From the IMG/VR virus record IMGVR_UViG_3300042865_000182, positions 32,001 through 96,000 of that record: a DNA stretch of 64,000 bases; one strand, written 5' to 3'. The notes below the pieces were generated by a model that ran no database searches, was not told the origin of the DNA, and saw only the letters and a program-made list of their open reading frames with translations. This document shows, piece by piece, positions 1 to 64,000 of the stretch (position 1 is its first letter; each line of letters begins with the position of its first letter). A program made the position numbers and the translations under genes. The DNA is from a virus.

Positions 1-6
1 ATAAAT

Positions 7-35
7 TTTGTTATTTCAAAAACTTTTACTATATT
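7..35 (+). promoter_or_regulatory. Putative late promoter (TTTG-N16-TACTATATT)
   Basis: Same TTG-N16/17-TAnTATATT layout recurs upstream of the ORFs at 4884 and 7125. Confidence 0.45.
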
Positions 36-70
36 ATAGTATATATTTATAAACTAAAAAACAAAAAACA

Positions 71-1654
71 ATGAGTTATTTTAATCATGCCTTTAGAAAA
101 ACCTTTGTGGGAACCATAGGAGGTTATACTGCTCTTGATGGGGGTCAGTTAGGAACTACTGGGAATATTTTTCCTGGTGGATCATTTGGGTTTGTTAATC
201 CTAGAAACAATTGGAATATAGTTCCAACAACTTATAATGCTGAAACAGTTGGTTGTTGTAACCTTATCCTTGCTGCAGGTTCAATTTATCAGAATGATAA
301 AATTGGTCCTTTCCATGGAGGATATACAGAATCTAACAAATCTAAGGAAATCAATCCAAGATATGTAAACAAATTCTACCGTGTAGATCCATGTTTACCA
401 CAAAATGAAGTAGTACACGTTGGTAACACAGCTTGGACTGATAGCGTTGCATTATCATTATCTACAGCTGGTGCTGGTGATCCAGGTGCTAACTTAGTTG
501 ATGGTGTATATACAGACATTCCTTTATCTGGTGCAGGTACTGGATTAGTAGTTAATATCACTGTAGTAGGTGGTGAAGTTACTTTTGTAGAAATTGTAAA
601 TGGTGGTTCAGATTGGACAACAGCTGATACAGCTACAACCAATGATGAACTTATTCCTGAAGATGGTGATGGTACACAACCTATATTTGTTGTAACAGCT
701 GGTGTTGGTGCTAACTGTTGTAAAGAATTTTTCTGTGGTGAGACTTATACATTACGTGTTGATGTTAAAGGTTCTCCTGCATTAAGATTACTTAACCACA
801 ACTCTTACATCATTGCTTCTGCATATGGTGGATGTTGTCCAGAAGGTGCAATTGCTCCAGTAGTAATTGACTCTACATTAATCTTCAAACAATGGGCTGA
901 AGCTATTACTAGATATCCAGTTATCTCTCCATTCATGCAAATCATCTTAGTTGATGAGACAGGTACTCCTTGGTATGCACCAGGAACAGATCCTGCTTTC
1001 TTAGCTAGTCTTCCTGTTCCAGCTGATACTTGGGATCATTATGTATCTCCAGGACACACTCCTGATGGTTGTGCTGGTTTAGTTCTTAACGGAGCTTATG
1101 TAGATACTAAATTCCAAAACTGTACATTCCAAATCACTGACTTCTATGAAGTAGAACCAGTTAGATTATATGTATCTGAAATGGACTTAAATGGTGATCC
1201 ATGTTTGTTCAACGGAGTATGTGTAGTTAAAGAATGTGAAGGAAGACAAGTAATGGGATTAGGTGAGTCAGTTGCAAGAGATGTTATTTTATCTGAGCAA
1301 TACAGACAAAACTTCTTCCACTCAGACTTCCGTATCCGTGAGATTACACAAGGATACAGTGTGTTTGATTTCATCAACCGTAACACTTTGTATACAAGAT
1401 ACTTTATCCAACACAATGTACCACGTTTCAATAACCCAACTAGTACATTTGATAATGACCAATACTTGTTAGAAGTTATTACTTGTGGTCAACAAACTGT
1501 CTTTGAAGACTTTGTAAATGATTGGTTAGGAACTTGCTCTCAATGTACTGGTCTTGAAGTTGAAGGTTGTGTTGAACCAGTTTGTGAACCAGTTTACTTG
1601 TTCCCAGTTTTAACAACAAACTTCACTCCTAACGTAACAGAGTTCTGTGATTAA
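71..1654 (+). CDS. Cys-rich virion structural protein, probably the capsid-associated (auxiliary capsid) protein of the crAss-like head module
   Basis: 527-aa ORF, A-rich leader, own promoter-like motif and terminator; lies upstream of the IHF/tail ring/muzzle genes as in crAss-like gene order. Function from synteny only. Confidence 0.5.
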   Translation: MSYFNHAFRKTFVGTIGGYTALDGGQLGTTGNIFPGGSFGFVNPRNNWNIVPTTYNAETVGCCNLILAAGSIYQNDKIGPFHGGYTESNKSKEINPRYVNKFYRVDPCLPQNEVVHVGNTAWTDSVALSLSTAGAGDPGANLVDGVYTDIPLSGAGTGLVVNITVVGGEVTFVEIVNGGSDWTTADTATTNDELIPEDGDGTQPIFVVTAGVGANCCKEFFCGETYTLRVDVKGSPALRLLNHNSYIIASAYGGCCPEGAIAPVVIDSTLIFKQWAEAITRYPVISPFMQIILVDETGTPWYAPGTDPAFLASLPVPADTWDHYVSPGHTPDGCAGLVLNGAYVDTKFQNCTFQITDFYEVEPVRLYVSEMDLNGDPCLFNGVCVVKECEGRQVMGLGESVARDVILSEQYRQNFFHSDFRIREITQGYSVFDFINRNTLYTRYFIQHNVPRFNNPTSTFDNDQYLLEVITCGQQTVFEDFVNDWLGTCSQCTGLEVEGCVEPVCEPVYLFPVLTTNFTPNVTEFCD

Positions 1655-1675
1655 TAGGAATTAAACTATAAACAT

Positions 1676-1712
1676 AAAGGGGGAGCCGAGTGTAATACTC
1701 CTCCCCTTTTTT
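1676..1712 (+). terminator. Rho-independent terminator
   Basis: GGGGAG..GAGTG-taa-TACTC-CTCCCC stem followed by a T run. Confidence 0.85.
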
Positions 1713-1724
1713 ATTATAAACATC

Positions 1725-2267
1725 ATGGCAAATCATGTATTAAGCTTGGAAGTACCAACAGTAATGAACTCATGTATCATGAAGTTATTTGATACAAGTG
1801 TTTATACACCATTACTTCCCGTAACTTGTCCAACATTAAATATCACTGTACCAGGATTTGGATATTCAGTACAGATAGATACAACTGAAAACTTTGCAGA
1901 GACAATAACTGCATGTGACCTTCAGTTACAAACTGTAGACTGTGGAACTACATATTCAGATATACCAGATGGAATATACATTATAAAATATAGTGTATCT
2001 CCTAATGATCAGGTATATGTAGAATACAATCACATGAGAATTACACAAGCTTTAATAAAGTACAATAAGGTTTTGTGTGATGTAGATGCTGCAGCATGTG
2101 ATCCGCCAGCAGCAATTAAAAAGAAATTAGAAGCTTTGAGATTAATTAATATGTATCTTCAAGCTGCAAAAGCAAAAGTAGAATATTGTCATGAGCCACA
2201 GAAAGGAATGAGCTTGTACAATTATGCACTTAAGCTTTTAAATAAATTAACTTGTACAAATTGTTAA
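1725..2267 (+). CDS. Putative virion structural protein (Cys-rich, 180 aa)
   Basis: ORF in the structural cluster; 'PDGIYIIKYSV' beta-rich segment, helical C-terminus ending CTNC. Confidence 0.5.
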   Translation: MANHVLSLEVPTVMNSCIMKLFDTSVYTPLLPVTCPTLNITVPGFGYSVQIDTTENFAETITACDLQLQTVDCGTTYSDIPDGIYIIKYSVSPNDQVYVEYNHMRITQALIKYNKVLCDVDAAACDPPAAIKKKLEALRLINMYLQAAKAKVEYCHEPQKGMSLYNYALKLLNKLTCTNC

Positions 2268-2286
2268 ACATTTTAAAACCAACAAA

Positions 2287-2487
2287 ATGAGTAGTTGTCC
2301 TAATTGCGGTGCTAAGTTAAGTTGTGGATGTCAGAAGAGAACACTTCCAAATGGAAAACAAGGATGCAGTAGTTGTGCTACTAAAGCTCAGAAGGTAGCA
2401 ACAGAAACTAAAAAAACTGTTCCAACTGTAAACACAAATACTTGGGGACCAAACAGATATTTAAACTTGAAAAAATTTACTAAATAA
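2287..2487 (+). CDS. Small Cys-rich basic protein (CxxC-x4-CxC...CxxC; Zn-binding or disulfide-bonded)
   Basis: 66 aa; AAACCAACAAAATG leader; stop overlaps the next start (TAATG). Confidence 0.7.
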   Translation: MSSCPNCGAKLSCGCQKRTLPNGKQGCSSCATKAQKVATETKKTVPTVNTNTWGPNRYLNLKKFTK

Positions 2488-4865
2488 TGGCTGGAATTCC
2501 TTACTATAGCATTACACCTTGTTGTCCTGATTTAGGTACACCAACTGGTTTTTTTAATATTCCAGATGCATTATTAAGTAATGATGTATATGTGTATAAT
2601 GGACCTACTGCTGTAGTAAATGGAGTGTTGTTTATATCTGGGTTTTGTTACTCAATAGAGTATGAAGGTCTTTCTATTACAAACTATAATGATGCACCAA
2701 CTCCAGCAACATATACATCAGCAGATAAAACATGTAATTTTTCTGGTTGTGCAGAATGTGATTCTATAGGATCATATCTTTTTGAAGTGTATGCCTGCTG
2801 TGATTCATCTGAAGTAGTTACATTAAACTTAGATGCTGACTTCACAACAGATGCTGTTTATTCATATGATGGACTTGTTCCATTTACTGTGGGTGGATTT
2901 ACATTTGAACCAAATAGTTGTTATCAAATTACATTTGCAGGTGTTGGAACTGGAACCGCAGGTCCTGATTTTAGAGACTTTTCTTTTCAAGGACCAAATT
3001 GTTTTACTACTGAAAACTGTCCAGATTGTCCAACAACAGATCAATACTTAGCATTTGCTTCTTGTTGTAGTAATACAATAGTATACTTAAGACCACATTC
3101 TACAAGTGACTATTTAGAAGGAGTATATGAATACTTAGGAACTCCTGTGAATGGTTTACAAAATATATGTTATAGTCTTACTATACATGATGTAGGTGTA
3201 GCACCTATTGATGACATTGCAGAGTATGCAGCACTACCAGAAGCTCCTGCATTTGTAGAAGATGTTACATTCAATACATTCTCTGATACTAATACAAACT
3301 GTGCTGATTACTCATTAGAATGTCCATCATGTAAAAAACCATGTTACACGCTTTACAGCTGTGATGGAATATTTTTTAATACTACTGTAGACATGTCAGA
3401 TTATGTTGGAACTTTTGTTTCAATATCCAATTCTGATGGTCCAATAGCTGGTACTTGGTATGTACTTGTAAATGCTGGTAATTGTAATAATGCTATAGAA
3501 GATATAACTGTAGATTTAACTCCACCTGAACCCTGTGACTGTAGATGTTTTGAAGTTACTGGTTTTGCAAAAAATATAATTTACATTAACTGTGATGGTG
3601 AACTAGTTAAAACATTTGGCTCTGCTAAGTTCTGTGCATTTACATATCCTTTTGTAACAGGAACTGCTGGACAGTATCAAGTAACTGAAGGAGGTAAATG
3701 TGTAGATGGTGAATGTCCTATTCTATGTTATAAGCTATCAAACTGTGATACAGGTGAAATTATCTATTCTACATTACAAAGTTTATCTCAGTATGTAACT
3801 ACATCAACAGTAATACAAATTGCTGGATATGATGGTTGTTGGCAAGTTGACATTTCAGAAGAAGCATGTGATTGTCCAGTAAATGTAATTGTTGTAAAAG
3901 AATTTACATCTTGTCCAGACTGTTTACCTATAGTAGCATACAAACTTACAAACTGTGAAAACTCATCTGATATAAAATATACTTACCAAGACTTATCTTT
4001 GTTTGTTGGAGAGTATATTAAAACAGAAGACTGTGGTTGTTTCTTTGTAGAACTTATAGATTTCCAACCGCCCAGCATAACTACAGTAGTTATACTAACT
4101 TCATTTACATCTTGTCCAGATTGTCTTAGACAATATTATGCCCTAGTAGATACTTGTAATAGAATAGAAGATACTGTATACACATATACAGACCTATCTG
4201 CTTATCTTGGTCAAATAATTAAAATACAAGGTTGTGATACTTGTTGGACGGTTGAGGAAACAGAAGTACCAATAAATCCAGGAATAGTTACTGTAAATGG
4301 TTTAGCATATGAAACTTGTGAAGAGTGTACACCCCCATTACCATGCTTATGTAATAGAATGACCAATTACAGTAGTACTGATAAAGAATACCAGTATATA
4401 GACTGCAATGATAATACAATAAATTTAAAACTAGGTGCAGGAGAAACTAGCGGTAAAATTTGTGTTAAAACTTGGGTGGTAGATTATCCTGATACAGATA
4501 ATTTAGAAGTATTTGGAGAATGTGAATTAACTAATACACCGGATGTTTATACTTGTCCAATAGTAACTCCTAAAAGAAAAATTAAACCAGGGTACTCTGT
4601 TCCAACATGTGATACAGAAAAATGGGAGAACATAACTTGTAGATCATCTGAGATATTATACAAACAAGTGATGACTCTTAGATATGGGATAAGCAACTGC
4701 TGTCCTGATGAAGATGACAAATGGTTAATTAAAAAAGAGCTAATAGATTTAGCTGCATTAGTTGATCCAGATTATGTTTGCGCACCTGTTCAGTCTTGTG
4801 GTTGTCCACCAAGCTCATGTGGGTGCGGATGTAACAGTACACTTAAGACTTGTAATTCTCAATAA
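2487..4865 (+). CDS. Very Cys-rich repeat-containing structural (fibre/decoration) protein
   Basis: 792 aa; three N-terminal 'CC...CY(S/Q)(I/L)' repeats and four 'YxLxxC...DLSxYVG...CWxV' repeats. Confidence 0.6.
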   Translation: MAGIPYYSITPCCPDLGTPTGFFNIPDALLSNDVYVYNGPTAVVNGVLFISGFCYSIEYEGLSITNYNDAPTPATYTSADKTCNFSGCAECDSIGSYLFEVYACCDSSEVVTLNLDADFTTDAVYSYDGLVPFTVGGFTFEPNSCYQITFAGVGTGTAGPDFRDFSFQGPNCFTTENCPDCPTTDQYLAFASCCSNTIVYLRPHSTSDYLEGVYEYLGTPVNGLQNICYSLTIHDVGVAPIDDIAEYAALPEAPAFVEDVTFNTFSDTNTNCADYSLECPSCKKPCYTLYSCDGIFFNTTVDMSDYVGTFVSISNSDGPIAGTWYVLVNAGNCNNAIEDITVDLTPPEPCDCRCFEVTGFAKNIIYINCDGELVKTFGSAKFCAFTYPFVTGTAGQYQVTEGGKCVDGECPILCYKLSNCDTGEIIYSTLQSLSQYVTTSTVIQIAGYDGCWQVDISEEACDCPVNVIVVKEFTSCPDCLPIVAYKLTNCENSSDIKYTYQDLSLFVGEYIKTEDCGCFFVELIDFQPPSITTVVILTSFTSCPDCLRQYYALVDTCNRIEDTVYTYTDLSAYLGQIIKIQGCDTCWTVEETEVPINPGIVTVNGLAYETCEECTPPLPCLCNRMTNYSSTDKEYQYIDCNDNTINLKLGAGETSGKICVKTWVVDYPDTDNLEVFGECELTNTPDVYTCPIVTPKRKIKPGYSVPTCDTEKWENITCRSSEILYKQVMTLRYGISNCCPDEDDKWLIKKELIDLAALVDPDYVCAPVQSCGCPPSSCGCGCNSTLKTCNSQ

Positions 4866-4878
4866 TAATTAGTATATT
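4850..4878 (+). promoter_or_regulatory. Putative late promoter (TTG-N17-TAGTATATT)
   Basis: Recurrent motif, 5 nt before ATG 4884. Confidence 0.4.
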
Positions 4879-4883
4879 ATAAT

Positions 4884-6749
4884 ATGAAACCATTAAACTT
4901 AGATAATAGACCATGTAGCCCAATATCAAGTAATTGTGTGATATGGCAAGGTCCAGATATTCCGTGTATCAAATTATGTACAGGAGACACTGTATCTGAT
5001 GTAGTATTTAAACTAGCAACAGAACTATGTACTATAATGGATACATTGAAAATTACAAACTATGATTTATCATGTTTTAATTTAGCAGCGTGTCCACCAC
5101 AAGACTTTCAAGAACTTATACAGTTTCTTATAAATAAAATATGTGAGCTAGAAGGTTTACCAACTATAAGAGATAACCCTACATCAACATGTCCAGACTG
5201 TGTGGTTAATGTAGCATCATGTTTTGTTGTAGGTACACAAACCACTATGCAACTAGTAGATTATGTAAGAATGATTGGTGAAAGAGTTTGCGCACTTGTA
5301 AATGAAATAATTGACTTACAAAATCAAATTAATAATCTAGACATAAGAGTAACTGTTCTTGAATCTGCACCTCCACCTGTTACACCCACACCCACAATAA
5401 TTATTAACTGTAATATTGGAACACTAGTATCAGGAAACTCTTATCCAATTGATCAAGTACTAAATCAATTAATTAATAGTGTTTCAAATGGATATTGTTC
5501 TTTAATAAGTGTACTTGGCACTCCTTCTGAAATTGGTAACTCATTAGTTCCAGCTTGTGCATTTGGTACAGATGTAACAACAGATCCAAACTGGACACCA
5601 GTACCAACTACACTTGCAGAAAGTATTACAAATGCCTGGATAGTTATTTGTGATTTATATAGTATTATAACTTCTGGTTTATTTTCAACAGCTGATACAA
5701 ATAGTATAAACTTAGATTTTACAGCTGGAGTATTGACTGCAAATATTCAAGATACAGGGTGGGAAAATTTAGAAGGTTTTGATTTTTATACTGGAAGTAT
5801 GGCAACTAACAAGCCACAGTGTAGAAGAATAGGAAACCAAATTATTTTTAGAGGTAATGTGTATGTACCAATTAACAATGGTTTTGGAGCAGCTGTGCCA
5901 TTAACGGCAACTAATACATATGACACAATATATAGATCTAATCCTTTTATTGGTACTTCTGGAGTGATATTGGATGCACAAGGTAGAATTCTTTTTAATA
6001 GTACTGGTGGTGGTGCTGCATCAGTAATACCAACTACAGTTCTTGATGCTGGTACAAATTTAGATAATCAATATTCTGCTCCTCAACTTATTGCTAATAG
6101 AAAGTTAGTAGTTGAACAACAATCATCAAGTGGTGTTACAGGATCAGTTTTATTAAATGCTGCGGTAAACTTAACAATATTACCAAATAAAACATTAAGG
6201 TTAGCACCATTGGAGGTTATTGAACAAGAGCCAACTGATATGGTACCATTTATAGGTAACTCATTATTAAGAAGTCTAACAAGCTCATTTACACCAAGAT
6301 CAAGAGTGATTGATTTTACTAATTTTGTAAAACAACTTGATGGTAATATGAGTTTGGATCAACAACCATTAAACGGTTTAGGCGGTGCAAGTTTAATAAT
6401 AGGAAACTTATACAAAATAGAAACCTATACTCCTGGTGATGACTTTACAAATGTTGGTGCTGCAGTTAATACAGATAATCAAACATTTATTGCAAGTGGT
6501 ACAACACCAACTACATGGACTACATCAGTATTAATCCCATTATCAAATGCATTATTCTATAATACTTTTTATAATAATATCGCTCCAAGCTACAGTGGTG
6601 CTCAATGGCCTGCAATATCAGATTTAGTTACTACTCAATTTGATGCAGCTAGAGCTTCTAATCTTGGTGGATTTATAGTAAGACTTGATGGATTGTCAGC
6701 ATATGTAGATCCATGTACAACAGATATTAAAAATTATTCTTGTCCTTAA
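4884..6749 (+). CDS. Putative tail fibre/spike protein
   Basis: 621 aa; Cys-rich N-terminal anchor, coiled coil (EIIDLQNQINNLDIRVTVLE), 'DTGWENL...PQCRRIGNQIIFRG' motif typical of fibre C-terminal domains. Confidence 0.6.
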   Translation: MKPLNLDNRPCSPISSNCVIWQGPDIPCIKLCTGDTVSDVVFKLATELCTIMDTLKITNYDLSCFNLAACPPQDFQELIQFLINKICELEGLPTIRDNPTSTCPDCVVNVASCFVVGTQTTMQLVDYVRMIGERVCALVNEIIDLQNQINNLDIRVTVLESAPPPVTPTPTIIINCNIGTLVSGNSYPIDQVLNQLINSVSNGYCSLISVLGTPSEIGNSLVPACAFGTDVTTDPNWTPVPTTLAESITNAWIVICDLYSIITSGLFSTADTNSINLDFTAGVLTANIQDTGWENLEGFDFYTGSMATNKPQCRRIGNQIIFRGNVYVPINNGFGAAVPLTATNTYDTIYRSNPFIGTSGVILDAQGRILFNSTGGGAASVIPTTVLDAGTNLDNQYSAPQLIANRKLVVEQQSSSGVTGSVLLNAAVNLTILPNKTLRLAPLEVIEQEPTDMVPFIGNSLLRSLTSSFTPRSRVIDFTNFVKQLDGNMSLDQQPLNGLGGASLIIGNLYKIETYTPGDDFTNVGAAVNTDNQTFIASGTTPTTWTTSVLIPLSNALFYNTFYNNIAPSYSGAQWPAISDLVTTQFDAARASNLGGFIVRLDGLSAYVDPCTTDIKNYSCP

Positions 6750-6761
6750 AAAAATTAAATA

Positions 6762-7004
6762 ATGGCAACAACAAATACATGTAAAAAATGCGGATGTGAA
6801 GATAGCTTTATGCCAAGTCCTGCACCATGTCCTACACCACAAGGATGTCCTAATCCAGAACCATGTTCTGAAGTTATAGATGCTCAGTGTGTCATCTATA
6901 CAGGTCCAAATATTATGTGTGGTCAACAAGTATTAATTGCAACAAACACAGACCTTGCTACAGCCTTAGAAGCTATAGTGACTCAATTGTGTGCCCCTGC
7001 ATAA
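6762..7004 (+). CDS. Small Cys-rich protein, paralogous to the N-terminus of 4884..6749
   Basis: PCSEVIDAQCVIYTGPNIMC aligns with PCSPISSNCVIWQGPDIPC. Confidence 0.7.
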   Translation: MATTNTCKKCGCEDSFMPSPAPCPTPQGCPNPEPCSEVIDAQCVIYTGPNIMCGQQVLIATNTDLATALEAIVTQLCAPA

Positions 7005-7045
7005 AGACGTTACAGGTTGTTGGTTTCTGTGACAACAAGGCAATG

Positions 7046-7075
7046 ACCCTCACACTTGTGGGGGTTTTGTTTTTT
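7046..7075 (+). terminator. Rho-independent terminator
   Basis: ACCCTCAC-actt-GTGGGGGT stem followed by TTTGTTTTTT. Confidence 0.8.
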
Positions 7076-7112
7076 AGTTACATTTGCTAGTCTCATTTAT
7101 TTTTAGTATATT
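7056..7112 (+). promoter_or_regulatory. Overlapping promoter elements: Bacteroidota-type TTG-N20-TACATTTG and late-type TTTG-N17-TAGTATATT
   Basis: TACATTTG at 7079-7086 matches the TAnnTTTG -7 consensus; TAGTATATT at 7104-7112. Confidence 0.45.
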
Positions 7113-7124
7113 AATAGTAATAGT

Positions 7125-7706
7125 ATGGATGGATTTAAAAAGCCTGATGTAAAAGCTCCAAGATTTAGACCAGATGTGCACCATGTTCTAAATAAAGAGT
7201 TCTTTGAAATGTTTAAGAAAAAATATTCTAAATATAAGGATATAGATAACCAGTTATTAAAAACAATAATTAGAAAATTTAATAATGCAGTTTACAACAC
7301 CGTAATAGAAAAGAGAGATGGTGTTCAACTTCCTGAACAAATTGGATGGATATTTATTGGAACATGTCAAGAAAGTAAAAAGAAAAACATTGATTTTGTT
7401 AAATCAAATAAATATGGTGTAACTGTAACTAATAAAAATTGGGATACTGATGGTAAACTTGCTAAAATATTTTTTACAAATCATGCTCCAAAACATAAAA
7501 TGAAAAATAGAGAATTTTGGACTTTTGTAGCTTGTAGAGAATTTAAAAGAAAAGTATCTAAAACTTATCCTGAAAATTGGAATATGTATGTTGTTGTTGA
7601 CCCAACAGCAAAACTTAGACAGACATATCAAAAAGCAATATTTAAACAAACAATTGCTGAAAAAACAAAAAGAGAATTAAAAACATATAATGAATTTGAC
7701 TTATGA
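7125..7706 (+). CDS. IHF/HU-like basic DNA-binding protein (crAss-like IHF subunit homologue)
   Basis: 193 aa, Lys-rich; 'DGVQLPEQIGWIFIG' resembles the HU/IHF beta-arm motif; position before the tail ring genes matches crAss-like synteny. Confidence 0.5.
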   Translation: MDGFKKPDVKAPRFRPDVHHVLNKEFFEMFKKKYSKYKDIDNQLLKTIIRKFNNAVYNTVIEKRDGVQLPEQIGWIFIGTCQESKKKNIDFVKSNKYGVTVTNKNWDTDGKLAKIFFTNHAPKHKMKNREFWTFVACREFKRKVSKTYPENWNMYVVVDPTAKLRQTYQKAIFKQTIAEKTKRELKTYNEFDL

Positions 7707-8365
7707 CAACAATAGGTGAAGCCATATCAAGAATAAGAAATGCTCTTAAAGCAGTTAAAGAAGATGCATTCTTAACTGATAGAACAATCTATTTTGCTCT
7801 TAGTAAGTATGCAAAGACATTGATTAAAAGAGAAGACAACCAATTTAGATTGATGAAGATGAGTCAGATCTTTCAAGTTCTTCCATATATAGAACTGATT
7901 GATGTAGATAAAGTAGAAGCAGGTTGTATTGGTGTATACTCAGAATGTTATTTTAAAAGATCTAAAGATAAATTACCAAGTATATTAGATGGAATGTTTG
8001 GTCCTATTATCCGTACAGTATCTTCTATAGATGGTTCTATAGAAATGTTTAGAACAGATCCTGGTACTTGGGTTTCTATAACTAAGTCAAGTACATTTAA
8101 ATATAATAAGAGACCATACTTCTGGTATCTTAATGGATATCTATATGCACCTAACATAGATTGGGATGCTGTAAGAATGGAAGCTATATTTGAAAATAAA
8201 GTTGAAACTTGTGATACTAATCCATGTTTAATAAAACAAGATGAGGTATTAGCAATTCCAGACTATTTATTTTCAGAAGCTGAACAGTTTGTATTAAAAG
8301 AATTAACCATGATTGCTCAAATGCCAACTGATGGTGCTGATGACAGTCAAAACTCATTAAGATAA
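7703..8365 (+). CDS. Putative tail ring/tubular protein
   Basis: 220 aa; ATGA overlap; synteny before the muzzle gene. Confidence 0.55.
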   Translation: MTTIGEAISRIRNALKAVKEDAFLTDRTIYFALSKYAKTLIKREDNQFRLMKMSQIFQVLPYIELIDVDKVEAGCIGVYSECYFKRSKDKLPSILDGMFGPIIRTVSSIDGSIEMFRTDPGTWVSITKSSTFKYNKRPYFWYLNGYLYAPNIDWDAVRMEAIFENKVETCDTNPCLIKQDEVLAIPDYLFSEAEQFVLKELTMIAQMPTDGADDSQNSLR

Positions 8366-9408
8366 TGGATTTTAATTATACTCTCCGTTACAGGCCTTTT
8401 GATCAACTCTTAGAAGATGTATCAATAGACATGAATACTTTGGCTCTTGAGAATATGATAGAGCCTCAGCAATTAATAAAAGTTGCTAAAAAGATAAATT
8501 ATGATCTAGGTCTTAGAATAAATCAAACAAGAGAAGTTATTCTTGAAGTTTGTCATAATAAAGTAAAACTACCTGATAACTTTTATACATTTAATTTTGC
8601 TTTTATATGTGGAGAGTATGAAGATCATGTTGGTTATGGCGGTATGTCTGGTGGTACTAACATTCAAGAAGTACCATACAAAGAAGCTCCATCCACAGTA
8701 GATCAGTGTGCACCACCTACAGTAAACTGTAGATCATGTAATGCTAACCCATGTAAACATACAGCAGCCTGTGATCTTAATTATCCTATAGTAGATCCAA
8801 TACCAACTGAGTATGATCCTAATAATCCTTATGGTAATACATGTGTACCACCAAGAGTATTCATGAACTGTAAAGGTGAGAAGTGGGAGCTAATCCAAAT
8901 ATTAAATACTGGGGCCACAAGAAAATATTCTAGACTTATTCCGCTAAGAATGAAAGCAAGTCAAGAAATAGAATGTGACTGTCCTAATCTATATTATGAT
9001 ACAGCAAATCAAGCTTGGATAAAAGATGGATTTTTATTTACAACATTTGAAACTGGTAAAGTATATCTTAATTATCAAGGAGCTATGGAAGATGAGGCTG
9101 GTAACTTACTTGTTCCAGATCATGATCTTCTCAATGATTATTATGAGTATGCAATAAAACAAAGACTACTTGAAAACTTATTTATGAATGGAGAAGATGT
9201 TTCTGCAAGACTACAACTTGTAGAACAAAGATTAAGGGCTGCAAGAAATCAAGCACTTAGTTTAGTAAATACTCCAAACTTTAAAGAACTAGAACAAATG
9301 TGGTGGACAAATAGAAAAGCTATGTATAATAAATATTATGACATGTTTAAAAGCTATTCTCCAAATAAAGCATTTTACGGTATTAATGGTGTATCTAGAG
9401 TATTATAA
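8365..9408 (+). CDS. Putative tail tubular/ring protein with a Cys-rich insertion
   Basis: 347 aa; 'GKVYLNYQG...LVPDH...YYEYAIK' C-terminus resembles P22 gp4-like ring proteins; synteny. Confidence 0.55.
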   Translation: MDFNYTLRYRPFDQLLEDVSIDMNTLALENMIEPQQLIKVAKKINYDLGLRINQTREVILEVCHNKVKLPDNFYTFNFAFICGEYEDHVGYGGMSGGTNIQEVPYKEAPSTVDQCAPPTVNCRSCNANPCKHTAACDLNYPIVDPIPTEYDPNNPYGNTCVPPRVFMNCKGEKWELIQILNTGATRKYSRLIPLRMKASQEIECDCPNLYYDTANQAWIKDGFLFTTFETGKVYLNYQGAMEDEAGNLLVPDHDLLNDYYEYAIKQRLLENLFMNGEDVSARLQLVEQRLRAARNQALSLVNTPNFKELEQMWWTNRKAMYNKYYDMFKSYSPNKAFYGINGVSRVL

Positions 9409-9410
9409 TC

Positions 9411-12400
9411 ATGGCAGAAGAAAAAGGAAATTTAAATACTAGTAAGACTAACACCTTTATAAAGGGTCTTCATAAAGATAGCGATCCTGCATTTATTCAG
9501 GAAGGAATGTGGACATATGCAAGAAATGCAGTTAATAACACTATTGAAGGTGATGTAGGAACAATATCTAATGAAGCATCAAATGCTCTGTGTGCAAAAG
9601 CAGGAGAAACAATACCGCCTACACATCCTTATAAATATATTATAGGTATGATTCATTTATTTACAGATAAATGGATTGTGTACACAGCATCTCATATTAA
9701 TGAAACATCTATTGCTCCTGGAGTATCTGAAATAGGTTTATATGAAGAACAGTCTTGTACATACAGACCAATAGTTCAAGATAAATGTTTGGGTTTTAGT
9801 AAATCTCATTTAATATCTGGAGCTGCTAGAGAAAAAGAAGATTGTACATGGCAAGTATATTGGGCTGATGGTTTTAATCCTGATAGATATCTGAATGTTG
9901 GTGATCCAAAAACTTGGCCAGGTCCAGATTATGTTTGGTTAGGTGGAGCAAATGTAAACTATTATTCTAACGGTACTGTTGTAGATTTTCTTTGGCCAGG
10001 TGTTCCTTGGGTTGAAAAAATTAAAAATATCGGTGCTTGTGAATTTACTAAATATGATAATATCTTAGATTGTGATAAAACTAGACTAGCAAGATTAATG
10101 AACACACCTTGTCTGAACTTAAGTCTTGGTGATGGATCTGGATCTTTAGAGAATGGTAGTTATTATGCAGTTATAGCATATACTATAAAAGGAGAAAAGA
10201 TATCAGACTATTTTGCAGCTAGTAATGTACAACCTGTTTATACAACTATTTCTGCACAAGGATCTTTACAATTAGCAGTTGAAGCTGATACAGAAAATTT
10301 TGATGAATTTCAACTTGTACTTGTTGCAAATATAAATGAAAATACTATAGCAAGAATTATTGGATACTATTCTACAAATACTAAAAACATATTTATAGAT
10401 CAGTATAAACCAAGTTTAGAGTCAATTGATATAACTCTTATACCTTTGCTAACTCCTGTTTTTGAGAAGTCAGATCAAATGACACAGCTCAATAGTTATC
10501 TTCTTAGAATTGGACCTACAACTAAATTTGATTTTAACTATCAACCATTAGCTAATTTAATTGAAGCTGAGTGGGTTTCAGTAGAATATCCGGCCGCATA
10601 TTATTTTAAAGGAGGCTCAAAGACTAATTACATGAGAGATGAGAATTATGCATTTTTCATAAGATGGGTGTATAACACAGGAGATAAGTCTGCTTCATAT
10701 CATATTCCAGGAAGAGCTCCTGAAAATTGGGGACCTGCACCAGGCATTCCTGAAAATGAACCTTATACTAATTCAGACAGTTTTCCAGGAGATGTTGATT
10801 TATTTCAAACTATAAATACTGCTTACCAAACTTCATTTGCTACAAGTATATTAGATGATGGTGGTAAAGTTATTGCATCAGGTAAAATGGGTTATTGGGA
10901 GTCTACGGAAAGATATCCAGATAATAGACCTAATATATGGAATTCAAGTTACTATGTATGGACAGGTAAATATAATAACCCTAGCACAAACTATGATCTT
11001 TGTGGTTTACCAATAAGACATCACAAGTTTCCTGAAAATGTATTATATAGTAACACTACAGGTCAATTAACAAATTCTACAGCCTCATATCATTTTATAA
11101 AAGATGTTGCAACAAATGCACTCTATATAAGGATGATGGCTGTTCAATTTAAAAATATTATATATCCAAAAGATAATGATGGTAATGATATTCCAGGAAT
11201 TGTTGGTTATGAAATTCTAAGAGGATCAAGAGATGGTAACAGAAGTATAATTGCCAAAGGGATGCTAAACAACTTTAGAACTTATAATAGAGTTGGTGTT
11301 CCCGGTAATACTAGAACAGGTCTTTATGCAAACTATCCTTATAATACCATTATTCCAATAGGTAATGATACAACTGGTCATGATCAATATTATAATGATC
11401 CATTTATAAAGTCTGTTGATACAAATAACAATGTATTAAATCAATCTGTACCCATTAACATAACAAGTTTTCATTCACCAGATACAAGCTTTAGAACACC
11501 TTACTTATCAGCAATAGAGTTAAAAATCTATGGTCACTTATCTGGGTTAGCCCTGCAAAGATTTATTGAACCACAAGGTCATCCTAAGTTTAAATTAATG
11601 ACTAATGATGCTTTATGGATTATTATTATAGCTGGTGTAATTGATGTATTACTTAGAACATCAGGTGAGAAAAAAATAAATTATCCACAAGGTAGTTTTA
11701 CTCAACAATTTCAATTACCTTTTGCAGGAGGTATATCCTCACCATTAGCTATTCCATTAAATGTAGTAGGTGCATCTGGAGCAGCTCTTGCAAATACTAC
11801 ATTCACAAGTTTATTTAATACATATGATGGTTTAGGTGGTTTTATTGTAGATGCTTTTGCTGGAGTAGATAATCTTGTTCCTTTGTTTAAAACACATGAT
11901 GCTTCAATGCTTTCTGCTGGTGGAACATATAATCCAATTAATTATGAAAAGTCTTTAACTGCATTTTCACAATTACCAACATGGACACAAGTATTATTAA
12001 ATGTTGTTGGTGGAGTTAGTCAAATTGCATTTTTCTTTTTAGAAGGAGCACTTGCAGCACAAGATTTATTATATGCAATTGGACCATATAGACAATATGC
12101 ATTACAACTTATAGGTCATGGTCTATATGATACATTTAATCCATTCACTATAACAGATACTAAAAGATTTAAAATTGCAGATGCATCATACATTTTTAAA
12201 AACATCTCATTTGAAATTGATGATTATAATGATACAATAACAGGTAATCCAACTCAAAAGTATACTATTAATAATTATAAAAGATCTCAGTTGTTAATGT
12301 TAAGAACTGAGAGAGCAAATATACCAACCACCGATGGTCCTAAGTTACTAGTTACAGGTGGTGTTGGTTTGGATCAATCACTTGGTAGCTTAGGTATGTT

Positions 12401-14804
12401 TGATGACTGGTTAGGTCCTGATGGTCCTAAGATCAATGAAAAGAAAAAAAGTATTGAATTTGAAACAGGTATTGCAAGTCATTATGGTGCTATGAAAATA
12501 GATAATGATGATCAATATGGCCAGTTAAAAACAATTACAGAATTTCCAATAACACCATGTGAGCAAAAGTTTGATTACAATAGTTTGCCTACTAATACAT
12601 TTACAGTACAAATATCATTAGTTCCACCAATCTATCAAAGTGTTACGCAAAAAGTTATAACTCAAACTCCAGTAATATTTGGAGGAGATACATATATAAC
12701 AAGATTTACAGAAAAGAATCCAATGTTCTTTTTCTATAATTGGTTATATACAGAACCAAATGGCTATGAGTATAACTACTTTAATAACCAAATGATTCCT
12801 GAACCTAGATTTTGGGCTAATAGTGAAAGGTATGATTTATCTCAATTACAAGTAACTAGTTTAGCTGCATGGGCTGCATTGTTTAATAACTCAACTACAG
12901 GTACTGGATTTTTACCAAATGATTATTTTAATTTAGATAATGAAAATTATGTAAGAAATAATGATACTATTCCTGCAGGTTATCCTGGATTTATATATGC
13001 AAAGAATTCATATTTCTATTTATCAGCATCTGGAGTAAGAGACTTTTTTGTAGAGTCTGATGTTATCAATGACTTTAGAGAAGTTGGTACATTTGATTAT
13101 GAAAAATGTTATAATCCATATAGATATACTGACTTAGAAACTATGTTCAGAATGGATAAGATAACTGCAACAGAGGGTAACTTTTATTTATATGACTATT
13201 CATTAAGTATTACAAGATTAACAAACAGATATACATCATTTGGATTTTTACAAAATGTATATTATGATCCTGAGGTTGCTGAGTTATGTTATACATATTA
13301 TCCTAATACAATTACTTATTCTTTACCAGTTTCACAAACATCTTCTACAGATAACTGGTTTATATTTTTACCACTAAATAGAAAAGATTTTGTTAGTCAA
13401 ATTAGTGGAGTTAAAAACTTTGCTAAAACTGGAGCTTTTGTTACATTTAAAAATGATAGTCCAATAGTATTTCAAGGTGTAGATACACTTGAAATGGATG
13501 GATCAGGAACTAAGGTTATAATTGGAGATGCTAGTTTATTTGCAAGAGAGCCTCAAAATCTTGTGGTAGCTGATAAACCATACATGTATGGATCTTCTCA
13601 AGGAAGGCTATCTGTTATATCTACACCTGCTGGACTTTATTATATATCTCAAGATCAGGGTAAAGTTTTTGCATATGGTGATGGACTTAAAGAAATTTCC
13701 CAAGCTGGTATGAAATGGTGGTTTGATTATTTCTTACCTAGTAAGCTTCTTGAAGATTTCCCTGATTATCCATATGCTGATAATCCTGTAGCTGGTGTAG
13801 GAACACAGGCTGTGTTTGATAATTATAATTCTGTACTTTACTTTTGTAAAAAAGATTATAAATTAAAAGAATTTGGTCCAGATGGAGAACCTCTTGCAGG
13901 TAGGGTAGTTAATGTTAATACAAGTAAAGATAGTTATTTTAATTACTATCCTTATGTAAACGGTGTTATATCAGCAACACCACTTAAAGTTTCACTTGGT
14001 GATTCTAGAATTTTTGAAGATGCTTCTTGGACAGTAAGTTATGATCCTAAATCTCAGTTCTGGATTTCATTCCATGACTGGCACCCGGATCTTGTTATGC
14101 CAACTAAAGATAGTTTTATAACTACTAAAAGAAATCAGTTTTACAAGCATGGTGCAAGTTGTAATGACTACTGTAATTTTTATGGAGTACAGTACCCATT
14201 TGAAATTGAATTTCCAATTACAACCGGACAAAGTGTTACAACAGTAAAAAGTATTGAATATGTACTTGAATGCTATAGAAGAGAACAAAGATATTGTACT
14301 GATCAATTTCATATATTAGATTATAACTTTGATAAATTAGTTATACACAATACAGAACAAATATCAGGGTATTTAAATCTTAATGTGTTCCCTAAGAATA
14401 ATATAGCATTGTCTTTATTATATCCACAGCTAAATGTTAATAATAGTTCATTTGATATCTTGTTCTCTAAAGAAGAAAACAAGTATAGAATAAATCAGTT
14501 CTGGGACATAACAAAAGACCGTGGAGAATTTCCTAATGGTTCAGGTTATCCACCACAAGGACCTCTTATTCCAGGTACTACAACTTTATTAGGAAACTAT
14601 CCTGAAAATATGTTGTGGATCACTGAAGCTAATGGTTATAAAAAAGCTATTAATCCTCAAGCTGTAGATTATAATAAATCTCTTCTACAAAGAAAAAAAT
14701 TCCGTCACATGGTTAACTTTATGTATCTTAGTAAAACTAATTCAAGAGACACTAATATGATACTCAAGTTATTCAATAGTAAAAATCAATATTCTTTAAG
14801 ATAA
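9411..14804 (+). CDS. Tail stabilisation/muzzle protein (P22 gp10-like, crAss Tstab)
   Basis: 1797 aa; N-terminal 'FIKGLHKD...EGMWTYARN', beta-rich, C-terminal 'WTVSYDP...WISFHDW'; directly upstream of cargo genes. Confidence 0.7.
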   Translation: MAEEKGNLNTSKTNTFIKGLHKDSDPAFIQEGMWTYARNAVNNTIEGDVGTISNEASNALCAKAGETIPPTHPYKYIIGMIHLFTDKWIVYTASHINETSIAPGVSEIGLYEEQSCTYRPIVQDKCLGFSKSHLISGAAREKEDCTWQVYWADGFNPDRYLNVGDPKTWPGPDYVWLGGANVNYYSNGTVVDFLWPGVPWVEKIKNIGACEFTKYDNILDCDKTRLARLMNTPCLNLSLGDGSGSLENGSYYAVIAYTIKGEKISDYFAASNVQPVYTTISAQGSLQLAVEADTENFDEFQLVLVANINENTIARIIGYYSTNTKNIFIDQYKPSLESIDITLIPLLTPVFEKSDQMTQLNSYLLRIGPTTKFDFNYQPLANLIEAEWVSVEYPAAYYFKGGSKTNYMRDENYAFFIRWVYNTGDKSASYHIPGRAPENWGPAPGIPENEPYTNSDSFPGDVDLFQTINTAYQTSFATSILDDGGKVIASGKMGYWESTERYPDNRPNIWNSSYYVWTGKYNNPSTNYDLCGLPIRHHKFPENVLYSNTTGQLTNSTASYHFIKDVATNALYIRMMAVQFKNIIYPKDNDGNDIPGIVGYEILRGSRDGNRSIIAKGMLNNFRTYNRVGVPGNTRTGLYANYPYNTIIPIGNDTTGHDQYYNDPFIKSVDTNNNVLNQSVPINITSFHSPDTSFRTPYLSAIELKIYGHLSGLALQRFIEPQGHPKFKLMTNDALWIIIIAGVIDVLLRTSGEKKINYPQGSFTQQFQLPFAGGISSPLAIPLNVVGASGAALANTTFTSLFNTYDGLGGFIVDAFAGVDNLVPLFKTHDASMLSAGGTYNPINYEKSLTAFSQLPTWTQVLLNVVGGVSQIAFFFLEGALAAQDLLYAIGPYRQYALQLIGHGLYDTFNPFTITDTKRFKIADASYIFKNISFEIDDYNDTITGNPTQKYTINNYKRSQLLMLRTERANIPTTDGPKLLVTGGVGLDQSLGSLGMFDDWLGPDGPKINEKKKSIEFETGIASHYGAMKIDNDDQYGQLKTITEFPITPCEQKFDYNSLPTNTFTVQISLVPPIYQSVTQKVITQTPVIFGGDTYITRFTEKNPMFFFYNWLYTEPNGYEYNYFNNQMIPEPRFWANSERYDLSQLQVTSLAAWAALFNNSTTGTGFLPNDYFNLDNENYVRNNDTIPAGYPGFIYAKNSYFYLSASGVRDFFVESDVINDFREVGTFDYEKCYNPYRYTDLETMFRMDKITATEGNFYLYDYSLSITRLTNRYTSFGFLQNVYYDPEVAELCYTYYPNTITYSLPVSQTSSTDNWFIFLPLNRKDFVSQISGVKNFAKTGAFVTFKNDSPIVFQGVDTLEMDGSGTKVIIGDASLFAREPQNLVVADKPYMYGSSQGRLSVISTPAGLYYISQDQGKVFAYGDGLKEISQAGMKWWFDYFLPSKLLEDFPDYPYADNPVAGVGTQAVFDNYNSVLYFCKKDYKLKEFGPDGEPLAGRVVNVNTSKDSYFNYYPYVNGVISATPLKVSLGDSRIFEDASWTVSYDPKSQFWISFHDWHPDLVMPTKDSFITTKRNQFYKHGASCNDYCNFYGVQYPFEIEFPITTGQSVTTVKSIEYVLECYRREQRYCTDQFHILDYNFDKLVIHNTEQISGYLNLNVFPKNNIALSLLYPQLNVNNSSFDILFSKEENKYRINQFWDITKDRGEFPNGSGYPPQGPLIPGTTTLLGNYPENMLWITEANGYKKAINPQAVDYNKSLLQRKKFRHMVNFMYLSKTNSRDTNMILKLFNSKNQYSLR

Positions 14805-16321
14805 TGACTAATTTTAAAAAAGGTGGTCCATTACAGAATAGTAATATATTTGCTACCAATAGATTATTTGTAAAAAATCCACTGTTTAAAAAAAGAAAAA
14901 AGAAAAGAGCCCCTGGAGTTTATAATCCAACAGCTAAGTTTAGATATGATGAAGGAGGACCTATATCATTTGATTATGATGATACACTGAGCACAGATAG
15001 AGGATTGGATATAGCCCAGAACATATCTAATAAGGATAAGTATATTATATCTGCTAGAGATACTGTTACACCCGAAATGATTGATAGAGCTTTGGCTGTT
15101 GGCATAAGCCCTGGTAAAATATTTGCTACCGGTTCAGATAAAGCTAAGATAGCTAAAGTAAAAGAACTAGGTGCTAAGCATGTTGATAATAAATCTAGTG
15201 TAGTTAAAGCACTTGGTAAACAAGGACAACAATTTAAAAAAGGTGGTATCCCCAAAGATATCTCTATACCACAGTTAAATCAGTTTGTAGAAGGAGGTGC
15301 ACCTGGTGACTTAGAAAAAATATTAAAAGACTTAGATGCAAAACTTGCTAATAATGAGATTACACAAAAACAATATGAGTATTTAAAAAACAAAGCAATT
15401 GACTATTATAATATCCAAAATAAATTAAATTTTGCAAAAAAACAATTAATAAGCAATGAAATATCTGGTGATAAATTTCAAGAAACATATGATGCATTAA
15501 AAAAAGACTATGGAGAAAAATACAATAAAGAGGGTATTACTTGTGGGGTAAATATGAAAAATTGTCCAAAAGATGAAGAACTTGAAAATTTATATCCTAC
15601 TATTACTCAACAAGTTGTAACTGAAACTCCTGTAGTTAGTAATGAAGTTCCTATTATTAATAATGAAATACCTGTAATTAGTAATGAAGTTTTAACAGAA
15701 CCAGAGACAGTTGAAACAGTAGAAGAAAAAATAAAAAGACCTGAATTAGAAGTACCAAGTATTGCTCCATACAATTTTCCAGGAGCAACACAACATACAA
15801 AAAAGAAAAAATATTTAGATTTTAGACTAAATCAAAGATATAATAAAACTTCACCAGTAGTAATTCAAGAAAAAATAGTAAGTAGAAAAGATGATCCTTT
15901 ATTAAGATTTATTAGTGGTTATGACAGAGAAAAAGGTACTCCTAAATTATATAAGTCACATAAAGATTGGAGTGAAAGATATCATGATGCTATAAGGCAA
16001 ATTCAGGAAGATCCTGAAAATGCAGAAAATGTAAGGTTTCCAGGATTTCGTGGTTCACCTCTTGCAAGTTGGAAAGACTATAAAGCAAGAAGAGAATATA
16101 AAAAAGATTGGAAAGATTATATTCAAAATGAAGTGCCTCAAATTATAGAAAGAAATAAACAAGCATTAGAAGATTACCAAAATCAATTGCAACAACAAAA
16201 AAATGGTGGATCAACAGATGATTATATAGAAGTAGATATACCAAAAGAACAAATACAATGGTACATAGACCAAGGATACAGAGTAGAGCCAGTAAGTAAA
16301 CTTAAAAAGTTTATTGGTTAA
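14804..16321 (+). CDS. Putative internal cargo protein with xxGG motifs and an embedded HAD-like domain
   Basis: 505 aa; FKKGG, YDEGG, FKKGG, FVEGG, QKNGG; 'ISFDYDDTL' DxDxT motif. Confidence 0.55.
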   Translation: MTNFKKGGPLQNSNIFATNRLFVKNPLFKKRKKKRAPGVYNPTAKFRYDEGGPISFDYDDTLSTDRGLDIAQNISNKDKYIISARDTVTPEMIDRALAVGISPGKIFATGSDKAKIAKVKELGAKHVDNKSSVVKALGKQGQQFKKGGIPKDISIPQLNQFVEGGAPGDLEKILKDLDAKLANNEITQKQYEYLKNKAIDYYNIQNKLNFAKKQLISNEISGDKFQETYDALKKDYGEKYNKEGITCGVNMKNCPKDEELENLYPTITQQVVTETPVVSNEVPIINNEIPVISNEVLTEPETVETVEEKIKRPELEVPSIAPYNFPGATQHTKKKKYLDFRLNQRYNKTSPVVIQEKIVSRKDDPLLRFISGYDREKGTPKLYKSHKDWSERYHDAIRQIQEDPENAENVRFPGFRGSPLASWKDYKARREYKKDWKDYIQNEVPQIIERNKQALEDYQNQLQQQKNGGSTDDYIEVDIPKEQIQWYIDQGYRVEPVSKLKKFIG

Positions 16322-16340
16322 TTTAAAATTTAGTATATTT
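16297..16340 (+). promoter_or_regulatory. Palindrome TAAAC-N7-GTTTA plus TAGTATATTT element
   Basis: 17/19 identical to 22470-22488, with identical spacing to a downstream TA-rich box. Confidence 0.5.
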
Positions 16341-16356
16341 AATTATAAGCAATAGC

Positions 16357-19300
16357 ATGAAAGTTAGAATATATAAAACACCGGACAGTAAAGGAAAGCT
16401 TGTAAAAGCCAAGAAAGGTATGTCTGTTAATATAAATGAGGAGATTAAAAGAAAGATTGCAGAAGGTAAAGAGCCTGAGATCATTATATATGAATTAGCA
16501 GAATTTGGTTTATCAAGACCAGAAGCACAAAGAAAAGTAAATAGATATTATGATCTTCTTGGGGATGATGAGTATGCTGAAGATGAAGTAGTTGCACCTT
16601 ATGATGATACAGTTGAAGATGAAGTAGTACAAACTCCAGAAGAAGATGAACCAGATAATGCTGCTATTTATGATTACTATGGTGGTGATAATCAAGGACT
16701 TGATGTAGTTAATGATGGTGCTGATGATGAAGATGAAGAAGATGATATGGCAAGATATGGTGGACAGTATGCAGAAGGTGGACAGTTTGCTCCAGGAAGT
16801 ATTATACCTGAACCAAAGAAACCATATTTTATAGGAATGGATGCTGAACCTTATGATAATGCTTATGCCTTTGGTGGAAACACATATGGTTTTGGTGGAC
16901 CTGGTGATGGTGATAAAAGACGTAGTTTTTATGATACAGCTGTAACTGACTACAAACAATGGTTAACCAATCCAGCAGCATGGCAAGAAGATCCTGAAAT
17001 GTTGGCTCCTGATGGAAAAACATTAAATCTATGTTTAGATTGTATGGACATGGATTGGAATAATGAGCAAGATATAAGAGATGCCCATAGATTAATTGAA
17101 GAAGGTTACTCAACTGGGACACATAGAAATCAAGAACTATTTGATGCAGGTCTAAAAAAATATGGTTTACAAACTCCTGTATGGTCATCTAAAAAACAAA
17201 TTAGTGAAAATAAATTTGGTGGTTTAACCAAAAACCAATATGTTAATAAAAGAATCAAAGAACTTAGAAAAGCTGCACAAGGTGATGAAGTTCAAAATAA
17301 TGAAACTAATATATCTCCAAGAGGCACAATAGATAGTCCTTCTGGATTCACTAGTCCAGAAAAAAACTTAGCTTCAATTATAAAGCAAACCGGTAATAAT
17401 GCTTTGTTAAAACAACAAGCTGAAAATGAATATCAACAATATCAAAATTCAACTATGGGTCAAGATTTTAATGGTAAGTTTCTATTTGGTGGTAGAAACA
17501 GAAAAATAAAAAGAGCTAACAGAGCAATGTTTGGAACACCAATAGCACTACCAGGTGTAGACGTTAATTATGAATTTGGACCATTAGGTGGTTTAAGAAA
17601 AGCTGAAGCTAAATGGGATTTAGATGCTATTGGAGATTTGGCTAAATTTTTACCAGGAGCTGTTGGTATGTTTCCAGGTATGATGGGTGGATTTAATCCA
17701 GCTATGATGCAATATAAAAAAGTAAGTTATCCTGCACAGATTAGAAAAAAAGTTATTTCTGAAATTAATAAAGAAGCTTTAAATGATGTAGCTAAACAAA
17801 ATCCTAATTCTGAAGCTGCTCAAAAAAGTAATAATCCTATACCAACTACAGTAGAATCTAGCACACAACTTAATCCAAAATCATATTTAAATTATGGTAC
17901 CGGTCCTGGATCTGGAATGGGTAGAATGCATTTGGATGATATGGATTTATATGAACAAGAACACGGTGGTTTTGTAAATACAGAAACAATGGATCCAAAT
18001 ATGCTTGCTAAGTTTATTTATGGTGGTGATGAATATGCTTATGGTGGTGATGTGATACCAAAAGCTGCACCGGGTATGATGGTTGGTAATACACAAAACC
18101 CATTAGCTTTACAGAATTATATTGCTAACCATTTAAAGTATCATAATTATGGACAGAGACAGAAACAAGCTGTTCAACAACCTAATACTACTCAGGGTGT
18201 AAATCCATTTATGCAATACATGCAAATGATGCAAGGTCAACAGGGTAATCCATATATGGGAAGTCAAATGATGTTTAATCCATATATGAATAATGCTTTT
18301 GGTAATCAACAATTTTGGACAGGTAGACCACAAAGATTAGGTTTTGGTCTTACTAGAGACTTTAATTACACTAATGCTTTTTCTCCTGTTAATTGGCAAG
18401 TACCTGAAGGGACAAAAAAAATTACAGAAAAAGTTTATAAAGATAGAGGTAAATGGTATAATCCTTTTGATACAAAAAGAATTAGAGAATGGTATGCAGA
18501 TGGAACAGAAGGTGAAGCGAATGACTTGATAAACAAACAAGGATCTGGTACTAATATTAAAACAGATACTACACCAAAACAATCACAAGCTTCTAAATAT
18601 GGATACAGTGATGAAGATTGGGCTAATTTAACATGGGATCAACAGACAGCTATAATGAATGCTGCAGATAGTTCTCCAGATAAAATGTCCACAAGAGCTG
18701 CTTCACAAATCCCTACTTCAGTGTCTGGATTAGCTCCTGAATCATTATCGGCAAGTGGTGTTAATCAATCTAAAAGTGCAACTGGAGTGGGTGCTAAATT
18801 ATCTGGATCTGGCATATCATCAATATATGAACCAGAAGTAACAACTCCTAATTCATATGTATCATCACCAGCTACACAACAAACAACTACTCAAGGTAGT
18901 GGTAGCATGTATCCGGCTGGTCAAAGATCTACTTCTGGTATTTCATCTGTTTATGAACCAGAAGAAACTGTACCTAATTCATACACAGGCTCTTCACAAA
19001 CTTCAAGCCGTCCTCAACAATATAACACATTATATCCGGCAGGTACAAGGTCAACTACTGGAATTGATTCAACATATGAAGTTGATGCTAATGTTTCTAA
19101 TGCAAATACAGTATCTAAACCAGTTGCACCAGCAGCATCTGTTATTGCAAAACCAATGACAGATCCTAAGTATATACCAACAGCTGAAGATTTTCAATAT
19201 GATTCAGAAGGAATACCTGCACCTAATACTAATGTTAATAGTAATCAGAACTATGATGAAAATTTCTTAGAAGAATTACCAATGGCATACGGTGGTTATA

Positions 19301-19824
19301 TGGCTTATGGAGGTTATATACCTGAGTATATGGCTTATGGTGGATATATGCCAATGGCTAAATCAGGAATCACTGCAGGTAAACCAGAATTTGAAGACCC
19401 TAATCTTATTGGTAGAGTAGTAGAACAATCTGCATATACATTTAAACCTGGACAAATGGCAACAGACTTATTTAGCAGTCCATCTAGTTTAACAGGTTTA
19501 ACTACTAATATATTAAATGCTAGAGATCAAGCTAAAAAAATGGATCAAGCTGCTCAAAGAAATAGAACATTTGATGCTGCAACTGCTAACACAGGTCAAT
19601 CAGGATTTGGTTCTGCTGAAAGAAAAGGATCAGACTTAATGGCAAGCGGTACTTATACTCAATATGGAACTACACCTGGACAACAAGGCTATGAAGGTGG
19701 TCTATATGGTAAAAAAGGTGGCTCTATGAATACACAATATGCTAAAGGTAAAGTTTACAGTTTAACCATGGAACAAATAAAAGCTATTGAAGCTGCCGGA
19801 GGTAAAATAGAATATATAAAATAA
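16357..19824 (+). CDS. Putative internal cargo protein, low complexity, many xxGG motifs
   Basis: 1155 aa; acidic, Q/M-rich and S/T-rich tracts; ARYGG, AEGG, AFGG, KFGG, EHGG, IYGG, 3x MAYGG, KKGG. Confidence 0.6.
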   Translation: MKVRIYKTPDSKGKLVKAKKGMSVNINEEIKRKIAEGKEPEIIIYELAEFGLSRPEAQRKVNRYYDLLGDDEYAEDEVVAPYDDTVEDEVVQTPEEDEPDNAAIYDYYGGDNQGLDVVNDGADDEDEEDDMARYGGQYAEGGQFAPGSIIPEPKKPYFIGMDAEPYDNAYAFGGNTYGFGGPGDGDKRRSFYDTAVTDYKQWLTNPAAWQEDPEMLAPDGKTLNLCLDCMDMDWNNEQDIRDAHRLIEEGYSTGTHRNQELFDAGLKKYGLQTPVWSSKKQISENKFGGLTKNQYVNKRIKELRKAAQGDEVQNNETNISPRGTIDSPSGFTSPEKNLASIIKQTGNNALLKQQAENEYQQYQNSTMGQDFNGKFLFGGRNRKIKRANRAMFGTPIALPGVDVNYEFGPLGGLRKAEAKWDLDAIGDLAKFLPGAVGMFPGMMGGFNPAMMQYKKVSYPAQIRKKVISEINKEALNDVAKQNPNSEAAQKSNNPIPTTVESSTQLNPKSYLNYGTGPGSGMGRMHLDDMDLYEQEHGGFVNTETMDPNMLAKFIYGGDEYAYGGDVIPKAAPGMMVGNTQNPLALQNYIANHLKYHNYGQRQKQAVQQPNTTQGVNPFMQYMQMMQGQQGNPYMGSQMMFNPYMNNAFGNQQFWTGRPQRLGFGLTRDFNYTNAFSPVNWQVPEGTKKITEKVYKDRGKWYNPFDTKRIREWYADGTEGEANDLINKQGSGTNIKTDTTPKQSQASKYGYSDEDWANLTWDQQTAIMNAADSSPDKMSTRAASQIPTSVSGLAPESLSASGVNQSKSATGVGAKLSGSGISSIYEPEVTTPNSYVSSPATQQTTTQGSGSMYPAGQRSTSGISSVYEPEETVPNSYTGSSQTSSRPQQYNTLYPAGTRSTTGIDSTYEVDANVSNANTVSKPVAPAASVIAKPMTDPKYIPTAEDFQYDSEGIPAPNTNVNSNQNYDENFLEELPMAYGGYMAYGGYIPEYMAYGGYMPMAKSGITAGKPEFEDPNLIGRVVEQSAYTFKPGQMATDLFSSPSSLTGLTTNILNARDQAKKMDQAAQRNRTFDAATANTGQSGFGSAERKGSDLMASGTYTQYGTTPGQQGYEGGLYGKKGGSMNTQYAKGKVYSLTMEQIKAIEAAGGKIEYIK
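18800..19080 (+). repeat. Three imperfect intragenic repeats (YPAGxRSTxGIxSxYEP)
   Basis: SGISSIYEPEVTTPNSY / YPAGQRSTSGISSVYEPEETVPNSY / YPAGTRSTTGIDSTYE. Confidence 0.75.
19282..19350 (+). repeat. Tandem MAYGGY repeats (3 copies)
   Basis: atggcatacggtggttat / atggcttatggaggttat / atggcttatggtggatat. Confidence 0.85.
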
Positions 19825-19829
19825 TCAAC

Positions 19830-22469
19830 ATGAGATACAGAGTTAAAATAACAGAAGCTCCTGAATTATTCAAAGTAAAAATAACTCAGCCTCCAAAAGC
19901 AAAAACAGGTTATCAAATTGAGGGATCATTGGCTAATGATCTTTCTGCATTTGGTGGTGGTAATCTAAAACTTACAGAACCTAAAGCTGTAGCTACTAAA
20001 ACTATTACTAAGGTGCCTAGAGATCAAGCTAACTTAGAAGCTGAAGGTGGAGAAACTGTATTAACATTTGATCCATCTGGATATCCTTTATTTTATGAAA
20101 TAAAAGGTCCTAGACATAGTGCTAATGGTGTTCCATTAAATCTTCCGGATGATAGTTTTATATTTAGTGATACTAAAGAAATGATAATTAAGGATCCTGT
20201 TATTCTTAAAATGTTTAATAAATCACCTAAAAAAGGATATACTCCAGCAGATTTATCTAAACAATTTTTATCATTAAATAAATATAGAATGACTATGCAG
20301 GATCCTACTTCAGATAAAGTAGAGATAAAAACTGCAGAGTTAATGATAAAGAAAAGTATTATTAAACTAGGAGCATTAGCATTAGCTCAGGAAGCTAAGA
20401 AAGGATTCCCACAAGGTATTCCAGCTGTAGCTAAACAATATATGGAAGCTAATGGTATTACTGAACAAGATATACTACCAGATCAACCAGAACAAGAATC
20501 ACCAGCACAAGCAGGTCAAGCTATTGATATGGGTCAGGCTATGGCAGAAGGAGCACCTCAACAAGCTATTGAAGCTAATGAACCTCCAATGATGCCAGAT
20601 GGTTCTCCTGTTGCAATGCCTGAAGAACAAATGATGCAACAACAACCCCCAATGCAACCAGGTATGAAACATGGTGGAATGTTAAGACACGCTAATAAAG
20701 GTTTACAAGTTGCATTAAATAAAATCACAGTTAGTGTAAAAAATGCTCTTGATCAAGGAAAAGAAATGGAAGATATCCTTCTTGAGCTTATACAAAGTAA
20801 TGTAACCCCAGAAGATCTAATTACAGTATTGGGTAATCTTGCTATTCCAGAAATGAAGGCAAAAGAAATGGTTACAGATGCACTTAATACCTTACAAGAA
20901 CAAGCTGCTCAACAAAGACAAATGATGGCTCAGCAACAAGCAGCTCAAATGGGACAACAACCAGGAATGCAAGCTCCACAACAAGGACAACCTTCTCCAG
21001 AGCAAATGATGGCTATGGCTCAACAGATGCCACAAGAACAAATGCAACAAGCTCCTATGGCTATGTATGGAATGTCTATGGGTGGTTATAATATGCCTTT
21101 CTATAACAATCCTAATGAAATGGCTTATGGTGGTTTTTTAAGAGAAGCAGGTAATGGTGAAATTGTAAAAGGTAAAAAAGGTGACGTATCTGCAACAAAA
21201 AAAAGTAAAGCTGAATTTGAATCTTATAAAGGAACTCCAACTACTACAGCTAGTGGTAAAAAAGCTAAATACTTATTTGAATCTAACCCTGAAAGAGTTA
21301 GAAAAGATCAAGCGATAACTAATGCTGGAAATCCCGCAAACTTTAATAGAGGTGCTTGGGAAAAAACTTTATGTGATGAAATAAAAGGCGGATCAACAGT
21401 TGATGATATTTTAAAAAGACACTATAGCGGTCAAGAAGCTTATAGAGCGCAAGTACTAAGCATGTTTGCTGATTGTTTCAAAGAAGCTGAAGAAAAGTTT
21501 AAAGAAAGAGAAGAAGCAATTTACTTAGATGAAGAACCTGTTACAACAACTACTACTGAAGAAGAAGAATGTGTATGTACTGATCCTATGACAGGTCAAG
21601 AAACTGTATTTCCTAAAAATGCTGATGGTACTTGTACTCCATGTGAAGCATATCAAATGGAAGAAAGCCAAATGCAGATGCCTGGGCAAATGAAACCAAG
21701 AGGATTACAGTATCTTCCTGAAGATAAGTTAAATCTTGGCATTGCCTTAGCTCAAAGATATGAAAATCTTCCTCCTATAATGGGTAAAGCTCCTGGTGTT
21801 AGAGAACAAGCTGAAAGAGTTGATTATATGGGTCAAGCTGAATTAGCAAAAGGTATGACACAAGGTACTATAAATGCAATTCAAAAAATGGCTGCTAATA
21901 ATCCTGGCGGAGCTTTAGCTGCTATGTTTGCAGCACAAAGAGGATCTCAAGGAGACATAATTAACTTAGCATCTCAAACAAATGCACAGAATGCAGATAG
22001 AGCCACAGCTTTAAATAAAGCAAATACACAACATCAGTGGAATCAATTACTATTAGATAAAGATGCATCTGATATATATAACCAAAGACAAGCAACTTGG
22101 GCAAGTAATAAAGCACAAGATTTTAGTAATTACTGGGCTAATGTAGGTGATAAATTTGCTAAGATGAAAGGTAATGCTAGAACACTTGCTGCTGTTAATG
22201 AAGCTCAAGGTATGAAATGGAATATTGATCCTATTACAGGTGAAGAGTATTATGTTAATGCAAATAATAAAGTTATTACACCAGAGAAACCTGCTGAAGA
22301 TTTTGCAACAAAAATGGCAAGATTTAAAGCTATGGGTATTACTGATAATTCAGATGTATTAAGAGCAATGGATCTTGAAAGAAAAATGAATGTAACTAAG
22401 TTTGGTGGTATAGCATATAAAAATGGAGGTTATGTTTATGCTGATATTTTATATCCATTTATACTGTGA
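19830..22469 (+). CDS. Putative internal cargo protein (crAss-like 'EAEGGE...GPRH' domain), Q/M-rich
   Basis: 879 aa; 'NLEAEGGETV...GPRHSANGVPL...FIFSD'; MKHGG, MAYGG, KFGG, KNGG motifs. Confidence 0.55.
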   Translation: MRYRVKITEAPELFKVKITQPPKAKTGYQIEGSLANDLSAFGGGNLKLTEPKAVATKTITKVPRDQANLEAEGGETVLTFDPSGYPLFYEIKGPRHSANGVPLNLPDDSFIFSDTKEMIIKDPVILKMFNKSPKKGYTPADLSKQFLSLNKYRMTMQDPTSDKVEIKTAELMIKKSIIKLGALALAQEAKKGFPQGIPAVAKQYMEANGITEQDILPDQPEQESPAQAGQAIDMGQAMAEGAPQQAIEANEPPMMPDGSPVAMPEEQMMQQQPPMQPGMKHGGMLRHANKGLQVALNKITVSVKNALDQGKEMEDILLELIQSNVTPEDLITVLGNLAIPEMKAKEMVTDALNTLQEQAAQQRQMMAQQQAAQMGQQPGMQAPQQGQPSPEQMMAMAQQMPQEQMQQAPMAMYGMSMGGYNMPFYNNPNEMAYGGFLREAGNGEIVKGKKGDVSATKKSKAEFESYKGTPTTTASGKKAKYLFESNPERVRKDQAITNAGNPANFNRGAWEKTLCDEIKGGSTVDDILKRHYSGQEAYRAQVLSMFADCFKEAEEKFKEREEAIYLDEEPVTTTTTEEEECVCTDPMTGQETVFPKNADGTCTPCEAYQMEESQMQMPGQMKPRGLQYLPEDKLNLGIALAQRYENLPPIMGKAPGVREQAERVDYMGQAELAKGMTQGTINAIQKMAANNPGGALAAMFAAQRGSQGDIINLASQTNAQNADRATALNKANTQHQWNQLLLDKDASDIYNQRQATWASNKAQDFSNYWANVGDKFAKMKGNARTLAAVNEAQGMKWNIDPITGEEYYVNANNKVITPEKPAEDFATKMARFKAMGITDNSDVLRAMDLERKMNVTKFGGIAYKNGGYVYADILYPFIL

Positions 22470-22520
22470 TAAACTTAACAGGTTTATTAAACTTATAAAA
22501 TTTTAATAGTTTTACAATAT
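22470..22520 (+). promoter_or_regulatory. Palindrome TAAAC-N7-GTTTA plus TAATAGTTTT element upstream of the giant-protein operon
   Basis: Near-copy of 16297-16340. Confidence 0.5.
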
Positions 22521-22534
22521 AGAATTATAAACAT

Positions 22535-25500
22535 ATGGGTACCTATTTACAAGGAGTTCAATCTATAATACCATCTATTCAACCACATGATACTGGATTG
22601 AATATGGTTGCTAATTTATTGCAACTTAAGCAAAATCAATATGATTCAAATTATAAGCAGTTAAACAAAATGTATGGTCAGTTTTATTATGCTGATCTTA
22701 CAAGAGATGACAATATTAAAAGGAGAGATGCAACAGTTCAACAAATTGACTTAGACTTAAAAAGAATAGCAGGTTTAGATTTATCTTCTGAACAAAATGT
22801 GCAACAAGCTATGCAAGTATTTAAGCCTTTCTATGAAGATGGTGCTTTAATGAAAGATATGGCTTGGACAAAAAACTTTAATAATACATATGGTGCTGCA
22901 GAAGGTTTGCTTAAAAGTGATGATGAGAAAGCTAGAAAACAGTATTGGGATGATGGTATAAGAGAATTACAATATAGGAGAGAGGAATTTAAGAATGCTA
23001 CTCCCGAAGAAGCAATGGGTGCTGGTAATGTAGTTTATACTCCATATATAAATGTAGCTGAGAAAACTAGAGAGCTTGCAAAAAAAGCTGGTTTATCATT
23101 TGAAAAAACTAGCATGAGTGCAGATGGTAAGTGGATACTTAAAAATAAAAATGGACAACTTCTTGTTGAACCCTTATCTAATTTATTTGAAGCTGAGTTA
23201 GGAAGAGATCCAGCAGTACAAGCTGTGTATAAAACACAGGCATATGTAAATCGTAAAGATTTTGCAAGAGGTGAAGCAGGTAAGTTTGGTGGAGAGAGAG
23301 AGGCTGAAATGGAATATTTAAGAGATGCCTATGGTAAAATGAAAAAAATTACAGAAAATAGACATGCTGATAAACAAGCCAATGCTAAAGTCTATGATTC
23401 TCAAATTGCAGATATACAAAAACAAATAAAACAACGAGGGTCAGATCCTTTATTAGAAAGAGAACTTGAAAAATATCAAGAAGCAAAAAAAGTTAATGAT
23501 GAGATATTAGGTAAATTAGATGAACAATTAAATCAATTTAACAATGCATACTCAAGCAGTGGTAACACAAGTACTGGTCAATTTCAAAATCCTTATAAGG
23601 ATATAAATCAACTTAGAAATGTAGTTGATGGCAACATGGCTAACATGTTAATGAATGAAGACTTAATGAATGCTGCTACAACTTTAGCATATACAGATGC
23701 TAAAGAAGACTTTAAAGAAAATCCATATGCTGTATTAGATGTTAAGCATGCACATCAAATGTCTGAGATAAATGCAGCAGGTTCTTGGAGATATCAAACT
23801 GAACAATTAAAAGCTCAAAGTAGATTACAAGCAATACAAGCCAAGGCTTATTATGATGAGTTTACTTATAGTGGAGAAAAGAAAGCTGCTAAAGCGTCAT
23901 CTTCAAGCTCTTCTGGTAAAAGTTTATCATACCAAGATGTTGCAACAGCTAACTTAACTATAAAAAATCCTGATGCATCTGAAGAAGATAAAAAAGAAGC
24001 TAGAGAAACAATAATTAAATTTGAAAAACAAGAACAAAAAGAACAAGAAGGTTCATTTAAAACTAAAGACAGAGAAAGTGCAACTGTATTACCTGGTCAA
24101 AATACACTTGATTTAGCTACAAAAGGTGGTACTACTATGTTTGATGCACAAGGTAAACCTGCTATGGTAGCTTTAATCAACATGTATAAAAAACAAATGG
24201 CTGCTGATTTAATGACAAAACAACAATTTGCACAAGCAATGGGTCTTAATTCTCATGTATTAAATGAAGGTCAATTAAAAAGTCCAGCATATCAAGGTAA
24301 AGGTGAGGGTGGATTACCATCATATACAGAAATGCATGAGTTAGCAACAAATCCAGATAAGTTATTAGAAAAGGTAAATTCTAAAAATGGCTTTGAGTAT
24401 ATCATGACTATGACTAATATGAAAAAAGCACCAACTGTTGTAACCAGCCCGACTAAAAAAATTGACCCTTATCTTGAAGCTGATGCAAAGAAAAGAGGTT
24501 ATGCTATTTACACTAGAGATGCATCAGGTAAAACAAATCTTTATAAAGACTATAGTCCACAAAATAATGCATATTCAAGAAACCCAGAGTTTAATTATTT
24601 AAACACTGTTATATCTAATGGTGCAAAATACATAAATACAAATCCAAAAAATACTCCAGTTCAAGAAGCACTTGATCAAGGACTTGGTCAAAAACTTGTA
24701 AATGCAAATCTTATTACAGATAACATGCAGGATTACAAGAACTATAGAGATAAAAGTAAACAAGCTGTAATAGATCATATGTATGGCAAGCTTGAGAAAG
24801 ATCCTGAAATGATTAAAAATTTTGGGACACCAATCTTTAAGAATGGTAAATATACAGGAACTGATATGAGTAGATTAAGAGAGGAGTTGGAAAATATGTA
24901 TACTTACTCTGGTAATCTTAATACTGACTATAAACCAAAAACTAACTATCAATTAGAAGCTGAAAGAGAAAGATATGTAAGAAATACACCTTTGTCAACA
25001 GGTAAAAGTGTATTAGGTGTTCCTGATTGGAGACGTACAATATATTCTCAAGATAAATTTGCTGCAGCAATTGAACAAGCAGGAGAAGATGCAGCTGGAG
25101 GTGGTAATTATTATAATTTAAAAGATATTGATAAAACAGAAAAAGATGTAAGTGAAGGGCTTTCTAGTAAATTTGCTACCGAATTTGCAAATAGTATAAG
25201 AGCTATTTACAAAGATGAAGCAATGACAAAAGAAGGTACAGCAATTGATGTAACTAGTAATATTCCTGTCCCAGGATTTAGACAAGTTTCTGATGGATCT
25301 GGTGTGGGTATGTTAGGTTTATCCACAACAGTAAACTTAGCCGCAAACACAGATGGTACTCAAGCATTTTATCAATTTTTAAATAACTGGGATAATCTTA
25401 AAAATAATCTTGATGGTTTAGAAAGTGTAATCAGCTTTAAAGGAACAACTGTAACTGGTTTTAATTCTGGTAAAGTTGATGAAGATAAAAAATTTGCTGA

Positions 25501-26158
25501 TAGCACAACCGGTTTAGGTAAAAGAATACTTGATGAGTTTATTAAATGGACTTCAAATCATGGTACTGCTGCAGATAAATTTGACATGGATGCCCAAAGA
25601 GTTGCTGTACAAAATATGGATCTTGGATCTATGACATTAATGTTACCTGAAAAATTCTTAAAATCAATTCTTAAAGATGAAGAAAAAAATCCTGATGGTT
25701 ATTTAGGAGAAACAGATTATGAAAATCTTACTAAATATGGTTTGTCAGTTATTGCACCAAATTCTAAATTTGATAATATAATGCATAATTCTATGACTAC
25801 TCCTCTTGCTGCTCATGTTAATTACAGAGGTGATTATACATATGAACATCCAACAGGACTTGGGACTTATAGAATTAGAAAAGGTGGTGAAAATGAACCT
25901 GAGTTCATTAGTGAACTTACATATAAAAGATATGATGGTTCTATAATTGGATCACCAATTACCAATTCAAGTGTAAATTTTGGTAGAAACTTAGAAGGAG
26001 ACATGGATGATGCAATTGGTGAATTAAATGATTGGGCATCATTTGGTATAAAACAAGTAATGCAACAACAACAAAATATTCAAATGCAAACTCCAGCAAA
26101 TGTAATTCAAAATCAACCAGCACAACAACAATCATTTAATTTTGGACAACCTGATTAA
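22535..26158 (+). CDS. Large virion ejection/cargo protein (1207 aa, no Cys)
   Basis: Long helical ORF, first of four giant genes in the crAss-like ejection cluster. Confidence 0.65.
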   Translation: MGTYLQGVQSIIPSIQPHDTGLNMVANLLQLKQNQYDSNYKQLNKMYGQFYYADLTRDDNIKRRDATVQQIDLDLKRIAGLDLSSEQNVQQAMQVFKPFYEDGALMKDMAWTKNFNNTYGAAEGLLKSDDEKARKQYWDDGIRELQYRREEFKNATPEEAMGAGNVVYTPYINVAEKTRELAKKAGLSFEKTSMSADGKWILKNKNGQLLVEPLSNLFEAELGRDPAVQAVYKTQAYVNRKDFARGEAGKFGGEREAEMEYLRDAYGKMKKITENRHADKQANAKVYDSQIADIQKQIKQRGSDPLLERELEKYQEAKKVNDEILGKLDEQLNQFNNAYSSSGNTSTGQFQNPYKDINQLRNVVDGNMANMLMNEDLMNAATTLAYTDAKEDFKENPYAVLDVKHAHQMSEINAAGSWRYQTEQLKAQSRLQAIQAKAYYDEFTYSGEKKAAKASSSSSSGKSLSYQDVATANLTIKNPDASEEDKKEARETIIKFEKQEQKEQEGSFKTKDRESATVLPGQNTLDLATKGGTTMFDAQGKPAMVALINMYKKQMAADLMTKQQFAQAMGLNSHVLNEGQLKSPAYQGKGEGGLPSYTEMHELATNPDKLLEKVNSKNGFEYIMTMTNMKKAPTVVTSPTKKIDPYLEADAKKRGYAIYTRDASGKTNLYKDYSPQNNAYSRNPEFNYLNTVISNGAKYINTNPKNTPVQEALDQGLGQKLVNANLITDNMQDYKNYRDKSKQAVIDHMYGKLEKDPEMIKNFGTPIFKNGKYTGTDMSRLREELENMYTYSGNLNTDYKPKTNYQLEAERERYVRNTPLSTGKSVLGVPDWRRTIYSQDKFAAAIEQAGEDAAGGGNYYNLKDIDKTEKDVSEGLSSKFATEFANSIRAIYKDEAMTKEGTAIDVTSNIPVPGFRQVSDGSGVGMLGLSTTVNLAANTDGTQAFYQFLNNWDNLKNNLDGLESVISFKGTTVTGFNSGKVDEDKKFADSTTGLGKRILDEFIKWTSNHGTAADKFDMDAQRVAVQNMDLGSMTLMLPEKFLKSILKDEEKNPDGYLGETDYENLTKYGLSVIAPNSKFDNIMHNSMTTPLAAHVNYRGDYTYEHPTGLGTYRIRKGGENEPEFISELTYKRYDGSIIGSPITNSSVNFGRNLEGDMDDAIGELNDWASFGIKQVMQQQQNIQMQTPANVIQNQPAQQQSFNFGQPD

Positions 26159-26166
26159 TAAAAGCT

Positions 26167-29100
26167 ATGCCAGAAAATATTCCTTTAAGTAATAGATTAT
26201 TATCCTCAGCAGGTATTAATCCATATGAGCAACAACAAAGTAATAAAGTTGAACCACCTCCATTTTTACAAAATGATATTAGTAAACAACTAAATGGAAA
26301 TGTACAAAAACCATTAACAGATGAAGAATATGTAGCAGAACGTGGTATGAAATGGTTGGGTAGAAGTTTGGGCAGACAAGATAGAAATGCTCAAATGACT
26401 CCTTATACATATAATGCAGGTGCAGGTAGTAATTCTTTTTATAAAACGTATCGTGCATTTGGTCAAAAAACATTTGATGAAGTTGGATTCAGTCCCTTTA
26501 AAAATAATGATGAAGCTTTTAATGCACAAACTAGTTTTTTAGATAGATTTTCAAGAACTATAGTACATGGTTTTGCACCATTATTTGCAAGAGGTTTTGT
26601 ATCTGGTCCTAAGAGTATGGCAAGAATGCTACAAGGAGATTTTGGAGATGATCCTGAAGATGCAAGAAAATATGCTGAAGCAGCTGCAATAGCACAAGAT
26701 ACTTCAGGAGGTGTTGGTGCTTTCTTTAATAATAGCCTAATGAATTTTGGTTATAGTGCAGCTATTATTACTGAAGCTATTGCAGAAGAACTTGCATTAA
26801 GTGCAATGGGTGGTATTGGTGGTGCAGCAAACTTGCCTAGATTTTTTGCTAAATTAGGTAAAGCTGCTAGTGGTGTTAAAGGATTTTCTACAGTAGTTGA
26901 TACAGCTGCTGGTTTAGGTAAGTCTATTAAATCACTTACAAATGTAAATAAAGCTAGAGAGTTTTTTAATGCTGCTAAAATTGAAGCGGGTCTTGAAACA
27001 AGATTAGGAAAGTTTGCTAACTTTTTTAATCCAGCAGAAAACTTACTAGAAACAGGACTTGATATTGCAAAAAATACAAAACAACTAAAAGGTTGGCAAA
27101 GATTTAATAATGCAACATTTAAAACTGCAGGAGCATTATATAGAGATGTCCGTAATATAAATATGGCATTATCTGAGGCAAGGCTTGAAGGTGGCTTTGC
27201 AAGAAATGATACATTTGATCAATTGTTTAATGATTATAGAAGTAAACATAATGGTCAACTTCCATCTGAAGAGATGAGAAATGCAATGATGAAAGAAGCC
27301 AATGAAGCTTCTAAACATTCACTTCTTGCAAATACACTACTTATTTATGCTAGTAATAAAATTACATTTGGCAATGTAGTTAATCCTAAATCAGGATTGT
27401 CTAGAGTGATATCTAAAAGAGTTGCTGAAGTTCAAAAAATGGCTGGTAGAACTACAATAAGAGAATTTACCAAAAGAACATTAGCTAGTGGTAAAGAATT
27501 ACTTACTCCAAAATTATCAACTGTAAAAGGTATTTGGGCTACAGCAAAAAAACAAGGTGTACAAAAAGCTGTTAAAGGTGTTATTGGTTACACTAAAGCT
27601 AACTTAATGGAAGGTGCACAAGAAGTGCTTCAAGAAGTTATTGCAGATACTGCTAAAAATTATCATTTACAAGCTTTCTATTCTCAACCTGTTGGTGAAT
27701 ATATGTATACTAAAGCTCAGCTTGATGCAATGAAAGAAAAAGGATTCTCAGGTATTTTAGGAGAAGCTTTTGAAAAACAACGGAGTTGGCAAGGACTTGA
27801 AACATTTGCATCAGGTTTTGTAATGGGTGCATTTGCATCACCATTAAACAGAGCCTTACCGTTTGCTCAAGAAAAATATATGCAAATCTTTAAAAATGAA
27901 CAGTATAAAGCAAATAAAGATATTATAGATAACTATGTAAATAGAATGACTAAATCTGTTAATGATACATTTGCTAAAAATCCTATTGAGTTTTATAATT
28001 CTAGAATTTTTGGTTTAGGTACTCAAACTGAATTAGCAAATGTAATTGATGGAGGTGATGCAAAGAGTTCTAGAGATGGTAAAGATGAAGCCACTATAAA
28101 AAGTATTACAGACTTAATTAAGATGGATAGTCTTAATATCTGGACAGATTACATGGAATCTTTAAAAGAATTAACTACTGAAGAGTATGCTGAAGCTGTT
28201 GGTATTTCTGTTGAAGAAGCACAAGGTCATACTGAAAAGTTAGATAAAGTAATTAATAGAGCTAAGGAGATAGAAAAAACATATAACCAATATAACAAAA
28301 AGTTTCCTAATCCTATTGATCTAAATGACTATGAAAAAGGAACTAAGGAATATGAAAAAGCTGAAATCTATCATACAGCTTGGGAAGAAGGTAAAAAGAA
28401 TGTAATTTTCTATCATGAGAATTATAAAGATACTTTAACAAGAATGCAAAGTATTTTTCAATCTATTGCAGAAGAAAAGTTACTTGGTAAGATAGACCCT
28501 AATAGAGTGCAAGCTTTATTTAAAGATGATAAATTAGCTGGTGAAATACAGATACTTGAGAGTGAGGTTGAAGGATTAAGAGGAATGACAGATCCTGTAT
28601 CTAAAAGAAAATTTAAGGAAACAGAAAGAACACTGGGTGTTTTAAAAGAGTATCAACAAGATTATGAAAACTTTATGGATCATTTCTTTGAATCAGGTAT
28701 GGTTGAAGAAGTAGATACAGAAGGTAAAGTTGTGAGAACTGAATTAGATAATCAAGTAATAAATAAATTAGAAAGCTCATTTAAGAGTTATATGAAAGCA
28801 CTTGCTAAGCAAAGTGATGATATAATATTAGATGATAGTATAGATGATGCTTTTGAAAAACTTATTGACTATTATAAATTAGGAAGAGAAGCAAATAAAC
28901 TTTCTGATACAGTAAATATGTTAAATAATCCAGAAGGATTCATGGATCATATTGAGAAAACATATGATTGGATGTATGAGATGTGGAATAACAGAGAAGA
29001 ATACATCCGAGACAACATAAATAAGCAGCTTGAAACACTTAAATTTAACCAGTTGTTAAATGACATGGCTGCAGTTGGTGTTTATGTTGACTTAAATGCA

Positions 29101-32100
29101 TTTGCAGAATTTAAAAATACAGGAGTAATACCTACTGAATTTTTTGATAATGTTAATAAAAGAGTAATTAAAAAAGGTAGTCCACTATATGAACAAGTAG
29201 CTAATAGATTTCAAGGTTTAGCAGTTATGCAACAAATACTTGAAGCTAATAAACCAACAAGTGAAAAACAAAAAGAAGAACTAGCTAGACTAGATGCAGA
29301 AGAAGCTGCTGCAATTGCAAGATTACCTAAAGTTTCTACTAAATTAGTTGTAAGAAATATAGATAATAAAGAAGATTTTAGCTTAAGAGTTGTAAATGAT
29401 CAATTATCTGAAGGTCAGAGTGTTGATGTTACTTATGAAGAAGATAGTGAACAAAAATCTGCTGTATTTTATAAAGATGCAAATGGTGTATTAAGATATG
29501 ATAATGAGCAAGGTGAGCCTGTTGATCTTAAGTTAAGTGTTAAATTTAATAGTGGACAAATTTTTGAAATACAAAATAGGCCAACAGATGAAGATGTTGC
29601 AGAAGTAAAAAAACAATATGATGCATTAAGAGCTGAGGCAGCAGAAAAGTTCATTGATGAAGGTATAAAACCATTTACAGCTGAAGATATAGCTGAGTTA
29701 GATGCAATAAATGCTGATACACCAGTAGAAGCAATGCCTGCTGATTTAAAACAACAACTTGTTGATGCTTATGATGATTACAGAGAAAGACCTGAGAATA
29801 AAAACATGTTTCCAGCATCTCTTACTGAAGAAGATTTACAAAATAAATTTGAAATATTTATTAAATCTGAACCAGAAGCATTAGAGATTATTGAGAAATA
29901 TGTAAAAGATAAAAAGTTAGAAGCTGCAACAACACCAGCAGGAGAAGTAATAGTTCCTAAAATTACTCTTCCTAATGGAGAAGTTATATCTGCAGATGAG
30001 GCAACTGATGCTATATTAGATGCAACACTACAAAGATATAGAATGCTGATTGCTGAGTTAAGTTCAAAAGGAGATGAAATGACAGATGATGAAAGAAAGA
30101 ACTTAGCTATCTATAAAAGCAAAGCCAACATACTTTCTGGATATATTGAAAACAAAAGGATTGGTGAGATGAGTCCTGAACTTAAAGCAGCCAAAGCTAA
30201 AATTGATTTGCTTTTAAAAGAACAAGATAAAATCAAGAAACTAAAAACAGGCTATGATGTAGAAGGAGAGATACTCAGAAGAGTAAGTAATGTAATTGAA
30301 GTTCTTAAAGATAAGAAATATGAGTATCCAAGAATGCAGGATATCAGAGTTATCTTTAATATGACAATTGGAGCTGGTGGAACAGTATCTGACTTCATGA
30401 CTCAATTAAAGAATGCCAAGCTTCCAGGATTTAGTGAAGATACATATGACGCACTTGAAGAAGATATAAAAGAGTTTATGACTCTTACCAGTATAACTGA
30501 TCAAGATGTACTTAAACTTCAACTTGAAGGACTAAAAGAAGATCTTAAAGTAGAAGAAGGTGAGTTTGGTAATCCGGAAAGAGCTCTTGAAATAAGAAAT
30601 CAGATAGCTATTCTTGAGAAACAAGTTAAACAAGAAGCTCCTACCACTAATCAAGCTGACATAGAAGCTAAGAGAGCTGAAGGAACTAATGTTAGAGGTA
30701 CTACTTATAAAGGAGAAACTACTGAAAAAGATGGATTAAAAGTTACTGAGTATTCTGAGTTTAGACCTGATGGAAAAAGAATTTCTAAAGGTGGTAGAAT
30801 AATGTTACCTGCAGAATTTATAGAAGAGTATAATATAACTGATCAAGATTATTTAGATAGTCTTGAAGGAGCTGCAGAAATAAGAGTATATCAAGTAAGA
30901 GTAGGAAAAGATGGTAAATCAAGTATAAGCATACAAGGAACTTTTCCAGAAGGAAATGTAGAAATGGAAGTTGGGGGTAAAGAATCAATTGCATCAACTA
31001 CAACTCCTGTTGCTGATATAGAAAAAAGAACTACAAAAATAATATCTTCAGAAACTGTAGAAAAAGGAAATAAAAAAGGAGAAACAAGAACAGTAACACA
31101 AACTAATTCTGTAGAAGATTTACAGGGTACAACAGTAAGTGTGACAGAGTATGAAGCAAAAGTTGGAGATACTACAGTTACTCTAGGAGGTAGGAAAATG
31201 ACTTTTAAAGAGTTTAAAGAAGAATTTCCACTAGATGAGGATTATGAAGAAATACTTGGAGATTGGCCAGATTTAAATGATGATACAATAATTACAGTAA
31301 GAAAAGTAAAAAGAACTCCGAGTAGTTCAAGGTTTAAAACTGTTGTAACTATTGTTAGCCCTGTATTAGGGGATAAAATGGATGTAATAATTAAACAAGA
31401 TGATGCTAAATATGATGCAGAACTAGATGCTTTAGAAGGACCTGCTAATCAAGCTGAGATAAATGCTAAGAAAGCTGAGTTAAATAAATTAAAAGAAACT
31501 AAAGAAAACCTATCACATCCATATGATAAATTAACAACTGCTGCAGAAAAAGCAAACTGGATTGAGAAAAATACTAGAGTAGTTAGAAGTGCTTTTAAAA
31601 CTGATGAAGAGTATATTAATTATTATGAAACTAATAGAAATAAATTTATTAATGCAATAGCTCAAGGAAAATCTAAAGTTGATGCAATGTTAGCAATAGA
31701 TTCAATTAATGTTGAGTACTACAGTAATCCTAAAAATGAAAAAGCATTAAATGAAGATTATGCTAATGTGTTGCGCAGTTATGCTGTTCCGTTAGCTTTA
31801 ACAAGTGAACAAAAAGCATATACTAGTACTGGTAAAATTGTTTCTTTATTAGATGGTGTTAATATTAAAATTGATGAATTAACTAAAGAAATAGCTGAAT
31901 TAGAAAAAGCAACTACTGCACCTGCTGTTGAAGCTTCTGTAAGTTATGAAGATCTAGTAGCTAAATCAAGAAGTGAGGTTGGTGTTATTGGACCTAACTT
32001 GTCTTTTATATTCTTTGGTAATTTACAGAATGCTATTAAAAATGGTCAGGTAAGATCTAAAGAAGAATTAAATAAAATCATAGCTGACTGGAATGATTCT

Positions 32101-33585
32101 GCTGGATACCAAGGTTATCCTAATGAGATGAGTGATGCTCAGTCTAATATGTTATTACAACTTTCTGCAGGATTACCGGATGTTACTCCAGCTGCAGTTA
32201 AAAAAGCTGAGCAAACTCCAGATACACTTTTACAAAATGTAGAAGGAGCAGTAACAGAAAGAACCTACAATGAAGAGACAGATGCGGGAACATATATAGA
32301 TGATTTATCTAAAGATTTCCTTGAAGGTAAAAAACCTAAGTTTGAACCAGAAAAAATAAGTGAAGAAGCTTATGAAAATCTGTTTGGTGAAAATGGTTTA
32401 TTTCAAATCATGAAACAGTGGATGGATACTAATAAGTTAATCATAGTTTCTAGAGGTCTTGTTGTTTATGATAAAGATGCAAATGTTGCCGGGGAGATTG
32501 ACTACTTACTATCTGATGGTAAGAACTTCTATATAGTAGATTTAAAAACCGGTAAAAAAGATAAGTGGGATAAGTATAATGATCCAAAGAGTGAGTACTA
32601 TGGTAGTAAGATATCCAACACATTGCAACAAGCTTCTTATGTAAACTTGTTATATAATATGATTGGTATCAAAGCTATTCCAAAAATATTACCGGTAGAA
32701 TTAGAACTTAACAGAAGTAATGGTAAGATATTAAAAGCATCAAGACCAAGTTCTCCTAATGCTCTTAAAGTTGGTAAGATACTTATTGATTTACCTATTT
32801 CTCCAGAAATACAAGCAAAAATAGATGAGTTGATTCCATTAAGATCCACTCCATCAATAAGCTCAGTGCCTCTTTCTCTAAGTGTATCTAACATTGTAAA
32901 TAAAGCTGAGGGAGAACAAGTAGAGCCTACTGATTATGAAGAAGGTAGTGATGTACCAACAGGAACTCCAACTGATGCTTCTGCAAAAGTTAAAGAGTAT
33001 GAGGATAAAATAAACAAGGCTGAAGATACAGATAAGTTAGACTTTATTGAACTTCAACTTGGTATGAACTCAGTAGACATGACAGCTGATGATATTTTCC
33101 AAGTGCAGCAAATGATAGAACAGAGAAGGAATATACTTCTTTCAGGGGGGAAAGTTGTAACGCAAGAAAAATCTTGGAGTACTGGAAACCAAGTTTATAG
33201 TGAAAGTACTATATTTGTAGACAAAGGTAAGAATAGAGGTGAAGTATTTTTGGAGCCGTTTGAAACAGCAATTATTAGTAGTATTGATCCAGTTAAAGGT
33301 ACAGTCACAATAAAACCTTATGGTAAGAAAAATCAAAAGACAATTTCCATTGATATGTTAAATAAAATGTTTAAATTAAATAGTGACTTGTTTACTGGAG
33401 AAGAAGCACCTGCAGCTGAACCAGCTGGTAAAGATCTTCAAAATTTATCTAAAGAGTCTACTGATGTTGTATCAACATTACTTAATGATACTACAGAACA
33501 GGCTAGATTAGAAAGTGAAGTTTCAGATGAGAGTATTACAGTAGATAAGACAGTTGATGATTTGTTAGATGATTTAGAATGTTAA
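26167..33585 (+). CDS. Giant virion ejection protein with a C-proximal PD-(D/E)XK nuclease-like domain and an internal cassette array
   Basis: 2472 aa; Gly/Ala-rich N-terminal helices; 'AGEIDYLL...IVDLKTG...QQASY'; only Cys is the last residue. Confidence 0.7.
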   Translation: MPENIPLSNRLLSSAGINPYEQQQSNKVEPPPFLQNDISKQLNGNVQKPLTDEEYVAERGMKWLGRSLGRQDRNAQMTPYTYNAGAGSNSFYKTYRAFGQKTFDEVGFSPFKNNDEAFNAQTSFLDRFSRTIVHGFAPLFARGFVSGPKSMARMLQGDFGDDPEDARKYAEAAAIAQDTSGGVGAFFNNSLMNFGYSAAIITEAIAEELALSAMGGIGGAANLPRFFAKLGKAASGVKGFSTVVDTAAGLGKSIKSLTNVNKAREFFNAAKIEAGLETRLGKFANFFNPAENLLETGLDIAKNTKQLKGWQRFNNATFKTAGALYRDVRNINMALSEARLEGGFARNDTFDQLFNDYRSKHNGQLPSEEMRNAMMKEANEASKHSLLANTLLIYASNKITFGNVVNPKSGLSRVISKRVAEVQKMAGRTTIREFTKRTLASGKELLTPKLSTVKGIWATAKKQGVQKAVKGVIGYTKANLMEGAQEVLQEVIADTAKNYHLQAFYSQPVGEYMYTKAQLDAMKEKGFSGILGEAFEKQRSWQGLETFASGFVMGAFASPLNRALPFAQEKYMQIFKNEQYKANKDIIDNYVNRMTKSVNDTFAKNPIEFYNSRIFGLGTQTELANVIDGGDAKSSRDGKDEATIKSITDLIKMDSLNIWTDYMESLKELTTEEYAEAVGISVEEAQGHTEKLDKVINRAKEIEKTYNQYNKKFPNPIDLNDYEKGTKEYEKAEIYHTAWEEGKKNVIFYHENYKDTLTRMQSIFQSIAEEKLLGKIDPNRVQALFKDDKLAGEIQILESEVEGLRGMTDPVSKRKFKETERTLGVLKEYQQDYENFMDHFFESGMVEEVDTEGKVVRTELDNQVINKLESSFKSYMKALAKQSDDIILDDSIDDAFEKLIDYYKLGREANKLSDTVNMLNNPEGFMDHIEKTYDWMYEMWNNREEYIRDNINKQLETLKFNQLLNDMAAVGVYVDLNAFAEFKNTGVIPTEFFDNVNKRVIKKGSPLYEQVANRFQGLAVMQQILEANKPTSEKQKEELARLDAEEAAAIARLPKVSTKLVVRNIDNKEDFSLRVVNDQLSEGQSVDVTYEEDSEQKSAVFYKDANGVLRYDNEQGEPVDLKLSVKFNSGQIFEIQNRPTDEDVAEVKKQYDALRAEAAEKFIDEGIKPFTAEDIAELDAINADTPVEAMPADLKQQLVDAYDDYRERPENKNMFPASLTEEDLQNKFEIFIKSEPEALEIIEKYVKDKKLEAATTPAGEVIVPKITLPNGEVISADEATDAILDATLQRYRMLIAELSSKGDEMTDDERKNLAIYKSKANILSGYIENKRIGEMSPELKAAKAKIDLLLKEQDKIKKLKTGYDVEGEILRRVSNVIEVLKDKKYEYPRMQDIRVIFNMTIGAGGTVSDFMTQLKNAKLPGFSEDTYDALEEDIKEFMTLTSITDQDVLKLQLEGLKEDLKVEEGEFGNPERALEIRNQIAILEKQVKQEAPTTNQADIEAKRAEGTNVRGTTYKGETTEKDGLKVTEYSEFRPDGKRISKGGRIMLPAEFIEEYNITDQDYLDSLEGAAEIRVYQVRVGKDGKSSISIQGTFPEGNVEMEVGGKESIASTTTPVADIEKRTTKIISSETVEKGNKKGETRTVTQTNSVEDLQGTTVSVTEYEAKVGDTTVTLGGRKMTFKEFKEEFPLDEDYEEILGDWPDLNDDTIITVRKVKRTPSSSRFKTVVTIVSPVLGDKMDVIIKQDDAKYDAELDALEGPANQAEINAKKAELNKLKETKENLSHPYDKLTTAAEKANWIEKNTRVVRSAFKTDEEYINYYETNRNKFINAIAQGKSKVDAMLAIDSINVEYYSNPKNEKALNEDYANVLRSYAVPLALTSEQKAYTSTGKIVSLLDGVNIKIDELTKEIAELEKATTAPAVEASVSYEDLVAKSRSEVGVIGPNLSFIFFGNLQNAIKNGQVRSKEELNKIIADWNDSAGYQGYPNEMSDAQSNMLLQLSAGLPDVTPAAVKKAEQTPDTLLQNVEGAVTERTYNEETDAGTYIDDLSKDFLEGKKPKFEPEKISEEAYENLFGENGLFQIMKQWMDTNKLIIVSRGLVVYDKDANVAGEIDYLLSDGKNFYIVDLKTGKKDKWDKYNDPKSEYYGSKISNTLQQASYVNLLYNMIGIKAIPKILPVELELNRSNGKILKASRPSSPNALKVGKILIDLPISPEIQAKIDELIPLRSTPSISSVPLSLSVSNIVNKAEGEQVEPTDYEEGSDVPTGTPTDASAKVKEYEDKINKAEDTDKLDFIELQLGMNSVDMTADDIFQVQQMIEQRRNILLSGGKVVTQEKSWSTGNQVYSESTIFVDKGKNRGEVFLEPFETAIISSIDPVKGTVTIKPYGKKNQKTISIDMLNKMFKLNSDLFTGEEAPAAEPAGKDLQNLSKESTDVVSTLLNDTTEQARLESEVSDESITVDKTVDDLLDDLEC
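30647..31478 (+). repeat. Imperfect 34-nt direct repeat at cassette boundaries (30647-30680 and 31445-31478)
   Basis: ctaatcaagctgacatagaagctaagagagctga vs ctaatcaagctgagataaatgctaagaaagctga, 30/34 identical. Confidence 0.8.
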
Positions 33586-33589
33586 TACT

Positions 33590-36500
33590 ATGAAAATTAC
33601 TTGTGCCTTAAGCCAGAGTCAATCTGAAAAATTATATAAAACCATATACAAATCTTTAACTGAAGCACTAAAAGCTGAAAAACCATTCAGTGCTCAAGAG
33701 TATATGGCTAATCTTTTTGACAAGATTGCAGATAAAAAAGATGAAGATACCGCAGTTAAATTCTTGCAACAAGTCCCATCTATCATAAGAACAATAGCTG
33801 CCAAACCAGCTTTTGATAGCTTAGATATAAAGCTAGATCCTATCAAAGAGTTGAGTCTTAAGTTTAAAGATGAGACTGAAGGTTTTAATGAAGTACAAAA
33901 GTATTTCAAACCACAAGTATCACAAAGAGCTAAGTTAGCTTTAATAAGAGCTAACCAGAATAATGCATTGCTTGCAGAACAAGTAGACCCACCAACTGAA
34001 GTAAAAGATCCGGTGAGACTTAGACCTTTTAGTTCTAATGTGTCTACTATGCAGTTATTAATACCAATTAATCCTAAGGATAAAGACAAGCTTCTTAAAG
34101 AAGAAAATGACCCGGCTAAAAAAAGAATATTTTCTGCAATAGAGACAATCAAGAAAGAAGCTGTATTAAGTGACTCAACTGATGTATTATCACCTATATC
34201 TTTTCAAGGTAAGACATTAAAGTTAAAACCAATTCTATTAACAGAGTTAAGAGAAACACATGAGAATCAAATAGATAAAACTACTTTGTCTGAAGTTATA
34301 AGAGCTGGTGCTATTAAATCACAAGGAACAAATAAAGAAGGTGTTGAAGGATTAAACAGAATAGCACTTGTTATTACAGATGAAAGTGGTAACTATCTAT
34401 ACTTCAATGAAGAAGGTGAAATGGTTACTGAAGAAGAAGGTGGTGGTATTGTATATCAATTTATGCGGGATGTAAGAACTGATAATGGTGTATACAGATT
34501 AACCAATATGTATGGTTCTGAAACTAGTGTTAAGACCCCTGCAGATATTGCAGAACAAATGGGTATCACAGAAGAAGCAGCTAGAAAATTACAACAAGAA
34601 GAGTTCAAAGACTTATATAAAGTTAAAGAAGCTACATTAAAAGGTAACGGCCCGTTGTTATATTTAACTGGTTTGACTCCAGGAGTAAAACAAAGTGCTA
34701 CTCAAAAAAATATTACACTACAGAATTTAAGAAGTCTTCCTTTTGTAACTAATGCAACTTTTAAAACCATAACTCCAAAAATGATTTATGGCACTAAAGA
34801 AATTGCAACAATTACATTAAATGGACAAGAGTATAATTTAGATAGACCTAACTTACCTATTGAGTTTGCTAATGGTGAAAGACAACCGAGCCAATTAATT
34901 AGAAAAATTGCAGCAGCATTAGCAAATCCAAACATATCAAATCAAGAAAAATATGAGTATGTGTCACAATTTTTATCTGATAAAGCATCAGAATATACAA
35001 GAAGACACACACTAAGTTATGATGAAGCTACTGATACTTTAGTTTTTGGGTATAATGAGAAAACATATAAAGAGGGTAGTGGACAGAAATTATCTTTTAT
35101 AAATGAAGAACTAACAGGTAAAGAAAGCATAATAGAAGATGTTCTACTTAATGCTGCTTCAGATGATAGAGGTAACATGTATAGTGCTAAAATGACTTAT
35201 AATGCAAAAGCACTAAATGATAACCGCTACCGGGATTATGACATGGAGACTAATACTATTAGTGATGAGTTTACTCCTTACATACCATTCTTAGAAACAT
35301 TACCAAATTCAAAGGTAAAAATTAGTGAAGAGAATGCTCCAGAGTTTTATAACTCACATATAAACTTCAGCATACCAGATGAGTTTACAAAAGAAATAGA
35401 AGCAGATTTTAAAAATCCAGATCCTATTAATGTTTCAGAAACTCCAGTAGAACCTTTTGAAGACATACAAGCTAAAATAGCTGAAATAGAAACATTAGAA
35501 AAAGAAAAACAAGAACTTTTAAAAACTCAAAAAACTTATAAAGATTTACTCAATCAAAAATGGCCAATATCAAAATACTTAAAAAAACCAGTAGATGGTA
35601 AATTTGATGTAGTTTCTGCTACTACTACTTCAGATTTTAATTTTAAGTTTAAAGAATATGGAAAAGATTACTTTTTTGAGATTGCTTCTGCTGGCTTAAA
35701 TGCTTTTGAATATAAAGTCATAAGTGATAAAATCTCACAAACTACAGCTTTAAGTAATATTGATGAGATTATAAAACCAGTAACTACTGAATTAAATAGT
35801 CCAAAAGATGGTGATAATATAGTAACCATTAAACCAGGTGTTTTAAAAAAAGAAGGTAATGAATATATTGTTGTAACACCTGCTGAAGTTTTATATGTAA
35901 AATCTGAAGAATTAAATGAGCCTGTTGAAAAGGTTGATACAACAGAAATAGATTCTAGAATTGCTAAAGCTAAACAAGAACTAGCTGCTTTAGAACAACC
36001 TGTTGGTGATAAACAAGCTCAGATAGATGAGATAGAAAAAAGGAGAGAAAAAGCATTATTTACTCCTTGGGTATTACAAAAAAATACAACAGATGTTGTT
36101 ATATTAAATAAAAGAGAAAGAGGTAAACAGATTATTGATGCGGCAGTTAAGTCTGGTAATTCTAATCTTATTTTAAAATTAATTGACTTAACATCAGAAG
36201 GTAGAAGTGCAGAAACAATCTCAAAGGAAACTGGTTTTAATGAAGATCAGGTAAGGGAAATAAGAGAATATTTAGGAGCTTTAACACCAGGAGGTTTTGG
36301 TATAAGTGGTGCAGAAACTGAAAATGAACAAGAAGATCTTGAAAGATTTAATGCTTGGAAACAAAGTATAAAAGAGATCAATGCTAAAGCTAAAGAAGAA
36401 CTAGATGCTTTAGAGCAAGCTCCTGTAGAACAAAAATGGGAATGGCCTCCAATTACACAGGATGATTCAATAAACAATGCAACAGCACCAGATAATACAA

Positions 36501-39500
36501 CTGATCCTACTGATGACTTCAGTGATTTTATGTTTAGAAAAGGAGCAGATCTAAATGGAGTTACAGAAGAACAAATAAAAGCTGCTGAAGAATGGTGGAA
36601 TAGCTCTCCACTGTCTAAATACTTAGATTTTAAAACTATGGTAAACATAGTTAACTCTGATGTATATGCTAGATTTATAGGTTATGCTTCTGTTCTTAAT
36701 GGTAAATATGGTGGTATTGAAATAAGTAGAACTGGTAGTATGGTTGATGTTTACCATGAAGCATGGCATGCATTCTCCCAAATATTTTTGACTAAAGAAC
36801 AAAGAGAAAAACTGTATAAAGAGATTGCTAAACAGCCGGGAACATTTACCTTACTAGACGGTACTACAGTAGCTTTTAAAGATGCAAATTATTTGCAACT
36901 AGAAGAGTATTTAGCAGAAGACTTTAGATCTTATGGTATTGATCAATCAACTAAAAAAGGTCAACCTACAAGAAACACTTTGTTTAGAAAAATATTAAAC
37001 TTTATTAGAGACTTATTCTCTTCAAGAAGCACTAAAGATAGATTGTTTAAAGAACTATACTTTGCAAAAAGTAATCCTAAGTTCTTAAAAAAATACTCTC
37101 CAAATATAGACACTACATCTTTTAAACAACTTAACAGAGGTGTAGTAAGTTTAACAGACCCAACTATAGATGCTCTTAATAGACAAGATGCTGAGCTTAT
37201 AAGCAATAGTATTGATTCATATATATCTGAGATTATTGATGCTGCAGCAAATGCAAGAGGTAATAAAAGTGGTAGTATCTCTATGTTACTTGGAGATAAA
37301 AATAAACAAGCTTTCTATACAAGAGTAAGAAAAGACTTTGAAACTAAGTTAGCTAATGCAAGGACAAGTTATGAAGCAATTCAGAATGATCCAGAGAAAG
37401 CTATGGATGCTGCAAAACTGCTTAATAAAATAAGAATATTTCAAGCAGCTTTAGATAATTTTGGTGATGCAAAAGGCGGTCTTGTAAAATATCATTTAGA
37501 AAATACTACATTTAATTTATTAAGACAAAAGTATATTGAAGTTGAAGAAGAAGTTGAAACTGAGACTCCGGTAGAAAACAATGTAGAAGATTCTATTAGT
37601 CAAACTTCTACACCAGAAGAATCTCAACCTGAATCAGTAATAAAAGACAGTAAGATTGGTAAAAAGTCTTTACTTGATTTAGCTAGCAAAGAAACAGTTT
37701 ACATACTTAAGAGTTTGCATAAACTTGAAAATGGTAAACCTGTTTATAATGAGTTAGGTTATAAAGAACTTGCAAACTTTACTCAGTCTTGGAATAATTT
37801 AATGCGTGCTGTTAATGGTGAAAAGAATCCAGAGAAAATTTATGAGAATATAAAACAAGCTGGTCTTGAGGTATATCCTGAATTTAAACAGTTATTAAAC
37901 AGCAAGTTACCAAAACCATCTGAAATTATTAAAGCAGATAATGTTAATGATAAAATTTCTCAAAATAAATTATTGACTAACTTCTGGCAAGATGTACAAA
38001 AAACAAGAGTTACATATTTGCAAACTACAATATTTGAGAATGGTATAGCTGAAGTTACTAAAGCTTCAATTGAAACTGCAAGTCTTGCAAATAAGTTTGA
38101 GGCTAAGTTTAAAGGAGATCTAACAAATGATTATGTTGTAAGATCAACTGAAAACAATATACCAATGCTTAACATGGATAAGATTGTTGAAGACTTTGGT
38201 AAAGATGGTGTTTTAATAACTGATAAATCATTTCAGTTTGCAAGAGCTATAGGCTTATATCTTGATGATTTAAGAATGATCAAGAATGAACTTAAAAAAG
38301 ACCAAAGATCAATCCAGGAGTATGGTCTTCCATATATTTATAAAACAATAAGTGATATAAATAAGGCAAGCAAAAAACAAAACTTAAGTTCAGAAGGTAT
38401 AGAAGCTATCACAGCCTTTAGACTAAATCCTATAAGGGAACTAATGAAAGGTATTCCGGAATCTGTTCTTGGTAAAGAAGTTTCTCAAAAAAATAAGATA
38501 GATAAAATACTAGGTTTACAAGCTAAGTATGGTGTTGACTCTTCAAACTTTGCAGTATTAAATGCAGAAAGAAATCTTGTGTTTGAGCATATTGAAGATC
38601 ACTCAGTAAGTATGATTGTATTTGCTTTGAACAAAGCAACAAATATGAAAGAGTTGTGGACTGAGGGTAGTGAGTTTGAATACTTAAGCTATCTGAATCC
38701 TAAAATTAATTCATTTACTAATAGATCACAGACTATAAATTCTCTTTTTGATATTGCATCAGACATGGAAAAAAGAGTTGGCAGATCATTGCAGTTGTTT
38801 GTAAACTCTGGTACTCAGTTAGAAAATGGTGATGGAACTAACACAACTTCATTAGACGCTCATGGTAAGTTCTTGCAAGAGCTACACAGCATGCTTAAAG
38901 GTGGTGTACAAGAATTTATGAGACATGCCTCTAAGTCTTCATCATTTGGAGCTAGAGTAGAAGGTGGTGTTATAGGTGGTGTTGGTAAAGGTTCTGATAC
39001 TAGACTTTGGGTTGACTTAGATAAGTTTGCATTAGGAACAGCAAACAACTATCTTACTAAAACTCATATGATACCTTATATAGCTGCAGAGCTAGAAAGA
39101 ATCAATAAGTTTAAAAGTAATAAAGATCTGTTTAAAAAGTATGCTGGGTATAACAGACCTATGCCTGATGGTACTATGGCCGGTGAAAACTTTACAGCAT
39201 TTGATAATGTACTCACTAAAGAAACAAAGGATGAGATACTTGAGAAAGTAACTGATCCTAATATGAGATTAGAAGACTATCTTAAAACAGATCCTGAACT
39301 TGCAAAGAAAATAGCAAATGATGTAGATGCTTATTTTGAATTTCAAACAAATGATCTTTTAGACTTTTATGAGGAAGCTGAATACATGAGCCCAGATCTT
39401 TTAGAAAGATTAAGATTGTTTAATTTATCGGAAGATGAAGCTACCAAAGTATTAATGAAAGCTTATGCAGTAAATGCATGGGTGCATAATTTTGAAATGG

Positions 39501-42500
39501 GTAATTTATTTTATGGAGATTTGGTTCAGTATAATCATGAGAAAGAAGAACTTCATAAAAGAAATACAGGGTCAACTTCTGGCGGTTTAAAATTCAGAAC
39601 AGATGCTGCTATAAAAGCACTACTTACTGATATAAATAGTAAGGTGTCATATGCTGCTACATTACCTGGTATGGAAACACTTACATACACTGGTAAATTT
39701 AATACTGCAATTCTTCAGGATATAGAAAGAAACTCTGTATATGTTAAGCAAATAGAAGAAGCTTTAAGAAAAGACTATGAAGAAAGATTTGCTAACAGCA
39801 AAATGCCTAAAGATAAAATACAAGCAGAAATTGATAGAAGAGTTCAAAAAGAAGTTGCCAAGTATAAGGGAATGGAGGAAGGAGATGGACAAGGTTGGAT
39901 TACTTTTGATGCATATAGGTCACTTAAAATGGCATCAGGTCAATGGAGTGATGTACAAGAAGAGCTTTTCAAAAAAGTAATAAATAATGAGCCTGTAAAA
40001 GCATCAGATATTGTAGAGATGTTTCCTGCATATAAGCTTCAAAACTATGGTCACTTAGCAGATACAGCTTTACCAGTAATGGCTATGCATAAATTTGCAT
40101 TAGCTCCTATGATACCAACAATGATAAAAGGATCTGACTTGGAAAATCTTCACATGCAAATGATGAAGAATAATATACAGTATGTTACATTCCAAACAGG
40201 TTCTAAAGTAGGTAGTGTTACTTCAGAAGTTAATAGTAAAGGTAAAGCAGTTGCTGATAAAATTTATGCAGATGAAGGACAAAAGTCTTTATTAAGCAGT
40301 ATTAAGTTTACTCCTAATACTATATATCTTGAGTATCTTAAAGATGTAACTCAAGTTCCGACATCTTTCAAAGGTAAAACAGTATTTGCAACTCAGTTAA
40401 GAAAGCTTATTCTAAGCAACCTATATGACCGTGGAATTCTAGATAAACATTCAGGTCTAGTAAAAGACTATGAAAATACAGTAGATGAATATGGTAATCT
40501 ACTAAAAATGGAGTTACTCAATGATATAGGCTATGAATATAAAGATGGCAAATACATTGGTAACTTTACTGAATTTTTAAAAGTTATACAAGCTGAATTA
40601 AATAGAAGGGATCTACCTGAACATCATGTTGAGTTTGTTAATGCAAATCCAGATAACTCATTAAAGACAGATTTATCCTTACATCTTAAATCAGATGATA
40701 TAGAAAAGATTCTTGTAGCTTTAATGGAGAAAAGACTTGTTAGACAAAAGATTAAAGGTGAAGCTTTAGTTCAAGTATCTAGTGCTATGACCAATGGGTT
40801 ATGGGACAATCAAGTTAAGTTTGATAAAGCAAATGAAGATGAGGTAAGAAAATTCATGGGTAGTAATAACTTACCTTTTTACAATCCTACAGCAGATGGT
40901 ACATCAGCAATGAAAGTTGCTATTGCTTTACAAGGTGATTTTGTAAACTTATTAAATGCAAAACATAATGATGGTGAACCAATAGGTACAAGAGAGAGAC
41001 TTAATGAGATGATTAAGGATGATAAATGGATGGCAGAAAATGGTAAATCTGTTAGTTTATCAGCTGTAAGGATTCCAGTACAAGGTCTTAACTCTATGGA
41101 GTACATGCAAGTGTGGGAGTTCCTAGATCCAGCAGCAGGTAATATTATCATACCTCCATCTGAGATTGTAGCTAAATCTGGAGCTGACTTTGACGTTGAT
41201 AAACTTACTACATTTATGCCAGCTATTTCTAAAGATGGTAAGTTTATAGAATCTGAGCTTGATAATGAAGCTATCAAAAGATTGATATCAGATAATAAAG
41301 AAACTCCTGAAGGGAAAGCTATGATATCAAGAGTTATAAGTCAACAAAAAGCAGCTCTTGAGAATAAGCTAATCACAAGCATAAATAATATTCTTAGACT
41401 TCCAGAAAACTATGCGGCATTAGTAAGACCAAATGATACTTACTTACTTAAGGATGATGTAGCTGATGTACTTGAAGATAAAGTTACAGACTACAACAGA
41501 TTTAATAATTATCATGGTGAGCCTCAAAGACCGGGAGCAAAAGCAAAAAGATCTATAAGTCCAACAAGAACTTTAGAACCATTGTATAATTTACATAAGC
41601 ATGATGCAAACATGATTGGTAAAGCTGTTCTTGGTCTTGTTGCTATTTATAATGCATTACATCCAATATATAATTCACTTGATGCTAAAATGCCAAAACA
41701 GTATTTAGATACTTATTATGATAAAGGTTTAGGTAAATATGTAGAAGGAAAGAATCCAATATCCTCAAGAATGTTTATGCCTCATAATAAAACTGCAGAA
41801 GGTAACATATCTTTATCTGATATTTATACTGCAGATGGTGTAGACTTAATTTCAGATTTATACTCTCAGTTGATTAATGGTGCTGTGGATGTTGAAAAAG
41901 ATGCATGGATCTTCTTTATTCAAGGTAACATGGAGTTAGCTCCTATGCTTTTGACAATGTTTAAGGCCGGAGTTCCAAGAGAATATGCAATCAAGTTCTT
42001 ATCACAACCAATGATTAGAGAATATGCTAAAGAGTTAAGACTACTTGGTGGCTCATATGCAGATCTTGTTGCAGATCCACTTGAGGATACTAAAACAGGT
42101 AAAAATAAAAGAGCTGCAATCAGTGTATTAGAAAGATTTGGTGTTATAAATGCACCATCTTATCTAAAATCAGATCTTAAAACTCATATGGCATTATCTG
42201 CACTTACAAAAAAATCTGGTGTTTTAAATGAAGAGGGTCAATTTGATGTGGCTTTATTAGATAAAATGTTAGAAGAAGATGTGAGTACTGATACATATAA
42301 AAATCAACAGCTTGCTGTATTTTTACATTTTCTTGAAATGCAGAATCAGTTCTCTGGCTTCCAAGATTTATTAAGACTTTCAAATCCAGACACTACAACT
42401 TCTAAGACTACACAAGAGATATTACTAAGAAAGACTTTGCTTAATGATATAATGAAGAACTCTAAAGTAGATCCTTCACTAGTTTCAAAACTTACAAATG

Positions 42501-43837
42501 AGTCTATTCTTGGGACATTTTATGATAATGAAATTATAACACAGTTGATAGAACCATTATTCCCACTAAAGAATAATCCAACTGTAACTAAAGCTATCAT
42601 AACATTATTAACTAAGAAAGCTTCAGAAGTAAAAAATATATTTGGTTATGGGGATGACGGTAAAAGAATGTTTATTAGTCAATATAAAAATGGATTAGTA
42701 AATTATCTTTTCCAGAATGCCATGTATAATTATACTAGGTCTGATAATAATTTATTAGATATTCCATCAGAGCTTATTGATAAATACTTTACTGGTGATG
42801 TCTTCTTCCAAAACTTAGATTACTCTTTTGCTGATGATATTCTTACTCTTATAGAACAGAACCCAAGCTTAAAAGAAAAATATAATATACTGTATCAATT
42901 AGCTAAACCAGAATTAAAAGAGGGTCAACAGATACTTACATTGAATGACAATAAGCTTTTAAAGAGTGGTGCATTGGCTGAAAGCTATTATACTAACTTG
43001 AAAGAACTTGCGGATCCCAATGTTAAAAAATCATCTGATCCAGAAAAGAATCTTTACATAAGCAATATGTTCAAGCTGCTTCCATTGATGGCAATATATC
43101 AGAATGGAGTAGGCTTTAGTAAGTATGGGTTTAATGAAGCATTACCATTTGATGACTTCTTAGCTATAATGCAACCAGTCTCTGCAGACTTTATAGATAA
43201 CAAGAATAAAAACACTGAGTTATTAAATGTATTCAATGGTATAAAAGAACCTAAGAATAGATTCTTCAGAAACTTTGTACAAATAAGACCAGAAGATGTA
43301 GTGATAAGAACTGAAGCTCCAATACAAACTCCAGGAAAAACAATAACTTATACACCAAAAGGACAGAAAACTCAGACTTATACAATCAGAGGAAATCAAA
43401 TCTTTAATAGTGCTGAGTTAGAAGTATTTAAAGGAGATAGTGTAGATAGAAACAAAATCTTTGCAAATCTTGCAGTATCTGAAGGCCGAGCAGTTGTTGT
43501 AGAGCACAACGGATCTAAATATGTGGTGAACAATAGAAATCAAATTATATCTGGAGACACTGGTAAAATGATGCAATGGCCAGAAAACAATGGTGATAGA
43601 GTTGCAATACTTAAAAAAGCTGAAGCTAAATTTAAACCAACTGAATTAGATGTTACAAGTGATACTGTTAAAGAAGCAGAAGAAACACCAACACCTGCTG
43701 CATCTAACATAAATGCAAGAACTTTTGTATTAAATAGTACAGAATTCCAGTCTTGGATTAAGGGTGAATTATCAAAAAACCCTAACTTAGATGTCAATAA
43801 AGCATTAGATTATTATATTAAATGTAAAGGGTTATGA
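33590..43837 (+). CDS. Virion-packaged single-chain RNA polymerase (crAss/phi14:2-type) with an N-proximal zincin domain
   Basis: 3415 aa; 'RIPVQG...SGADFDVDKL' catalytic DFDxD at 41186-41200; 'DGQGWIT', 'TQLRKLI'; HEAWH at 36755-36769. Confidence 0.85.
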   Translation: MKITCALSQSQSEKLYKTIYKSLTEALKAEKPFSAQEYMANLFDKIADKKDEDTAVKFLQQVPSIIRTIAAKPAFDSLDIKLDPIKELSLKFKDETEGFNEVQKYFKPQVSQRAKLALIRANQNNALLAEQVDPPTEVKDPVRLRPFSSNVSTMQLLIPINPKDKDKLLKEENDPAKKRIFSAIETIKKEAVLSDSTDVLSPISFQGKTLKLKPILLTELRETHENQIDKTTLSEVIRAGAIKSQGTNKEGVEGLNRIALVITDESGNYLYFNEEGEMVTEEEGGGIVYQFMRDVRTDNGVYRLTNMYGSETSVKTPADIAEQMGITEEAARKLQQEEFKDLYKVKEATLKGNGPLLYLTGLTPGVKQSATQKNITLQNLRSLPFVTNATFKTITPKMIYGTKEIATITLNGQEYNLDRPNLPIEFANGERQPSQLIRKIAAALANPNISNQEKYEYVSQFLSDKASEYTRRHTLSYDEATDTLVFGYNEKTYKEGSGQKLSFINEELTGKESIIEDVLLNAASDDRGNMYSAKMTYNAKALNDNRYRDYDMETNTISDEFTPYIPFLETLPNSKVKISEENAPEFYNSHINFSIPDEFTKEIEADFKNPDPINVSETPVEPFEDIQAKIAEIETLEKEKQELLKTQKTYKDLLNQKWPISKYLKKPVDGKFDVVSATTTSDFNFKFKEYGKDYFFEIASAGLNAFEYKVISDKISQTTALSNIDEIIKPVTTELNSPKDGDNIVTIKPGVLKKEGNEYIVVTPAEVLYVKSEELNEPVEKVDTTEIDSRIAKAKQELAALEQPVGDKQAQIDEIEKRREKALFTPWVLQKNTTDVVILNKRERGKQIIDAAVKSGNSNLILKLIDLTSEGRSAETISKETGFNEDQVREIREYLGALTPGGFGISGAETENEQEDLERFNAWKQSIKEINAKAKEELDALEQAPVEQKWEWPPITQDDSINNATAPDNTTDPTDDFSDFMFRKGADLNGVTEEQIKAAEEWWNSSPLSKYLDFKTMVNIVNSDVYARFIGYASVLNGKYGGIEISRTGSMVDVYHEAWHAFSQIFLTKEQREKLYKEIAKQPGTFTLLDGTTVAFKDANYLQLEEYLAEDFRSYGIDQSTKKGQPTRNTLFRKILNFIRDLFSSRSTKDRLFKELYFAKSNPKFLKKYSPNIDTTSFKQLNRGVVSLTDPTIDALNRQDAELISNSIDSYISEIIDAAANARGNKSGSISMLLGDKNKQAFYTRVRKDFETKLANARTSYEAIQNDPEKAMDAAKLLNKIRIFQAALDNFGDAKGGLVKYHLENTTFNLLRQKYIEVEEEVETETPVENNVEDSISQTSTPEESQPESVIKDSKIGKKSLLDLASKETVYILKSLHKLENGKPVYNELGYKELANFTQSWNNLMRAVNGEKNPEKIYENIKQAGLEVYPEFKQLLNSKLPKPSEIIKADNVNDKISQNKLLTNFWQDVQKTRVTYLQTTIFENGIAEVTKASIETASLANKFEAKFKGDLTNDYVVRSTENNIPMLNMDKIVEDFGKDGVLITDKSFQFARAIGLYLDDLRMIKNELKKDQRSIQEYGLPYIYKTISDINKASKKQNLSSEGIEAITAFRLNPIRELMKGIPESVLGKEVSQKNKIDKILGLQAKYGVDSSNFAVLNAERNLVFEHIEDHSVSMIVFALNKATNMKELWTEGSEFEYLSYLNPKINSFTNRSQTINSLFDIASDMEKRVGRSLQLFVNSGTQLENGDGTNTTSLDAHGKFLQELHSMLKGGVQEFMRHASKSSSFGARVEGGVIGGVGKGSDTRLWVDLDKFALGTANNYLTKTHMIPYIAAELERINKFKSNKDLFKKYAGYNRPMPDGTMAGENFTAFDNVLTKETKDEILEKVTDPNMRLEDYLKTDPELAKKIANDVDAYFEFQTNDLLDFYEEAEYMSPDLLERLRLFNLSEDEATKVLMKAYAVNAWVHNFEMGNLFYGDLVQYNHEKEELHKRNTGSTSGGLKFRTDAAIKALLTDINSKVSYAATLPGMETLTYTGKFNTAILQDIERNSVYVKQIEEALRKDYEERFANSKMPKDKIQAEIDRRVQKEVAKYKGMEEGDGQGWITFDAYRSLKMASGQWSDVQEELFKKVINNEPVKASDIVEMFPAYKLQNYGHLADTALPVMAMHKFALAPMIPTMIKGSDLENLHMQMMKNNIQYVTFQTGSKVGSVTSEVNSKGKAVADKIYADEGQKSLLSSIKFTPNTIYLEYLKDVTQVPTSFKGKTVFATQLRKLILSNLYDRGILDKHSGLVKDYENTVDEYGNLLKMELLNDIGYEYKDGKYIGNFTEFLKVIQAELNRRDLPEHHVEFVNANPDNSLKTDLSLHLKSDDIEKILVALMEKRLVRQKIKGEALVQVSSAMTNGLWDNQVKFDKANEDEVRKFMGSNNLPFYNPTADGTSAMKVAIALQGDFVNLLNAKHNDGEPIGTRERLNEMIKDDKWMAENGKSVSLSAVRIPVQGLNSMEYMQVWEFLDPAAGNIIIPPSEIVAKSGADFDVDKLTTFMPAISKDGKFIESELDNEAIKRLISDNKETPEGKAMISRVISQQKAALENKLITSINNILRLPENYAALVRPNDTYLLKDDVADVLEDKVTDYNRFNNYHGEPQRPGAKAKRSISPTRTLEPLYNLHKHDANMIGKAVLGLVAIYNALHPIYNSLDAKMPKQYLDTYYDKGLGKYVEGKNPISSRMFMPHNKTAEGNISLSDIYTADGVDLISDLYSQLINGAVDVEKDAWIFFIQGNMELAPMLLTMFKAGVPREYAIKFLSQPMIREYAKELRLLGGSYADLVADPLEDTKTGKNKRAAISVLERFGVINAPSYLKSDLKTHMALSALTKKSGVLNEEGQFDVALLDKMLEEDVSTDTYKNQQLAVFLHFLEMQNQFSGFQDLLRLSNPDTTTSKTTQEILLRKTLLNDIMKNSKVDPSLVSKLTNESILGTFYDNEIITQLIEPLFPLKNNPTVTKAIITLLTKKASEVKNIFGYGDDGKRMFISQYKNGLVNYLFQNAMYNYTRSDNNLLDIPSELIDKYFTGDVFFQNLDYSFADDILTLIEQNPSLKEKYNILYQLAKPELKEGQQILTLNDNKLLKSGALAESYYTNLKELADPNVKKSSDPEKNLYISNMFKLLPLMAIYQNGVGFSKYGFNEALPFDDFLAIMQPVSADFIDNKNKNTELLNVFNGIKEPKNRFFRNFVQIRPEDVVIRTEAPIQTPGKTITYTPKGQKTQTYTIRGNQIFNSAELEVFKGDSVDRNKIFANLAVSEGRAVVVEHNGSKYVVNNRNQIISGDTGKMMQWPENNGDRVAILKKAEAKFKPTELDVTSDTVKEAEETPTPAASNINARTFVLNSTEFQSWIKGELSKNPNLDVNKALDYYIKCKGL
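35962..36418 (+). repeat. Imperfect 37-nt direct repeat at cassette ends (35962-35998 and 36382-36418); 18-nt core also at 31419-31436
   Basis: tgctaaagctaaacaagaactagctgctttagaacaa vs tgctaaagctaaagaagaactagatgctttagagcaa (34/37); agaactagatgctttaga exact at 31419 and 36397. Confidence 0.8.
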
Positions 43838-46800
43838 GTAAGTGTTTAAATGTACGTGACAGAAATGTTGCTAGGCTTATTAAAGATTTTGGTGAAACTA
43901 CAGTGTCTCAATTAGTTGAGTCATATTTTGGTGATGAAGTCCCAACTTATGATGAGTTTATAGCAAACAAAGATGTTAAAGAACAGCTTAATATAATTCC
44001 TATATCTAAAGTAAAAAATGAAATTGGAACTAGTTTCTCAAAACAATTAAGCACTGACAGAATAATACAACTAAAACAAGCTATCTCAAAGGCTAACAAT
44101 AAAAATTACAAAGCGGGTAATCCTGAAGTGTATATGCTTGTTAATTACCAAAGAGTTGGTGAAGCAGATTTATATACATGGGGTCTTAGAAAAGTTGCGG
44201 GAACTCTTGATGTGGAAGCTAAGATAGAAAGAGCTAAAGCAATGGTAAGAGAAAGCATTACTCCTGTTAGTGATCTAGAGAAAATGATAGAAAATGATCA
44301 GCATTTTCTACCGGAAGAAGACTTTGAAATAGGTGATGAGCAATTAGAGAATGAGAGACAAGCATTAGAGATATTAAAACAAGATGCTGAAAGAGCTGGG
44401 CTTGACTATGATGACAGATATCTTTATGAAGAAAGAGATGAGATGGTTACACCTCAACCTGTTTCCGGAATCTTTGACAGACTAAAAGACAAGTTACAAC
44501 AACTTTACCCTGCTATTACACTTGATATAAGTAACAACCCAGTATGGGAAAAAGGAACACAGATATTAAACCAGCAAGAGTATAATAATGAAGTTGCTTT
44601 TAGAATTAAAACTGTAGACTTACTTACCTCAAGAAAAGCTGATGAAGTATTTGCAAAAGGTCTTAAGAATAAATGGCCTTTGGATAAAATGCTTACTGAG
44701 CTTCAGGTACCTAAACAACAGAAACAACTTATAGATAGTGTACTAAAAGACATGCCTTACTTTGAAGGTATACCTTTTAATGCTCAAATAGCTTATGCTA
44801 TTGCTGATACTTATACTTATACTCTTGAGATTAATACTGCTACAGAAGATAAAAGACAATGGGGAGATTATTTTGATAATGATCAACCTTTTGATAATGA
44901 AAGGTTTATTTTAAATGATTCAAGATACTCAGTTAATTATGATGAAAATACTTTTTATGGTTATTTAAAAGATGGTTTAGAAATTACTAAAGAAGAATTT
45001 GATAATGCTCAAAAAGAAGCATTTGTAAAATATAAAGCTAATGAAAACACAATTAGACCAACTTCATATTATGATAACCTAACAGTTCCTGGTGGTACTA
45101 ACTATACAGAGAATGAAATAGCAACACCTGGTATAACCCCAAACATTAAAGGACATGCTCAGTTTGCTACAAAAAATGGTATAGGTTGGTTTAGAAGTGA
45201 TAATAAAGTAGATGGAACTTCTTTAGGACTAACATCTGCTCAATTAGCTAATATGCCAGAAGAAGACATTGCTAAGTTTACTGATAATACTAAAACCCGC
45301 AGAATACTAGAAGTACAATCTGATTTATTCCAGAAAGGTAGAGATAGAGAAGATTTAACTAATCAAGAATTTCCAGATGATAATGACTATGAATATGCTT
45401 ATGCAGAAAGTTTTGAGGAAGCAGAAGAACTTGAAGCAGAAGGTTGGGAAAAATTTGGGTCTACAGAAGATGGTGGTATACAATATATAAGACTTAAATC
45501 AGATGCTGTTTTAAAAAATAAAAAAGAAAGACAAACCTCATCAAATCAATTTCTACAACTCTTAAACAAAGACAACAACTGGGTAAACTTCTTTGTTAAA
45601 TCTATCATACAAGATAGTGCTAAGAAAGGTTATGAGAAAGTATTGTTTCCTAAAGGTGATACAGCTAGTAAAGTTGAAGGGCATGAAACTTTAGAAAATT
45701 ATAAGAGAGAAAAGCTAAAAAGGATTGAATTTTTAGAAGATAATAAAGAAATATTAAGTAATACTAAACCTTACAAGATAGGAGATTATTTTGATAGAGA
45801 TGTTGAAAATTTACCAGAAAATGAAAGAGTTAACTATAATAAAGTAGAAACTCAAGAAGAAGTAGATTTACTAAATGAAGAACTATCTACAGAAGGTATA
45901 GATAATGAAATTAATCAACTTAAAAAAGAACTTGCAGATATTGAAGGTCCTCAAGGATTTGGTGCTTTAAGACCTATCTATAACTTTTATGAAAATACTG
46001 TATCTAATGTTCTTAAAAAACAAGGTTATACTCCGGAAGTAATTACTGATGAGTATGGTAATCAGTGGAATCAAGTTACTGTAAATCAAGTAAGAGACTT
46101 ACAAAATATATTACTCCAAAGAAATGAGGCTGACAGAATTATAGGACAAGCTAATATAAAAGCTATGTCTGTACTTCTTGATGCAGTAAATCAAAAAGAA
46201 GATACACTTCCTCATGAATATGCTCATCACTATATTGCATGGTTTAGAAATACTCCATTAGTGCAAGAAGCTATAAGCAAATGGGGTAGTGAGGAAGCTT
46301 TAGTACAATCTATTGGAGAACAAGCTGTTGCTCAAAAAGGTGAAGCTTGGGGCTGGTGGAAAAAGTTTACAGAATGGGTAATGAGTTTATTTGATAACTT
46401 ATCTACCAAAGATAAACAAGAACTAACTAATATACTTACTGATGCATTCTTACAGGGTGTAGATTTACAGACCGGTAAAATTGGTATATCTGCAGAAAGA
46501 AGCCGTGAGCTAGCTGCACAAGCATCTGGTATTTTTAATCAGACCATAGAAGGTTCATTTGATGAACAGATACAAAATATACCAGGAGAATATAGCCAGC
46601 AAGCTATAGATACTGAGTTAGATAGAAGAATTGAGTCTCAGAGACAAATGGATACAGAAGAAGCTTCTGTTGATGATACCTTGAACCAACTTGATCCAGA
46701 TAATCAAAAAACAATTTTAACAGCTACAGCATTTGCTGAAAAATTAGCTGATGCAATTGGAGCAGATTATAAATTTGTATCTGAAGCAGAGGCTGAAGCT

Positions 46801-49800
46801 ATTCTTGCTAATTCACCAACACCATATGGCGGTCAATCTGGATTTTATCATGCTAATACAGTTTACTTAGTAAAAGGTAGATTGTCTTTGGATACTGTAC
46901 TTCATGAGTTTGCACATCCATTAGTTAAAGGCATACTAAAAGATAACCCTAAGTTATTTAATAACTTATATGCCGCACTTGCAAGTACACCAGAAGGTCA
47001 AGACATAATTGAAAGAGTAAGACAAGAGTATCCAAATCTTGAAGAGGGTAGTGATAGATTTAAAGAAGAAGCTATAGTAACTTCATTAGAGATAAAAGCT
47101 GCTTCTAAAGTAAATGACAATTCTCCATTTGGTAAATTCATTAAAAACTTAATGTTTGCTATTAAAAAAGTACTGAGAAACATGTTCAGTACTAAGAATG
47201 GTAATGCTATAAACTTAAATAAGTTAAGTGAGAAAACTACACTTAACCAGTTAGCTGAGATGTTAGCTAATCCAGAGTTTAAGGTTATGAATATGGAGCT
47301 TATACCTTCAGACATTGCAGAATTTAAAAATGAAATTACTGCAAAAATTGAAGAGCTTAAGAATGTCCCTAAAGATAAACTACAGGAAACAATAGATAGA
47401 ATATATACAGATACATTAAACCAGCTTAATACACTTAAGCAAGCTCCATTTAAAGTAAAGCAAGAGTTACTTAGTGCAAAAGGTACTAAGATATTAGCTT
47501 ACATCAGAGAGGAGTTGGAAAAATATCAAACTGTAAATGTAAGACCTCAGGATGTAGATCCTGAAAATGTAATCAATGCTATTGCTGACTATGAGACAGA
47601 AATGAGATTAAGATCATTAGCTCTCATCAATTCACTCAATGAACTTAAAGTATTTACAGATAGTATTAAAAACATACTTGATGATCTTAAGAATTCTAAA
47701 GACAAGAATACCAATGCTAATATATCTAAAGTAGTATATTACAAAGGATTCTTAAAGAGTCAATTGAGAATGCTTGAGGATTTAAAAGATATACCTGATC
47801 TAGATAGAGATGGGGAATTTTTTAGAAAGATAAATTCTATTGGTGACAGTATCCGGGATGCTGAGAAAAAAATCTATGATATAGAATTTAATTTTATCAG
47901 TGAGTTTTTTAATAATGAAACAGACTTAATGGCTAGTGCTGTTGAAAATACTTTTAGAGATAGAGTTACTTTACTATTAAAGGCTGAAGGGATTGAGGAG
48001 TCAGAGATTGAAAAGTTTATTGAAAAAGTAGTTAATAATCCTGATGGTACAGAAATGACTGTTAAAGACATTGAGTTACCAATATCTTCTAGAAGAGCTA
48101 AATATATTGTAGATGCTGCTAAAGAGTATTATTTTAAAAGACTTGGTAGACAACAGATTGAAGAATATCTGAGAGGAGAAAGAGGAGATTTAGGATTTTT
48201 CACTGCTTGGATAACACCATATTCAAACATGGATGATCCTATCACAGGTGGATTTGTAAAGTTCATTAAAGAAAAAATGAATGATGCAATGATGAGAAGT
48301 CAGAACCAAGCTAATGATATAACTTTAAAACTATTACCATTACTTAATGCTGTTGGATATAATCCAGCTAGAACTAATCAATTAGGAGACATGTTGTTGT
48401 TTACTGATAAAGTAGGTTTTACAAATAATAATGGTGTTTATGAAGAGAAAGATGTGCTTACTTTTATAAACAAGTTCAAAAATTATAGGGCTGATAGGGC
48501 AAGATTACAGAATGATTTTGATTTAGCTAAGTCTAAAAAAGATCAAGTTAAAATGAAAGAAGCTTATGATGCACTTGAAGCTTTTGATGAGAAATACATG
48601 CATAGAAAGTTCACTAAGGAATACTATGATATACAAAAGATTTGGAAAACAGGAGCTGTTGTAAAAAATCCATTTACCGGGGAAGAAGTAACTGTAGGTG
48701 CAAAAGTGGCATTTGATTCTTTCTTAGAAAGACAGGAGTTATTAAATAAAATGAATACTCTTAAGAATGTTCACTTCTTAGAACTTGAAGACTTGTATGA
48801 GCTTGGGGATTCAGAAGAACAAACAAAGCTTGAGTACAATAGATTGTTTGATATTTATAATCTAGATGGTAAACCAAAAACTGGTGAAGAGCTTGAAAGA
48901 GTTTTGCTTAGAAAAAAACACAGAGAGTTATCAAGAAACATGTATGACTACTCTCCGGATACAGACAGGTTGCAAAAAGACTTAGATAACTTTCATCAAA
49001 AACTTTTAGCTAGAAATATCAACCCTGAAGATGCTCCAGCTGAAGGAGAAACAATGAATAAGTATCAGAAAGAGATGGATAGATTCTTTAGAAAGAATTT
49101 AAAAACAGCATATACTTCTGATTACTATAAATCTAGACAACAAATCTTTGAGGATATAAGAAAGATAACTGAGAAAGCTGGAGTAAAATCTAAAGTAGCA
49201 TTAGAGTTATCTGAATTATATAAAGAGAGATATAGACTTGCAAATTCTACTGCAGATGCTAATGGGCAGCCAAATGGGCTAAACTTTACAGCAAATCAAA
49301 TTGATTTACTTAGAGATATAGAAAATAAGATAGTTGCATTAGAGGAAAGCTATAACAAAAAAACAGGTCTGACAAAAGAGGAGACAGCAAGACTGCAATC
49401 TTATATGAATAAGGTTGCTATAAAGGTTGCATTAACACCAGAAGAGAACCAAGACTTCATGACTCTGTATAAAACCAAAAATGAAATGGGTCTTACAGAG
49501 CTTGAGATGCAAACACTAAATAGTAAATTTGCTGAGTTAGCTGCATTGAGTGTTAAAGAACCTACTGACTATTATATTGAAGCATTTAATTATGCATTAA
49601 GAAATACTGGTCTTCCTGAGATTACAGTAGAAAATGCAGATACTTGGATTAATTCTGATTACTTAACCCAGGCATTAGCAAAAGATAAAGACTTTGCTCA
49701 ATGGTACACAAGAAATCATGTTGAAAAACAGATTTATGTGAAAGGTGAAGGTATGGCTAATAAAAACTTTAGACTGAATGTTTGGACAATAACCAAACCA

Positions 49801-52158
49801 TCTAATGAAAACTCATATCAAACAACCACATTGATGAATCCAGTAACAGGAGAGTATCAAAAGTATATGGGTGTTCCTGCTGGAAAATATGGTAAGAGTG
49901 TGATTAAAAATGAGTTCTTAACAATACCAAGAGGGGCTAACTGGGATCAGTATGTAGGTAAATATATTGATAACAGAGGAAACTTTTTACCACGGGAATA
50001 TAAACCTGGAGATAGAAATACAGCATATGATAACAAGTATATAAATGAAAAGTATATTGAGTTAGAACGATCAAACAGTGCTGAGTTTCAACTACTTAAG
50101 ACTATATCTGAAGAGTTTATTAAACTGCAAGAAGGTAAAGCTGTAAACAGTAGACTTTATCTTGATTTACCTAGATTTAGAAAAAGAAGTAATCTTGAGT
50201 TTGTACAGTCAGGTGAAACTAAAGAAAACATAATTGAAAAAATTGGTGGGTTTAAAGGTTTATGGAAAACATGGTTTGGTAAAGCTCCAGATGATGTTGA
50301 GTATGGATTTAACTTTGATGCTGGTAGCACTCTTGTATCAACAGATTTAGAAGGGAATCCTATAACTAAAATACCAGTAAGAGGTACATATAACTTAGAT
50401 TCTAAAATGGTATCTAAAGATGTATTAAGAAGTATGTATGAGTATTTACTTTCTCTAAATGAGCAACAAATACTTATGGAAAATGAACCTGTGGCAGATG
50501 CATTACTGAGTGTACTTACAAATAATCCAATTAAAGATCTTGAAAAATTAAATAAAGGTGAATTTAAACTTACAGGTAAAAGAAAGTATACTCCAAAAGA
50601 TGAGAATAGAAGACAGCAAGCCGTTAAGTATCTAATTGATAAAGTATTTTATGGGAAAAGTACTTCTTCTTTTGAAGAAGAAAATCCTAGAACAGCAAAA
50701 ATCTTCCAAGGAATGTTTAGAAGATCATCAAGAGCATTCATTGCTTTTGATCCACAGTCTGCTATTAAAAACCGTTGGGGACAACTATATCAAAATTCTA
50801 TTCTTGCTGCAGGAGGTAGATTTGTTACACCAGTTTCATTAGCAAAAGGTAAATTAAAAGCAAAACAATCTGCTACTTATTGGGTGTTTAAAGATGTATA
50901 TGAAAAAGGTATTAAAACACCTGATATTCAGTTAGTTGAAAGATTTGACCCTGCTCTAAGAACGCATGAGGAATTTGGTAAATCATCATCAAGATCTGTA
51001 TTTAAGGATCTTTCAGATATGACATATGCATTTGACTTTAGAAGGACTATGGAACTTGAAGCTTCTATGGAGTTATTCTGGGGTGTGATGTATAATAAAT
51101 ATGTAGATCAAAATGGTGAGTCTATTCCATATGCAGAAGCTTGGACATCAGATGAGGATGGAAAGTTGATACTTAAAGAAGGTATTGATCCTAATTATTC
51201 ATTTGATGAAGTATTTCATTCATTTAAGTTAGGTGAAACTTTAGAAAGTATAGCTAAAAAATATAATATATCTGTTGAAGCTCTTAAATATAGATCTGGT
51301 ATTGAATCTGTCTCAAATTTAATACCAGGAGAAGAAATAAGAGTGGGTGATGCTTCAGAGTTTAAAAGAATGAAGTTAATGCTACAAGGTGTAAATAAAA
51401 AAGTAACTGGTTCACTAGATAAATTTGATACACCACAAGCAGAAAAGTATCTATTATATAGAGCATTCACATTCTATAAAAGATTTGCTACAGGAATGTT
51501 CCTTGATAAATATCAAATGGATACAACAGCTGGAAATAAAGGAGGTTATGTCTATAACTGGGATACGCAAACACTTGAAAAAGGATATTATATTCAAGCA
51601 TTTCAAGCTATTTATAAGTTAATAAAAAGTATTGGTAGAGATTGGGCTATTCTTACTCCTCAAGAAAAAGTTGCAATGACAAGAGTGCTGGCAGAGGGTG
51701 TGTTATTATTCTTACTTGGAATGATAGTAGGTTCTTGGTGGTTTGATTGGGATCCAGAAGATTCAGATAGGTATAAACAAATGAAAAGAGATAATGCAAC
51801 TTGGTCAGGTTATTTTGGCAATCATTTAATGTACTTATTAATTACTACAAAATCTGAAAATGAGGCATTTTTACCTTTAATAGGTATTAAAGATCAAATG
51901 TCATACTTTGGAACTACAACTATTGCAACCGCAAATACAATAGATATGTATATTAAAATTATGTTTGATTTGTGGAACATAGCTACAGATAATCCTGATG
52001 CTATATATTCTAAACAAGATCAAGGCCCATATTTCTGGCAGAAAAAAGGAAGGTATAAACTATGGAATCATATTGGTAGCATGTATGGTATTAAAGGTAA
52101 AAATAAAGATGCTATGTGGGCAGTTAAGAAATTTGAACAATATGAAGCAACTAAATAA
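43834..52158 (+). CDS. Giant virion ejection protein with two zincin-like HExxH motifs, a LysM domain and a C-proximal hydrophobic helix
   Basis: 2774 aa; HEYAH (46213), HEFAH (46903); LysM 'GETLESIAKKYNISVEAL...LIPGEEI' (51217-51345); 'VLLFLLGMIVGSWWF'. Confidence 0.75.
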   Translation: MSKCLNVRDRNVARLIKDFGETTVSQLVESYFGDEVPTYDEFIANKDVKEQLNIIPISKVKNEIGTSFSKQLSTDRIIQLKQAISKANNKNYKAGNPEVYMLVNYQRVGEADLYTWGLRKVAGTLDVEAKIERAKAMVRESITPVSDLEKMIENDQHFLPEEDFEIGDEQLENERQALEILKQDAERAGLDYDDRYLYEERDEMVTPQPVSGIFDRLKDKLQQLYPAITLDISNNPVWEKGTQILNQQEYNNEVAFRIKTVDLLTSRKADEVFAKGLKNKWPLDKMLTELQVPKQQKQLIDSVLKDMPYFEGIPFNAQIAYAIADTYTYTLEINTATEDKRQWGDYFDNDQPFDNERFILNDSRYSVNYDENTFYGYLKDGLEITKEEFDNAQKEAFVKYKANENTIRPTSYYDNLTVPGGTNYTENEIATPGITPNIKGHAQFATKNGIGWFRSDNKVDGTSLGLTSAQLANMPEEDIAKFTDNTKTRRILEVQSDLFQKGRDREDLTNQEFPDDNDYEYAYAESFEEAEELEAEGWEKFGSTEDGGIQYIRLKSDAVLKNKKERQTSSNQFLQLLNKDNNWVNFFVKSIIQDSAKKGYEKVLFPKGDTASKVEGHETLENYKREKLKRIEFLEDNKEILSNTKPYKIGDYFDRDVENLPENERVNYNKVETQEEVDLLNEELSTEGIDNEINQLKKELADIEGPQGFGALRPIYNFYENTVSNVLKKQGYTPEVITDEYGNQWNQVTVNQVRDLQNILLQRNEADRIIGQANIKAMSVLLDAVNQKEDTLPHEYAHHYIAWFRNTPLVQEAISKWGSEEALVQSIGEQAVAQKGEAWGWWKKFTEWVMSLFDNLSTKDKQELTNILTDAFLQGVDLQTGKIGISAERSRELAAQASGIFNQTIEGSFDEQIQNIPGEYSQQAIDTELDRRIESQRQMDTEEASVDDTLNQLDPDNQKTILTATAFAEKLADAIGADYKFVSEAEAEAILANSPTPYGGQSGFYHANTVYLVKGRLSLDTVLHEFAHPLVKGILKDNPKLFNNLYAALASTPEGQDIIERVRQEYPNLEEGSDRFKEEAIVTSLEIKAASKVNDNSPFGKFIKNLMFAIKKVLRNMFSTKNGNAINLNKLSEKTTLNQLAEMLANPEFKVMNMELIPSDIAEFKNEITAKIEELKNVPKDKLQETIDRIYTDTLNQLNTLKQAPFKVKQELLSAKGTKILAYIREELEKYQTVNVRPQDVDPENVINAIADYETEMRLRSLALINSLNELKVFTDSIKNILDDLKNSKDKNTNANISKVVYYKGFLKSQLRMLEDLKDIPDLDRDGEFFRKINSIGDSIRDAEKKIYDIEFNFISEFFNNETDLMASAVENTFRDRVTLLLKAEGIEESEIEKFIEKVVNNPDGTEMTVKDIELPISSRRAKYIVDAAKEYYFKRLGRQQIEEYLRGERGDLGFFTAWITPYSNMDDPITGGFVKFIKEKMNDAMMRSQNQANDITLKLLPLLNAVGYNPARTNQLGDMLLFTDKVGFTNNNGVYEEKDVLTFINKFKNYRADRARLQNDFDLAKSKKDQVKMKEAYDALEAFDEKYMHRKFTKEYYDIQKIWKTGAVVKNPFTGEEVTVGAKVAFDSFLERQELLNKMNTLKNVHFLELEDLYELGDSEEQTKLEYNRLFDIYNLDGKPKTGEELERVLLRKKHRELSRNMYDYSPDTDRLQKDLDNFHQKLLARNINPEDAPAEGETMNKYQKEMDRFFRKNLKTAYTSDYYKSRQQIFEDIRKITEKAGVKSKVALELSELYKERYRLANSTADANGQPNGLNFTANQIDLLRDIENKIVALEESYNKKTGLTKEETARLQSYMNKVAIKVALTPEENQDFMTLYKTKNEMGLTELEMQTLNSKFAELAALSVKEPTDYYIEAFNYALRNTGLPEITVENADTWINSDYLTQALAKDKDFAQWYTRNHVEKQIYVKGEGMANKNFRLNVWTITKPSNENSYQTTTLMNPVTGEYQKYMGVPAGKYGKSVIKNEFLTIPRGANWDQYVGKYIDNRGNFLPREYKPGDRNTAYDNKYINEKYIELERSNSAEFQLLKTISEEFIKLQEGKAVNSRLYLDLPRFRKRSNLEFVQSGETKENIIEKIGGFKGLWKTWFGKAPDDVEYGFNFDAGSTLVSTDLEGNPITKIPVRGTYNLDSKMVSKDVLRSMYEYLLSLNEQQILMENEPVADALLSVLTNNPIKDLEKLNKGEFKLTGKRKYTPKDENRRQQAVKYLIDKVFYGKSTSSFEEENPRTAKIFQGMFRRSSRAFIAFDPQSAIKNRWGQLYQNSILAAGGRFVTPVSLAKGKLKAKQSATYWVFKDVYEKGIKTPDIQLVERFDPALRTHEEFGKSSSRSVFKDLSDMTYAFDFRRTMELEASMELFWGVMYNKYVDQNGESIPYAEAWTSDEDGKLILKEGIDPNYSFDEVFHSFKLGETLESIAKKYNISVEALKYRSGIESVSNLIPGEEIRVGDASEFKRMKLMLQGVNKKVTGSLDKFDTPQAEKYLLYRAFTFYKRFATGMFLDKYQMDTTAGNKGGYVYNWDTQTLEKGYYIQAFQAIYKLIKSIGRDWAILTPQEKVAMTRVLAEGVLLFLLGMIVGSWWFDWDPEDSDRYKQMKRDNATWSGYFGNHLMYLLITTKSENEAFLPLIGIKDQMSYFGTTTIATANTIDMYIKIMFDLWNIATDNPDAIYSKQDQGPYFWQKKGRYKLWNHIGSMYGIKGKNKDAMWAVKKFEQYEATK

Positions 52159-52165
52159 ATAAACA

Positions 52166-52306
52166 ATGGCAAAGGCAACAACAACTACAACAAAAGTATA
52201 CAGCAAGCCTAAAGTCTCAAGACCTGGTGTTCATGCAAAAACCAAATCATCTAAGTCTAAGAATAGCAAGCTGTATAAGAAAGGTTATCGGTCACAGGGC
52301 AGATAA
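52166..52306 (+). CDS. Small very basic protein (46 aa; not in the ORF track)
   Basis: MAKATTTTTKVYSKPKVSRPGVHAKTKSSKSKNSKLYKKGYRSQGR; A-rich leader; fills the gap before the terminator. Confidence 0.7.
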   Translation: MAKATTTTTKVYSKPKVSRPGVHAKTKSSKSKNSKLYKKGYRSQGR

Positions 52307-52340
52307 AAAAAAAGGGAGAACCCGAAGGCTCTCCCATTTA
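52305..52340 (-). terminator. Terminator at the convergence of the two genome arms (strong on -, possibly bidirectional)
   Basis: Minus strand GGGAGAGCC-TTCG-GGTTCTCCC-T9. Confidence 0.9.
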
Positions 52341-52508
52341 TTCTTCTTCACAACAGTCACAGTCTTCTGACTCTAGTTGTCCGTACTCATTATCAAACCA
52401 ATCTCTAGCATCCTTTTTGTTAGGTTCATCTATATCTCCTGAAGCCATTGCTTCTGCTCCAGCCATATAGGCTTCAATCATTGCTTTCCTGAATGTTATT
52501 GGATGCAT
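52338..52508 (-). CDS. Small acidic hypothetical protein (56 aa; not in the ORF track)
   Basis: MHPITFRKAMIEAYMAGAEA...EDCDCCEEE; starts 1 nt after the upstream stop and ends at the terminator. Confidence 0.65.
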   Translation of the reverse strand: MHPITFRKAMIEAYMAGAEAMASGDIDEPNKKDARDWFDNEYGQLESEDCDCCEEE

Positions 52509-52509
52509 G

Positions 52510-52896
52510 TTAATCTACTTTAATAAACTTACTTAAATCTGGTCTGAAGTATCCAGGACCTTTTAATATCTTATTATCCTCTCTAAGTATAGGTTTTCCA
52601 TCCTCACCTAGTTTACTCATATTACTAGCATGTATTTCATCAAATACTTCTTCTATAATATTCTGCATACCATGTTTAAGAATAGTTCCACATAAGATAT
52701 ATAACTGGTCTCCCAAAGCATCTGCTATTTCTACTAATGAGTTTTTGTCACATGCATCAAGGTATTCATCATTTTCTTCAGCCATTAGTTTATGTCTTAG
52801 TACTACTTCATCTGGTCCTAAATTTTGTGACCATGTTCCATTTTCTTGTCCAAAAGCTTCATGAAACTTTTTTACTTTAGTTAATTGTTTTTCCAT
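52510..52896 (-). CDS. MazG-like/PRA-PH-type all-alpha NTP pyrophosphohydrolase
   Basis: 'EENDEY...EIADALGDQLYILCG...EIHASNMSKL...KILKGP' motif set. Confidence 0.85.
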   Translation of the reverse strand: MEKQLTKVKKFHEAFGQENGTWSQNLGPDEVVLRHKLMAEENDEYLDACDKNSLVEIADALGDQLYILCGTILKHGMQNIIEEVFDEIHASNMSKLGEDGKPILREDNKILKGPGYFRPDLSKFIKVD

Positions 52897-52907
52897 ATTG
52901 TAAAGTT

Positions 52908-52938
52908 AAAAAAAAAGGGGACACATTTCTGCATCCCC
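52908..52938 (-). terminator. Rho-independent terminator
   Basis: Minus strand GGGGATGCA-GAAA-TGTGTCCCC followed by a T run. Confidence 0.85.
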
Positions 52939-52977
52939 TGGATTGTATTAACCTGTTTTATTATGATTACAGGATTT

Positions 52978-54213
52978 TTAGAAAAAGTCTGGGGTGTTAT
53001 CCTTTTCTTCTTCAGTTTCATTAAAGTCAAGATCAAAATCATCTTTTAGTGCAAATTCATCATCAAAGTTTGCAGTAACCACAGGTGCTTCAAAAGTATT
53101 ACCTGCTGGGTCAGTATAGTTAACTACACCTTCTGCTTCAAATTGAATATGATCTTCTTCAGTTGGCTCAAGACTTAATACATCTTCCTTAGCTTCAGTA
53201 ATATCTAGGATGATTTCTTCTGACTGGTGCAAAACCTCTTCAGTTTCTACCTCTTCTTGCACCACTTGATTATCAGACTCTTGCATTTTTTCAAGAACTT
53301 CTTCAATTGGTAAATTTCTCACACCTTCAGCACTTACAGCAATACCAGATACACCAAAAATAAGTTCATCTTTTAAAGCTTGTTCTGTAACTTCAGCAAT
53401 CTGATCTAGAATATTAGTTTGATTTGGATCTTCATATAAAGGATCTACAACTGGTGCACTTAAATTAATAGGTGGTGCACTTACAGATTGAGGTGGTGCA
53501 CTAAAATCACAAATTGTCCCTATAAAGTAATGCAAAATTCTTTGGTCTTCCATCCATGTCTTAGGATGTGATGACTGTAATGCATTAGTTACAAAGTTAT
53601 AGAAGGCCCATAAACTATCAGTATTCTTAAATACTTGTTGTGGTCTCTTCATTTGATCTCTGATCATACTAGCCTGCTCAGTAGTAAGAATCTCATACTC
53701 AGCAAATAGTACACCCAAAAGCTGAGACTGTTTTCTCTTATTCAAGCTTACTACTTCCATAGCAACTTTATCAGAACATAGCTGATTATAATACATATAT
53801 GCATTAGTGATATAGTCATCAATAGTGGCTTTTGTCTCCGTATCTGCAGTACCTGTGTGTTTTCTAACCCAGCTACCAACTTCTCCAGACATCATAACAG
53901 ATCCACTATTGTTTATATAAGCTCCTACTACACATTTAAACTTTACTTGTTTATTATAACTGTTTGTCCATGCAAACATCATTGACAACTCAGGGTCATT
54001 GTTGAAATTCAACTTATAAATTCCTTGAGCTATTTGTCCATCAGCAGTACATCTGTACTCCTCATCTACAATACCAAACCCTGCATTAGCAAGGGCTTGA
54101 TAAGCATAATCAATAACAAACTGGTGACTAATCACTGTATAAGTAGTACCATGATTTGGTAATGGTACACTTATTAAGTTTGCTTTTGTTGTGTGTTGTA
54201 TTTTCTTTGGCAT
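52978..54213 (-). CDS. DUF932-like protein with a long acidic C-terminal tail
   Basis: 'TYTVISH...NSYNK...RKHTG...SLWAFYNFVT' pattern; acidic tail ending PDFF. Confidence 0.6.
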   Translation of the reverse strand: MPKKIQHTTKANLISVPLPNHGTTYTVISHQFVIDYAYQALANAGFGIVDEEYRCTADGQIAQGIYKLNFNNDPELSMMFAWTNSYNKQVKFKCVVGAYINNSGSVMMSGEVGSWVRKHTGTADTETKATIDDYITNAYMYYNQLCSDKVAMEVVSLNKRKQSQLLGVLFAEYEILTTEQASMIRDQMKRPQQVFKNTDSLWAFYNFVTNALQSSHPKTWMEDQRILHYFIGTICDFSAPPQSVSAPPINLSAPVVDPLYEDPNQTNILDQIAEVTEQALKDELIFGVSGIAVSAEGVRNLPIEEVLEKMQESDNQVVQEEVETEEVLHQSEEIILDITEAKEDVLSLEPTEEDHIQFEAEGVVNYTDPAGNTFEAPVVTANFDDEFALKDDFDLDFNETEEEKDNTPDFF

Positions 54214-56127
54214 TTAAAATAAACTTAATTGATTTACATTTGGTTCTAAACCTTCTATTTCTTTCTTAATATTCTCAAGATAATATTTGTAATTAATCTC
54301 ATACTCATCAAAGTCCATATCATCTATGTGGTTGATATAAATTTGCTGGAGCCATTTGCCGGCCTCAATATTTATCTCCCTACCATCAGAGTTATTAATC
54401 TTCATGATCTTAGATCCCGTATTACATACATAATATCTTAGAGTGTGTTGTAGTTCTTTTTCCCTATACACACCATTTACAATAGATCTTTCTACATATT
54501 TCCAATCACCCTTAATCTTCTTGCCTCCACAGTAATCAAAGATATTTCTGTTGGACTTGAGATAATCCTCAGGCTGGATACCTTCTACAAAATATGCATG
54601 CAAAGTTTTAGGTATAACTAAAAAACTTTTATTCTTGTGCAGAGCCAAGTCAGCATACTCAAATCTACCTTTGCATTTAGACTTACCATCTTCAGTAACA
54701 GCAATGTAATTATTTACATCACCTAGTACTAGTTTACTATATGTATCATGTTCTAGTTGTAGACTAGTCATCTTCTCCCATATCTTGCAAATCTCCATAT
54801 ACTTGTCCATCTGGTCCCTTGGAATCATAGTTTCCAAACCATCTGTATTTTGCATTAGTGGAATTGCACCCGGGATACCTTCACAAATCATCTCATACAA
54901 CATAGTAAGACTAAGCTGACCATTAATAGTAATCTTCATAGTAAACTCAGGATCATACAGGAAACTGTTCTCATCATTGCTGAGACCATAAGTTGAATTT
55001 AAAATAATCTTATATACATAGTTCTTTGGGTCCTTTTTGGGTATAACCTTTCTCTCATCAAAGAACCATTCATACTGAGTACAAAACTCTTCTTGTGGTA
55101 AATGTGCCGGAGCCCATCTATTTCTAATAGCTAGATTAGGGTAAAAACTTGTAACATCTGAAGTCATGATAACCATGTCTTCTGTTGCATTATATACCCT
55201 ACTTGCTCTAGCACCATGAATACCACCAAGACCATAGTCTGTTTTAACTCCCTTATACTGTACAGAATACTTAAATCCACCTTTTGTTTCACCAGTGTGG
55301 ATAACCACATCCTGGAACTTTTTAAGGAGATGTTGAAATGTTGCTGTCTCAAAGCTTATATAAGGTAGTATGATATCTTTTACAACAATCTGCTCCCTCT
55401 TAGTTCTCATCTGACGGAGATCATACTTCTTGATACCAGTTTGTTTACTAAGGAAATGTAGAAACAACTCTTTAGCTATCCTTGGTTCAGAGGCTGAGAA
55501 TAAATCAATACCATATTCTTCAGTAAGTGCTCTTCTTAACTCAATCTGACCCTTACTCAAACTCATGATTTGCTTAGTAGACCGGACATCATTAATACAA
55601 TAACCTACAATAGATGCTATTTGACCTTCTGTAACTTCAGTATAGTGTGGAATAGGCATATCTTTTATGTTCTTCCAATCCATTGTATACTGAATCCACT
55701 TCAGGCTTGATCTTTTAGCTGGGTTATCCCAGTGATTAAGCTTAAATACATCTATCTGTCTGATATGTAAGTCTCTAGAACCAAATTCAGCAAACTCACC
55801 ACCATTACTTCTTTGAATAGTAGCTTGTGCTTTCTGATAAATAAACCTAGCAATAGTCTCACCATCTTGTTCCAGTAACTGTTCTTTATTCCGGAGAATA
55901 TGTTCAGTAATCTGACTGTCAAAAGCAAGACCATTAAAGCTAACATGCCATTCTTCAAGAGTTATATTTCTCTCAAGGAATGTTACCAGTTCTAGTATAT
56001 CATTTTTTGATTTATGACAGATAAAAACTTCTCTGTGCTCAGACTTTACATCCTCAAAGACTCCCAAAAAACAATTGGATAAAGTCTCCCAGTCCATGAC
56101 CCAGTGGGTCCTATTTATATTTCCCAT
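54214..56127 (-). CDS. Family B DNA polymerase with 3'-5' exonuclease
   Basis: ExoI DWE, ExoII FNGLAFD, ExoIII YCIND; polymerase motifs DVTSFYP, KIILNSTYG, NTDG; C-terminal QLSLF. Confidence 0.92.
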   Translation of the reverse strand: MGNINRTHWVMDWETLSNCFLGVFEDVKSEHREVFICHKSKNDILELVTFLERNITLEEWHVSFNGLAFDSQITEHILRNKEQLLEQDGETIARFIYQKAQATIQRSNGGEFAEFGSRDLHIRQIDVFKLNHWDNPAKRSSLKWIQYTMDWKNIKDMPIPHYTEVTEGQIASIVGYCINDVRSTKQIMSLSKGQIELRRALTEEYGIDLFSASEPRIAKELFLHFLSKQTGIKKYDLRQMRTKREQIVVKDIILPYISFETATFQHLLKKFQDVVIHTGETKGGFKYSVQYKGVKTDYGLGGIHGARASRVYNATEDMVIMTSDVTSFYPNLAIRNRWAPAHLPQEEFCTQYEWFFDERKVIPKKDPKNYVYKIILNSTYGLSNDENSFLYDPEFTMKITINGQLSLTMLYEMICEGIPGAIPLMQNTDGLETMIPRDQMDKYMEICKIWEKMTSLQLEHDTYSKLVLGDVNNYIAVTEDGKSKCKGRFEYADLALHKNKSFLVIPKTLHAYFVEGIQPEDYLKSNRNIFDYCGGKKIKGDWKYVERSIVNGVYREKELQHTLRYYVCNTGSKIMKINNSDGREINIEAGKWLQQIYINHIDDMDFDEYEINYKYYLENIKKEIEGLEPNVNQLSLF

Positions 56128-56166
56128 ATCTTAGTTCAGTTAAGCTGTTCCCCCGTTTAATTAAAT

Positions 56167-56200
56167 AAAAAAGAGGGTGTTTGGTACCCACCCTCTCTTT
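56167..56200 (-). terminator. Rho-independent terminator
   Basis: Minus strand AGAGGGTG...CACCCTCT followed by TTTTT. Confidence 0.8.
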
Positions 56201-56217
56201 AAACTAATTGAAAATGT

Positions 56218-56574
56218 TTATGCAGGCTCCAACAACATAAACTTCTTATAGTCAAACTTCTTAGCATTAACTGCAAATAGTTTGATAACTTCATCTATTG
56301 CATCCTTGTCTTCTACATAAAACTCTTGAAACACTTCAATCTTGTGTCTCTCTTGTTTCATACCTTTTGTACCAGCTACCGGTTGACCATAGTCATCTAC
56401 TTTTGGTAACATATGTAATGACACTTTTCTAATCTTAGAAATCACTACAAATACCTTAGTATCTGGGTCCATGATACACTCCACATAAGGACAAGACTCA
56501 GTAATAGGAATCATTCTGAAAGTTTGCTTGTCATTCCATGTGGATTGTACAAGCATCATTGTGTTTTCACTCAT
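56218..56574 (-). CDS. Hypothetical protein (118 aa)
   Basis: ORF with its own promoter, A-rich leader and terminator. Confidence 0.75.
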   Translation of the reverse strand: MSENTMMLVQSTWNDKQTFRMIPITESCPYVECIMDPDTKVFVVISKIRKVSLHMLPKVDDYGQPVAGTKGMKQERHKIEVFQEFYVEDKDAIDEVIKLFAVNAKKFDYKKFMLLEPA

Positions 56575-56594
56575 TTTTTTGTTGGTTTAATTTT

Positions 56595-57164
56595 TTACAA
56601 ATTTACTGTTTTTTCTATATTTTCCAAGTTTGCAACTTCCAATACTAAATTTTCCTTGTCTAAGTTTGGTTTATCACATAACTCACCTACTTCTTTTAGT
56701 AGTTCAACATTCACACTTAGCAAATTTGCATATGTTTCAAAATGTTTTTCAGGAAATAAATAGCTAGCAACATATGTATAGTTACCAGACTTTGAATCAA
56801 AGAAGTTTAATATTTTACGCTTTATATCATAATTTAACTTACTGTATCTTCCATATACTAAATGGAACCAGTTATATTCTAAATCAGAAAAATCAAATGT
56901 GAATATACTTTTATCACCAGCTGCTATATAATCACAAAGTCTAGAGTGTTTAAGTAAAACATTCTTTTCAAAGTTAATATACTCAACATCAGTGCGGGTG
57001 TGATAAACACATATTAGTTTCATATCCTCAGGAGTAATAGTATTATTCCAACCCAAATAGGTTTCTTCTGGAACAACACTTGTGCCCCTTTTAATGTCCA
57101 AGAGCGGATACAAAAATATCTTGGACTTCTGAAAGTACTTCTTATAAAGCGCATTAATAACCAT
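56595..57164 (-). CDS. Hypothetical protein (189 aa)
   Basis: ORF packed in the operon with the exonuclease gene. Confidence 0.75.
   Translation of the reverse strand: MVINALYKKYFQKSKIFLYPLLDIKRGTSVVPEETYLGWNNTITPEDMKLICVYHTRTDVEYINFEKNVLLKHSRLCDYIAAGDKSIFTFDFSDLEYNWFHLVYGRYSKLNYDIKRKILNFFDSKSGNYTYVASYLFPEKHFETYANLLSVNVELLKEVGELCDKPNLDKENLVLEVANLENIEKTVNL
56598..56627 (-). promoter_or_regulatory. Bacteroidota primary-sigma promoter (TTG-N19-TAAATTTG)
   Basis: Matches the -33 TTG / -7 TAnnTTTG consensus with canonical spacing, upstream of ATG 56574. Confidence 0.65.
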
Positions 57165-57169
57165 AAGTT

Positions 57170-58183
57170 CTACAATTTAATATTACCAACTGCAAGATCA
57201 AATGGTAAGTCATATCTCTTCTGTGTATAATGCCACTGGGCTATTTGTATAACAGATTTGAAATCACCCTTCCACTTGGTCATTGTTTCTGCAGAGACTT
57301 GGAAAGGATAAACTAAATTGTATTTGTCAATCACAATAAAGGTTACTTGCACCTGCCAATCTCTAGCATCTGGTTTGTCTTTCAAGAACTTATCTGAAGC
57401 TAGAATAGTATAGATAACAGCTTGTATCCAATACTTATAGTACTCAACAGCTTCCGGGAAATCCTGAATTGACTTGCCAGTAGTTTTGAGGTCATTGATG
57501 AATATCACCTTTGCCTCAGTATCAACTACAACATTGTCAAGAATTCCGTGAAAACCAAAAGGTAATTTGTCATGATCAACCCTAATAGGCAACTCATTAT
57601 AGGTCTCAATGTGTGCGTCTTCCTCAGTTATATCTAGTGCTAATAAAGATCTTATGTCTTTATTACTCTTTAGTATCTCTACCTGTGCTCTGCAGCCATC
57701 CAAAGTAGGTTGATCAACTATTGATTTGTCTAGACTGTTCTTAAGGAATTCAAAATACTCTTTGTGGTCATCAGTAAGAATCTTGTCAAGTCTTTGCTGA
57801 TCTGTTTTAAGATTTTGATAAAGATTTGCTGTGAGTAGCTGTGTGAGTATATCTTGTGAGTAGTCTTCCAAAATTAATGAATTATTTCCATATCCAAGAT
57901 GTACTCTAAAAATATTATCAATAATTTTCTTTGGGTTATCACTGGGTAGTTTCCCAGGCATACTAATAAATTTATCATCATATGCTTCTGGCTCAAAGAG
58001 TAAACAGTGTAGGACGCTCCCTCCTACAAGGTGAGCATCCTTACTGTCTTCCCGCTGGTTGAGCACATAATGATTGTAAAACATAGCAGGTGAATAAAGT
58101 AGCTTATTCAACCCACTATAGCTAAAATAAAATTTCTTCTGATAGAATTTTTCTATTTCATCAGAACCATTCAAAGTCATCAT
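57170..58183 (-). CDS. PD-(D/E)XK exonuclease (RecE/ExoVIII- or Cas4-like fold)
   Basis: 'FSYSGLNKL', 'GSVLHC', 'GILDN...INDLKTT', 'YWIQAVIY'. Confidence 0.8.
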   Translation of the reverse strand: MMTLNGSDEIEKFYQKKFYFSYSGLNKLLYSPAMFYNHYVLNQREDSKDAHLVGGSVLHCLLFEPEAYDDKFISMPGKLPSDNPKKIIDNIFRVHLGYGNNSLILEDYSQDILTQLLTANLYQNLKTDQQRLDKILTDDHKEYFEFLKNSLDKSIVDQPTLDGCRAQVEILKSNKDIRSLLALDITEEDAHIETYNELPIRVDHDKLPFGFHGILDNVVVDTEAKVIFINDLKTTGKSIQDFPEAVEYYKYWIQAVIYTILASDKFLKDKPDARDWQVQVTFIVIDKYNLVYPFQVSAETMTKWKGDFKSVIQIAQWHYTQKRYDLPFDLAVGNIKL

Positions 58184-59501
58184 CTTTAGTTTGTGTTGTT
58201 TGATTATTATCTGTCTCTTCTTCAGGTTCCGGGCTTTCCTCTTCTAACTCTATTAACTCTGACTTGAGTTCATTTCTAACAATATTAGTAAATGCATCTT
58301 CTATGTCTTCATCAGTAAGTTCTTCTTCCTGTGCAGCATCATTGCACACATGAGTTGGTCCCACTAAATCATCAAGGTTTCCATGTAGTTCAGGAAAAGT
58401 TTCTAATTCCTCTTCTGGAGTATTAACAACTTCTGGTTGATAATCTTCAAGCACCTTGTAATTATAATTAGTATTTAATAAAGCTAGTGTGTCTTCATTA
58501 ACAGTAATTGTTTTTACTCTGAAGTACTGATTATTACCACCTCTTTCTATTTCAGTGTAGTATCTAGACATTAAAATATTAAGCATATCTACAGTAAGCA
58601 CACCTTTATTAGTTAAGCTATGCATGATATCATTCATATTAGTGCTCATACTACTTTCTTTGTCAAGATAACTTAGTAAACCCTTGAAATTCACATGTTT
58701 TTTTGTAGGAGAATTATACATAGTACTACTAAACTCCTTGAATAATATCTCTAAATACAAGAGACTTTCTTTATAGTTTGAGTTTGCCATAATCTCCATA
58801 GCTAAGATATGATTATCTGAATCTGAACTCTTAAACATATCAGCTATTTGGTCATACATAGCTGCATCAATAGTTACAGCATCTTCACCATTTACATGTA
58901 CTAGTAAAGCATCCTCACTCCATATCTCTTTATCTATCATATTTTTAAAGTCCTCTTCATGGTCTGAATCAACACTATAAACATAAATGTTATCAGTATC
59001 CTCACATAGGCTAGTATCTTTCATTGCCTCATAAAGTGGGTGATCTGAATCACAGTTCCATCTGAGTAAACTAATTAAGTTTTTCTGAAGAATAATGTGT
59101 TCTAAATCATAAAACTCAAAAGCTTGTTTAACTTTTTCCATGTAATATTCATCTACATGGTCTTTTACAAGCTCCATAAAATCAAGAAAGTCCTTTGTTT
59201 TAGCAATGTATTCATATGACCTGTTTACCATTCTTGGATAGGATGAATTACCACCAAATATATGTGTAGCATCTTCTATATTTCTTACATTTCTTACACC
59301 ATGTTTTAAAGCCATGTCTTTCAACTTTATTCTTGGAATGTTAACACCCGGCAAGAAATAAAATTTATCTCCCTTTGTAGGAGTGTAATCTTCATTTTTA
59401 TAATTAAACACAGGCTCTTTTATACTAGCTACTTTTGTATCTATATAAACCATAACATCATTACCTGAAAAGTCAATGTTTACTTTTAAATATAATTTCA
59501 T
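58161..59501 (-). CDS. Hypothetical protein with a BRCT-like N-terminal segment, an SxDxDNH motif and an acidic tail
   Basis: 'FYFLPG..PRIKLKDM..KHGV....EDATHIF' fits the BRCT pattern; ends DDDFEWF. Confidence 0.55.
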   Translation of the reverse strand: MKLYLKVNIDFSGNDVMVYIDTKVASIKEPVFNYKNEDYTPTKGDKFYFLPGVNIPRIKLKDMALKHGVRNVRNIEDATHIFGGNSSYPRMVNRSYEYIAKTKDFLDFMELVKDHVDEYYMEKVKQAFEFYDLEHIILQKNLISLLRWNCDSDHPLYEAMKDTSLCEDTDNIYVYSVDSDHEEDFKNMIDKEIWSEDALLVHVNGEDAVTIDAAMYDQIADMFKSSDSDNHILAMEIMANSNYKESLLYLEILFKEFSSTMYNSPTKKHVNFKGLLSYLDKESSMSTNMNDIMHSLTNKGVLTVDMLNILMSRYYTEIERGGNNQYFRVKTITVNEDTLALLNTNYNYKVLEDYQPEVVNTPEEELETFPELHGNLDDLVGPTHVCNDAAQEEELTDEDIEDAFTNIVRNELKSELIELEEESPEPEEETDNNQTTQTKDDDFEWF

Positions 59502-59512
59502 AATTAAATATT

Positions 59513-59537
59513 AAAAAGGGGAGAATCACCTCCCCTT
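59513..59537 (-). terminator. Rho-independent terminator
   Basis: Minus strand AAGGGGAG-gtgatt-CTCCCCTT followed by TTT. Confidence 0.8.
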
Positions 59538-59594
59538 ATGTTTGTTTTAATTTATTTTATGCTCCTTTTGGTGGGGAACAGCTTGATGTTTGCT

Positions 59595-60782
59595 TTACTT
59601 GACAGCCATCTTCACCACGTCCTGATTCATCATGAGCTGACTGAATCGGACTTTGTTACCATTAACAATCTCTTTGACCATATAATATCTAAGATCATCA
59701 GTGAATGCTTCACAGTCTGTAGTAAGTTTAGCTATCCTGTCAATAATTGGTTTACTGATTGAACCTTTGTCAGCTAAAGCAAGTGAATAGTTAATCACCC
59801 TAGTTGCAATAACACTAGAGATATCAGCACGGAACTCATCATCCTTACCAACTGCATTAGTAAGAGAGTTCATAACATACTGCTCATCTTTAGTCAAGAT
59901 ATCTTCAGGACTGATTATTCTATCTAGTTTGTTATTGATGAACATAGTAAACATAGAACTAAAGTCCACACCAACAGAACCTTCACCAATCATTTGAATT
60001 AAAGGCAAGTTATCCTCAAACTTAGGTATAGAACTGATAGAGTCAAAGAACTTAGTAATAATCCTAGCATTTACATCTTTAGTAACTACTTCTGGATGCA
60101 TCAGCATGAAGTTGATTGCACGACCATCTACTCCATCTTTTTCTGCCCATTGAGCCCATACATCAACATCAAATTTAAAATCAACAGAAATATATCTAGT
60201 CTTTTGAGCTAAATCCTGACTAGTCACCATATACTCACCATCATCTGGATTCTGAGATAATACAATTGTCCAATTCTTAGGTAACTTCCAAGAAATATAC
60301 TCTTGTCTATCTAATAATTCCATACAAGCTTGGGTAAATCTAGTATCTGCCCGGTTAAAATCATCAACTAATAAAATACCACCCTCACCTTTGCCTTGAA
60401 TCCATTCAGGAGCAGCATAAGCCATTCTTTTACCAACAATCTTATATCCCTTTTTTATTGCAGAATCAATTTGTTGTTCAACAATCCAAGTAGTTTTACC
60501 TTCTGCATTTGCAATTTGAAATTCTTTCACTGGAAAACCAACAATATCTCCAATTTCTTCAACCTGAGCAAGATTAATTTTAACTAATTGTAAACCAAGC
60601 TCCTGAGCTAGTTCAATTATACTAGAAGTCTTACCAGTACCAGCTTCACCAGTTACACTAACAGCTACAGGTACTTTACCTTTGCCTTGGATAAATTTAT
60701 TATTTTTAATAATGTGAGTTAAAAACTCTTTCAACTCTCTAGAATTTAGTTGCACATTTGCATTTTGCATTTTCTTTGACAT
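59595..60782 (-). CDS. MoxR-like AAA+ ATPase
   Basis: Walker A GEAGTGKT, Walker B LLVDDFNRA, sensor 'SQNP'; adjacent to a VWA gene. Confidence 0.85.
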   Translation of the reverse strand: MSKKMQNANVQLNSRELKEFLTHIIKNNKFIQGKGKVPVAVSVTGEAGTGKTSSIIELAQELGLQLVKINLAQVEEIGDIVGFPVKEFQIANAEGKTTWIVEQQIDSAIKKGYKIVGKRMAYAAPEWIQGKGEGGILLVDDFNRADTRFTQACMELLDRQEYISWKLPKNWTIVLSQNPDDGEYMVTSQDLAQKTRYISVDFKFDVDVWAQWAEKDGVDGRAINFMLMHPEVVTKDVNARIITKFFDSISSIPKFEDNLPLIQMIGEGSVGVDFSSMFTMFINNKLDRIISPEDILTKDEQYVMNSLTNAVGKDDEFRADISSVIATRVINYSLALADKGSISKPIIDRIAKLTTDCEAFTDDLRYYMVKEIVNGNKVRFSQLMMNQDVVKMAVK

Positions 60783-60794
60783 AATTTTGTTTTT

Positions 60795-61979
60795 TTAAAG
60801 TTCAAGTTTTATCACCTTACCAGGAAGGTTTCTATTCATATATGATCTTTCTGACAAAACCCAAAGAGTATTACCTCTAGGTTTTACATCTACAGTACAT
60901 TCACCATCAGTAAAATATACCAAGCTAGTGTACTTTTTCATGTTTGCATTAAAATATTCTATAACAGGGTTAAATTCCGTGCCCCCACGGCCTTGTACAG
61001 TCATCTCAAATTTACCCTTATAAGATTCTATAGATCTTATTACAGTATCACACTGTATAATAGTTATCTCTACACCATTTTTATAAATATGATATATCTC
61101 ATTCATAAATTCTTGTAACTCATCATCACTAACAGATCCAGATGTATCTATAGCAAGTAACATGTGTTGTCTCATCTTTACTTTAAGACCAGGACTATCA
61201 GGAAACTTTCTGTTTTCTTTTCTCCGGATTTTCTTAGTAAATACCTTAGTACTTACACCAGTAAATCTCCGGATAAACCCTTTCCAGTCAAATTTAGGAG
61301 GTACTATTTCTTCTACAATAATTACCCCCTCAATCTCTCCAGGAACAGTACCTCTTTTCTTTTCAGTTTGTTCCTTAGCATCACCAAGAACCTTTTGTAA
61401 TTGTTTATCAATTAACTTCTGTTCTGCCTCAGTCATGTCTTCAAACTCTTCCCAGGTAGCATGTTCATCAAGTTCACCATTTGCCATAGCATCTAGTAAC
61501 TCATCCATAGGTTCATTACCACAAGTACCATTCTTTTCTTTCTCATCTTGAAGATCTTTCAGTTTGTCATAATAATATCTACAACCAGCTTTTCTATCAA
61601 GATTAAGATCAGCATAATTATCTATATCAATACCACCTTCAGGTAGCCATTCCTTAGATATATACTGATTGATTTCCATATCCATTGCAACATTTGCAAG
61701 TTTCTTATCACTAAACTTAAAGAAAGTAGTAAGATGTCCAAATGCAATATGTAGCAATTCATGTTTAAGTAAACCAAGTCTGTGGTTATCACTAAGAGAT
61801 TCCCAGAACTCAGGATTAACAGTAAGCTGATAATTAATATTATTCTTGCTTACACCTGCAGTTGGAACTCTTCTAGCATCCCAGACTTTGTTTAGAGCAA
61901 TAAGAAAGAACCCATAAAAGGGCTCTTTCAGCATTAACTCTTTTGCAATTTTACTAAGACTTTGTTGTCTGTCCATCAT
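60795..61979 (-). CDS. DUF2201-type metallopeptidase (HExxH) fused to a VWA domain
   Basis: HELLH; 'NVAMDMEIN'; MIDAS DTSGS, GGT, FTDG. Confidence 0.85.
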   Translation of the reverse strand: MMDRQQSLSKIAKELMLKEPFYGFFLIALNKVWDARRVPTAGVSKNNINYQLTVNPEFWESLSDNHRLGLLKHELLHIAFGHLTTFFKFSDKKLANVAMDMEINQYISKEWLPEGGIDIDNYADLNLDRKAGCRYYYDKLKDLQDEKEKNGTCGNEPMDELLDAMANGELDEHATWEEFEDMTEAEQKLIDKQLQKVLGDAKEQTEKKRGTVPGEIEGVIIVEEIVPPKFDWKGFIRRFTGVSTKVFTKKIRRKENRKFPDSPGLKVKMRQHMLLAIDTSGSVSDDELQEFMNEIYHIYKNGVEITIIQCDTVIRSIESYKGKFEMTVQGRGGTEFNPVIEYFNANMKKYTSLVYFTDGECTVDVKPRGNTLWVLSERSYMNRNLPGKVIKLEL

Positions 61980-62373
61980 CTCTAAATTTAATATCTATTT
62001 CAAATTTGTCTGTAGGATAACCAATGGACTCTAACATCCTTGACATATCTCTAATAAAGAATTCCATAAATAGCTCAACCGAAGCTTTAGAACCTTTGTG
62101 TTTTGTAATCAGACTTAAAGTCTTAGGACTACTAAGTGGTACTTCACTTACAAATGTATTTTGGAGTCTCATTGCTATTTTATTACAATTTGCTAACCAA
62201 TTATCCATAGCATGTCCACCATACTTATAGAGAACTAATAGTTCTCCTATATACTTCTCAAAATCAACATTCTTTAGAGACTCAAATGCTATAAGATGGT
62301 TATCTGCATCCTCAGATTGCAACATCATAAGCAAGTTTCTTGTCTCTTCTTTACTAAAAATCATCTTTGCCAT
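61954..62373 (-). CDS. Hypothetical protein with an SxDxDNH motif
   Basis: 139 aa; MLQSEDADNHLIAFE shared with 58161..59501. Confidence 0.7.
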   Translation of the reverse strand: MAKMIFSKEETRNLLMMLQSEDADNHLIAFESLKNVDFEKYIGELLVLYKYGGHAMDNWLANCNKIAMRLQNTFVSEVPLSSPKTLSLITKHKGSKASVELFMEFFIRDMSRMLESIGYPTDKFEIDIKFRDDGQTTKS

Positions 62374-62546
62374 CAGTCTTCTTTTTTATCATTTGTAATT
62401 TCTGCATATTTAACAACAGCTTTTCTTAAAACAGCAATTAATTCCTCTTTATTTGGTCTAGTAACTGATCCAACTACTCCTATTGAATATGCTACTTCTA
62501 TTGCATCTAAATGTTCTTTAAGAGTAAATACTTTTGGCTCTTTCAT
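62373..62546 (-). CDS. Small hypothetical protein (57 aa; not in the ORF track)
   Basis: MKEPKVFTLKEHLDAIEVAYS...TNDKKED; TGATG overlaps at both ends. Confidence 0.7.
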   Translation of the reverse strand: MKEPKVFTLKEHLDAIEVAYSIGVVGSVTRPNKEELIAVLRKAVVKYAEITNDKKED

Positions 62547-62893
62547 CAGTCTTCAATTTTTAAAGTTTTTATTGCCCATTTTTCAGGCTTACCAGACTCA
62601 ATCATAGTAACCCATTCTTTTGCACTTGGAATATATCCATTGCAGTCTTCTTTTACATGTTGTTCTGCAACATATCTTGTATATACAGTCTTGCCATCTG
62701 AGTTAATAAAACTTTTTCCAAACACTCTTTCACACTCAAATATACCTTCTGAATGATGTCTAAACATTCTGTGCATACTATGACCTACCCAAGCCTTAGT
62801 TTCATCTAGCCACTCATGAATAGCTTGATAATCAGATACTTGACCTTTCCATTTTCTAACAGATGTTTTACAATGTTCTAAAGGATGTGCCAT
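62546..62893 (-). CDS. His-rich conserved protein (DUF6915-like)
   Basis: 'MAHPLEH..S.RKW.G...DY..IHEWLD..K....HR..RHH.EG...AEQHVKED' pattern. Confidence 0.6.
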   Translation of the reverse strand: MAHPLEHCKTSVRKWKGQVSDYQAIHEWLDETKAWVGHSMHRMFRHHSEGIFECERVFGKSFINSDGKTVYTRYVAEQHVKEDCNGYIPSAKEWVTMIESGKPEKWAIKTLKIED

Positions 62894-63078
62894 TACTTCT
62901 TTTTTAAGTGTTCCATAACTCTTTCCCAGTAAGTTCTGTTTTTCATTAGACCATCTCTAAATGGTGCCAATGCATGGGTTGCTGCTGCAGATTTTAATGC
63001 TTCTTCTTTAGCTTTTTCAACACCATGTAGTTTTACTGCATAATCATATAACTCTTTAGCTTTATCTTTTTCTGTCAT
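62893..63078 (-). CDS. Hypothetical protein (61 aa)
   Basis: ORF with stop/start overlaps on both sides. Confidence 0.7.
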   Translation of the reverse strand: MTEKDKAKELYDYAVKLHGVEKAKEEALKSAAATHALAPFRDGLMKNRTYWERVMEHLKKK

Positions 63079-63482
63079 TCTTCTTCTGCTTTATCTAGAA
63101 TACTACCATCGTGAAAATAACTCTCATGGTCAGTAATTCTAATATTATTATTAATAATATATTTACCTGAAGGAACACAGATACATAAATCTCCCCAACC
63201 ACCTTCATTATTCCACCAATCTTCTATATCATCAAGAAGTTTGTTTTCTGCAAATGTTTCAAGCTCCATAAAAAGATCATGATCAATATTTAATAACTTT
63301 GAATCATCTTCCCAATCTTCTATATTATCATTTACATCTTCTGGAGTTTCACAAGGTTTTTTTGTATAACCTATCCATTCTATGGCACCGGAGTCTCCTC
63401 CACCATCATATTTTACTTTAACACCTGTAATACCAAAATCAGCCAACCTAAATAGGAGGCTTGTTAATTCTACTTCTGTCAT
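63075..63482 (-). CDS. Acidic conserved protein (DUF6878-like)
   Basis: 'VKVKYDGGGDSGAIE...DWWNNEGGWG' pattern. Confidence 0.55.
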   Translation of the reverse strand: MTEVELTSLLFRLADFGITGVKVKYDGGGDSGAIEWIGYTKKPCETPEDVNDNIEDWEDDSKLLNIDHDLFMELETFAENKLLDDIEDWWNNEGGWGDLCICVPSGKYIINNNIRITDHESYFHDGSILDKAEEE

Positions 63483-63489
63483 AATTATT

Positions 63490-63915
63490 TTATTTTATCT
63501 TAAAGAAGCGGCCCAGTATATTACCATTCAAATACTCATCTTTTTCAAGAACCTCTCTCAAAAACTGATACTTAGTTTCAAAATATGTGAGTTCCATCTT
63601 GGAAAAACATATCTTGACCATATACCTTTTGATTGGTACACCAGCTTTGTGAGCTTCTTTAAGAACTGTATTACTACTATAGTAATTCTGATAACTAGCC
63701 TTAGAAACAGTCTCATATTTCTTGTTTCTTTTATCTGTCATCTGAGCAACAGCTCTTTTACCAAACTTCTTTTTTGTAGTAGAATAAAAATTCTTCTTAC
63801 CTACATACCTTACAGACTTACCATCAATAATGGCTTCCATCTCATACACAAATCCTACAGCTCCTTCAGGAATCATACTGTTAGTAAAGTCTTTACCTTG
63901 ATATATCCAACTCAT
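63490..63915 (-). CDS. GIY-YIG-like nuclease-fold protein (likely start 63915 rather than 63942)
   Basis: 'GFVYEM...RYVGKK...YYSS...YFE...YLNGNI'; ATG 63915 overlaps the upstream TGA (ATGA). Confidence 0.55.
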   Translation of the reverse strand: MSWIYQGKDFTNSMIPEGAVGFVYEMEAIIDGKSVRYVGKKNFYSTTKKKFGKRAVAQMTDKRNKKYETVSKASYQNYYSSNTVLKEAHKAGVPIKRYMVKICFSKMELTYFETKYQFLREVLEKDEYLNGNILGRFFKIK

Positions 63916-64000
63916 TTGTGTCTGTATCTTTTCATGTCCCAATCTGCTACAGTGTTTACCATAGTAGCTAATATATTTGTTGCTTCTTGCATAGATCTTG
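63912..64000 (-). CDS. C-terminal fragment of a gene entering from the window edge
   Basis: Open frame ...RSMQEATNILATMVNTVADWDMKRYRHK* whose stop overlaps the next start. Confidence 0.55.
   Translation of the reverse strand, partial: RSMQEATNILATMVNTVADWDMKRYRHK

What the first reader, a model, noticed from the sequence alone, without database searches (positions are those of the whole stretch)
33580..43845. Giant ejection proteins have cysteines only at their facing ends: a possible head-to-tail disulfide-linked chain
Seen (manual count of the translations): the 1207-, 2472-, 3415- and 2774-aa proteins contain 0, 1, 2 and 1 Cys, four in about 9,870 aa. The 2472-aa protein ends in Cys (DDLEC*, codon 33580). 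The RNAP has Cys5 (MKITC, 33602) and Cys3412 (YIKCKGL*, 43823). The 2774-aa protein has Cys4 (MSKC, 43843). Every Cys lies within 5 residues of a terminus that abuts the next gene, and the free outer ends have none. The outer virion proteins of the same genome are loaded with Cys, so the depletion is specific. Established: crAss-like giant proteins are packaged in the head and ejected through the tail. Inference: C-terminal Cys of protein n pairs (disulfide, or a shared metal site) with N-terminal Cys of protein n+1, giving an ordered chain of about 8,660 aa that is threaded out in fixed order and 1:1:1 stoichiometry and released by reduction in the host cytoplasm, in effect a redox-cleavable polyprotein. 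I know of no description of this but cannot confirm novelty.
Basis: partly seen in the sequence, partly recalled or inferred. Interest (0 to 1): 0.92.

Follow-up and report, generated by a model that had tools for sequence, protein, structure and literature searches.

The report
Terminal cysteines chain crAss cargo proteins
Three giant proteins of this freshwater crAss-like phage, with its particle-borne RNA polymerase in the middle, have no cysteine except one at each end that faces the next protein; relatives across the phage order keep this rule wherever the chain is broken, which points to untested end-to-end disulfide links joining them into one 8,661-residue thread.

Summary
ORFs 26167-33585 (A, 2472 aa), 33590-43837 (B, 3415 aa, virion RNA polymerase with DFDVD) and 43834-52158 (C, 2774 aa) hold four Cys: A's last residue, B Cys5 and Cys3412, C Cys4. 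The neighbouring 1207-aa protein has none. Other genes in the window have 0.2-7.8% Cys.

The rule holds across Crassvirales. It appears in 84 environmental loci, 76 gut loci, 120 RNAP homologues, phi14:2, crAss001, crAss002, cr85_1, cr271_1, cr4_1, cr118_1 and Rudgehvirus. The pair follows the protein break:
- a new pair appears where B is split;
- no Cys lies at the mapped fusion points;
- none flanks a group I intron or a frameshift;
- the pair persists in crAss001, where A is encoded 11.5 kb from B on the other strand.

A complex model docks A's C-terminal tail on B's N-terminus (0.74 against 0.00 for controls). Cyanophage A4 shows the same signature, and cryo-EM there shows a disulfide (PMC12002296).

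The most likely reading is a set of head-to-tail inter-protein disulfides, a pseudo-polyprotein. The bond itself, the order of threading and release by reduction are untested. I found no paper describing this for crassviruses. Earlier notes from this scan report the same pattern on other genomes.

The parts
22535..26158 (+). 1207-aa Cys-free protein directly upstream of the chain. It is probably another packaged cargo protein but is not linked, since it has no Cys.
   Evidence: 0 Cys. It sits after the muzzle gene, as gp45/gp46 do in crAss001. No Pfam or PHROG family.
26167..33585 (+). Protein A (2472 aa), counterpart of crAss001 gp47 (and, by gene position only, of phi14:2 g067). Its only Cys is the last residue.
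   Evidence: Weak homology to gp47 (E 6e-7). PHROG exonuclease-like stretch at residues 2029-2139.
33580..33582 (+). TGT codon of Cys2472, the C-terminal residue of A.
   Evidence: It is the only invariant column in 56 aligned C-terminal 150-aa segments.
33590..43837 (+). Protein B (3415 aa), the virion RNA polymerase, homologue of phi14:2 gp66 and crAss001 gp50. Cys only at positions 5 and 3412.
   Evidence: DFDVD catalytic motif at residues 2533-2537 (window 41186-41200), aligned with DFDID of gp66.
33602..33604 (+). TGT codon of B Cys5.
   Evidence: In 56 aligned N-terminal 250-aa segments the invariant columns are M1, C5 and P63.
43823..43825 (+). TGT codon of B Cys3412 (fourth residue from the end).
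   Evidence: It is the only column conserved at 90% or more in 55 aligned C-terminal segments.
43834..52158 (+). Protein C (2774 aa), counterpart of crAss001 gp49 (and, by gene position only, of phi14:2 g065). Its only Cys is Cys4. LysM domain at residues 2465-2504 (window 51226-51345).
43843..43845 (+). TGT codon of C Cys4.
   Evidence: It is the only column conserved at 90% or more (100%) in 56 aligned N-terminal segments.

Best explanation
The three ORFs are the RNA-polymerase cargo block of a freshwater crAss-like phage: A, then B (the virion RNAP), then C. Like other proteins that must leave a capsid through the tail, they have been purged of cysteine. One cysteine is kept at every end that faces the next protein. 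The C-terminal tail of protein n docks on the N-terminal helices of protein n+1. Once the particle is outside the reducing cytoplasm, the two thiols close into an inter-chain disulfide. The result is a linear head-to-tail chain A-S-S-B-S-S-C of 8,661 residues. Its topology matches the single polyprotein that other crassviruses encode by fusing the same genes, so the disulfide stands in for a peptide bond wherever the polyprotein is broken. I infer that the chain keeps the three proteins together in the capsid and lets them pass through the tail as one thread. I also infer that the host's reducing cytoplasm can then separate them. Shown here: the Cys pattern, its conservation across the order, its co-variation with breaks and fusions, and a modelled A-B interface. 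Shown elsewhere: the same signature is a real disulfide in phage A4. Inferred: the bond in crassviruses, the threading and the reductive release.
For: 1. Pattern and statistics in the window.

2. Conservation in the environmental clade.
- All 84 IMG/VR loci at 33-85% identity in the RNAP core follow the rule.
- 197 distinct giant proteins total 490,797 aa and hold 269 Cys, of which 257 are terminal.
- 120 RNAP homologues total 419,684 aa and hold 229 Cys, of which 6 are internal; 101 have exactly one N-terminal and one C-terminal Cys.

3. Other crassviruses.
- phi14:2: g067 Cys1797 (last residue), g066 Cys3 and Cys2179, g065 Cys3, and nothing else.
- crAss001: gp47 C-2; gp50 N5, C-8 and one internal Cys; gp49 N5. 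cr85_1 is alike.
- 76 gut Intestiviridae-like loci, crAss002, cr271_1 and Rudgehvirus: A always has Cys at C-1. The fused B-C protein starts with Cys at N3-N5 in most; in the rest the first-ATG call puts it at residue 17-35, and for crAss002 an in-frame Met (M33) restores MSC. This holds although these proteins tolerate 3-22 internal Cys.
- Suoliviridae cr4_1 and cr118_1: the fused A-B protein ends with Cys at C-3, and C starts MIC as its only Cys.

4. The pair tracks the protein break, not the gene junction.
- In L029, L033, L036 and L060 the C-terminal module of B is a separate protein X of 242-655 aa. X has exactly Cys3 and a last-residue Cys, and the shortened B has a new C-terminal Cys. 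Unsplit relatives such as L025 have no Cys in that region. That makes six Cys at three junctions, so the Cys act as pairs, not as one 4-Cys site.
- There is no Cys at the mapped B-C fusion point of crAss002 or the A-B fusion point of cr118_1.
- There is none at the exon ends of a group I intron in the cr108_1 RNAP gene, and none at a frameshift in L015.
- In crAss001 and cr85_1, A lies on the other strand, about 11.5 kb from B's start in crAss001, and both still keep their Cys.
- Spacing between the genes varies from overlap to 266 nt, and both TGT and TGC are used.
- A conserved domain lies at the C-end of A in crAss001 but at residues 1040-1314 of B in the window. The break has moved and the pair moved with it.

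5. The Cys is the only conserved residue in otherwise fast-evolving termini. No conserved His, Asp or Glu lies nearby that could complete a metal site.

6. Complex prediction with A's last 150 aa and B's first 250 aa, using my own alignments.
- Score 0.74 against 0.00 for the best of 3 controls. That mark was reached by 58 of 80 solved complexes and 2 of 110 mismatched pairs.
- The three runs share at least 87% of contacts, and the partner's pLDDT is at least 71.
- The interface covers A residues 98-150, including 147-150, and B residues 1 and 3-18, so both Cys lie in it.
- The model supports binding but does not show it. PDB holds no solved homologue of phi14:2 g067 or g065 (the positional counterparts of A and C), only gp66 alone, 6VR4, so recall of a solved crAss complex is unlikely.

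7. Experimental precedent. In cyanopodophage A4, cryo-EM shows the C-terminal helix of gp27 inserted in a cleft of gp26 and a disulfide between gp27 Cys1715 and gp26 Cys5 (PMC12002296). I recounted on Anabaena phage A-4L: gp27 (1717 aa) and gp26 (1114 aa) each have exactly one Cys, those two.

8. Context.
- crAss001 cargo proteins must partly unfold to pass the tail, and their order of exit is proposed to depend on their mutual interactions (PMC10172136).
- In some crass-like phages the three proteins are one polyprotein (10.1101/2020.03.07.982082).
- This phage occurs in lake and fresh water, an oxidising habitat.
Against: - There is no chemical evidence for a disulfide in any crassvirus.
- Neither the crAss001 virion paper nor the gp66 paper mentions cargo cysteines.
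- The cargo was not resolved in the crAss001 maps.
- The cytoplasm where virions assemble is reducing, so the bond would have to form late. The phage encodes no thioredoxin-fold or Erv1-type enzyme that I could find.
- Gut crassviruses live in an anoxic habitat yet keep the pairs.
- The complex tool gives no coordinates, so the S-S distance is unknown. Only the A|B junction was modelled.
- Which Cys pairs with which is inferred from counting, gene order and the split cases. It was not observed.
- Threading as one chain and release by reduction rest on analogy.
Confidence: 0.55

Rival explanations
1. The disulfides exist, but they are static staples of a folded, ordered cargo assembly inside the capsid, like the A4 pre-ejectosome. 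They would stabilise the stored complex or fix its stoichiometry. The proteins would not travel as one thread, and reduction would have no release role.
For: This is how the A4 authors describe the gp27-gp26 bond: it 'further stabilises' a helix-in-cleft interface. The modelled A-B contact is a sizeable folded interface of about 100 confident contacts, not just two tails.
Against: A staple could sit anywhere in an interface. Here it is always within 0-9 residues of a C-terminus and at residue 3-6 of an N-terminus. It is interchangeable with a peptide bond in lineages that fuse the genes. That points to linear continuity as the selected property.
Confidence: 0.2
2. The facing cysteines are joined by something other than a disulfide. 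Candidates are a bridging metal ion or another thiol chemistry, for example a thioester-type or ligation-like step that makes a covalent link of another kind.
For: Pairwise facing Cys would also suit a bridging ligand. C-type proteins are reported to carry a zincin-like domain.
Against: There is one Cys per chain and no conserved His, Asp, Glu or second Cys near either terminus, so a stable metal site lacks ligands. Six Cys at three junctions in the split lineages exclude a single 4-Cys cluster. No intein-like or ligase fold is evident at the short overhangs. The one solved example of this signature is a plain disulfide.
Confidence: 0.1
3. Each terminal cysteine acts on its own and does not pair with the facing one. 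It might anchor to another virion part, be modified, or act as a redox sensor. In that case the head-to-tail look would be coincidental.
For: No direct evidence of pairing exists. crAss001 tails do use disulfides between structural proteins.
Against: The outer ends never carry a Cys. The numbers of N-terminal and C-terminal Cys are always equal. New Cys arise two at a time at the two ends created by a split, and there is none at the mapped fusion points. The model puts both Cys in one interface.
Confidence: 0.07
4. The cysteine codons are a by-product of nucleotide signals at gene junctions (translational coupling, start or stop context) or of chance.
For: In the window the genes abut (4-nt gap, ATGA overlap).
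Against: The pair persists when the genes are about 11.5 kb apart on opposite strands. It persists with gaps from -32 to +266 nt, with both TGT and TGC, and at variable residue positions. Chance is excluded.
Confidence: 0.01

Closest known systems
Cyanopodophage A4 (Anabaena phage A-4L) ejection proteins gp27 and gp26, pre-ejectosome (PNAS 2025, PMC12002296)
   Same: These are two adjacent, otherwise Cys-free giant ejection proteins. The upstream one has its single Cys three residues from the C-terminus (Cys1715 of 1717). The downstream one has its single Cys at position 5. The C-terminal helix of one docks into the N-terminal region of the next, and cryo-EM shows the disulfide.
   Different: I found no detectable sequence homology to the crAss termini (hhalign probability 0.2%). 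A4 has one link, not two or three, and no RNA polymerase in the chain. The bond was described as a stabiliser of a pentameric ring, not as a rule that follows gene breaks.
RNA-polymerase cargo block of cultured crassviruses: phi14:2 g067-g066-g065 (gp66 = PDB 6VR4) and crAss001 gp47-gp50-gp49
   Same: B is homologous, with the shared DFDxD motif. A and C are weakly homologous to crAss001 gp47 and gp49. The genomic context is the same, after the muzzle and ring genes. The proteins are found in virions by mass spectrometry. The terminal-Cys pattern is the same.
   Different: The window's proteins are much longer (B 3415 against 2180-2412 aa). The A|B break lies at a different place relative to a shared domain. 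The Cys pattern is not mentioned in either paper.
Cys-free ejection operon of N4-like phages (N4 gp50-52, DEV gp71-73; PMC11445570)
   Same: A giant virion RNAP and its partner ejection proteins show strong, conserved suppression of cysteine. The published explanation is passage through the oxidising periplasm.
   Different: Those proteins have essentially no Cys at all and no terminal pairs. Their RNAP is reported to be of another type.
Fused polyprotein forms of the same block in other crassviruses (10.1101/2020.03.07.982082)
   Same: The modules and their order are the same. The chain proposed here has the topology of that polyprotein.
   Different: A peptide bond takes the place of the Cys pair. 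The fused gut forms tolerate internal Cys.

Membership tests
Crassvirales virion RNAP cargo block (A-B-C) | B is homologous to gp66/gp50 and carries the DFDxD catalytic motif. | tested here: met
   tblastn and BLASTP give 22-27% identity to phi14:2 g066, crAss001 gp50 and crAss002 gp33. DFDVD at residues 2533-2537 aligns with DFDID at 1361 of g066.
Crassvirales virion RNAP cargo block (A-B-C) | Flanking giant genes are homologous to gp47/g067 and gp49/g065. | tested here: inconclusive
   win_A against gp47 gives E 6e-7. win_C against gp49 gives E 7e-4. There is no direct hit to g067 or g065. Synteny is clear.
Crassvirales virion RNAP cargo block (A-B-C) | The block lies in the crassvirus virion module, downstream of the tail ring and muzzle genes. 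| tested here: met
   Pfam CrAss_Ring_1 at 8365-9408 and crAss_MUZ at 9411-14804.
Crassvirales virion RNAP cargo block (A-B-C) | The proteins are packaged in the virion and delivered to the host. | not testable with these tools
   This is known by mass spectrometry for phi14:2 and crAss001 only.
A4-type disulfide-linked ejection protein pair | The upstream protein's only Cys is near its C-terminus, the downstream protein's only Cys is near residue 5, and both are otherwise Cys-free. | tested here: met
   Window. A-4L.
A4-type disulfide-linked ejection protein pair | Sequence homology to gp27/gp26. | tested here: not met
   hhalign probability 0.2% for both termini. The resemblance is in how it works, not in family membership.
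A4-type disulfide-linked ejection protein pair | The C-terminal segment of one protein docks on the N-terminal domain of the next. | tested here: inconclusive
   Modelled only: score 0.74 against 0.00 for the best control. A model supports binding but does not show it.
A4-type disulfide-linked ejection protein pair | The disulfide is observed in the particle. | not testable with these tools
   It needs gels, mass spectrometry or a structure.
Cys-suppressed ejected proteins (N4-like) | Near-absence of Cys conserved across homologues. | tested here: met
   6 internal Cys in 419,684 aa of RNAP homologues. 12 internal in 490,797 aa.

The most novel reading that the evidence does not exclude
Across the order Crassvirales, the injected RNA-polymerase cargo is a redox-cleavable pseudo-polyprotein. 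Wherever evolution cuts the polyprotein gene, a terminal Cys pair replaces the lost peptide bond. One covalent thread of 6,000-9,000 residues would then be pulled through the tail in a fixed order and taken apart by the host's reducing cytoplasm. This would be a general way for podophage-like viruses to order and meter protein delivery.
Probability: 0.4. Interest if true: 0.85.

Novelty: new variant of a known kind. Interest (0 to 1): 0.8.

Why it matters
Crassviruses are among the most abundant viruses of the human gut and are common in water. How they deliver megadaltons of protein, including their RNA polymerase, through a narrow tail is an open question.

A simple sequence rule turns that question into direct experiments: one cysteine pair at each break of the cargo polyprotein, and no cysteine at the fusion points I could map. 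The experiments can be done on phages that are already cultured (phi14:2, crAss001, Rudgehvirus).

The rule also gives annotators a practical test:
- It corrects start codons, as for crAss002 gp33.
- It separates real gene splits from introns and frameshifts.
- It predicts which packaged proteins travel together.

Together with phage A4, it suggests that terminal disulfide coupling of ejection proteins arose more than once.

Tried and rejected
- Megablast of the region against phage records gave no match.
- PHROGs and Pfam gave no family for B. Its identity came from tblastn.
Fusions were found through phage records instead.
- Apparent exceptions dissolved on inspection.
  - The L015 'split without Cys' is a frameshift: the same query coordinate lies on both sides.
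  - The L036 'missing N-terminal Cys' is a frameshift just after MVNC.
  - The 'internal' Cys at positions 17-35 in L026 and in crAss002-like proteins most likely come from first-ATG start calls; in-frame Mets that restore the usual position were confirmed for L026 and crAss002 gp33.
- Homology between the A4 gp26/gp27 ends and the crAss ends was not found.
- A phage-encoded thioredoxin or Erv1/ALR sulfhydryl oxidase in the 107-kb genome was not found. The Erv1 search also matched none of the control genomes, so it says little.
- A single 4-Cys metal cluster joining all three proteins is rejected, because four-protein chains carry six Cys.
- A nucleotide-level junction artefact is rejected by the crAss001 and cr85_1 gene arrangement.
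- The B|C junction could not be modelled because only one complex job is allowed.
Full report
**What is in the window.**
The plus strand carries a crassvirus virion module. It holds Pfam CrAss_Ring_1 (8365-9408) and the muzzle protein (9411-14804). Four further ORFs follow, and then three giant ORFs:
- A: 26167-33585, 2472 aa.
- B: 33590-43837, 3415 aa.
- C: 43834-52158, 2774 aa.

B is the virion RNA polymerase. It matches phi14:2 g066, crAss001 gp50 and crAss002 gp33 at 22-27% identity. It carries DFDVD at residues 2533-2537, aligned with DFDID of gp66. A and C match crAss001 gp47 and gp49 weakly. The genome is a 107,394-base virus record. Near-identical DNA is found in lake-water and freshwater metagenomes from many studies.

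**The observation.**
- The 1207-aa protein (22535-26158) has no Cys.
- A has only its last residue.
- B has Cys5 and Cys3412.
- C has Cys4.
- The outer ends carry none.

Neighbouring virion proteins (71-9408) have 1.0-7.8% Cys, and five of the seven have 3.1-7.8%. The minus-strand genes have about 1%. TGY triplets are common out of frame in the same genes: 35-206 per gene, against 1-2 in frame. Chance placement of four Cys at the four facing ends has a probability of about 3e-12.

**Conservation.**
Two scans of IMG/VR with the RNAP core returned 84 loci at 33-85% identity. In all of them, every junction inside the fetched DNA has a Cys at 0-9 residues from the upstream C-terminus and at residue 3-6 of the downstream N-terminus. 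The outer ends, where complete, have none.
- 197 distinct giant proteins (490,797 aa) hold 269 Cys, of which 257 are terminal.
- 120 RNAP homologues from the large protein collection (419,684 aa) hold 229 Cys, of which 6 are internal. The 12 that lack the N-terminal Cys include the shortest entries and may be truncated calls; I did not check them.
- In alignments of the four terminal regions, the Cys is the only conserved column or nearly so. Invariant columns are C150 in A's tail and M1, C5 and P63 in B's head. Only the Cys reaches 90% conservation in B's tail and C's head.

**The rule holds in cultured and classified crassviruses.**
- phi14:2 is perfect: g067 last residue, g066 Cys3 and Cys2179, g065 Cys3.
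- crAss001 has gp47 C-2; gp50 N5, C-8 and one internal Cys; gp49 N5. cr85_1 is alike.
- In Intestiviridae (crAss002, cr271_1, Rudgehvirus and 76 IMG/VR loci) B and C are fused. A always has Cys at C-1. The fused protein starts with Cys at residue 3-5 in most loci. In the rest, the first-ATG call puts that Cys at residue 17-35, which I read as a start miscall. These proteins tolerate 3-22 internal Cys. The annotated start of crAss002 gp33 is probably 32 codons too early, since M33 gives MSC.
- In Suoliviridae (cr4_1, cr118_1) A and B are fused. The fused protein ends with Cys at C-3, and C begins MIC as its only Cys.

**Natural experiments.**
1. Split. In L029, L033, L036 and L060 a protein X of 242-655 aa lies between B and C. 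It has exactly two Cys, residue 3 and the last residue, and the shortened B ends with a new Cys. The C-terminal part of X is homologous to the C-terminal part of the unsplit B of L025 (E 1e-8 to 3e-13). That unsplit B has no internal Cys. All other Cys were already paired, so the two new ones must pair with each other. Six Cys at three junctions also rules out a single four-Cys site.
2. Fusion. No Cys lies at the mapped fusion point of crAss002 gp33 (about 2430-2780) or of cr118_1 (about 1785-1870).
3. Breaks in the DNA that are not breaks in the protein carry no pair. A group I intron (Rfam, 80 bits) sits in the cr108_1 RNAP gene, with exons contiguous on gp50 at 1483/1484. A frameshift sits in L015.
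4. Gene rearrangement. In crAss001 and cr85_1, A is on the opposite strand. In crAss001 its end lies about 11.5 kb from B's start. Both proteins still keep their Cys. This removes any explanation based on junction nucleotides. So do the variable spacers (-32 to +266 nt) and the use of both Cys codons.
5. The break has moved. A domain lies near the C-end of crAss001 gp47 (about 2100-2320). It corresponds to residues 1040-1314 of the window's B and to internal parts of the fused proteins of cr118_1, cr4_1 and cr108_1.

**Physical plausibility.**
I ran a complex prediction of A's last 150 residues with B's first 250, each given as an alignment of 56 rows.
- The score was 0.74 against 0.00 for the best of three controls. 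In calibration that mark was reached by 58 of 80 solved complexes and 2 of 110 mismatched pairs.
- The three runs share at least 87% of contacts, and the partner's pLDDT is at least 71.
- The confident interface covers A residues 98-150, including 147-150, and B residues 1, 3-18, 20-25, 42-68 and 93-100. Both cysteines lie in it.
- This supports binding and does not show it. No coordinates were available to measure the sulfur distance.

PDB holds gp66 alone (6VR4) and nothing for phi14:2 g067 or g065.

**Literature.**
- Cys suppression in ejected proteins is published for N4-like phages. The suggested reason is passage through the oxidising periplasm (PMC11445570).
- The crAss001 atlas reports disulfides in the tail. 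It argues that cargo must partly unfold, and that the order of exit depends on packing and mutual interactions. It says nothing about cargo cysteines (PMC10172136).
- The gp66 preprint notes polyprotein fusions and does not mention cysteine.
- A lead from earlier notes of this scan took me to PMC12002296. In cyanophage A4, cryo-EM shows the C-terminal helix of gp27 in a cleft of gp26, with a Cys1715-Cys5 disulfide.
- I recounted on the A-4L genome. Each of these two proteins has exactly one Cys, those two. I found no sequence homology to the crAss termini.

So the signature has been shown once to be a disulfide, in an apparently unrelated system.

**Reading.**
The best-supported mechanism is a head-to-tail chain held by one disulfide per junction. 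It is functionally interchangeable with the peptide bond of the fused forms.
- The coupling is well supported.
- The bond chemistry is likely.
- Threading as one unit and reductive release are inference.

The main rival keeps the disulfide but sees it only as a staple of a stored, folded complex.

This scan had already noted the same pattern on other genomes. I tested the claims independently here.

Noticed in passing
window 33590-43837 and homologues P0002-P0120: RNAP homologues vary from about 2,270 to 4,330 aa. Many carry different precomputed Pfam domains: DUF1768/YbiA-NADAR PF08719, 2OG-Fe(II) oxygenase PF13532, ART-PolyVal PF18760, AAA_33 PF13671, PF25176 and helicase domains. The giant RNAP seems to serve as a carrier for swappable injected enzyme modules.
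   Followed up: no
window 51226-51345 (C residues 2465-2504): A LysM peptidoglycan-binding domain lies near the C-terminus of protein C (Pfam 24.7 bits, cut-off 20.9). It suggests that part of C acts at the cell wall.
   Followed up: no
window 32251-32583 (A residues 2029-2139): A weak PHROG exonuclease-like match (phrog_298, E 1.3e-6) lies in protein A. The same region is the part homologous to crAss001 gp47.
   Followed up: no
window 71-6749: Four consecutive proteins have 3.1-7.8% Cys (62 Cys in 792 aa for ORF 2487-4865) and match no Pfam family. They are probably disulfide-rich outer tail or fibre proteins.
   Followed up: partly
window 36707-37531 (B residues 1040-1314): This domain is shared with the C-terminal end of crAss001 gp47 and with internal parts of the fused A-B proteins of cr118_1, cr4_1 and cr108_1. 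The A|B boundary lies at different places in different lineages.
   Followed up: partly
L165 18078-18396 (uncultured phage cr108_1): A group I intron (RF00028, 80 bits, E 8e-21) interrupts the RNAP gene next to the DFDxD catalytic motif. The record annotates the two exons as separate proteins.
   Followed up: yes
L018 17109-29846 (crAss002 gp33): The annotated start is probably 32 codons too far upstream. Met33 gives MSC, matching the N-terminal Cys3 of most relatives.
   Followed up: partly
L015 about 12976 and L036 about 6700-6890: Frameshifts in two IMG/VR contigs break the RNAP ORF. These may be assembly errors or real mutations.
   Followed up: partly
L166 (uncultured phage cr4_1): The giant genes contain 7-38 in-frame stops under table 11, which suggests stop-codon recoding in this Suoliviridae genome.
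   Followed up: no
window 14804-19824: Two virion-module proteins have their only two Cys close together: 505 aa with Cys247 and Cys254, and 1155 aa with Cys226 and Cys229. These could be small redox or metal motifs.
   Followed up: no
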